Source: Schmidtea polychroa
Lineage: Eukaryota
Assembly: GCA_044892525.1 (NCBI GenBank)
Contig: CM097885.1
Span: 2,978,001-3,042,000, forward strand
Direction: 5' to 3'
DNA: 64,000 nucleotides
The stretch's first letter is position 1, and the number at the start of each line of letters is the position of its first letter. This document shows, piece after piece, positions 1-64,000 of the stretch. The notes beneath the pieces are model-generated. The model saw nothing but the letters and a program-made list of their open reading frames with translations, had not been told where the DNA came from and made no database searches. A program made the translations under genes and the position numbers.

Positions 1-1339
1 CCTAACGATCGCGCTGAGTGAAGGAAAATTTGTTTCTTCGCAACTGGAATTTTTCATCTACCGAGTCTCATCACCCCTCATGACACACCCAAGAAGGCAT
101 TCATTTCTGCCGCCATTCTTGCACCGTCATGAGGGACCAATCAACTCCTTTACATTCAAAAGATAGACATTCGCTTATAATCACATTAATGATAGAATAA
201 ATGATGAATAAAATAAACAAATCAAAATACCCGGCGACCATATCATCTGGGTTCCAAGAATGATGCTTCTCCATTTTTTTCCGATCATATATTCATTTTC
301 AGCATTAGCAAATATCTCTCTTATCATTATCACCTTCTCCGGTTCCAATATATTCGCAATATCTCCTAGATGCATGTCATAAAAACTCCTCGTGGCTACT
401 TCTCCATTTGGCATCATCCTTGAAATCACCAGAGGATACCGTCGTCGGCACCATGAAGAAAGGCAGTTTTTAGTTTTAAATAAATTTATTAAATGAAATT
501 ATTCTTGTTATTTACAAAAAGTTTATTAAAATCAATCATCGATATTCATTAAATTTAATCATACAAAACTAATCCACAAATACTTAACATACTTTGAGAT
601 TTGGAAAAGAAACTGGAGCAAATTGATTAACGCGCAGGTTGTCTTGAGTAAGATTACTAAACCTCTTCCTAAATCGATTGGGTCGTTTTCTAAAATTGGT
701 CCTTTGTAGTGGTTCGTAAGTCTCGTTCTGTAGAGTATCTTGATGAGTAGGTCCTGAATGTCGTCTGTAGAGGTTTTGGTTAAAGTGGTACTCTACTGAT
801 TTTTCGCGTTTCTTATATACTATTTTTCGTCCAATCAGGACTTATTTAGGTTGTAATTTTTAATATTTATTATTATTTTATGTTTTTATTATAATATATT
901 AGCTTTTAATAACTTAACTTATTTCTTATTATTATTTTATTTATTTTTCCTATTTTTCTTATTTTTCTCCTATTTTTCCTGCTGGTTCACTGCTACTTTA
1001 TCATAATACAATTTTTGTTTTAATTAAACTTCAAGATATTTTTATTTTTTATTTATTGCTTTAATTTCTAGTTTATTTTTTCTCACTTTTTTGCTTATTC
1101 TATTTCTACTTTGTTTATTGTGCTTTAACTCATTTCTCTTATGTCCTATTTCTAATTCTTAAGGGCTTTATTTATTTATCGCTTATTCTTATTTCTTTTT
1201 TATGGATATTTTATTGTTTCCTTATTTATTATTGAGGTTTGATGGTAATTTATTTTTTATTATACTTCGTTATTTTTTCGAGGTTCGTTTCCCGATTTTC
1301 CCCAGTTTCCCTCCACTTCACAATTTGGCCCAACAATTT

Positions 1340-1603
1340 CAATATCATAAGATAATGCCATCATTGAAGAACCTACTGGTCGCATCTCAGCCGATTGGGT
1401 ATAAAGCTGATTAATATCCGCAATATAACGACATATTATGTCACAAGGCATTTCATATCCAATTTTAGATTTAAATCGAGCTGCTTCCATTTGTGCACGA
1501 CATACTTGAGATCGACAATCAGGGATCATACCAATCATAACACCTCCAGTACTTTCAGTAATATTAAACAATCTTGTAGCTGAACTCTTCTCAATCATTT
1601 CCA
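1340..1603 (-). pseudogene. PSMA6: Proteasome subunit alpha-6-like fragment (intronless, truncated at both ends)
   Basis: MIEKSSATRLFNITE...GYEMPCDIICRYIADINQLYTQSAEMRP matches the alpha-6 core and is nearly identical in DNA to 59190-59455. The N-terminal FSPEGR motif and the C-terminus are missing. Confidence 0.85.
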
Positions 1604-1734
1604 TCACACAATCTAAATAATCAACGCAAATTCGAAAATTCAAAATTTCTACCAAATTTACCAGTTCAAACAAACGATAATTTTCTACAAATTAAAATCT
1701 CAAATTCATAAAAAATGCATAATAAACCTACTTC

Positions 1735-1864
1735 TCGCGTCTGTGTGCGCACCCCAACAAAATTCGATCAAATCATACCGCGCACACAGACGCGAAACAA
1801 AAAGAAACGCCAAATAAAGTGCCAGTTAGAGGTGAGTGACATTCCCCCTCTGACTGGTCGAAAC
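1735..1864 (+). other. Conserved double hairpin, copy 1 (candidate structured RNA or cis element)
   Basis: Stem TCGCGTCTGTGTGCGC (1735-1750) pairs with GCGCACACAGACGCGA (1780-1795); stem CCAGTTAGAGG (1822-1832) pairs with CCTCTGACTGG (1847-1857); followed by CGAAAC. A homologous copy lies at 59781-59907. Confidence 0.6.
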
Positions 1865-2689
1865 ACCTGTCAATCCAATTCCCCAACAGTGCAATCCAAT
1901 CCAATACAACCCAAAAAACTATAATTATCATTATCCTTTGTGATCCTATTAACAATGTATATATTTTATGTTTGACAATAATAATTTTATTGATTTTATT
2001 CATTTATTGTATATGTATATATTCTTACATTTATTCTTTATCGTTACAGACTATTGACTGCATTTGATTTATCTTATTATGTATCTTATTCATGGGTTAT
2101 TTATTTTGTATTGTGAATATGTTAATAAATTTTATCAACACACTTAACATTATAATAAAAAGGTGATTGAATAAAATTATTATATTATAAAACATTATTT
2201 ATTATTATAAAAATATTAATTATTATAGTCAAGACAAATTATTTAAAGTACAATGTATATTATGCAAAAATATATTTAATTATGTTAGAAAATTATATAT
2301 TCCGTGCGTACAAGCCGGAAATTAATATATTTTAAAATTAATATTAATACAAAATATAAAATAAATAATAACATCTGCTATAAGAATAGCAGGAGATAAT
2401 AAATATAATATAAAAATGAATATAATATTCCGTGCGTATATGCCGGAAATTAAAATATTTTATTTTGCTGTTACTTAAAAATAGTATATATACCACACCA
2501 AAATTCAGTAAACTCGCTCAAATTTTCTTAGGTTTTCCTGAATCTTGAAGAGGCAATCTCTACGAGATTTAAAAATAAGACAGAACAGAAAGTCTAACAT
2601 ATTGTGTCTGCAATCAAAACATAACACGCACGATATAAATTATAACAATACATAACACGCATTGTCGAATAGCGAATTTTTGAGAAAGA

Positions 2690-3360
2690 TTAAAGGATAT
2701 ATTCTTGTAATTAAAAGGTTAATTTTATTAGTTAATAAATTTTATTCAAACAATTTGTTTTTTATTCAAATAATTATATAAGAACCAGCAAGTTGGGGTT
2801 TTAAAAAGTGAGACCTCAACACTATCATGGACAAGAAAAAGGCTTTCCTTAATTCCGATTGAGCGTAACTCTTTAACTAACATTAATGCAAGAGCAATAT
2901 ATGCAAACGAAGTTTCCAGAATTTCAGATGGCAATATGATTTTCCTTGATGAAACGAGATTTAGTTTATATACTTAAAGAAGGTATGGATATTCAGCACT
3001 TAATCAAAAACCTTATATCAGCATACCAGAAAATAAGGGAATAAACAATAGTATAATTTGTGCAATTGGAATTGATGGTTACAAATATAAGGTGGGTGCT
3101 TATAATTCAACTTCATTTAATGAAATTATTTTAAATCATCTTGTTCGATATGTCACTCGTAATCCAAACAAAGTTTTTTTCGAAGGTAAAAAGCAAGGTT
3201 TAGAAGCTTAATAATGCTAATTCCTGATGCGAGTGTTAGCCAATTGATAAATGATGTTATGCAAGGAGAAAATGCGGTTTCTTTAGAATGTGTAGGATTT
3301 TTTCGTAATATGAAAAGATGGTTGGACCTAGCTAGGCAAAAACAGCCATTTATTTGATAT
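2690..3360 (+). mobile_element. Decayed IS630/Tc1-like DDE transposase remnant
   Basis: Plus-strand translation near 2935 gives NMIFLDETRFSLYT*RRYGYS...GINNSIICAIGIDG...GAYNSTSF, the first-D region of IS630/Tc1 transposases, with stops and frameshifts. Confidence 0.65.
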
Positions 3361-4941
3361 ATTTGCTGTTTTCAATCAAGTGTTTTTATCGTGTTAAACT
3401 CTATTTAAATGTTTGAAACTTATGGGACATTTTGGAATTAAAAGTATTATAAAATTGCTTTTGTTGTTAATAAATTTATTTATGCTGATATGAAAATAAA
3501 TAAATGTCAATATAAAAATGAATAAATGTCGACATAAAAATGAATAGATGCAAATATAAAAATGAATAACCCTATAATAGTAATAATTATTACCATTCTC
3601 CTCTTTCATCTGACATATTTATTATTATTATTTTTACTATTACACAACACAACAAAATGGTAGCGATGTTACTTTTGGAGCGTTTTTAGAGTAAATTTAA
3701 CCCTCTGAATTCAAATATCACTGTAGTGCGGTGTTAAGTTACTACTTTTAACTTTTTATTTGCAATTACGATTTGCAATCGTTATCCTATTGTGGTTGTG
3801 TACGTCTCTTATTCCTAACTCTTAATGCTTATTTGCCAATATAAAATCTTATATAATAAAATCAATATATAATATTGACAATTTATCAGTAGTTTATTAA
3901 TGATATAATTAAAATCCAAAATTAAGAATCTTATATATAAAACTTTTAATATATTTGTTTGTTTACCAGCTTTTCTTTTATACAAACTTTGACTAGATAG
4001 CAGCACGTTTTTGTTTCTAAACCATTTACATCATGATCTCATTAAATTACTCGCTATTAACCACCTAAATAAACATTTTATATACAATTTCTAATTAAAA
4101 AGATTGTAAATAAATCTGAGTGAATAAAATAAAAAAAGGCTTCAGCAAATGATAAAACAACAAAAATAAAAACATGCATTATTGATTATAACAAAGTAAC
4201 AGCCATAACAAAATCAAAATTTAAAGTTTTCGTCGATTACTGCAAGTTCTTTGGTAAAATGTTTCATCAGTTCTCTCTTGCATTGAATGGCTTTACAATG
4301 TTCCGCAGATTCCTCCTGCAATGTCAGGCAAATCCTTCACAGCCATTCGATTCTTGAATTCCAACAATTTTATATCACTTTTCTATCAACTAAATAGCTT
4401 CGGTTTATATCAATTTGCCCAACCGCGTCACAAGCAATAGAAACCCGGAGCCAGTAAAACCTCCCATCAAACCAAAGAAAGGTTGGCGAGGCGTCCTAGA
4501 AAAGATGAAATGAAAACCTTAGCAGGGATAGCCAAGAGGTAGACGAGCAGGCAAGGGAGGAAACGGTAGCAGAAAAATATTATGTTGTTGTTATGGCAAT
4601 GACTACAGCAAATAATCGGAATGGAAAATCCCGATGATAAAGGAAATTGCAGTTCATAAAATAAACGCATCAATCAGAAAGAGAATGGATAAATTACCAA
4701 AATATATTAGGTATTGAATATATATATATATATAAGAGGGTAAGAGGGAAGGTATTGACATCAGTATCGATGATGATTCCAAACTCATAAATCGAGAAAT
4801 AGATCAAATGGTGGAAATAGTGGACTGTTACCTCGAGGTCTGGATGACGGCAAATAAGTTTTGGGATGATGTAGTTCACCCAGAACCGAAGTTATGAATT
4901 TGTGGAAGGTATTGAATAACGGAAATGCAGGAACGAGAAAT

Positions 4942-6570
4942 ATGACAAGCATAATCCTAATGTTCCTAGTAATGATGGGCATATTGACAGCGTTTGACTG
5001 TCATGACACAAAGGTAACTCGAATATGCTCATCAGTTGATGCAATTGAGTGCAAGGAAGCGTATCCAGCGAGCCTACATTTAGGAGAAAATGCTATCTAT
5101 TATGCCTACCAAGAAAGAGAATTTCATGGAACAAAAATAAAGGAATGCAGAGTGCAGAGAACTGCGTTTGAGTATTATTGCGGAAGTCACAGCTATTCAG
5201 CTTTCTGTCAGCCCCATTAATGCCCAGGCGGCCTGTACCGATACAGCACGAGGATTTCCAGGATGCGTTCCGATCAGGAACCTTACGAATCGATAATGAA
5301 GCATCACTTACAGCCAAGGCGGCAAGACCGTAGTTGTAACTATTACTCGAGGGGGAACTATTGGAACCGATGGGACTTGTGAAGGTCGAATGAAAATCCT
5401 AGGGAAAGATCTAGTTAATTTCGTGGAAGATATCGAGGATTATTCAATCGAGCCGAGGGATCATGAAGGAACATTCGAAAATCTTGTTCATAAAACTGAA
5501 CGGAAGCAAGCATAGAGATGCACTGAACCGAGACCAGATTAGGGACAGAGCCAATAGCTTAGGGAGAATTAGAAAGCAAGAGAAAGAGGATATCAGCGAG
5601 AAATGGCATCAGAAGGCAAAACAGATGCCGTCAGATTCGTAAGCAAAGAAAAGACAGTGAAATGCGGAAAAGCAGTGTATGAAACAAATTATAAAGGACA
5701 TTTCCTAGCTAAAGAATATAAACGGGCAGCCAAGGCATTGCTGCACATAAAGGGAATCACAATCACGAATTCCATAGACAACACGATATGCCATATGCAA
5801 TTTGTATTTCCAGGGGGGCAATTTCAATTTTAGGGAATATATGTTAATTTTAGGTTTGAGTTACGTTTTCTTTATTTTCTTCAGTAACCATCAGAGTCAA
5901 TTGTCTCATTGAATAAAAAAATTAATCTTTATCTATTAATTACGTATATCAATAAAAATAGTTGGAAATTTTTTGAAAACTGTAAAATGTTTTGCATAGG
6001 GGGGACAAAAGAAAAAAAAATCCAGCTAGTGGGGACATGAGCTAAAAAAGGTTGGGAAACACTGCGATATGCTACGTGTAGCATGATCCCCAGGGACAGG
6101 TGCAGCAGATATTGTATCAGGGAGTGATATATCGATTGCTAACCCAGAGTTAGTTAGAGTTAGTTAGGCGGTACGTTTGGTCTAATTGTGAGCGGAGCTA
6201 TGAGTGCAAACCGGTAGCGGTTGAGTTGCACTACATTTGTCATACCAAGGTAAGTAACGGTTTGTCATGCCAGTAACAAGGGAATTAATGGAAGAGAAAG
6301 AAAAGCCAAAACCAGCAACAGGATTAGCCTACCATGTAGAATAAGACAAAGCGATCAGGAGTTGCACCACGACATCATTGTAATGCGTACTTTATTAGCA
6401 AGGATTGATGCACCAAGGGAGCTGGAGCAGTTGTCTTCGATTGTGCGATAGCCGGAACATTTACACAAATAACACGGCGCGTCCATCGAGCATACAACAA
6501 TTATTCCAGCAGGAGCATAAACAGTCAGTTAGCACGGTTTCTCAGATAAATACTAATCACCGATCACGTA
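4942..6570 (+). pseudogene. Chuvirus-like envelope glycoprotein, decayed (endogenous viral / env-like)
   Basis: Signal peptide, then AFDC...C...Q...C.V.R...YYCGSHS; downstream frames give GGTIGTDGTCEG, KCGKAVYETN, YECKPVAV and IYT...LFQQEH. This order follows chuvirus-type glycoproteins as recalled. Many stops and frameshifts; interrupted by a hAT MITE. Confidence 0.65.
5792..6064. mobile_element. hAT-type MITE with 8-bp TSD
   Basis: CGATATGC is duplicated at 5784-5791 and 6065-6072; the right end GGTTGGGAAACACTG is a hAT-type TIR; the left TIR is mostly lost. Confidence 0.75.
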
Positions 6571-6779
6571 TAGCATCGGCAGAGTGGTGAATGGAGGAAT
6601 ATCCATAGGGGTAGCCAAACTGGATAATAAACCAATAAAGTTATATCCAGATGCCAGAGCGGGAAGGGGGGTATCACACAACCTGGCGGACCTCAGCCGC
6701 ATGGGAATCAAGCAGAGGGAAGGGATCAGATATTGAATATTACGATGCTCCTACTGCCGATAGGATAGCTCTAACTAGA

Positions 6780-7400
6780 AGAGAAAATATCCAGGTTAAC
6801 TTGCTGTTGAGGAAATACGATAAAGTTTCCGTGAAACACGAATGCAACTAGGGGAAACAAATCTATTGGCACATGAAATCGGATCAAGTATCGGACTGTA
6901 GCGGATCCCGTTGAGTCTAGAGGGATCAGTCGATAAAGAGGTCAAATTAATGCTGAAACACGGGATAATCAGGCACAGCAAGTCACCATATCGATCACCC
7001 ATGATAATGGGGGCAAAGGAAGCGGGTCAGTGAGATTATCAATGAAGCTGCATGCAACGATAGCCACCCGTTACCATTATTGGATTACATTTATGCCCGA
7101 ATGAATAACGCCAAGTATTTCTCATTATTGGATGCCCAGAAAGGCTTTATCAACCATTGCGGGACATCACGAATGTCACAATGTCACGCCGTTTGGGCCC
7201 ACGGGAGCACCAGCAATGTTCCAGAGAGCAATGAACCTAATGCTAATGGATGCTCATCACGCAATGGTATATATTGATGATATCATTGCTTTCTCACAAC
7301 CTTTGTGGGAACATCTGGAACATCTGGAACATCTGGAACATCTCGAGGATGTGTTCAAGAGATAAATTGAAGCCAAATTAAAAGTCAAGCTGCAAATGCT
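6780..7400 (+). mobile_element. Ty3/Gypsy pol (RT) remnant
   Basis: Fragments GIIRHSKSPYRSP, AKYFSLLDAQKGF, PFGPTGAPAMFQRAM and VYIDDIIAFS, with deletions and frameshifts. Confidence 0.85.
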
Positions 7401-7989
7401 ACTGAGCCGAATCAGAAATGAATGAACTCAACCTGGTAGCTGAATTATTTATCCTGTGCTTATAGGAACCTGCAGCATCCTGCTATCAATGCCAGCCAAC
7501 CAATTATACCTTACAAACAACCAGCGGGAATACATCTCAGCTTAACCATCTGTGAAAGCATATACATTCGAAATCGATATGCCGATTAATCAGAATCTAT
7601 TGGCAATATGTTGTTGAAAGAGTCAGCAGGCACTCAACCTGATGGCTGAATGTTTGAGTTCTTCCTTATTTTATATTGTGTAAACATTACACAAATACCC
7701 TCAGTCTGGGACGCATTTCTCGCTATCCGTTCTGAGTAAGCAGCCGTGTTGTACAGCTCCTTTCATGCATGCCATCCGATATGTCAGTGTAGGATCTTGT
7801 CTGTGTACAAGTTTCCGCACCTTCACGTTGAGCATCTAGAAAGGATATAATTAAATCCCCTCAACTCGTTATTAATTAGTATTCATACACAAGGTAACAC
7901 CATAGGCAATGCTTAGCTAAATATTCTCCCTTTCCTAATATTGACGTTTCTAGCCTACGGAATAAGTGATATGCAATTATATTTGTGTC

Positions 7990-8774
7990 ATTGCTGATTA
8001 TTACATTTCAGCTCTAGGTGAAGATGAATGTCCAGGACCAATATGGACAATGATATCTGGTCAAGGAAATTTATGTCTTCTTTTCAAAAAACTTTACTAA
8101 TTCCAGAAACTCGTACAACTCTGGCATGTGGTCTTTATTTAATATCGGTAAAATTTCGAGAATCAATGAAAAATAACATGGACACCGAAGTTGTGGCATG
8201 AAAGTAAAATTTGCCACGATAAAAACTATTTAGATCCCTGTCAGGTGAATGAATTTAATAAAGAAGCAAGAGCATTGAAGCATTTGTAAAGACGAGTTTA
8301 TTTCCAGAATTCTCCTAATATGCACCTTCAAGCTGAGCCTTGCAGACGGTAACAAATCTGTAAGCCTGGATGAAATTTTAGATGTTGTCGCCATTGAAGG
8401 ATGAAGTTCCACCAAACTAATGGAGACACTTGAAAGAACATCTTAACTTGAAAAGTGGAACTATTTCATTCAAAGAGTCAGCACCAAATTTATTGAAAAT
8501 ATTTCAGTTTCTCTATTCGATTCCGTTTCGAATGCGACTGTTGAAAGAATTTTTAGTGTGAAGGGCAATCTATGGACTAAGGAACGAGATCGGATGTCGT
8601 TGAATTTAGTTTAAAGCGAACTTTGTATCTGCTTTCATATCACTTATACATGACAAAATGTCAAAGAAATATTTGCTAAAAACAAAAAACACTTAAAAGC
8701 TACATTGCAGCATAGCCTAAGGTTTATATTAAAATTTTGTCCGGTATTCTTTAAGGTTTCACCTGGCAACCCTA
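7990..8774 (+). mobile_element. hAT transposase C-terminal remnant with terminal TIR
   Basis: Near 8510-8630 the sequence encodes SIPF..ATVERIFSVKGNLWTKERDRMS (hAT dimerization motif); it ends in CTGGCAACCCTA. The start is approximate. Confidence 0.65.
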
Positions 8775-8854
8775 CTAATCATATAAATAATTTTTATATC
8801 GTGTATATGCTCTATTCTTGGCAATTTTATATACAGGGTTTAAACCCTTATTTA

Positions 8855-8984
8855 ACGATTTTAAAGTTTAATTTAACGGCTTTAAAGTTTAATTTAACGG
8901 CTTTAAAGTTTAATTTAACGGCTTTAAAGTTTAATTTAACGGGGTTAAAATTTAATTTAACGGTTTTAAACTTTAATTTAACGG
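8855..8984. repeat. 21-bp tandem repeat (about 6 copies), probably subterminal to a Tc1/IS630-like element
   Basis: Unit TTTAAAGTTTAATTTAACGGC; preceded by TA-CAGGG and followed by HTH-like transposase debris at 9000-9300. Confidence 0.75.
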
Positions 8985-10421
8985 ATCAATTAATATTCAA
9001 TTTATTTTATACCTATGTCTACAAAAAAACAATTAAACAACGAAACAAGGAGTACAATAATAAAAAAGTACAACGCAGCAAAACAAATTAGTAACGACCT
9101 TGAACTGAATGAGAATACAGTTTCTTCGGTTATACGTTTGTAAAAAAGATGGTAGAATTGAGGCAAAGAACAGAAGAGCACCAAGAACAAAGAAAATTAC
9201 TGAAACTGCTCAAGATCTAATAAGAAGCACAATACATGAGGATGTTAGTACCTCATTGATAATTAGAAAAATGCAAAATAAAAATTTCCAATTCAAACAA
9301 TTAATGGGATTATATTTACAATTAATATCATGGAGAGCCTCTGTTTTTATGCTGAGAGATATTTATGTAATTTGTCTTAATGGCCTTCTGTTTGTTTATA
9401 AACAATAAATACAGCTATAAATATAATATCAAAAATGGTAGAAACACCCACAAATTTATACAAGAATTAAACTTAGCGTTCATATTCTAAATATTGTCTT
9501 TAGGTAATCTCAAATAATTTCTAACTAATACACGAATTAGAAAAAAGCTGGGGTTTTGGAACCAGATATTAATTCGTATTGGCCGCGTTCAAACGAGGTT
9601 GCAGGACCATAAAATTAACTTTCATGAAGCAGCTTAGATATAAAAACTCTCCAAAATTATATTCTTGATGAAAGTGTTAGTGATTCACTGAAAGAAGGAA
9701 TTCGAATTTGCAAGGAATGGGACATTGAATTTCAAAAACGACATAGAAAGAAAAATGAATGGATGGCTAAACATAGAGTGATGCTGGTTTATCAGCTAAA
9801 GAAGAAATAGAAAGGGATATGAAATGATAATTGAATTAAAAAGAGAGTTTGGAGACTATAAATCAGTAATATATAAATTAGTCTTCAAACTCTCTTTTTA
9901 ATTCAATGGATAAAATAATTAGAGGTGAAATTGGAAGAAATAAAAGTTCTTATAAGAATATATTGATTTTTTTAATATTTTTATTTTTGCTATGATGATT
10001 TTGAATTTCTTTTTATCTGTTCAAATAAATTCGAATTTCATATGAACTAATACTTTGTATTTTATTATTTTATGAAAAGTAATAATTTTTATATTTTGAT
10101 CTATTTTTAATTTGTGTTTTCCGTTTAAAAATTTTATTTAATTTTCCATTAAAATGTTACTTTTGTTATCAAATTATAATTTAAATAATTTTATAATATT
10201 TAAAACAAATGAGAAAAACGCTGAAAATTAACATTAATAATATTTTTGCGCTCAAAGCTAAAATACAATATTTATAAAATGTTTGTTTATCTACATCAAA
10301 TGCAAATTATAAATATTGAAATTGTAAACGTCAGCGGAAATAATTAATATAATAAGTATGATTTATAATTTATGTTGTAAAATGTTGAAATATTTTGATT
10401 ATTTTGTTAATTTTAGATAAA

Positions 10422-11897
10422 ATGTTTGCAAGCGTATGGGAAATGATGAAGAGGAATAAATTTGAATTTGATAATGAAATCAGCAGTGAATTGATATGCA
10501 GAATTTGCAAATGTTTAATGATAAAGGCTTGCAATGCTCCTTGCGGTTGTCGCTTTTGTTCTGATTGCATTGAGCATTATTTGGATGGAAAAGATAAATT
10601 CTGTCCAGGAGCAGCAAAACATTGCGGAAAGAAAATGATAAATTTTGCAAATGATATTGTAGTAGACAATAATGCTAACAGTCGAATTTCAGGAGTGATA
10701 GTGAAATGCCCTATGCAAAATTGTCAATTCAAAGATGAATTAGAGGTGATGGAGAGCCACATGAGGGCATGCAACAAGCAGCCAATAAGATGCCCGTTCA
10801 ATAGAATTGGATGCGAAACCAATGAGGTGGTGAAGGATGAAATGAGAGTCCATCTCAATGAGAACAATGAAGGTCATAGCAAATTACTGATTGATCAGAT
10901 CAGCAATTTGTGCAATGAGATGCGGGAAATGAGAGAGGAGAATGTCAAATTGCGTGAGGAAATTACCAATATCAATGTAAAATTTTATTTCTAATTAATT
11001 TAATTGATATTTCTGATTGTAGGTGAAATTGATCAATATTGAAAGGAAAGAGGCGGAGAACAGAGCAGAAATAGAAGAATTGAATGAGGAAATGGTGGTA
11101 TTGAAGAATGAGAATCGCTCATTGAGAATGGAGATGAAGACAAATATTGGATCAATCAATCAAGTTTGATTATTGATTTGATTTGTTATTGATTTGTTAT
11201 TGATGCAAAGCAGATCAGACAGCAAATTGAGGTGATTGAATCAAAATGTCAACAGCAAACTGATGAGATGAAAGAGAAATGCGAGCAGCGGCTGCAACGG
11301 GAGAATGAAAAGGTGATTTATTGATTTATTGAAATATTTGAATTTGAGATTCAGCTGCAGCTTGAAATGGCGAAATGCGCCAATGAAATTCGGCCGATTG
11401 AAACAAAATTAGGAAGTGAAAAATATATAAATTATGGATTTTTTGAATGGGAAATCGATAAATTTTCACAACAAAAGAGAGATGAAGTGATTTACAGCAA
11501 GGCATTTCATTCGGGGCCAATCGGTTACAAAATGTGCTTGTGGGTGATGATTTGGCGTAATTGGGTTGAGGTTGGTTTCTGTGTGATGCGTGGGGCAAAT
11601 GATGAGCAATTGGATTGGCCGTTCAATCAATCGGTGGCAATCGATGTGATCGATCCAGCAAATGGCAGCATTTATAGGAGCGAGTCAGTGAAATATTCAG
11701 ATCGCCCTGATGCAGCCGGATGGGGGAAACCGTCAGATGACAGAAATTATCCAGTTTGGATTTATTATGATTATAAATTCGCTCAGCCTATAAATTCGCA
11801 GCCAAAAGTGATAAATTGCTGCTCAGGTGCAGAATTGAAAAATTATGAAAAATTAGAAAAACATTTCAATAAAAAATTGATTTATTTTGGCTTTTGA
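10422..11897 (+). CDS. TRAF-like protein (RING, TRAF zinc finger, coiled coil, MATH), ~445 aa; exons 10422-10976, 11023-11163, 11214-11312, 11355-11897
   Basis: RING CRIC..APCGCRFCSDC..CP; CPMQNC/CPFNRIGC fingers; MATH FEWEIDKF..YSKAFHSGPIGYKMCL..GANDEQLDWPF. The GT-AG introns keep the reading frame. Confidence 0.85.
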
Positions 11898-12171
11898 TCT
11901 GATTTATTATTTGCCTTATTATTATTATTGATTTATTATATGAGCTAATCATTGCGATAATCATTGTCACTCTCCCCCCCCCCGCGCGCCTTCCATCCGA
12001 TATTATCATTATATTTATTATAATTAAATTAATAATTAATGTGAAAGAAATAATCCAATCAAAATCCACCCGAATATAAGCGCTGACAAATCGCCTCAAC
12101 AAATCAAGCGCTCCTATGACGAATGGAACCGACGAGAAAACCGCCATCGCTGCTGCTGCTGATGTTATATG

Positions 12172-12447
12172 AGTTGTGGAGAAATTATTGATGTATTGAA
12201 TGGCAGTAAAATGCACCTAAATGCAATGCTGAAATTGCCTTATATCAAATTGATTAATGCCTTAACATTTCACCTCCGCCAGCTATTTGTGAGGCATTTC
12301 AGCGCAATCCGCAACAACAATACTGATAAAATGTTCCAAATTGCTTTCACATCAGTTTGGGTAAGTTTACCAAAATGTGAGCTGTCGATGCGATGAGGGC
12401 AATCGGTGCTTTCTAAGCTCTATCAAATTCTGTTACGCATTCTTTTA
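12172..12447. repeat. Inverted duplication, copy 1 (pairs with 16905-17183)
   Basis: About 276 bp with high reverse-complement identity; both copies translate as SCGEIIDVLNGSKMHLNA. Confidence 0.85.
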
Positions 12448-13624
12448 ATGAGATCTTCTTAACAGCTAATGAAATGATTTAATATTAAATAATGTAACAT
12501 TTCATAAATTTATTCACTTTTTCATTAGCTAAATGTTCAAATATAATATTATTAAATCAAAAATGATTTCATGTAAATTAATATTTAAATTCACAAATTT
12601 GATAAATTTTATGAATGAATTTTACAAAGAAATTTATCTTATAAATTAATAATAATATAATAATAATCATATTGTTACTCTGCATTGCTTCGCCCGCCAT
12701 TTGCATTTGTAATGAGATACTTTATAACAGCTAGCGGCCTGATTTAATATTAAATAATCTAACATTTCATAAATTTATTCACTTTTTCATTCGCTAAATG
12801 TTCAAATATAATATTATTAAAACAAAAAATATTTCATGTAAATTAATAATTAATATTTAATTAATATTTAAATTCACAAATTTGATAAATTTGATAAATG
12901 AATTATACTTACGAAATTTATCTTGAAATACTTAAGACTTAAAAAAATTTAGAAAATAAGACAACCAGCTGGATCATATCTATAAAAGCTATAAAAAAAT
13001 ATTTTGAAACCTAAAATTCGTTCGGTCTGTTGTTTAAATGTCCTAGTGTCGCTGATAGATTTACTTAAAGGCATTCATAAAAAATTTTACTTTTAAACCC
13101 CGCTATGAATCAGCCGAGTAATGAGACGAGTTCAAATATAAGAAATTAATTCATTGGGGGTCATTACTTATAAAAAACTAAAATTTATTAAAAATTAATT
13201 AACTAATGGAGAATCAGAGACACTGGTGTAATAGAATTTTACATTTTTTAAATATAATTTCGAACCAAAACAGAACCTCAATTACGTTTTATTTTTACTT
13301 CTGTTTTGGCGTTCTCCACTTCCTGGAACTAAATATATTAAAAAAACTTTATAGCGATAATTTGCTATAGTAAAAATTGACAAAATAAAAAAATCGATTT
13401 AGAAATTTTGATAACTAAGAAAACAGAAAGTTATATAGAAGATTAATCTTAAGATACTCAAGAATAAAGTTCCGAAAAAGATAAAAAAGAAAATTATAAA
13501 ACCTAAACAATTCGAGATTAAAGTTCTGAAAAATATTAAAAGGACTATTATCAAACATTAACAATTCAAGAATAAAATCCCGAAAAAGATAAAAAAGAAA
13601 ATTATAAAGACTTATCCAATTTCT

Positions 13625-16446
13625 TTGAGCCGATTAATAAACACTTTGATCAGCAAATTCGACGAAATAATTGTAGAAAACAGACAAATAAAAGCCGAAC
13701 TAGCCGAAATAAAAGAGAAATACAACAGGCAAAATTTCAATCCAAACGAAAACAGAGATCTGTTCAACCGAAACAATTTCAACACAGACCAACTATCATA
13801 TAATCACAACAGACAAAACTATGACCGACCACCTAACGGAAACAACAGACAGAACTACAGCCACAGACAATCCCCGAACGGCCACTACAGAAACCGGTCA
13901 AACTCCCCAAACCGATACAACAATTACCGAAACAGCAGCCCAGAAAGGGAGTCAAGAAATGATTTTCTAAACAAAAACCACTGCTACTTTCATAACAAAT
14001 TTGGCGACAAAGCATACAAATGCGTAAAACCCTGCGACTATCATAAAACAGAGCAGGAAAACTAAAAAAGTCACTAATGATAGCATCCACATTAGGTGGC
14101 AAAAACAATACATTTTGGGTGCACACAAATAACACCGATTTTCTAATAGACACCGGTTCGGTGATCTCATTACTGCCACATTACATGTATAAAAATACAA
14201 AAACTACAGATAAACCGTTAACAGTAGCCAACGGAACAAGCATCAAAACATTCGGACAACAAACACTAAATCTGAATATAAACAAACAAAATTACAACTG
14301 GACATTCACAATAGCTGACGTTCAACCAGCAATAATAAGAGCAGATTTCCTAACAAAATACAACCTCCTAGTAGATTGCAAAAACAAACAAATATTAGAA
14401 AATACCGATACAACAACATCACAACACATCATGAGCAACAGAGAGAAACCAAAAATTGACATAGGCGTGGTAACTTTAAACACAAAAAACAAAACTAACC
14501 TAGAAAAGATTACACCAGAAATCAACAAAATCCTAGAACGATACAAAGAATTAATGGAACCAGTCCAATTCGACGACAAATCAGAACAAACCACCGAACA
14601 CGCAATACTGACAAATGGAAATCCAGTACATGCAAAAGTAAGACCACTGGATCCCAAAATAATAGAAATCACAAAAAACATCTTCAACGAACTATTGGAA
14701 AACAACATAGTCAGACATTCAAACTAATGCTAAAACAAAGGGCTAATGGCGATTGGAGAGCCTGTGGTGATTACAGACTACTGAATAAAATAACAGAGTC
14801 AGACAGCTACCTAATACCTATAATAAAAGACATAATAAACCGATTAAACGGCGCTAAATACTTTTCAAAAATTGATCTACAAAAGGCATATCATCAGATC
14901 CCAATCAGAAAAGAAGACGTAAAAAAACAGTAATAACAACACCGATAGGAATGTTCGAGTACAATAGAATGCTTTTCGGTCTACGAAATGCCGCAGCAAC
15001 TTTCCAACGAATCATGGACCAAACAATGAAAAACAACAAAAACACAATTGATTACCTAGACGACATCCTAATTACAAGCCCAGATAAAGCAACTCGTTTA
15101 AAAGACGTCGAAAAAGTATTCGAAACGCTGAAAAAAGCAAAATTGAAAATAAACACACAAAAATGTGAATTTATAAAAACAGAAATAAACTTCCTTGGTC
15201 ACACACTAAACAACAAAGGAACAAAACCAATTGAAAACAAAATAAACAGCATAAAAAATTACAAACCGCCGATAAACACAAGAGAGTTGAGGAGATTTCT
15301 AGGAATGGTAAACTTTTATCATTCTTACATCCAAAACTGCAGTAAATTACTAGCACCACTAAACGATCTTATCAAAACAAAACGGAATGTCATAATAAAC
15401 TGGACACACTGAACAACCGAAACTTTCGAGAAAGCCAAAGAAAGCCTTTCAACGGCAACATTACTCGGTTACCCAGATCCAGAGCTAGATTACCAACTAA
15501 CAAGAGACTGTTCAGGTTTTGCAATGGGCGCAACAATTTTCCAGGAAAAAAAATACGGCAAAACAAACACTAGGATTCTTCTCTAAAAAACTAAAATCAC
15601 ACCAAACAAGATACTCAACATTCGACAGAGAACTCCTGGCAATACACGAAGCAATTAAACACTTCCAACATTTGCTTGAAGGACGAAACTTCAAAATATT
15701 CACAGATCACAAACCGCTAACTAACGCAATCGAAATGAAGAATCTCTCACCAAGACAGATTAGACAAATCAACTTCATTTCACAATTCAACTGCACAATA
15801 AACTACGTAGCGGGAAAATCAAACATAGCAGCTGATGCTCTATCGAGAATCGAAAGTGACATTAACTCCCTGGAATTCGAAGAGATAATCGAATTGGACC
15901 AAATTAAATCGAAACAAAACGAAACAATTAATAAACTCCCCACTAAACACAGTTTGAAACTACAAGAACTCAACGGAGTATGGCACGACGTCTCCAACGA
16001 AAGCAACAAACGAATATTACTCCCGGAGGAATTCCGCCAAAACTGTATCGAAAAGATACACATGATTAATCACCCGGGAAACAAAGTAACATTCGAGCTA
16101 ATACATAACTATATATGGCTAACACGCGGAAAGATATCAAAAACTACGTCAAGAGTTGTCACAGCTGTCAACTAAACAAAAAACAACAAAAAAACTCAAA
16201 ACACAAAACGTAAACTTCCAAGGCAGCGAAATATTTGAAACAATACACACAGATGTGGTAGGACCATTACCACCAAACGACAACTACAAATACCTCCTAA
16301 CAATTATAAACAGGAAATCCAACTGGTTCGAAGTAATCTCAATAAAAGAAATCAGCGCGAAAAATATCTGTGAAATGATCGAATTAAATTGGATAGCTCG
16401 TTATGGCCAACCAAAAGCTTTGCATATCACTTATTCCGTAGGCTAG
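13625..16446 (+). mobile_element. Ty3/Gypsy retrotransposon gag-pol, frameshifted and truncated
   Basis: Gag knuckle CYFHNKFGDKAYKCVKPC, protease LIDTGS, RT GDYRLLN/IDLQKAYHQI/YLDD, RNase H YSTFDRELLA/TDHKPL/ADALSR, integrase IHTDVVGPLP. No LTRs identified. Confidence 0.92.
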
Positions 16447-16449
16447 AAA

Positions 16450-16780
16450 CGTTAACCTTGCACAAAAGTAAATTTTAATTTTAAACCATCAAAATCAGGA
16501 TATTTCTCACTCAATAAAAACGAATGCCCTACGGAACTATACAATGAAAAACTACCGATTATAAACGGCTCGAATATTTATATATATTTAGGAGTCGATT
16601 TATCTTATAAACATAGACATAATATAGACGGAAGCCTAGAACAAGCACTCATAGACACTATAAAGGTCTTCTAATCACACCTACACCCAGCACAGGAAAT
16701 CTCAGCCTATAAAATCTTTATACACTCACATCTAATGTTCACCTTGCGCAATTGTGAAATAAATCACATGATACTCGATT
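16450..16780 (+). mobile_element. Non-LTR (R2-like) RT thumb fragment fused to the truncated Gypsy
   Basis: NFKPSKSG...LPIINGSNIYIYLGVD and LHPAQEISAYKIFIHSHLMFTLR resemble the post-RT region of restriction-endonuclease LINEs. Confidence 0.5.
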
Positions 16781-16904
16781 CAAAGAGAAAGGAAGGAGTA
16801 ATGGGTAATAATATTATTAGTAAATCGGACACGAGACCTTTAAGAGATCCAAATTTCATGAAAGATTCAAAGCAAAAATTAATTAAAGTGATTTATTTAA
16901 TGAA

Positions 16905-17183
16905 TAAAAGAATTCGTAACAGAATTTGATAGAGCTTAGAAAGCACTGATTGCCCTCATCGCATCGACAGCTCACATTTTGGTAAACTTACCCAAACTGA
17001 TGTGAAAGCAATTTTTAAAACATTTTATCAGTATTGTTGTTGAGGATTTGCGCTGAAATGCCTCACAAATAGCTGGCGGAGGTGAAATGTTAAGGCATTA
17101 ATCAATTTGATATAAGGCAATTTTAGTATTGCATTTAGGTGCATTTTACTGCCATTCAATACATCAATAATTTCTCCACAACT
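16905..17183. repeat. Inverted duplication, copy 2 (pairs with 12172-12447)
   Basis: Reverse complement of 12172-12447. Confidence 0.85.
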
Positions 17184-17229
17184 AAGGATTGGAAAAAAAA
17201 CATAAAAAACAATAATTCTCAACATAAAA

Positions 17230-17720
17230 TTATAAAGTACTTTGATGACGGCTAATTGTATGCCATGTGCGAAACAAAGAAGCTGTTTTGTATTTATTAA
17301 TCTTCCTACTTTAGTCATAACTGACGCTCCATCTGTCGTTATACAAACAATGTTTTTATTTAAAGAAAGGCCATTATCTTTTCGCTTTTCATCTACAAGT
17401 TCAACGCACTTTTCAGCTGGTAGTAAGCCATGTATAGGAGTCAGTCCGAGGTTCCAAAATTTTTTGCATGCAGAATGAACATTTATATTTATATATCTTC
17501 TGTTTTTTATGGACTCATTAAATGTTAAGCTGAAGCTGTCACCACGAAATATTCTACAGGAAAATTCCTTTATCATCTGGCTGCGGATCTCCTTGCTGTA
17601 CTCCACAACAATTTTTTTTATAGATTTACTTGATTGTGGTATATTTGTGTAAAAGTATTTTTATAAGCTTTTATGATTGTATTATGGGATTAATTTGATA
17701 TACCGATACCGGAATATTTT
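17230..17720 (-). mobile_element. hAT transposase fragment
   Basis: SLTFNES..RRYININVH, TTDGASVM and CFAHGIQLAV (CxxH) motifs. Confidence 0.8.
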
Positions 17721-17859
17721 TTTTCTCGCTATTTTACTGTTCCAACCTTATTTTTATTTATTTATCCGACTCTTACACTGCATTTTCATACATCCTTACA
17801 AAAGGAAAATATTAGTTAAGAAAATGGTAATATTTCTTAATTCGAATCGGCATGATAAT

Positions 17860-18334
<475 letters not shown>

Positions 18335-18463
18335 AAAAGACAAGACAGCATTAATAAAGTATAATTAATAATAAACAATGCAGTAGCCCGCCGAGAGTGC
18401 TATTAACAACATTGAATGAAGGTCATAATAATGACTAATAACGACTGATCAGCTATTCAGCTA

Positions 18464-32033
<13,570 letters not shown>

Positions 32034-32939
32034 CTAAATAAAAAGTACATGTAAAAGGAAATAGTAATTGCAATCTTTATAAAAATAAAACAGCCTTCAC
32101 CAACTATTTTATATATATAAAAATGTGCTTACAAAAATCAAGTAAGTAAAAATTATTTTTATTATTAAGTGATTTAAATATTAGTCATTCCGGCATACAA
32201 ATAAACAAACTTACCGCTTAAAATAATTACAATAGTATAAATATAAACAAACGACTTAACTAAATATATGAATTAAATTTCAGGATTTTATTAGATTTTG
32301 AAAAATAATTTAAATACTTAATTTTTAACTTGTTTTTAAAGAATTTCTTTTTCTTTTATTCTTTTAATAGATAATTGTCAATTCGAAGTCATTCATTCGA
32401 ATTCAAGTAGAGCCAAAAATTTGCTATATAGGTTTCTAATGGAAACACATTTTTGTTGGATTTAGTTTTATCAAATAGTTACTATGACTCTAAAAGGATT
32501 AAGTGGTCATTGTGGTCTTATTTTCCCTGGTAACAAATACGTACGATTTTGAACATCATACAAACGAGATCTCAAATAAAGATAAACAATCATTGGAACC
32601 TATTAAATTCTTGTATTTGCCAGTTCACGGATGTTGTTGGACGTCCATTTATTAGTTAATGAAATTGATAAGAATTATTTTTATAGTCGAAAATTATTTC
32701 ATTTTTGGGTTTAAGACTGCCGATAGAAAGTCCTACGTCGCTTTTCATTTACGGTCCTTTTCTTATATTATTCCTTCTCCTTGTTCACTTAATTATGGTT
32801 CTCATTACTTGATGCAATTCAGTGTTTCCTTCAAAATTTTAAGTAGGTCTCCATCCTTTTTCTATTTCATAAATATTATTCTAAATTTTCTTCAAAAATT
32901 GAAGTTATTCAGTGTTTTCTTCAAAAAACTGGAACAGAG

Positions 32940-33200
32940 AACTGTTCTTATTTCTAATTTGAATCTATAGGGAATCAAAATGCCAACTCCCCGAGACAGC
33001 CTGTTACCCAATTTATCTTATGTATGATGTACGCCACTTTGGTTTGATTTTGGTTTTTCCTAACCCACACCTCAGAATACCTGACACTTTGTGACACGTT
33101 TATTCATCCGTTTGGTTCACCTATTGAGCCAACATCGATCCTTGGTATGTAAATAGGAGCCCTATCATTCCTAATTAATTTGATCATAGTCCTTCATATG
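32940..33200 (-). mobile_element. CR1/L2-like LINE RT C-terminal remnant
   Basis: Minus strand gives GNRLSRGVGIL, resembling the KLSRxxGIL post-RT motif; heavily decayed. Confidence 0.35.
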
Positions 33201-33401
33201 TAAAAACAACCAATAATGATTCTTAATTTTATATCATTAATGATTTATATTATTTATTATTCATTTGTTTTGAAGTGGGCAGATTTTTCAAATGCGTTGC
33301 TTCTCTCTTAACTATGTTGGTAATTGCAACTTCTTGTATTTATCAATTTTATAATACGTGTTTTATTTATCCTCAATGTGTTGAGTATCATTTAGTGTAT
33401 A

Positions 33402-33615
33402 CCGTATATACTTGCGTATAAGTAGAGTAAATTTTAAGTGGTTTTAAGTCCTAAATTGGAAACCCGCGTATAAGTCGAGATAACAAAAATAAAAAAAGGT
33501 TTAATGATTTCATTAAAAATTAATTTGTACGTTTTTTGACCCGCATATAAGTCGAAGTGGCTATTTTGACTTGAAAATTTGATGTAAATTTCTCGACCTA
33601 TACGCGAGCATATAT
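33402..33615. mobile_element. Tc1/mariner-superfamily MITE
   Basis: TA-CCGTATATACTTGCGTATAAG at the left end, CTCGACCTATACGCGAGCATATA at the right end, and internal CGCGTATAAGTCGA repeats. Confidence 0.6.
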
Positions 33616-35555
33616 ATATATATATATATATATATAGATTTTAATTCAACTTACTTTGGTTTTCTTGCTACAGATTTGCGACTCTTTTAAACAAGCTCTC
33701 AATTTTCAAACTCTAGTCCAACAATAATAATGGCCCACCATAGTCTTTGATCTTTTTACCAGCCGGATACCTATTCTTGCATCGGATACTTTTTTCGGTC
33801 ATGCATTATTTAAATTCTCAATACAGGAATCTTTTTATGTTTATTCTTCATAGTGTTGAGTTCCCAGTATTTCAGATGCTCAACTTTACTGGTTCTTATA
33901 TAAATAAATGAAAAGAAGTTGTAATATAAATATTTATTAACAATAAAATTTACCGAAATAAAAAATTCCAATTTATGATTGATTAAGGTGCATAATTGAT
34001 TCAAACTACGATTAATTCAAACTGCTTGTGAGAAATATGTTATTATTTGTATGTTATATAGTGCTTGCGCATGCAATACTTTAAAAAGATTTGTGAAACG
34101 ATTCTGTACTGCTTCGGGTTTTAACTATTTCTAAGGATTTACCTTTGAAAATACTTTGTCACTAATTTTTGGGCGATTGTACTGATTTTTATTCTAGGCC
34201 ATTAAATATTATAATATCAATATTACTTTTAATTAATATAATAATTAACATAATTCAATTTTTAATAAGTTTCATAATAATTTTACTTAGTGTTAAATTT
34301 TATTGTTATCCGAATAAAAATAAGACATTTAAATAAAATAAATTAAGTATATACACATGAACCTGGTAAAGAATAAAAATTAATCAATAAATAAACAATT
34401 AAAGAATAAAAATATACACGTAAATGATATTCAATTGTCATAAAGGATAATCAATTGTCATGTTCTTAGATTGCGTTTGGATTGAATTAGATTGATTGAA
34501 TTTACCTCGGCTCGAATCTATCACCTTTCCTTGGGACATACGTTAACCTTCTATTTTCTGGGCCCAGTCCTGTAGTATTTATTGACAGTGAATGACTTGA
34601 TGGGCCTACCCTCATCAACCAACAATAGTGAAATAGTCAATTAATGATTTTCGAATTCTGCGACTAACAGCGTTACGCAAATAAATGGTTTATTGTATGA
34701 GTTGTATTTCATTATGTGAATGTCTTTTTATAAAATTTGATCGTGAATTATTTACTATCGCCAGAATCTTTCATTACTTGTATAATTTTTTACAATTACT
34801 TTTTCGTATTTTTCTGTTCATTTTTTAAATGTTAATCGTTCTTCCATATTTACTTCTTAATTTTGTAATATTTAGCTATTTCCCATTGTCAGCCGCACTA
34901 TGAGATTGGTTTGATTGAGGTGGACTGAAGGAATACACTGGTTGGGTTTGCCTATCGATCGACCCATCTTCTACACATCCTAGTAGCTAGAATCGAATCT
35001 AACCAACGTTGATAGGTCAAAAATTTAATTTATAAATGTAACTAAACTTTGGGTGATTGGTGGTCAACCGGGATTATTCTATTTTGTAGAGGAAATAATG
35101 AGATTTAGTTACTCCACTCACCCAATAATTGATTAAGAGTTTGAAATATAAAATTTTGTTTTTCCATTATGTTTCAAGTTCTGTTTTTGCTCTAGTTTCA
35201 CGCTTAGGTTATTTTAGACACCCATATTTCTATTTGCGTAAAAACGCCTTTCAATCATTCCGTCCATCCTTTATGTTTTGAACCAAGATTTTACACTAGA
35301 CATACATTTAAATTTTATATTAACAATGGTTTAATAATTATGTTTTCATATTAACTTTTTCAATTAATAAATATAAATACATTTTTAATAGAATCAGCAT
35401 TTTCATAATATTTATTAATTTAAATATGTAAATAAATCTTTGTTTTAATTATGATTTTTTAGTTGAATATTTAAAATTTCAGGAATTTCAAATTTTTTAA
35501 AATTAACTTTTCATTATAAAGATTGGAATTGCTTTTACCAGATCTTTGTCTTATT

Positions 35556-38500
35556 ATGTCTCAACCTAATACTGAAAATTTGGTCCCCATCGCCATTTTA
35601 ATAGATGAATTACGAAATGATGATATTCAAATTAGGATTAACAGTATTAAAAAATTAGCCACCATTGCATTAGTTCTTGGTGCAGAAAGAACTAGATCAG
35701 AATTAATTCCATTTTTGACTGATACAGTTTACGATGAAGATGAAGTCTTATTAGCATTAGCTGAACAGCTGAAAGATTTTACTCCTCTTGTTGGAGGGAA
35801 TGAATATGTTTATTGTTTATTACCTCCACTGGAAACATTAGCCACAGTAGAAGAAACTATTGTTCGCGATAAAGCAGTGGAAACATTACAACATTTGGAG
35901 AAATTTCATTCAACTCAGGATTTAGAAAAGTATTATGTTCCTATGGTTAAAAGATTATCATCTGGAGAATGGTTTACAAGTCGTACAAGTGCTTCTGGTC
36001 TTTATAGTGTTGTTTACCCACGTGTTTCCGTTGAAATTAAAACGGAATTGTCTCAAATATATCGACAATTATGTATTGATGACACACCGATGGTTCGACG
36101 TGCCGCAGCACAGCGATTAGGTGATCTTGTATCGGTAATGAATGTGGAAAATGTCAGGAATGAAATGTTACCAATTCTAAATATTGTTTCCCAAGATGAA
36201 CAAGATTCCGTTAGATTGTTGTCTATGGGTTGTGGTGTTAGTTTCAGTTCTGTTTTGCCAACTGAGGATATTTTTTCCCACATCATTCCTACTGTAAAAG
36301 CAGCCTCAGAAGATAAAAGCTGGCGAGTTCGTTGCATGTTGGCAGAAAATATAGTGAAACTACAACAGAATGTTGGAGCGAAGATGACAATGGAACATTT
36401 AGTAAATGTTTATGAAGTAAGTATTTATTATTTCCAGCTTTATTTTAATTAAAGATTTTTTTGTTTTTTATTAAAATTAATGAAATAAAAGTCGATATTT
36501 TCATTTATATATTTGATGAGTGAATTATATGGGAATTTTATTGGTCTATCCGTTTGTCCCGTTATTAATGCACGGCTCATTACTATGGTTATCTATGTGA
36601 AATATGAGCATATTATAACGCCCCTGTTGAATTCCATGCTGGGTTTCCAATCAATATATGATTACATAACTGAATGGAATAATTTATGGCTTGGACGCAG
36701 GTAGGACCAGCAAATACCTAGTTCTGCTCGCATTACTCAACTGAATGAATTAGTACATTTTTTATCGATTATCACTTATATATGTGTTAAATATGGATTG
36801 ATGCTATCTATGTTGTTACTCACTTAATCAATATTAATTAATGCTCTTGACTTTGATTGGTTTTCTCATAGCAACAGTTATAAACGGCACCGCCAGTATT
36901 CACGATGGCTACGGTTATAATAGGCACTGTAATGGGCCCTGACCATCAATATGCACCATGGCAACGGTTATATTGGGCCCTGACCCTCAATATGCACCAT
37001 GACAACGGTTATAAAGGGGCCTGATCATCAATATGCACCATGGCTACGGTTATAATAAGCCCTGTAATGGGGCCTGACTCTCAGTATGCATCATGACAAC
37101 GGTTATAATGGGCCCTGTAATGGGGCCTGACCCTCAGTATGCATCATGACAACGGTTATAATGGGCCCTGTAATGGGGCCTGACCCTCAGTATGCATCAT
37201 GACAACGGTTATAATGGGCCCTGTAATGGGGCCTGACCCTCAGTATGCATCATGACAACGGTTATAATGGGCCCTGTAATGGGGCCTGACCCTCAGTATG
37301 CATCATGACAACGGTTATAATGGGCCCTGTAATGGGGCCTGACTCTCAGTATGCATCATGACAACGGTTATAATGGGGCCTGACCCTCAGTATGCATCAT
37401 GACAACGGTTATAATGGGCCCTGATCATCATGATTCACCATGACAACAGTGTTAAATAGGCACTGTAATGGGCACTGGGCCTTAATATCCACCACGACAG
37501 TGGTTATCATAGATACCATCACAGCACCTGGCCATCAATATTCACCATGACAACGGTTATAAAGACCCTGACCATCATCATTCACCATGACAACTGTTGT
37601 GATAGGACTGAAATTCACAATTAATGACCAATGAAATTGTATTCCGTTGCAGAAACTGCTCAACGATTCCGAGGCCGAAGTCAAATCGAACGCTGTTGGC
37701 AAAATGAAAGAGTTCTGCACAGCGCTGCCAGTGGATAAGCGAGAATCGGTGATAATGAACCAAATTTTCCCAGCAGTGAAGGCACTGGTACAGGAGGCCA
37801 ATATGCATGTCAAGACCACCCTGGCTGGCCAGGTGATGGGATTGGCCCCGTTACTAGGCAAGCAGAATGTGATTGACCACCTGATCCCAATATTCCTGAT
37901 CCAGCTGCGGGATGAGAACCCGGACGTGCGGTTGAATGTAATCTGTAATCTGGAATGCGTCAACAATGCCATTGGAGTGCAGCAATTATCGGAGAACTTG
38001 TTACCAGCGATTGTGGAGCTATCGGAAGACAAGAAATGGCGGGTCAGACTGGCAATCATTGAATACGTGCCTCTATTGGCTGGTCAGCTGGGATTGCCGA
38101 TGTTCAATGATGACGAGATCACTAGCCTGTGTATGAACCGGTTGCTAGACAACGTGTACACAGTGCGCGAGGCCGCTGTCAACAGCATCAAGGCACTCGT
38201 TGCTAAGTTTGGCATCGATTGGGCCAAGAAAAATGTTTTGCCAAAGGTTACAATTGCTTGGACGGGCGGAATTTGTGATTGATTGACATTCAGATGATTG
38301 AGTTGTCCACTGATTCCAATTACCTCCACCGGATGATCTGCCTGTTGTCGATCTTGCGCATTGGTGAGGTCTGTGATGCTGAGGTGATCCGATCCCATCT
38401 GCTAAGCATTCTAGTCCAGATGTCGGCCGACAAAGTACCCAATGTCCGATTCAAGGTATTGATTGATTTATTGAATTAATTATTATCGATTGATTTATTG

Positions 38501-39587
38501 AATTAATTATTATCGTTTGATTTATTGAATTAATTATTATCGGTTGATTTATTGAATTATATTATTATCGATTGATTTATTGAATTATTTATTTATTGAA
38601 TTAATTGTTATCGATTGATTTATTGAATTAATTATTATCGATTGATTTATTGAATTAATTATTATCGATTGATTTATTAAATTAATTATTATCGATTGAT
38701 TTATTGAATTAATTATTATCGTTTGATTTATTGAATTAATTATTATCGGTTGATTTATTGAATTATATTATTATCGATTGATTTATTGAATTAATTATTA
38801 TCGATTGATTTATTGAATTAATTATTATCGATTGATTTATTGAATTAATTATTATCGATTGATTTATTGAATTAATTATTATCGATTGATTTATTGAATT
38901 AATTATTATCGATTGATTTATTGAATTAATTATTATCGTTTGATTTATTGAATTAATTATTATCGGTTGATTTATTGAATTATATTATTATCGATTGATT
39001 TATTGAATTATTTATTTATTGAATTAATTGTTATCGATTGATTTATTGAATTAATTATTATCGATTGATTTATTGAATTAATTATTATCGATTGATTTAT
39101 TAAATTAATTATTATCGATTGATTTATTGAATTAATTATTATCGTTTGATTTATTGAATTAATTATTATCGGTTGATTTATTGAATTATATTATTATCGA
39201 TTGATTTATTGAATTATTTATTTATTGAATTAATTGTTATCGATTGATTTATTGAATTAATTATTATCGATTGATTTATTGAATTAATTATTATCGATTG
39301 ATTTATTGAATTATTTATTTATTGAATTAATTGTTATCGATTGATTTATTGAATTAATTATTATCGATTGATTTATTGAATTAATTATTATCGATTGATT
39401 TATTGGAATCAATATTGATTATCATATATTCCAGACAGCACAAATCCTTGCCAAGCTCGGATCCAAGATGGACAATGATACGATCCAATCGATTATCAAC
39501 AACACTCTCAATCGATTGAAGGATGATCTGGATGTTGACGTGGCTCACTTTGCCCTGCAGGCGATGCGGGAGCTGAAACTGTGCTGA
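35556..39587 (+). CDS. PPP2R1A: PP2A scaffold subunit A (HEAT repeats), 589 aa; exons 35556-36416, 37653-38246, 38294-38455, 39435-39587
   Basis: [80 protein letters not shown]. The exons sum to 1770 nt with GT-AG junctions. Confidence 0.96.
36875..37600. repeat. 53-bp GC-rich minisatellite in PP2A-A intron 1
   Basis: Unit ATGCATCATGACAACGGTTATAATGGGCCCTGTAATGGGGCCTGACCCTCAGT; near-perfect core at 37081-37420 with degenerate edges. Confidence 0.9.
38462..39406. repeat. 27-bp minisatellite filling PP2A-A intron 3
   Basis: Unit ATTGATTTATTGAATTAATTATTATCG, about 35 copies, with variant blocks that recur in order. Confidence 0.95.
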
Positions 39588-41783
39588 TGAAATTGCGTGC
39601 GTGATTGATTGTGTTTGTGAGTGAGTGTGTGACTGAGTGTTTCTATGCCGCCTGTTGCTATGACAATTGCGGCAGTCGAGATTAAATTATTACAATAATT
39701 ATAATTGCTGTCGTATGGGGCGGTTGGGGAGGAGTGTGATTGGTGGAGCTCATTCTGATGCCGCTGCCGCCGCCTGATTGGTCAATTGTTTGATCTATAT
39801 ATGTTTGTTTTCATGAATAAATTATTGATTATTGTTTTGTTCATGTCATTCAATATATTTTGTGTTGTCATAGTTACACCATTCCCTCCAATCATTGATC
39901 AATAAATTCCTATCACGCTCCAGGACACCGTGACAACATATCACAATCAATTATCACACCAAATGCTCTATTTTCACTGGTATAAAGTTCAGCATTTTGC
40001 TATTTGGTGACCTGTATCGATTTGTGAGTCTGGTTGGGCTCGCGTGGATTCCCTCCGTTCCGTTTTGTTCTATTAATCAGTGAAGCACCAGAAGCGCTCG
40101 AATTGTCAAATCATAGGGATGAGTGATTGGATAAATAAATTGAAATCACATTTTGTGTTCCTCTTCACCGAAGATTTTGCATTGGTTATATGAATGCTGG
40201 TCTCATGAAATGGTAACCTTTGATATCTCATGTTCACGTGGCTACTTTATGACAATAAATGTCATTCAACAAAAGAAATAAATCTCAAATATTAACTTTC
40301 CATCAGGTAAGTAGAGAAAGATTAGTACCGATGGAATTCAACAAAATAGCTGCGAAACACCAGCATTTGATAACTGTGTATAACTGTGTATATAATCATT
40401 TCCAAATGCCATTATTTATTTGCCACTGCCATTAGAAAGGTTTACCAATTCCAAGGTTAGAAAATTATCATTACAAACAGCATTTTGTATAATTCTTATA
40501 TTATACAGTTAAAATTGTTTTTTGTAATATGACGAGTGATATTTGATGCCGGTGGTTTCCAACCCGGGAGGCGCGGCCTATGGCGAGGGGAGGCGCCAAA
40601 ACTTTTGGGTAAAAAAATAATTTTCATACCATAATCATTTTTTCGTCATTTTTAGCTCTTCGAGTTTAAAATTACCAAATAAAAAATAACAAAATTTAAA
40701 CTCTTACACAATAACAAGAAATGTCAAATTCCAGACATTCTTTACCCTTAAACATCAAGATACTTATAACTATATATATACACCCAACTCTTTTTTTACA
40801 CGGTAGATACGTTCCAACAAAAATCGTGTAAAAAAAGACATGTTAACCATAGTAAAATTGAGGATGTGTTCTACAATTATAGAAAACCGTGTAAAATAGA
40901 AAAAGGAACCATTAGTTGTTCTAAAAAACCGTGCAAAAAATTAGTAAATCTTGAAACCATATTATATAAGTTTTACAAAATATAATCCATACATGTTTTT
41001 ATTAAAAATAGTTAATAATAGTAATTTTAGTCCATAAGTAAAAGACAAATAAATTTTTTTTCATAAATACATATAAATTAAATTCAAATTGGAAATATAA
41101 GTCTTATTTAGCAACTAATATTTATTATCACTACTTTATAATAAGCGTGCACGTTTATTATAGACTGGCTAAAATTGCTTTACTCACTTAGGTTTACCAA
41201 ATCTGATATTGGTTTTCTTATGATAAAATCTGTTATAAGCTGCTGGGTTTCGTCTTTGTAACTTCTTTATAAAGTTCTTGATAGCCAGCCATACAAACCA
41301 GTAAATTCCGTTGGGATTTTAATGCACGTTCCACGATAGGATCATGAGTGAGAAAAATTGTTCTATACTGGTACCAAATTTTAAGCCATCGCGAATTAAA
41401 TCAGAAGTTAGTTGATGCATTTCACCTTCACCTTCGTCTTCGTCACTATGGTTCTCATTAATACCATTATCTGTTATAGCTTCAATCAAGTCCTCACCAT
41501 CTAAAGGTTTTTCAAGCATCAACTCCTCTATATCCGCAACTTGCATATTTTCAAAGCCCTCACCACCAATTTCGTGTGAAAGCGTTAAAATTTCAGAACA
41601 CACAACTGCATTTTGTATTACAGAGTTACTAATTTTAACACCTGCTGGCCATATTTTCTTCCAACAAGCATTTAAGGTAGAAGTCCGCAGTTGCTTTATG
41701 GCAAAAGAAGCATGTGTAATACAATTCATAATTTTTTTTGGAAATAGTGTTAAACCGAATATTTCGTGCAAAAAAAGAAGATT

Positions 41784-44700
41784 AGTAGGTAGATAGTAGC
41801 GTACCGCAGCAATTGGGGGGTACCCCCCCTGCTGCAACTTTTTTTTTGCTGCAACTTTTGATTACGCAATTTTTCAGACTATAGTGAGGGGGTCTCGATG
41901 GTCCTGGGATTTTCAATACAAAAAAAAATTTTTCAATACAAAAATCCGACTACCACTAAAAAAGCATGGAATTTTCACACTATAGTGAGGGGGTCTCGTT
42001 GGTCCTGGGATTTTCAATACAAAAAATTTTTTTCAATACAAAAATCCGACTACCACTAAAAAAGCATGGTAATTTAAGGTCTCAGGATATTTTCAATACA
42101 AATAGGTGGTCTACACTACAAAAGCCAAGGATTTTTCAGACTATAGTGAGGCGAGTCTCCTTGGTCCTGAGAAATAGGCGGTCTTCAATAAAAAAGCATG
42201 GTAATTTAAGGTCTCAGGATATTTTCAATACAAAAAAAATTTTTCAATACAAAAATCCGACTACCACTAAAAAAGCCAAGGATTTTTCAGACTATAGTGA
42301 GGTGAGTCTCCTTGGTCCTGAGAAATAGGTGGTCTACACAAAAAATACGTGGTAATTTAAGGTCTCAGGATATTTTCAATACAAAATGCTGGTCTACACT
42401 AAAAAAGCATGGTAATTTAAGGTCTTAGGATATTTTCAATACAAAAAGCTGGTCTACACTAAAAAAGCCAAGGATTTTTCAGACTATAGTGAGGTGAGTC
42501 TCCTTGGACCTGAGAAATAGGTGGTCTACACTAAAAAACGTGGTAAATTTTTCAATTAAAGTAAATAATGGTCCAAATTTTAAAATTAAAGTAAATTATG
42601 GTTCTAAAAATTGAATTATAGTAAATTATGGCTCAAATTTTGAATTACAGTAATTAATGGTTCTTAAAAATTAAATTATAGTAAATTATGGTCAAAATTT
42701 TTGAATTACAGTAAATAATGGTCCTAAAAATTAAATTAAAGTAAATTATGGTCCAAATTTTTTCAATTAAAGTAAATTATGGTTCTAAAAAATTAAATTA
42801 CAATAAATTATGGTCCTAAAAATTTAATTACAGTAAATAACGGTCCTAAAAAATTAAATTACAGTAAATTATGGTCCAAATTTTTGAATTAAAGTAAATT
42901 ATGGTTCTAAAAATTAAATTAAAAGTAAATTATGGTTCTAAATTTTTCAAATACAGTAAATTATGGTCCTAAAAAATTAAATTACAGTTAATTATGGGTC
43001 TAAAAAATTTAATTATGGTTCAAATTTTTCAATTAAAGTAAATTATGGTTCAAATTTTTAAATTAAAGTAATGAATGGGGTCAAATAACTAAATTAAGGT
43101 TCTAAAAAATTAAATTAAAGTTAATTAAGGTCCAAATTTTAAAATTAAGTAATCAATGGTAAAAAATTTTAAATAAGTAAATTAAAGTAAATTAAAGTAA
43201 GATTTTAAAATTTAATTACAAAATAATAGAAGGTGTTTGAGAATTGAAATTTTTTAATGGAAATTTTTATGAAATAATTTTTTAAGTAATTTTAGATGGA
43301 AATTTTTATGGAATAATTTTTTAAGTTAATTTTTAATGGAAATTTTTATGAATTATTTTTCAATGGTAATTTTTAATGGAAATTTTTATGGAATAATTTT
43401 TTAAGTAATTTTTTATGGAAATTTTAATAGAATAATTTTTAAGTAATTTTTAACGGAAATTTTTATGAAATATTTTTCAATGATAAATTTTAATAATAAT
43501 TCAACAACAAACCAACAACTTAGTACCAACAACCAGTAACTTACGAACATGTATTAACAACCAGATACCTACAACTAGTTACTAACAACTAGTTACATGA
43601 TACTAAGTACCTACAACCACCTACCCATTAACTAGCTACCAAGTACTAACAACCAGGTCTCAAACAACTAAATACTAACAACCAGTTACCAACTACTAAG
43701 TACCTACAACCACCTAGTTACCAGATACCTACAACTAGATACTAACAACTAGATACCAAGTACCTACAACCACCTAGTTACCAGATACCTACAACTAGAT
43801 ACTAACAACTAGATACCAAGTACCTACAACCACCTACCCATTAACTAGATACCAAGTACTAACAACCTACAACAACTAGGTACTAAGCATTATCAACCAA
43901 CTAAATACTAAGTACTAACAACCAACCAACTAGGTACTAGATAGCAAGTACTTACAACCAACATCAACCAACTACTAAGTACTAACAACCAAAAACATGC
44001 AACCAACTAGCTAACAAGTACTAACAACCAGATACCTACAACTAGTTACTAAGCATTAATTACCAACTACTAAGTACCTACAACCTACAACTAGATACTA
44101 ACAACCAGTTACCAGATACCAAATACTTACAACTAGATACCAAGTACTATCAACCAAAAACAACCAACCAACTAGGTACTAGATACCAAGTAGTCACAAC
44201 CGACAACAACCAAGTACTAAGCATTATTAACCAACTACTAAGTACCTACAACCAACTAGCTACCACCTACCAAGTACTAACAACCAGTTACCTGATACCA
44301 AGTACTAACAACCCACAACAATTACCTAACAACTAACTACCACCTACCAAGTACCTACAACTAGATACTAACAACCAGTTACCAAGTACCTACAACCACC
44401 TACCCATTAACTAGCTACAACCAGCTAACTAGGTACTAGATACCAAGTACTAACAACCAGTTACCAACTACTAAGCACCTACAACCACCTACCAAGTACT
44501 AACAACCTACAACAACTAGGTACTAAGCATTATCAACCAACTAAATACTAAGTACTAACAACCAGCTAACAACTAGATACCTAGTACTAAGCACTGTCAA
44601 CTAGATACCAAGCACTGACAACCAGATGACCACATGAAATTATTGGTTAAATAAGTAAATTAATATTTAATTTTTAAATTAACTAATCAATGGTCTAAAA

Positions 44701-45083
44701 TATTAAAGTTAAAGTCAATTTAAGATGAAAGTTTTCTGGGATTTTCAATGTTAATTTTAGATGCAAATCTTCGTCTATTAATCAATGACCACGTGAAATT
44801 ATTAGTTAAATATGAAAATAAGGATTATATTTAGTTGTTAAATTAAGAAATAAAGAATAATTAGGTAAATTAAAGTTAAAAATTTTAAATAAGTAAATTA
44901 AGGTTCAAAATTTAAAATTAAAGAAAACAATGGTTTAAATTAAAGCTAAATGAGTAAATTAAAGTAATGTAATAAGTAAATTAAACTAAGATTTTTAAAT
45001 TTATTATCAAAAGATTGAATAACCACCAACTTTTTTGAGAAATGTAATTTTTAATGAAAATTTAAATGGAATAATAATAATAA

Positions 45084-45114
<31 letters not shown>

Positions 45115-48100
45115 AATAATTCAACAGTTACCAACAATCGGTTACTAAATATTTTTAACTAGATGCTAACAAATACTTTGAACATGATACCACGTACTAA
45201 CTAACTCTCAAACAACCAAGTAAAAACAATCAAGTACCAACAATCAACTAAATATTCTTCATTGTATTTTATGAATTGTTTTTTAAATTAATTTTTTATC
45301 TATCTTCAAAAATATGTTTAATTACAATCAGTAGAAAAACCTTTTCAAAATGTCTAAATTTAACAAAAATGTTGATTTTCATCAAAAAACCACAACTCAA
45401 CCACTTTAAAACACCACGTGAAATTCAAAATAATTACAATGAAAGACAAATGAATTCTAATTTACAAAACATTCTTCTTTTAAATGATAACTACTGACTT
45501 ATTATTGCAATGTAAAAATCGCATTCAATAAATACTTATTGTTGATCAGTTTTATTATATATACTCTGAGTTTATCCGACAGGATGTTTTGACCCCCTAA
45601 GGGTACTGGTCGTAAGGGTACTGGTCGTAAAGGTACTAGTCGTAAGGGTATTGGTAACTCTCAACCCCCACCTACCCATTAAGTAGTTACTATCAATCAG
45701 CTAACAACTAGATACCATGTACTAACAACCACCATCAACCAGATACTAAGCATTATCAACCTACAACTATATAACAACAATCAGTAAACAACACTATACC
45801 AACTACCAAATATAAGATACCAACAACATAGTATCATCAACCAGTAACTTACGAAGATGTACTAACAACCAACAACTATGTACTAACAAATTGATCTTTA
45901 AAAGCAAATACTCATCACTTGAAAAATTAGATGGAAAATTAATTGAACTCAAGGCATCAATAACTAGGTAAAATTTGATTAAATTATTGTAAAAATTTAA
46001 ATTATTCAAAATAAATATCATAAAAATTTAATTAATGGACAGGAAAAAATTCTAATCATTAATCATCCAGTAAATAAAAAAAATACTGATCATTCAAATT
46101 GAATCAACTAAGATAATAAATTAATAAAAGTTTTGAAATAAGATCTAGATTTAGATTGAATAAAATTAATTTTAATTATTTTTGTAAAAGTAATACATGT
46201 ACTCAAATTGATTGACTGATTTCTCAATATATTCAAAAATCAATATAAATTCATTAAAATTATCAAAGTCAGCAATCTACAATAAAAATAATTATCATTA
46301 AATTCCAAAAGAGACTAGATAACTAATGATAACATCTAACAAACCAGTAAATTCATTTAAATGGCAATAATTGGTATATCCAAGTGAATTCTCTAATAAA
46401 ATCATCTAAAAAGCATCATTTTCCCTAAATATATCAATATTTAAAGATTGGTATTGTAATGATAAATACTTGTTAAAGATCATATATTCTCATCAAACTA
46501 ATAAGATTCCTTAAAATCCCTTAAATGACTATATTTCTACCCTTAATTCATATTATTACAAATAATTCATTAAAATCATCTAAAAAGCATCATTTCCCCT
46601 AAATATATCAATATTTAAAGATTGATATTTTAATGATAAGTACCCGTAAAGGATCATATATTCCCCTCAGACTAATAAGATTGCTAAAAGTCCCATTTAA
46701 ATGACTATAATTCTAACTTTAATTCCTATTATCACGAATATTTCCCTATAAAACATGTAAAATCATTAACCCTAAATAATTTATAAAATCTAATGATAAA
46801 AGTGGTTATAATTAAATTTTTGTTAATCACTGTACTCGATATTTTAAATAAATATTACTACAATATAACTGACTAGGTCCCATTGAAAGATTAAATTTAT
46901 CCATTCAATAAAATATATTTCTTCAAATGATCATTTTTACCAATATTCAACCGATTTAATTACTAATTAAAATCAAGATTTCTTCCAATAAAGATCAATG
47001 TTTTAAGTCCCTATTTCTCAACTTTTGTCATTCTCTGCTTAAATAAAGAGAAAAAAAATAATTTAAAGTTGATATCAATCCCAATTATCTGTAAAGATTT
47101 CATTATCAAAACCAAGTAAATCGATCATTATCCCTACTTAGTAAAACATTGTTCTAAATTAATTTACTGTGCATTAATCACAACCTAATAAAACGATATA
47201 ATTTCACATTATTATTGATTCATAACTGACTAATTGACATTTCCCTTAAAACAATGATATTTTACCAACATCACCATTAAAAAAATCATATATTCCCATC
47301 TTAACCCATCTCTCATTAAATTTAACCGACTATATTCCCATCTTAACCCATCCTTCATTAAAGTCAATCGACTATATCTCCCTTACAATGATATATATTC
47401 CCATCTTAACCTATCCCTCATTTAATCTAACCGACTATATCTCCCTTACAATGATCTATTTCCACCTTAACCCATCCTTCATTAAATCTAACCAACTATA
47501 TCCTCTCAAAAGATCATATATTCCCATCTTAATCGATCTCTCAGCAAATATTTCTACCTCTTTAAACATCTAACCGAATATATCCTTCAATTCTACCCAC
47601 TTGAATCCTCCTTTAATTCAATTCAGTCCTAAAATCTTTAAAGAACTTCAAAAATATGACTTAATTGTTATAGACACCAAATATTCTTCCATTGAAATAA
47701 TTTAGTAGCTATGTAGTAAGAGTTCACTAAAAGATCAAAAATCAATATTTTCTACAAATATTTACCATCAAATACTGGAGATGATATATATTGATTGATC
47801 ATAATTCTTCATCGATTCAACCAATCATTTTCAAGCAATAACAGCAAACTAAATTTCTGTATATCCTACAATAATTATCAAGTAAATTTAAAGTCATTGA
47901 TAAAGTTGGTTTCTTAGCTTATGTTTTTTAAAGTGCATCAATGTGTAAATATTCTTAGAAAATTATTGAAAAATTATTTAGTCAAATACATTACAAAGTT
48001 ATCATCAAAAATCACTTAATTATTAACCTAATTGTCAATGAAATTAATTTTTATTTAAAAACTATTCAATAAAATACAACTAATTATCAAGAAATTAATT

Positions 48101-49659
48101 AAATTTATCAATTAAATTTATCAGTCAACATGAAATTCTTAGAAAATTATTCAATATCCTCATAAAAATTTATCATATCACTTCATTATTGTAAAATCTC
48201 TAATTATTAACCTCATTGAAAATAATTTTTATTTAAAATTAAAAAAAAACAAGTCAATAAAAATACATCCAATTATCAAGAAATTAATTAAATTTATCTT
48301 AGAATTAGCATTAAATTATTAAATATTCATTCAATAAACATGAAATTTGCAAAAATGTTAGAAATCCATGAAAATAATAGAAATTCACAAAAATAATGGA
48401 AATTCACAAAATTGATAAAAATTCACAAAATGATAGAAATTCACAAAAAATGATGGAAATTCATAAAAATGATAGAAATTTACTTGAATAAAACCATCAA
48501 CTCTAAAAATTATCAATACCTTAAACATCAAATTTGCCTAAATAATCATTCAAATAAAAACATCAATTTGAGTACATGTATTACTTTTACAAAAATAATT
48601 AAAATTAATTTTATTCAATCTAAATCTAGATCTTATTTCAAAACTTTTATTAATTTATTATCTTAGTTGATTCAATTTGAATGATCAGTATTTTTTTTAT
48701 TTACTGGATGATTAATGATTAGAATTTTTTCCTGTCCATTAATTAAATTTTTATGATATTTATTTTGAATAATTTAAATTTTTACAATAATTTAATCAAA
48801 TTTTACCTAGTTATTGATGCCTTGAGTTCAATTAATTTTCCATCTAATTTTTCAAGTGATGAGTATTTGCTTTTAAAGATCAATTTGTTAGTACATAGTT
48901 GTTGGTTGTTAGTACATCTTCGTAAGTTACTGGTTGATGATACTATGTTGTTGGTATCTTATATTTGGTAGTTGGTATAGTGTTGTTTACTGATTGTTGT
49001 TATATAGTTGTAGGTTGATAATGCTTAGTATCTGGTTGATGGTGGTTGTTAGTACATGGTATCTAGTTGTTAGCTGATTGATAGTAACTACTTAATGGGT
49101 AGGTGGGGGTTGAGAGTTACCAATACCCTTACGACTAGTACCTTTACGACCAGTACCCTTACGACCAGTACCCTTAGGGGGTCAAAACATCCTGTCGGAT
49201 AAACTCAGAGTATATATAATAAAACTGATCAACAATAAGTATTTATTGAATGCGATTTTTACATTGCAATAATAAGTCAGTAGTTATCATTTAAAAGAAG
49301 AATGTTTTGTAAATTAGAATTCATTTGTCTTTCATTGTAATTATTTTGAATTTCACGTGGTGTTTTAAAGTGGTTGAGTTGTGGTTTTTTGATGAAAATC
49401 AACATTTTTGTTAAATTTAGACATTTTGAAAAGGTTTTTCTACTGATTGTAATTAAACATATTTTTGAAGATAGATAAAAAATTAATTTAAAAAACAATT
49501 CATAAAATACAATGAAGAATATTTAGTTGATTGTTGGTACTTGATTGTTTTTACTTGGTTGTTTGAGAGTTAGTTAGTACGTGGTATCATGTTCAAAGTA
49601 TTTGTTAGCATCTAGTTAAAAATATTTAGTAACCGATTGTTGGTAACTGTTGAATTATT

Positions 49660-49690
<31 letters not shown>

Positions 49691-52600
49691 TTATTATTAT
49701 TATTCCATTTAAATTTTCATTAAAAATTACATTTCTCAAAAAAGTTGGTGGTTATTCAATCTTTTGATAATAAATTTAAAAATCTTAGTTTAATTTACTT
49801 ATTACATTACTTTAATTTACTCATTTAGCTTTAATTTAAACCATTGTTTTCTTTAATTTTAAATTTTGAACCTTAATTTACTTATTTAAAATTTTTAACT
49901 TTAATTTACCTAATTATTCTTTATTTCTTAATTTAACAACTAAATATAATCCTTATTTTCATATTTAACTAATAATTTCACGTGGTCATTGATTAATAGA
50001 CGAAGATTTGCATCTAAAATTAACATTGAAAATCCCAGAAAACTTTCATCTTAAATTGACTTTAACTTTAATATTTTAGACCATTGATTAGTTAATTTAA
50101 AAATTAAATATTAATTTACTTATTTAACCAATAATTTCATGTGGTCATCTGGTTGTCAGTGCTTGGTATCTAGTTGACAGTGCTTAGTACTAGGTATCTA
50201 GTTGTTAGCTGGTTGTTAGTACTTAGTATTTAGTTGGTTGATAATGCTTAGTACCTAGTTGTTGTAGGTTGTTAGTACTTGGTAGGTGGTTGTAGGTGCT
50301 TAGTAGTTGGTAACTGGTTGTTAGTACTTGGTATCTAGTACCTAGTTAGCTGGTTGTAGCTAGTTAATGGGTAGGTGGTTGTAGGTACTTGGTAACTGGT
50401 TGTTAGTATCTAGTTGTAGGTACTTGGTAGGTGGTAGTTAGTTGTTAGGTAATTGTTGTGGGTTGTTAGTACTTGGTATCAGGTAACTGGTTGTTAGTAC
50501 TTGGTAGGTGGTAGCTAGTTGGTTGTAGGTACTTAGTAGTTGGTTAATAATGCTTAGTACTTGGTTGTTGTCGGTTGTGACTACTTGGTATCTAGTACCT
50601 AGTTGGTTGGTTGTTTTTGGTTGATAGTACTTGGTATCTAGTTGTAAGTATTTGGTATCTGGTAACTGGTTGTTAGTATCTAGTTGTAGGTTGTAGGTAC
50701 TTAGTAGTTGGTAATTAATGCTTAGTAACTAGTTGTAGGTATCTGGTTGTTAGTACTTGTTAGCTAGTTGGTTGCATGTTTTTGGTTGTTAGTACTTAGT
50801 AGTTGGTTGATGTTGGTTGTAAGTACTTGCTATCTAGTACCTAGTTGGTTGGTTGTTAGTACTTAGTATTTAGTTGGTTGATAATGCTTAGTACCTAGTT
50901 GTTGTAGGTTGTTAGTACTTGGTATCTAGTTAATGGGTAGGTGGTTGTAGGTACTTGGTATCTAGTTGTTAGTATCTAGTTGTAGGTATCTGGTAACTAG
51001 GTGGTTGTAGGTACTTAGTAGCTAGTTAATGGGTAGGTGGTTGTAGGTACTTGGTATCTAGTTGTTAGTATCTAGTTGTAGGTATCTGGTAACTAGGTGG
51101 TTGTAGGTACTTAGTAGTTGGTAACTGGTTGTTAGTATTTAGTTGTTTGAGACCTGGTTGTTAGTACTTGGTAGCTAGTTAATGGGTAGGTGGTTGTAGG
51201 TACTTAGTATCATGTAACTAGTTGTTAGTAACTAGTTGTAGGTATCTGGTTGTTAATACATGTTCGTAAGTTACTGGTTGTTGGTACTAAGTTGTTGGTT
51301 TGTTGTTGAATTATTATTAAAATTTATCATTGAAAAATATTTCATAAAAATTTCCGTTAAAAATTACTTAAAAATTATTCTATTAAAATTTCCATAAAAA
51401 ATTACTTAAAAAATTATTCCATAAAAATTTCCATCTAAAATTACTTAAAAAATTATTTCATAAAAATTTCCATTAAAAAATTTCAATTCTCAAACACCTT
51501 CTATTATTTTGTAATTAAATTTTAAAATCTTACTTTAATTTACTTTAATTTACTTATTTAAAAATTTTTTACCATTGATTACTTAATTTAAAAATTATTA
51601 CTTTAATTTACTTATTTAAAATTTTTTACCATTGATTACTTAATTTTAAAATTTGGACCTTAATTAACTTTAATTTAATTTTTTAGAACCTTAATTTAGT
51701 TATTTGACCCCATTCATTACTTTAATTTAAAAATTTGAACCATAATTTACTTTAAGTGAAAAATTTGAACCATAATTAAATTTTTTAGACCGATAATTAA
51801 CTGTAATTTAATTTTTTAGGACCATAATTTACTGTATTTGAAAAATTTAGAACCATAATTTACTTTTAATTTAATTTTTAGAACCATAATTTACTTTAAT
51901 TCAAAAATTTGGACCATAATTTACTGTAATTTAATTTTTTAGGACCGTTATTTACTGTAATTTAATTTTTAGGACCATAATTTACTGTAATTTAATTTTT
52001 TAGAACCATAATTTACTTTAATTGAAAAAATTTGGACCATAATTTACTTTAATTTAATTTTTAGGAACATTATTTACTGTAATTCAAAAATTTTGACCAT
52101 AATTTACTATAATTTAATTTTTAAGAACCATTAATTACTGTAATTCAAAATTTGAGCCATAATTTACTATAATTCAATTTTTAGAACCATAATTTACTTT
52201 AATTTTAAAATTTGGACCATTATTTACTTTAATTGAAAAATTTACCACGTTTTTTAGTGTAGACCACCTATTTCTCAGGTCCAAGGAGACTCACCTCACT
52301 ATAGTCTGAAAAATCCTTGGCTTTTTTAGTGTAGACCAGCTTTTTGTATTGAAAATATCCTGAGACCTTAAATTACCATGCTTTTTTAGTGGTAGTCAGA
52401 TTTTTGTATTGAAAAAAATTTTTTGTATTGAAAATTCCAGGACCATCGTTTTTGTATTGAAAAAAAAATTTTTTGTATTGAAAATCCCAGGACCAACGAG
52501 ACCCCCTCACTATAGTGTGAAAATATCATGCTTTTTTAGTGGTAGTCGGATTTTTGTATTGAAAAATTTTTTTTTGTATTGAAAATCCCAGGACCATCGA

Positions 52601-52717
52601 GACCCCCTCACTATAGTCTGAAAAATTGCGTAATCAAAAGTTGCAGCAAAAAAAAAGTTGCAGCAGGGGGGGTACCCCCCCCCCCCCATTGCTGCGGTAC
52701 GCTACTATCTACCTACT
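41784..52717. mobile_element. 10.9-kb non-autonomous Maverick/Polinton-like palindromic element; arms 41784-46212 and 48562-52717, spacer 46213-48561
   Basis: Termini AGTAGGTAGATAGTAGCGTACC / GGTACGCTACTATCTACCTACT; TSD AAGATT at 41778-41783 and 52718-52723; mirrored spurious ORFs (45276-45497 vs 49277-49498). No pPolB, integrase or capsid ORF. Confidence 0.8.
43500..44630. repeat. Complex strand-skewed satellite in left arm (mirror at ~50145-51310)
   Basis: Shuffled words AAGTACTAACAACC, CTAGATACC and AAGTACCTACAACC. Confidence 0.85.
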
Positions 52718-52791
52718 AAGATTTGTTCCTTTTTTGTGGACCGTGTTATTTCAAAATCGTGTAAAAAAAGACCGTGTAAAAAATGAGTTGG

Positions 52792-52844
<53 letters not shown>

Positions 52845-53514
52845 CACTCTACATTCTGATCTTCTGAACTGCTTACACAAATTGACGCCGCGTGTCTAGG
52901 GCATATATTTTACCGCATGATACGCATACTGTCGAATATTTTCTGTCAAGATTTCGAGGGCAATGTATGCATTTTTTATGGCTGGTCGAATTTCATTTTG
53001 AGATTGTTCTTGTAAAATATTGTTACTATGAAGTGCATAATATGTCGACGTTGTGCTCGTGTGAGGGTTTGAATAGTACTTCTATATTTCAGGTAGTCAT
53101 CAAAAAGAGAAAAATCTAATGTTTTGAGATATTTTTTCTAGGTTTTATAAATTTTTTCAAGCAAAAAAAAATACGTAATCGGTCGCGTGGGGTCTTTACA
53201 AGCCCACGCGTGAACAAAAATTTTCGTTACTCAGGCGTCGTGCGAAAACTCAGCCGCGCATATATTGCAAAGTACGTACTTGTTATTTAGGCAGCTACTG
53301 AGACACACGAACCCGTAACTTAAATAATTAAAAATTTATGTAGGTTTTTCTAAGCTACGGGCCTTTAGAGACCCAACGCTACCGACGATGTAAGAAAAAT
53401 AGGGTTAATTTGTAATTTAATATACAAATAAATATACATGTTCGTATGTTAATGCAAAACCTTGTTTTTATTCTGTTAATTGTAGTTTTAATTTTTTTTG
53501 AAATAAAGTTATTA

Positions 53515-53713
53515 CACTCATACCTCGCTATAACGGCCTACTTTAATTACGGCACTTTTTCGATTTACTGTCTAAAATGTTTCGTTATACGGCCAAAAAT
53601 CCTATTGAATTTATATGGAATTGTATCAAAATGTATTTGATTCGTTATGCGGCGTTTCGCTTTGCGGCCAACTTTCCTGGAACGTATCTAGGCCGTAAAG
53701 CGAGGTATGAGTG
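53515..53713. mobile_element. Tigger-like MITE with TA TSD
   Basis: TA-CACTCATACCTCGCTATAACGGCCTA ... TAGGCCGTAAAGCGAGGTATGAGTG-TA. Confidence 0.8.
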
Positions 53714-54309
53714 TATTGTTTAAAACGTGTTTATATTATTAAATATATATTATAAAAAAGATGTGGAGGCGCCAAGAAAATCTTTTTTTGGGGAGGCGCG
53801 GTAGCATAAGGGTTGGAAACCGCTGTGTTAAACACTTACTCTTGAATGACTTGCTATGCATGCCGATTACTATATGTACTAAATCTCTATATCATGTCTA
53901 TTCATCCACTTTTCTTCATACTTTTCATTTAAAATTCAGGATTTATTATTATTTTATATTTATTATCAAGTTTCCTCAGTGTTAATTTCAATTAGAAATT
54001 AATGTGTTAAATGGTATAACATTTTTGAAAGCTAATTAGTTTTTATGAAAAGGCCCAAAATCAATTTTGACAAGCGCCTTATTAATCAGCGCCAATCTCA
54101 GAAACGGCCTAATACTAGACCAATTGCTGTTCCCATTCATCGGTTACTGGTAGGGCATAGAAAACGATGAAAAAAAGGTTTTGTGACATTTCATCACGCG
54201 ACATTTTATCACGTTGAATAATAATTGTGAGATAAAAATTAAATTAAAAAATTGTATAAAATAAAATAATATAAAATTAAATAAATAGTTAAACATACAT
54301 GGCAATGAT

Positions 54310-55200
54310 TTAATAATCGGTTATTCAAAATCCTTTTTAGTAATTATGATGAAAGAGACTGTTGACAAATTTATTAAAAATTCTAAGGATCCATGTTTGA
54401 GAAAATCTGGGTGTGATTTTGTTGAGGTGTGTGAGTCTGATGAGTTAAATAAATTAAATAGTGTGAGCAAGGATGATGAGCCTAAATTATTGTTAGTATT
54501 GTCGTACTCAAAAGGTTTTAAGGATTATAAAGTGAGGATAAGAAAGCAGTTAGGGAATTTAAACTATAGGATAGTGTCAACTTCAAGGAAAGTACGCAAT
54601 ATGTTTATTAATAAGTCAAAAACTCCGGTTGAATTGTGTTCCGATCTCGTTTATCAGTTTACATGTAATGGGTGTAATGTAACATACATTGGAGAGACTT
54701 CCCGTCATCTCTGTATTCGAGCTCGAGAACATTGTAGACCGAAGGCTTTGACCCATATTGGTGAGCACAATAAGGGCTGTAAGATTAAAATAGGTATGTC
54801 TGATTTTAAAATTTTATTAAAAAATTTCGATAATTTTTGGGAACGTGTGATTTGTGAGGCGTTGTTGATAAAATCATTGAATCCGAAAATTAATGTACAG
54901 AATGCAGTAAATACTTGTGTGTTGAGTGTTTTTAAATAAGCTTTTGTGTATTGTATGTATTGATTGTTGTGTTAAATTAAATAATTAATAAAAATCTTTT
55001 AAATTTATTAAATTAAATTTTAAATGTTGAAATTTTCAAAAAATAATATATTTTTTTATAAAATGAAAAACATTTTTATATATAATTAATAAATTTGTTT
55101 AAAATCCTTAATTTAATGAGTTATTATATCCCACTTGAAGATGACAGAAAAACTGTCGAAATTAATCGTGAAAAGAATGTTTGATTGACGTTATCTTATA
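54310..55200 (+). mobile_element. 5'-truncated Penelope-like element (GIY-YIG endonuclease ORF 54346-54939 plus pLTR)
   Basis: VYQFTCNGCNVTYIGETSRHLCIRAREH...FKIL...EALLIKSLNPKIN. Confidence 0.9.
55132..55170 (+). ncRNA. Minimal type I hammerhead ribozyme motif (Penelope pLTR type)
   Basis: CAC-UUGAAGA-U-GACAG(AAAAA)CUGUC-GAAA-UUAA-UC-GUG: stem I, C3U core variant, stem II, palindromic stem III and a UH site. Confidence 0.7.
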
Positions 55201-56903
55201 ATTAAATTAAATGTTTCATTCTTGTGATAAAAAGCGATAGCTCTCAGAAAATCAACGTTTGACATGTTGTTTCCACTCTTCTGCGAATATCACGATATCT
55301 TTTAGAAGTGACGTGATTCTGACCGGTTTTGAAACTTATATATTCGGTTTGCAATATCTTTTTTGATTCCTTCAAAAAACTTCCAAATATTGTGATGATG
55401 GCATTGAAAAAGAGACTGTAAAGAAAAGTGCCATTCTTCAACCGAATTCGTCGTCCTTGCGATTCCATCAATAGCTGATTGATTTTGATTCCATATAGTA
55501 ATAGAAAAAATTGGCTCATGGTAACTTTCAAAGACTCCCAGTAGTCGTCTTCCCCGAATGTAAGTTAGTTCAAAATTTGACAGCAACTTCTCTGTTTTTC
55601 TGTTACTGGAAAAACGCTTCAATTTCCTTAAATGCGCTAATTATGTTTGCTTCAGGCACCATCGCTAAAGCAGGAAAACAACAAATGAGCATTCTAAGTT
55701 CGTTATCGCGTTCATAATCACTTTGAAAACCGGTATTACGAACTTTTCTTTGAAAACTCTGACAGAGATGAAAATAACAGCCAGTTATTGGTGATTCTTC
55801 ATAGATAACTCGAAAAGCATTTATTGCTGCTTTTTCAAAATCAACCAAAATGTTTGTCGGGTTTGCTTCAGGAACCAAGTTTGAAATCAGATTGACCATT
55901 CGAATGTATGCTCGCATTGAAAGGCAATATATTGCTGCTGGGCAATGTCCGGACGTGAGCTCAAAATGAATAAAATATAATTGAAAAAAAGTTGAGGAAA
56001 CAACATCGAAGGTTCCATCCGCCAACCAAAGATTGGATCTTTCGAATCCAGGAAGTATACCTCGGAACCGAATATAATTATTCTTTCAGCTCCTAATCCA
56101 TCGTAGCCTTATTGTAGCCTTACAAACAAACTTTTGATAAAACTTAGATCTCCACTGAATAGTACCATCTTTGTTGTTTCGATGATTATTATATTCAAAA
56201 TTTTTAAAAATTACTCTGTTTGTTTTCCACTTGAAGAAACTCCAAATTCAAATGAATCCATTTGTAATCGTTTATTTAATAGAATTATATTTATTAATTA
56301 AAAATATATGAAGTGATAAGTTATCGCGTAATAGAATGTCGCGTGATAAAATGTCTGTACATGGAAAAATAAATATCTTTGGCTGATGAAGTGTTTACCC
56401 CGCTTAAATATTTCACTTTCATGTTTCAACAGTCAATCGTCCTTCACCAACATCCATTTCTTATTATGAGCATCAAAGGTCATAACTATTTCTATTTCAT
56501 TCGATGCAAAAGTGATATGCAAATATCGTGGCATATCAATGAAAAAACGAATGTATAATTTCCAAAAACCTTTAATAAAGAACTAACAGACAAATACAAA
56601 GCTTGTATAAGAATTGGAGGGCAATGATAGAAAAGAAAAAAAGAGATGAAATAAAAGAAAATATGTTATGAAAGTGACCATGGCTAGATTGTCAGTGCAA
56701 ACTAAAAGATGTCCACCTCAATTTCAAAGGGCCTTTCCTATTCATGGAAACTAGGAAAATGACCAAATCTGCCACTAGTCAGTACCAATATATATATGAA
56801 ACAAATTGCAATTAGAAAAGAACATTAGAAAGGATTAGAAACCTAATAGGTAAATGTAAAGAAAACAAATAAAATAAACATTTTATTTATTATTTATTTA
56901 GTT

Positions 56904-57879
56904 TTATCGGCAGTTGTAAAAAGTCTTGATCATTTGTAAATCATTGGCTGTTGTCTCGTGATTGTATCCGATCGCCCCTCCATTTTTCTTCACCACAACT
57001 TTCTCCCTAGGATCACAAGCGAATCCTTCACTGTTGTAATGCATGACGCTCTCAGTTTCGTACGGTCCATCGGGTACACATCCACCGCATTTTGTAAACT
57101 GACTGCATTCTTGATGAATAGAAATATAAATGGAAATCAACGATAAATATGAGATGAAAATGACTTACGACTTGTGAGGATTCTGCTCCAGTTGATAGTG
57201 ATGTAGTTGTCTCTGTCATTTCTCATGTGAGTATGCATGAAGCCGAGGGCGTGGATAAATTCGTGTTTGATCGTTCCTTTCGAATACATGCATCCTGGAT
57301 TTTGGAGATTCAACGGCTGGCTAGGACCTCCTGTAACTCCCAACATGGAATAGCAACCTTCAGGTTTTGAGTTCACTTCGATGTAATGTCCATTTCTTCC
57401 TTCTTGAAATTTTACACAGTTTTGTAAATCTCTCTGCAGTTCTCCGAGAGATTGTCGCACTGTTTGTATTTTGTCTTGAGCTGGAATGAGAAATCAACAA
57501 TGAAAATTGTCATTTCAACAATCATCATAAAACGTCTTACGGAAGTTTTGAGCGAATGAATACGTGACGACATTGTTAGGCCACTTCTTGCTGTCTGCGT
57601 AATGATTCTTGAACTAGAAATGAAAGAGTTGAGATAAGTAGATGAAGTATTATGGAAGATGAAGTACCCCGTTGATGAGCTGTATATCTATCGAATCCAA
57701 TAGCATGTCTCCCAACCTGACATTATCAAGAGCTCTCGTTCTCAGCTTCACTGACTGGATAAGACAGAAAGATGGGACATGATAATTATAAATGATCTCA
57801 CTTGTTTTGGACATCCGCATTGGCTGCTGGCATAGTCGATTGCAATGAATCCTAAAAGCAAGAGAATTAATTTTTCCAT
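56904..57879 (-). CDS. Secreted astacin-family (M12A) metalloprotease, 5 exons
   Basis: Signal peptide MEKLILLLLGFIAI, propeptide GDMLL, KWPNNVV, zinc motif HEFIHALGFMH..RNDRD, Met-turn SVMHY; ~47-60-nt introns. Confidence 0.9.
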
Positions 57880-58152
57880 GAATATGTTGATACTGAATCC
57901 TTCCGGATTTTATATGATTTCCCTTGCTGCAACGTAAACAGGAAGTTCGTTCCCAACGAATGCAATCTAATTGAGGTTTGTTTTCATAACGAATTCTCTA
58001 CGTTAAATGGCGAAATATTCCAATTAAAAATTGTTTTTGTTTATGTTATTAAAAAAACATTTATATCGATATTTAGATAAACAAAACTTCATTTGTTTAT
58101 TGGACTCAGTGAGTATAAATGGGAGACTTGGTGGTAAGATTCTCAATTCAAC

Positions 58153-58889
58153 ATGCACAAGTTCCTCATCCTTATTGTATTAGTAATTGCCAAGGAGGTG
58201 GCCAGCCAATGTGGATGTAACAAAAAGGTTTCCAATTCATTCTTTCTTTGGAACTTGGTTAATATTGACTTTTCAGAAATTGATGACACGAGCCATGGAA
58301 AACCTCATTGTAGGAGACATGCTACTAAGTAAGGCGGATATCGCTATAATCAGTGGGGTATGCTAATTTTCATTAACCTCCTTATTTATTTGTCTTTTTT
58401 GTTTTAGTTTAAGCACTATCAAAGAGATGCTCGAGCATGGCCAGGAGGAAAGGTTTCGTTTGCATTTGGAAATGATTTCCGTAAGCTAACTCCGATGAAT
58501 AAATTTAATTGTTCATCACCCTTGTAGCTGCCGATAAAAGAAATTTGAAGGGGACAATCAAACAAGAATTTATTCACGCTCTTGGTTTTATGCATACTTA
58601 CATGAGATTGAACAGGGATAATTTATTAAAATTATTTGGGAAATATTCAATCAAATCGTTAGTTATGAATGATAATTGAACTGTTATATGACTGTCACAG
58701 AATGCTTTAACTTTGAGCAATGTGGAGCTTGCATTATGGAAGGTGATTACGATATTCGCAGTGTGATGTATTACAGCAGTGACGCCTTCGGATGCCGTGA
58801 TCCAAAAGAATGGGCAATTGATAGATTATAACCATACCACTACTCCCAATGATTTGAGAATGATAAGGAGCCTCTATAATTGTCAATAA
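58153..58889 (+). pseudogene. Astacin paralog, divergent orientation, disrupted
   Basis: Same exon pattern (SQCGC, GDMLL, WPGG); QEFIHALGFMH has lost the first zinc His; exon 4 has a large deletion and a frameshift; Met-turn reads SVMYY. Confidence 0.75.
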
Positions 58890-58989
58890 TTTTATGAAAT
58901 ACATTTTGAGTTATCCCATTCTTTTCATGTCTTTTGACTTCTGTGCCTTTATAAAATTATTGTGTTATAAATCCTCTCCTTCATAGTTC

Positions 58990-59610
58990 CTATGGTTTAT
59001 TCATTACGGGGTGTTTTCGTCTTAAACAAGTGAAAAAGATCTTTTTGTAATTGATAGTATCACACGCTCTATTTTTACATAGTTTCTTTTCCAAATAACT
59101 TTCAGCCTCCAATTGCTTTCCACCAACTGCAACAGCTCGATGTCCAGCTACAAAGCCACTGGGATCAGTTTTGAATAATAACGGTTTGTCCATTTCAATA
59201 TCATAAGATAATGCTATCATTGAACAACCTAATGGTCGCATCTCAGCCGATTGAGTGTAAAGCTTATTAATATCCGCAATACAACGACATATTATGTCAC
59301 AAGGCATTTCATATCCATTTTTATATTTAAATCGAGATGCTTCCATTTGCGCACGACATACTTGAGATTGACAATCAGGGATTATACCAGTCATAACACA
59401 TCCAGTACTTTCAGTAATATTAAACAATCTTGTAGCTGAACTCTTCTCAATCATTTTATCTGGAACTTTTCTTTGTGTAGCTACTACACCACAATTATTG
59501 CCTCGAATACCAATGGAAAGCAATCCATCTAATGCAATTGCCTTAAATGCATATTCGACTTGGAATAATCTCCCTTCAGGTGAGAAAATAATCTTCGCTA
59601 TATTGCTCAT
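58990..59610 (-). pseudogene. PSMA6: Proteasome subunit alpha-6-like, intronless, C-terminally truncated
   Basis: IFSPEGRLFQVEYAFKAI, QRKVPDK, GYEMPCD, YTQSAEMRPLG, KTDPSG, YLEKK; similarity ends after YLEKKL. Confidence 0.8.
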
Positions 59611-59780
59611 TGGAATATGACATTTCAGACATTCATTTTCTTCAATATTTCAACTAAAATCAAAAATTAAAAATTTCCACCAAAGACTCTCTTTTTAAAC
59701 AATAATTTCTCTTTCAGCAGAGAACAAATCAATTCTATATCAAATTAAAAACTACCATAAAATATACTACAACTTACTTC

Positions 59781-59907
59781 TCGCGTCTGTGTGCGCACAC
59801 TCACAAACTTCGGTCTAATCATACCGCGCGCACAGACGCGATGCAAAAACCACCAAACAAGCTGCCAGTCAGAGGTAAATGACATTCCCCCTCTGACTGG
59901 TCGAAAC
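59781..59907 (+). other. Conserved double hairpin, copy 2
   Basis: Stems 59781-59796/59826-59841 and 59865-59875/59890-59900, followed by CGAAAC. Confidence 0.6.
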
Positions 59908-60146
59908 AACGGGGTTTAGTCTTAATTCCTTCACCACACAGTTCTGAGATATTGTATGTTCTCAATGGGGCCTAGCAATGAATGCCATAAAATTATGAAA
60001 AAATGGGGAACGTAAAAATATAATTTGCGATTATCATTCGGTTTTATTTGAATAGTGAATGGGAAGTGGCTCTCATGAACTTACCTTTGCGTAAAATACT
60101 TTTCCATATTACAGTAATTCATTGGTGAAATATGTAAAAGTAAAGA

Positions 60147-60403
60147 TGGCTGAAGTAATTAAATATTTGACAATAAATAATTCAAATCGAACATTTGAAG
60201 TAATAGATCCTACAAATACTCCTGAAGTTGACATGTTCATTGAAAGATATTTGAATTTAGTTGCTGTTTGTCCGCATGTTCCATATCAAATTAAGTTTCC
60301 ATATTTTGAACATGATATTAAATTTGGATTAAAATCAATATCTGTTATTAGTGATCATTTTCCAATTAAATTACCTAAATTTACAGAAGATAATAGTAGA
60401 TAG
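60147..60403 (+). CDS. Unknown intronless ORF, possibly truncated by an insertion at 60395
   Basis: MAEVIKYLTINNS...KFPYFEHDIKFGLKSISV; its stop codon lies within the AGTAGATAG terminus-like motif. Confidence 0.35.
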
Positions 60404-60990
60404 TATTGTAGACTCCAGCCCAACTGGAATCATCGACTCTCACAAACTTTTTTTGGGCGTCTGATACCCCCCCCCCTTTTTTTTTAAATTTTGAATTAAT
60501 TATCGATTAAGTAATAATTTAAATTTTTATTTTAATCACTGATTACGTCATCAATTTTCATTTTTATAAGACATTTTCATGACAAAATACTTGAAATTAA
60601 ATTCACTATTAAATGAGGCAAAAGAAATTGTGAAATTTAATTTTTAGTGCACCATTTTTGAATTTACACATCTTTTTAAACAACTTAAGATATTTTAACT
60701 CACACAATATATAGATAGAATTTAAATCTCTACAAAACGACATCATTATTTATTATAAATTCACAATCATAACACCTTAAACAATGCCCTTTCCAGCCAA
60801 CCTTTGCATACACACACATTTTCAAGTTTTAAAAAATTCAAATTATTCATCAATACTTAAGAAAACCCATTATGACATTAAAAAAATATATTAAAAGATA
60901 TATTAAAAACTAAACATTTATTAAAATCCCAGAGAAATTCGAGAACTATCTAATCACCAAATCGGTGATATGACATCTTTCTCATCCATT

Positions 60991-61391
60991 TTATATCCCT
61001 GTATTGAAATATTTACAACCAGCTGTCCCATTTTTATATTCAATTTCTTCAAAGGCATCATGAAAACGGGAATTTCGATTGTTGATGAATATATTTCCAT
61101 TGCAACTTAGATTCTTATTGATTTTCGCCAACACTTTATTAACTGCAACAACATCTTCTTTTGTTATATGAGCTATGAAACTTGAATATTGCGACTTGAT
61201 CAATTTGACTGCATTTGAGAATTTATATGGAATTTCATATACCAAGAAATATATATTATGGTTATGATACATTTGTACTAGTTTCACATCATTCTTGACA
61301 TGATTCGTCTCAGTTATTTTCTTAATTGGGCTTGTTTTTTTCAATAAATTGAAAATGATTTCTCACCAAAAACGTTCTTCTTGGATTGCAT
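60991..61391 (-). CDS. Small unknown gene, family A
   Basis: HNHNIY and NLSCN..FINNR.SRFHDAFEEI motifs shared with 62479-62969; upstream TATA; 5' structure uncertain. Confidence 0.5.
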
Positions 61392-61694
61392 TTTAGAAAA
61401 CTAATGACTATCATGTCATTTCATCTCTCATTTATACTTGTGTATAACCAATCAAATTAATGGATTTGTATTGCAAACAACATGAGTGTGTGAATTATTG
61501 ACCTTTGTGTGTGACATTTGTATGCGAGTCATAGATGGTTTGCAGATGTTTTGCAGATGTGTATTGCAAATTAGTTAATTCTTTAAATAAAACAAGTAAC
61601 ATAAATATACTATAACAACAAAAAAAAGTGTACTATCAAGAGTAACACTAACAAAATAAAAATTAAAAAACACTACATTATAATAACTTAACAT

Positions 61695-62075
61695 TTATTG
61701 ATGATCTACAATTAATGAAAACTGAGTTTTTCTCAAGTCCTTTCTTAATATCCATATATTATACTTCCTCTCTCTATCAACACATCCTTCACATTTGTAT
61801 GGACATACTGATTGCTTGCTACTGTCAACAGGGTCAAGATCGTCTTCTAACGTCCTCAAGTGATCAAACAAGACCACATTCAAATATATACCGGTAGACA
61901 TCCATATTCTGAATGGAATAATCTCTGGTGCCCAATATATTAGATTCTTTAAAATATTCGAATATAACTCCCCCATTTTCCCAATCAAAATCTGTATCAT
62001 TTTTTCTAAAAGGTTTCAAATTGTAAATAGAAAAAACAATAATCAAAATATACCATTTACAGATAAAAATGACAT
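61695..62075 (-). CDS. Small unknown Cys-containing gene, family B (48-nt intron 62053-62006)
   Basis: Splicing gives MSFLSVNEKMIQILIG...VCPYKCEGCVDR..W..RKDLR..FSLIVD; TATA upstream. Confidence 0.55.
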
Positions 62076-62478
62076 TCTCAAATATTACTAAATAAATGAT
62101 TAAAATGTTCTTTTATATATACTTATTTTGATACGCACCGTCAACCAATTAGATTCATACCTGGATGACGTAATCATATTGTAACTTTAGTTTAAGAAAA
62201 CTTTAAAAATTCCATGTCATCAATTACTGATTTAATATCTTAAATAATTTTATAAACTAGTAAATGATAATGCAATGTTTTTATACCGAGTATAACTACT
62301 TTACCACTATTGAATATATTAACACACATTAGGTTGTATTTTATACATCAGTAGGGTAATGTGTGGACCCGGGAACAAAAAACTATTACATAATCGACGA
62401 CGCCACAAATGAAATTACATCATACCCCATACCCCCGAGGAGGGTGTATTTTTTAAATTTTTTTTTTAATTAAAAAAT

Positions 62479-62969
62479 TTATGTAATTTTCCAAATTGGA
62501 GAATACACATCATTATTATCAACTTTATATCGTTGGATTGCAATTGTTATATACCAATTTTCGTTTTCTTTGAAGCTAATTTCATCAAAGGAATCATAAA
62601 ATCTTGCATATCGGTTGTTGAAAAATGCATGTTGATTACATGATATATTCGTATAATAAAAAAAATTGCAATTATCATTCGGTTTTATTTGAATAGTGAA
62701 TGGGAAATGGCTCTCATTTGAATACTGCATTGTGAGGTTCTTCACTTCCCATACGAAATCATTAAACAGATCAATTTATATTTGAAAACCTTGTCAATAG
62801 ATTTAATATTTATCATTGAAAGTGTGCCGGATAAGAATTGAAATTGAGTAAGAATAATATTGATTTCTTCTTTTAAAATATACATTTTGTGGTTGTGAAA
62901 TATTTTAACAGGTTGTACAAGTTCTGGAACAACTTTTGGTTTTTCAGTGCTTGAAAGTTTCTTTGTCAT
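62479..62969 (-). pseudogene. Family A paralog, frameshifted
   Basis: HNHKMY in the first ORF; NISCN..FFNNRYARFYDSFDEI in the second; GGTATAAAA about 30 nt upstream. Confidence 0.5.
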
Positions 62970-63119
62970 CGTGAATTATGATTAAAATGAAATGGTACAG
63001 GGTTTTTATACCTTTGACTATTGTTTATTATCCAATCAGACTGCAGAATGTCTTTTTTTAATTCAAATTGCATTGATATTGCACTGATATTGCATTGTCA
63101 CATGTTTTATATTATTAAA

Positions 63120-63194
<75 letters not shown>

Positions 63195-63301
63195 GATATT
63201 ATTATTATTAAAATTATTATTATTGTTAAAATAATTATTAATGTTATTTTTGTGTCATCTATGTATAAAAAAGAACGCTGAATATATAAAGATTTATTAA
63301 A

Positions 63302-63683
63302 TCAACCAAGGTCAACAATTCTACTAAAGAAATAGGTTCTAAGAGCCTTCAATACAGCCCATTTCACACACCGATGATATCTATCGATGCAGTACGGACA
63401 TATTTTGTTGCAGAGTGCTTCGGTGTCTATTTCATACTGCATTGTGTTTTTCTTCACGTCCCATACAAACTCATTTAACAGATCGAAAATCCTGATCCTG
63501 ATTGCATTATATACTAGGTCAGGAATCTTCTCGACAGATTGATCTTTTAAAATCACTTGCAGCTGTGGATAATAGAATGTTAACCTTTTAATCATTACTA
63601 CAGACTACTTATCTGAAAATAAATAGTTGTAAAAATGTGTTTAATAAATTAACATATTTACCATGATGATCAATCTCAGTCAT
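63302..63683 (-). CDS. Family B paralog (49-nt intron 63661-63613; in-frame TAG just after it)
   Basis: ICPYCIDR..W..LKALR..FSRIVD; intron at the same position and phase as in 61695-62075. Confidence 0.5.
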
Positions 63684-64000
63684 TGACTTTGCAGCGCTTG
63701 GAATATTGTACATTTTTAAAAAACTGATAATAAATGAAGAAACATCATGTTTTAAACAATCAACAGCCAATTAGATATCGACCAATTAGAATGATGCATT
63801 TCAATTGCACTGAATTTTCAATGATAAATAATTAATTAAGTGATAATAAAAAAATCTAAAAATTCCATTCCTTTAATTATTGATTTAATTTCAGATATGA
63901 ATTTATCAACTATATATTTGTAATCAATACTTTTTACTCCAAGAATTACTATCTTACCACTACCGAATATATTAACACACATAGGGTTATATTTTATATA

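What the first reader, a model, noticed from the sequence alone, without database searches (positions are those of the whole stretch)
41784..52717. Giant non-coding foldback element with Maverick/Polinton termini and 6-bp TSD
Seen: 10,934 bp; inverted arms of 4429 and 4156 bp (about 80% of the element); AGTAG-repeat termini; perfect AAGATT TSD; no intact gene. Known: Mavericks/Polintons make 6-bp TSDs, start with AG/AGT-type repeats and usually have much shorter TIRs. Inference: a defective or satellite element mobilised in trans by a Maverick integrase and protein-primed polymerase, which could fold into a long panhandle. This is the best candidate for an undescribed system in the window.
Basis: partly seen in the sequence, partly recalled or inferred. 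Interest (0 to 1): 0.85.

Follow-up and report, generated by a model that had tools for sequence, protein, structure and literature searches.

The report
Gene-less giant palindromic Maverick satellite element
This is a 10.9-kb mobile DNA element with no genes, built almost entirely of two mirror-image arms, that carries the same ends as the virus-like Maverick transposons of the same animal genome and evidently spreads by borrowing their enzymes.

Summary
Window 41784-52717 is a 10,934-bp insertion with inverted arms of 4,429 and 4,156 nt and a perfect AAGATT duplication. It has no ORF with a family match. Four of four paralogous uninterrupted copies of the host repeat carry a single AAGATT, which proves a precise insertion.

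Its terminal 30-mer occurs 826 times in the 781-Mb genome. It also ends 15-17.5-kb copies that encode protein-primed PolB, an rve integrase, an A32-type ATPase and a double-jelly-roll capsid protein. Six of seven non-coding relatives examined have perfect 6-bp duplications at different sites.

The element belongs to a very large gene-less family: a marker 30-mer has 2,386 places. The canonical form is a roughly 15-16-kb near-palindrome with arms of about 6.8-7.4 kb and a loop of about 0.9 kb. The window copy is a derivative with a private internal deletion.

Palindromic one-end forms are also common among polymerase-bearing Mavericks here. The best reading is a non-autonomous Maverick satellite mobilised in trans. 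The palindrome probably arose by polymerase strand switching, which is inferred and not shown. I rate it a new variant of a known kind, of moderately high interest.

The parts
41778..41783 (.). Left copy of the 6-bp target-site duplication, AAGATT
   Evidence: There is a single AAGATT in 4 of 4 uninterrupted paralogs of the host repeat.
41784..41813 (+). Terminal 30-mer AGTAGGTAGATAGTAGCGTACCGCAGCAAT, whose first 16 nt are reiterated (A)GTAG/GTAG/ATAG/TAG units
   Evidence: It has 826 places in the genome at up to 3 mismatches, against 0 in the reversed control. It is identical on coding copy A.
41806..41835 (.). Subterminal G-run/C-run palindrome GCAGCAATTGGGGGGGTACCCCCCCTGCTGC. It is present, with length variation, next to the terminus of the coding and non-coding copies printed.
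   Evidence: Read directly. Its function is not tested.
41784..46212 (+). Left arm, 4,429 nt
41871..42468 (.). Subterminal 101-, 151- and 60-nt tandem repeats. Copy-number differences between the arms lie here.
42545..43071 (.). Array of about 30/61-nt repeats (17.7 copies). Together with the terminus, this is the only part shared with coding Mavericks.
   Evidence: Element positions 1-1705 match the TIR of copy A. Element positions 651-1614 match the pPolB palindrome.
43511..44632 (.). A/C-rich 14/21/28-nt tandem arrays, mirrored as G/T-rich arrays at 50142-51299
   Evidence: GC skew is -0.33 on the left and +0.36 on the right.
46213..48561 (+). Single-copy centre of this copy (2,349 nt). In canonical relatives the same sequence is present twice, as the inner part of both arms.
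   Evidence: One search shows inverted pairs of matches. maps this copy against copy G. The marker 30-mer at 46860-46889 has 2,386 places.
48561..48562 (.). Private deletion junction (centre joined to inner right arm) with a 2-nt AT microhomology
   Evidence: Only the window itself matches across it among the 40 candidates scored of 2,088.
48562..52717 (-). Right arm, 4,156 nt
52718..52723 (.). Right copy of the target-site duplication, AAGATT
41319..41783 (-). Interrupted host repeat (multicopy). It continues at 52724-52794 on the other side of the insertion.
   Evidence: There are 50 matches, the full-length ones at 90-98% identity, and 4 uninterrupted paralogs. There is no Pfam hit. Its resemblance to pogo/Tigger transposase C-termini is recalled only.

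Best explanation
The element is a non-autonomous, completely non-coding derivative ('satellite') of the Maverick/Polinton virus-like transposons that are abundant in this probably arthropod genome. It keeps only the cis-acting ends: the reiterated AGTAG... terminus, a G/C palindrome and subterminal repeat arrays. It depends on the integrase of coding Mavericks, which explains the precise insertion with a 6-bp duplication. Most likely it also depends on their protein-primed polymerase for copying. Its family's basic form is a roughly 15-16-kb near-palindrome with arms of about 6.8-7.4 kb and a loop of about 0.9 kb. I infer that this form arose when the strand-displacing polymerase switched to the displaced or nascent strand and copied back, duplicating one end in inverted orientation. 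I further infer that the long arms let a displaced single strand snap into a panhandle that rebuilds a duplex origin and keeps the two arms identical. The window copy is a member that lost the loop and the inner 2.35 kb of its right arm through a 2-nt microhomology junction. This happened either during its last round of copying or in place, as long palindromes tend to do. Shown: anatomy, precise insertion, shared termini, the family-wide 6-bp duplication, absence of genes, high copy number, and the presence of coding partners. Inferred: trans-mobilisation, copy-back origin, and the panhandle.
For: Insertion: 4 of 4 paralogous empty sites carry one AAGATT. Termini: the 30-mer has 826 places against 0 in the control. 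Coding copy A has the same 30 of 30 letters as the window copy and non-coding B and F. The one-letter variant is shared by coding E and non-coding D and G. Duplications: of 9 distinct elements with both ends read, 7 have perfect informative 6-bp duplications (window AAGATT, A TCGGTC, B GTCACA, D ATAATC, F ATCACT, G AATAAT, H TCCCAT). One lies in a (TA)n run and is uninformative (E). One has none (C). A further pPolB palindrome has TTTCTG. Helpers: copies A and E encode DNA_pol_B_2 (E 1.1e-31), rve (1.2e-08), an A32-like ATPase (2.9e-07) and a 408-aa protein whose nearest Atlas clusters are DJR-like capsid clusters of arthropods, score 0.98. All 44 scored pPolB matches in the genome are 98-100% identical, and 42 have no stop. 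Gene-less: tblastn of all frames of at least 80 aa from A and E against 8 non-coding copies hit only spurious frames inside the roughly 1.2-kb TIR. Family: the centre has 51 matches at 73-100%. The marker 30-mer has 1,190+1,196 places against 0 in the control. Among the first 100 exact places there are 25 convergent (+,-) pairs and only 1 (-,+) neighbour. Arms within a copy are 98.9-100% alike in the window copy, B, D and F, while copies differ by 3-17%. Variable turn-round and deletion points among the window copy, B, C, D, G, H and K, and both loop orientations, are seen. Palindromes also occur in polymerase-bearing elements: 30 convergent pairs among the first 100 pPolB-marker places, and one example has 6,237-nt arms at 99.65%.
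Against: No read-level or experimental evidence exists for mobility, for extrachromosomal linear forms, or even for this copy's internal junction. The only runs available were short assembled contigs. Inward of about 1.7 kb the arms are unrelated to any coding Maverick examined, so the family is not simply a copy-back of a known coding end, and the source of its inner sequence is unknown. One canonical relative (K) has arms only 86.5-87% alike, which does not fit arms that are always homogenised. One pair (C) lacks a duplication. One pair (L029/L030) has mirror-image flanks over 1,500 nt, so some palindromes here extend beyond the elements and could be chromosomal or assembly products. The private junction means this particular form has not demonstrably transposed after the deletion.
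Confidence: 0.8

Rival explanations
1. The family is real, but the inner architecture of the window copy is an assembly artefact. Under this reading, the 100%-identical arms and the junction at 48561/48562 come from mis-joining or collapse of a long palindrome, or from foldback chimeric reads.
For: The junction is unique in the genome among scored candidates. The arms are 100% identical over 2,466 nt. One other locus has mirror-image flanks over 1,500 nt at 99.93%, as an assembly foldback would give. No spanning reads could be examined. Foldback artefacts in long reads are documented; I saw only the title and abstract of bioRxiv 10.1101/2025.07.15.664946 in the listing.
Against: The symmetry of the window copy stops exactly at the termini, and the flanks are not mirror images. 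The duplication and empty sites are exact. Copy B, at another locus and only 83-86% identical, has nearly the same architecture. Three other copies of about 11 kb exist.
Confidence: 0.1
2. The palindromes are made by host chromosomal processes, such as hairpin-capped breaks or inverted duplication during repair or replication of inserted copies. Under this reading they are not made by the Maverick polymerase, and the deletions are ordinary palindrome instability in place. The elements are then decayed remains and not a replicating satellite lineage.
For: The L029/L030 palindrome reaches beyond the element. The window copy's deletion removes the centre of symmetry and uses 2-nt microhomology, as recalled for palindrome resolution in cells. 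The junction is private.
Against: In 7 of 8 end pairs tested the flanks are not mirror images, and the palindromic elements have a 6-bp duplication outside both arms. This means the whole palindrome was inserted as a unit. There are thousands of marker places with near-identical sequence at unlinked loci. The first 100 places are all exact matches.
Confidence: 0.1
3. The ends are used by another transposase (MULE/Foldback, P/Galileo or another DDE family), and the likeness to Maverick ends is a coincidence.
For: Long arms filled with tandem repeats recall Drosophila Foldback, Galileo and Tetris elements. I saw only the titles and abstracts of PMC4168063 and PMC4079207 in the listing.
Against: The terminal 30-mer is identical on copies that encode pPolB and integrase. 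The duplication is 6 bp in 7 of 7 informative matching cases. From recall, it is not the 7-9 bp of P, MULE or FB elements. No transposase relic lies inside.
Confidence: 0.02
4. The element, or the family, has been taken over by the host or acts as a brake. Read-through transcription of a long inverted repeat would give hairpin RNA and small RNAs against sequences shared with Mavericks. This is not exclusive of the main explanation.
For: The support is architecture only: near-perfect inverted arms of 4-7 kb, and pPolB-containing palindromes with two inverted polymerase genes. The natural inverted-duplicate silencer of maize Mutator is the recalled precedent.
Against: No expression or small-RNA data were available. 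The non-coding arms share only the TIR with coding Mavericks, so they could not target their genes.
Confidence: 0.05

Closest known systems
Maverick/Polinton (polintovirus-like) self-synthesising transposons
   Same: It has a 6-bp target-site duplication, and its termini begin AGT AG... and end ...CT ACT with short reiterated units. It shares TIRs and ends with copies that encode pPolB, rve integrase, a packaging ATPase and a DJR capsid protein. Barreat & Katzourakis 2021 (PMC8097293, passages read) report 6-bp duplications and (AGT)2//(ACT)2 or (AG)3//(CT)3 end motifs in vertebrate Mavericks.
   Different: It has no gene at all. Its arms are 4.2-4.4 kb, and up to about 7.4 kb in relatives. 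That paper reports TIRs of 46-1,447 bp (mean 402) in intact vertebrate Mavericks. The inner arm sequence is unrelated to the coding copies examined.
Polintons of butterflies and moths with about 2-kb TIRs, and polB-less but still mobile polintons (Pannagram preprint, bioRxiv 10.1101/2025.02.07.637071, passages read)
   Same: These are insect polintons with unusually long TIRs that duplicate internal sequence. Some members lack polB and evidently still amplified, which raises the same question of trans-mobilisation.
   Different: Those elements still carry capsid and other genes, and their TIRs hold genes (hexon, adenain). Here the whole element is non-coding, the arms make up about 80% or more of it, and the family has thousands of marker places.
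Subgenomic palindromic molecules of protein-primed replicons (phage phi29, adenovirus)
   Same: Inverted duplication of one genome end with variable turn-round points, dependence on the helper's terminal-protein/polymerase system, and retention of the origin and the end-proximal repeats. The adenovirus packaging signal is a set of AT-rich repeats next to the left ITR, and incomplete particles are enriched for the left end (PMC12090768, passages read). Template switching of phi29 polymerase onto the displaced strand is described in PMC4176320 (passages read). That paper's reference list names Esteban et al. 1997 and Murthy et al. 1998. I saw only their titles, and what they found is recalled.
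   Different: Those are extrachromosomal by-products seen in vitro or in infected cells. Here the palindromes are integrated in a germline genome with target duplications and have built a large family. The inner sequence is not taken from the helper.
Foldback-type DNA transposons (Drosophila FB, Galileo, Tetris)
   Same: Long inverted arms made largely of tandem repeats, mostly non-coding copies, and variable arm lengths (PMC4168063 and PMC4079207, title and abstract only, listing).
   Different: They belong to other superfamilies and use other ends, and from recall they make 7-9-bp duplications. Here the ends and the 6-bp duplication are those of Mavericks.
Tlr1 elements of Tetrahymena
   Same: Polinton-related elements that have 'sometimes' been viewed as non-autonomous polintons (PMC5499653, one passage read). 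Their long repeat-filled terminal inverted repeats are recalled only.
   Different: Tlr1 elements carry many genes and are now regarded as a family of polinton-like viruses (same passage). The element here has none.

Membership tests
Maverick/Polinton (autonomous) | [quoted passage not shown] | tested here: not met
   There is no frame over 122 aa inside the element, 0 of 7 frames match Pfam, and tblastn with the partner's pPolB finds nothing. The feature is present in partner copies (PF03175, E 1.1e-31).
Maverick/Polinton (autonomous) | Encodes a retrovirus-like (rve) integrase | tested here: not met
   It is absent from the element and present in partner copies (PF00665, E 1.2e-08, plus weak rve_3 and chromo matches).
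Maverick/Polinton (autonomous) | Capsid-morphogenesis genes: DJR major capsid protein, packaging ATPase, protease | tested here: not met
   They are absent from the element. The partners have an A32-like ATPase and a DJR-like capsid candidate (Atlas score 0.98). I did not identify a protease.
Maverick/Polinton ends (cis features; non-autonomous membership) | 6-bp target-site duplication | tested here: met
   AAGATT is on both sides. There is a single copy in 4 of 4 empty paralogs. The family has 7 perfect informative cases among 9 elements.
Maverick/Polinton ends (cis features; non-autonomous membership) | Terminal inverted repeats that start 5'-AG(T)... and end ...(A)CT-3', with short reiterated units | tested here: met
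   The ends read AGTAG GTAG ATAG TAG ... CTA CTAT CTAC CTACT. The end motifs are described in PMC8097293.
Maverick/Polinton ends (cis features; non-autonomous membership) | Ends shared with coding elements of the same genome | tested here: met
   The terminal letters are 30 of 30 identical to coding copy A. The outer 1.1-1.7 kb is 75-81% similar to A's 1,148-nt TIR.
Maverick/Polinton ends (cis features; non-autonomous membership) | Several gene-less copies at different loci, each with its own duplication | tested here: met
   The window copy, B, D, F, G and H have different perfect duplications, and C has none. The marker has 2,386 places.
Copy-back / snap-back defective genome of a protein-primed replicon | Inverted duplication of one end with variable turn-round points | tested here: met
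   Arms reach 4.2-7.4 kb with different inner limits in the window copy, B, C, D, G and K. The pPolB palindrome has 6.2-kb arms.
Copy-back / snap-back defective genome of a protein-primed replicon | Duplicated sequence derives from the helper genome | tested here: inconclusive
   This is met for the pPolB palindromes. For the non-coding family only the outer roughly 1.7 kb matches coding copies.
Copy-back / snap-back defective genome of a protein-primed replicon | Arises during replication by the helper polymerase, exists as linear extrachromosomal DNA, and interferes with the helper | not testable with these tools
   This needs DNA from cells. Only assembled short contigs were available.
Foldback / P (Galileo) / MULE transposons | 7-9-bp duplication (recalled) and family-specific ends or transposase | tested here: not met
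   The duplication is 6 bp, and the ends are those of pPolB/integrase elements.

The most novel reading that the evidence does not exclude
This arthropod genome holds a lineage of gene-less, helper-sized (about 11-16 kb) palindromic satellites of an endogenous polintovirus-like element. They would be true defective or hyperparasitic genomes, made by copy-back of the protein-primed polymerase and replicated through giant panhandles. They may be packaged by the helper's capsid, since their size classes of about 11 and 14-18 kb match the helper's. They have outnumbered the helper in marker places (2,386 against 1,518). If so, they would be the first integrated record of defective-interfering-like genomes for a Maverick. 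They would also offer a natural handle on how these elements replicate, which has never been observed directly.
Probability: 0.3. Interest if true: 0.8.

Novelty: new variant of a known kind. Interest (0 to 1): 0.62.

Why it matters
How Mavericks/Polintons copy and move has been inferred almost entirely from their gene content. The intermediates have not been seen.

A huge family that has shed every gene and kept only about 1.7 kb of shared end sequence defines the minimal cis-acting requirements. These are the reiterated terminus, a G/C palindrome and subterminal repeat arrays.

The prevalence of one-end palindromes, both coding and non-coding, is the footprint expected of a strand-displacing, protein-primed polymerase that switches strands. 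That makes the replication model testable in a real genome.

It also matters for annotation. Roughly 12-16 Mb of this genome would go unclassified by gene-based Maverick searches. That figure is my rough inference from 2,386 marker places multiplied by 5-7 kb.

Long perfect palindromes are also fragile sites and possible sources of hairpin RNA.

Tried and rejected
- **Read support.** One search for sequencing runs gave 16 runs, all kept as assembled short contigs. I laid 4 of them on 41300-53200. That gave only pieces under 160 nt and hundreds of repeat-induced joints. No record spans either end or the inner junction, so this gives no verdict either way.
- **Large fetch.** I therefore examined one close relative (K), four short empty sites and one pPolB pair. 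The census of coding versus non-coding copies among the 34 end pairs could therefore not be completed. Only 9 elements were classified.
- **Relics of Maverick genes in the non-coding copies.** None were found.
- **RNA genes.** There were no tRNAs. The only Rfam matches were two weak miRNA-like hits in the (TA)n run outside the element.
- **Bacterial-type promoter and terminator scan of the centre.** It found fewer sites than in shuffles and is irrelevant for a eukaryote.
- **Earlier notes of this scan.** Nothing was held.
- **Papers not held.** Kapitonov & Jurka 2006 and Esteban et al. 1997 could not be read, so what I say about them is recalled. Whether Repbase or those papers already describe non-coding Polinton families could not be checked. 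A phrase search for non-autonomous or nonautonomous Polinton(s) or Maverick(s) found 1 paper, and that one concerns Tlr1. Searches combining Maverick or Polinton with foldback, palindromic, copy-back, snap-back or inverted duplication gave no listed paper on such elements.
- **Ordinary decayed Maverick.** I considered and rejected this because there are no gene relics and the family is large and has its own duplications.

Full report
**Observation.**
- AAGATT flanks it at 41778-41783 and 52718-52723. It begins AGTAGGTAGATAGTAGCGTACCGCAGCAAT at 41784 and ends with the reverse complement at 52717.
- The repeat finder gives inverted blocks of 2,466 nt (100%), 818 nt (98%), 411 nt (100%) and 219 nt (99%).
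- A global alignment of the two arms gives 4,429 against 4,156 nt, with 4,039 matches, 17 mismatches and 8 indel events (473 nt).
- All indels lie in tandem-repeat arrays in the outer 2 kb. There are no substitutions inward of 43032.
- Between the arms lie 2,349 nt (46213-48561).
- Much of each arm is tandem repeats with units from 10 to about 150 nt.
- No frame wholly inside the element exceeds 122 aa, and 0 of 7 internal frames match Pfam.
- There is no tRNA and no Rfam family inside it.

**Proof of insertion.**
- The left flank belongs to a multicopy repeat, with 50 matches, the full-length ones at 90-98% identity.
- I fetched 220 nt from four paralogs. All four read ...GCAAAAAAAGAAGATTTGTTCCTTTTTTG... 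without interruption and with a single AAGATT.
- So the 10,934 nt were inserted precisely and duplicated 6 bp.
- The flanks of the window copy are not mirror images of each other. The palindrome therefore belongs to the element and not to the chromosome.

**Whose ends are these?**
- The genome is 781 Mb in four large contigs plus small ones. The terminal 30-mer, with up to 3 mismatches, occurs 421+405 times, against 0+0 for the reversed control.
- The 100 places listed form 34 convergent (+,-) pairs and 32 singles.
- Pair sizes are 6.6 kb (1 pair), 10.9-12.2 kb (6, one of them a duplicate contig), 14.1-17.9 kb (23), 19.2-20.0 kb (2) and 33-34 kb (2).
- I fetched eight of these elements.
- Copies A (15.4 kb) and E (17.5 kb) are coding Mavericks. 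They have a protein-primed PolB (PF03175, E 1.1e-31), an integrase core (PF00665, 1.2e-08, plus weak rve_3 and chromo matches), an A32-like ATPase (2.9e-07) and a TBP-domain frame.
- They also have a 408-aa frame whose nearest Atlas clusters are DJR-like capsid clusters, mostly from arthropods (score 0.98).
- All 44 scored genome matches to the polymerase are 98-100% identical, and 42 are without a stop.
- Copy A has exactly the window copy's 30 terminal letters. The one-letter variant is shared by coding E and non-coding D and G.

**Target-site duplications.**
- Nine distinct elements had both ends read. Seven have perfect, different, informative 6-bp duplications: window AAGATT, A TCGGTC, B GTCACA, D ATAATC, F ATCACT, G AATAAT and H TCCCAT.
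- E sits in a (TA)n run and is uninformative. C has none.
- A tenth pair (L029/L030) has mirror-image flanks over 1,500 nt.

**The non-coding family.**
- Copies B, C, D, G and H have no frame of 130 aa or more apart from repeat translations. F has only a nested retroelement.
- tblastn with every frame of at least 80 aa from A and E against the window copy, B, C, D, F, H and K hit only spurious frames inside the roughly 1.2-kb TIR.
- These copies share the window copy's internal sequence.
- Coding copies share only element positions 1-1705 with it, that is, the terminus and the subterminal arrays.
- The window copy's 2,349-nt centre has 51 matches at 73-100% identity. Many are inverted pairs a few kb apart.
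- A 30-mer from the centre (46860-46889) is conserved in 7 of 7 other copies. It has 1,190+1,196 places genome-wide, against 0 in the control.
- Of the first 100 places, all exact matches, 50 form 25 convergent pairs with a median spacing of 5.6 kb. There is only one divergent neighbour pair.
- Mapping on copy G shows the canonical form: arms to about 7.4 kb, a loop of about 0.9 kb and a total of about 15 kb.
- The derivatives differ from one another. The window copy and B lack the loop and the inner right arm. C and D lack the inner left arm. H keeps one arm plus 0.5 kb of the other end. The loop occurs in both orientations.
- The window copy's junction, with a 2-nt AT microhomology, is matched end to end only by the window itself among the 40 candidates scored of 2,088.
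- The window copy is therefore a private deletion derivative of an abundant family.
- Arms within a copy are 98.9-100% alike in the window copy, B, D and F, and 95-99% in G. They are only 86.5-87% alike in K. Copies differ from each other by 3-17%.

**Palindromes are general here.**
- A polymerase marker 30-mer has 791+727 places. Of the first 100 exact places, 60 form 30 convergent pairs with a median spacing of 10.1 kb.
- The one pair I fetched is a 13.5-kb element with 6,237-nt arms (99.65%) and two inverted polymerase frames. It has no integrase, capsid or ATPase match, and it has its own 6-bp duplication, TTTCTG.

**Mechanism.**
- Shown: precise integration with a 6-bp duplication, ends shared with coding Mavericks, no genes, many dispersed near-identical copies, and whole palindromes inserted as units.
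- Inferred: the integrase of coding copies inserts the element, and their terminal-protein/polymerase system copies it from the reiterated terminus. Reiterated termini fit the sliding-back initiation of protein-primed replicons, which is recalled.
- Also inferred: the palindromic form arose by strand switching of a strand-displacing polymerase. Such switching is documented for phi29 polymerase in PMC4176320 (passages). Subgenomic phi29 molecules are named in two titles of that paper's reference list, and their content is recalled.
- Also inferred: long arms favour a panhandle that restores a duplex origin and keeps the arms alike.
- The subterminal repeat arrays shared by all forms may act like the AT-rich repeats of the adenovirus packaging signal near the left ITR (PMC12090768, passages). 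This is speculation.
- The size classes shared by gene-less and coding elements hint at a length constraint, which is also speculation.

**Comparison and novelty.**
- By definition a Polinton encodes pPolB and integrase (abstract of PMC5499653). This element does not, so it is not an autonomous member. It meets every cis feature tested.
- Vertebrate Maverick TIRs are 46-1,447 bp (PMC8097293). Butterfly polintons with about 2-kb gene-bearing TIRs, and polB-less mobile forms, are reported in a preprint.
- I found no description of a gene-less, amplified, palindromic Maverick family. Kapitonov & Jurka 2006, Pritham et al. 2007 and Repbase could not be read, and they may mention non-autonomous copies.
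- I therefore rate it a new variant of a known kind.

**Limits.** There are no spanning reads. The origin of the inner sequence is unknown. One palindrome extends beyond its element.

Noticed in passing
G000:C1:2663675-2677166 (L053, L054), about 340 kb upstream of the window: A 13.5-kb polymerase-only palindromic Maverick. Its arms are 6,237 nt at 99.65% and its loop is about 1.0 kb. It has two inverted 1,020-aa pPolB frames plus a 199-aa frame and no integrase, capsid or ATPase match. Its duplication is TTTCTG and it carries a variant terminus. Genome-wide, the pPolB marker 30-mer has 791+727 places. Of the first 100 exact places, 60 lie in 30 convergent pairs with a median spacing of 10.1 kb.
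   Followed up: partly
L029 / L030 (G000:C1:65900855-65917794): A 16.9-kb non-coding family member whose flanks are reverse complements of each other over all 1,500 nt fetched (99.93%). The palindrome therefore extends beyond the element. It is either a chromosomal inverted duplication or an assembly foldback.
   Followed up: partly
L040:5211-5723 (+) and L032:3481-3993 (+): Coding Mavericks of this genome carry a 171-aa frame with a TATA-binding-protein domain (PF00352, E 5.4e-16). This is an unusual cargo for a Maverick.
   Followed up: no
L047 / L048 (G000:C1:233.53 Mb, copy K): This is the closest relative of the window copy's centre (95-98% identity). It is a canonical palindrome, but its two arms are only 86.5-87% alike. 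It is either a chimera of two subfamilies or an old copy.
   Followed up: partly
Window copy, B, C, D (sizes): Four gene-less copies reach nearly the same length (10,934; 11,333; 11,398; 11,001 nt) through different deletions, of the left or the right inner arm. The breakpoints of the window copy and B lie within about 200 and 20 nt of each other although their sequences differ by 14-17%. This could reflect a hotspot or selection on size.
   Followed up: partly
L041:4209-8819 (copy F, G000:C4:55.34 Mb): A retroelement with reverse transcriptase (PF00078, E 4.5e-29) and a Ulp1-type protease domain (PF02902, E 1.4e-09) is nested in a non-coding family member. This brings that member to 20 kb.
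   Followed up: no
window 41784-46212 versus 48562-52717: Base composition is strongly strand-asymmetric. The strand running 5'->3' inward from either terminus is G-poor, with GC skew of -0.33 to -0.40 on the left and +0.36 on the right. Much of this comes from the A/C-rich 14/21/28-nt arrays.
   Followed up: no
window 10389-11897, 13562-16175, 18943-19606, 35520-38282, 55603-56085, 58990-59649: Other content of the window: a TRAF-type zinc finger plus MATH domain gene, a pol region of an LTR-type retroelement (RVT_1, RT_RNaseH), a long (AAT)n tract, exons of a PP2A scaffold-subunit-like HEAT protein, a weak MULE transposase fragment, and a proteasome alpha subunit.
   Followed up: no
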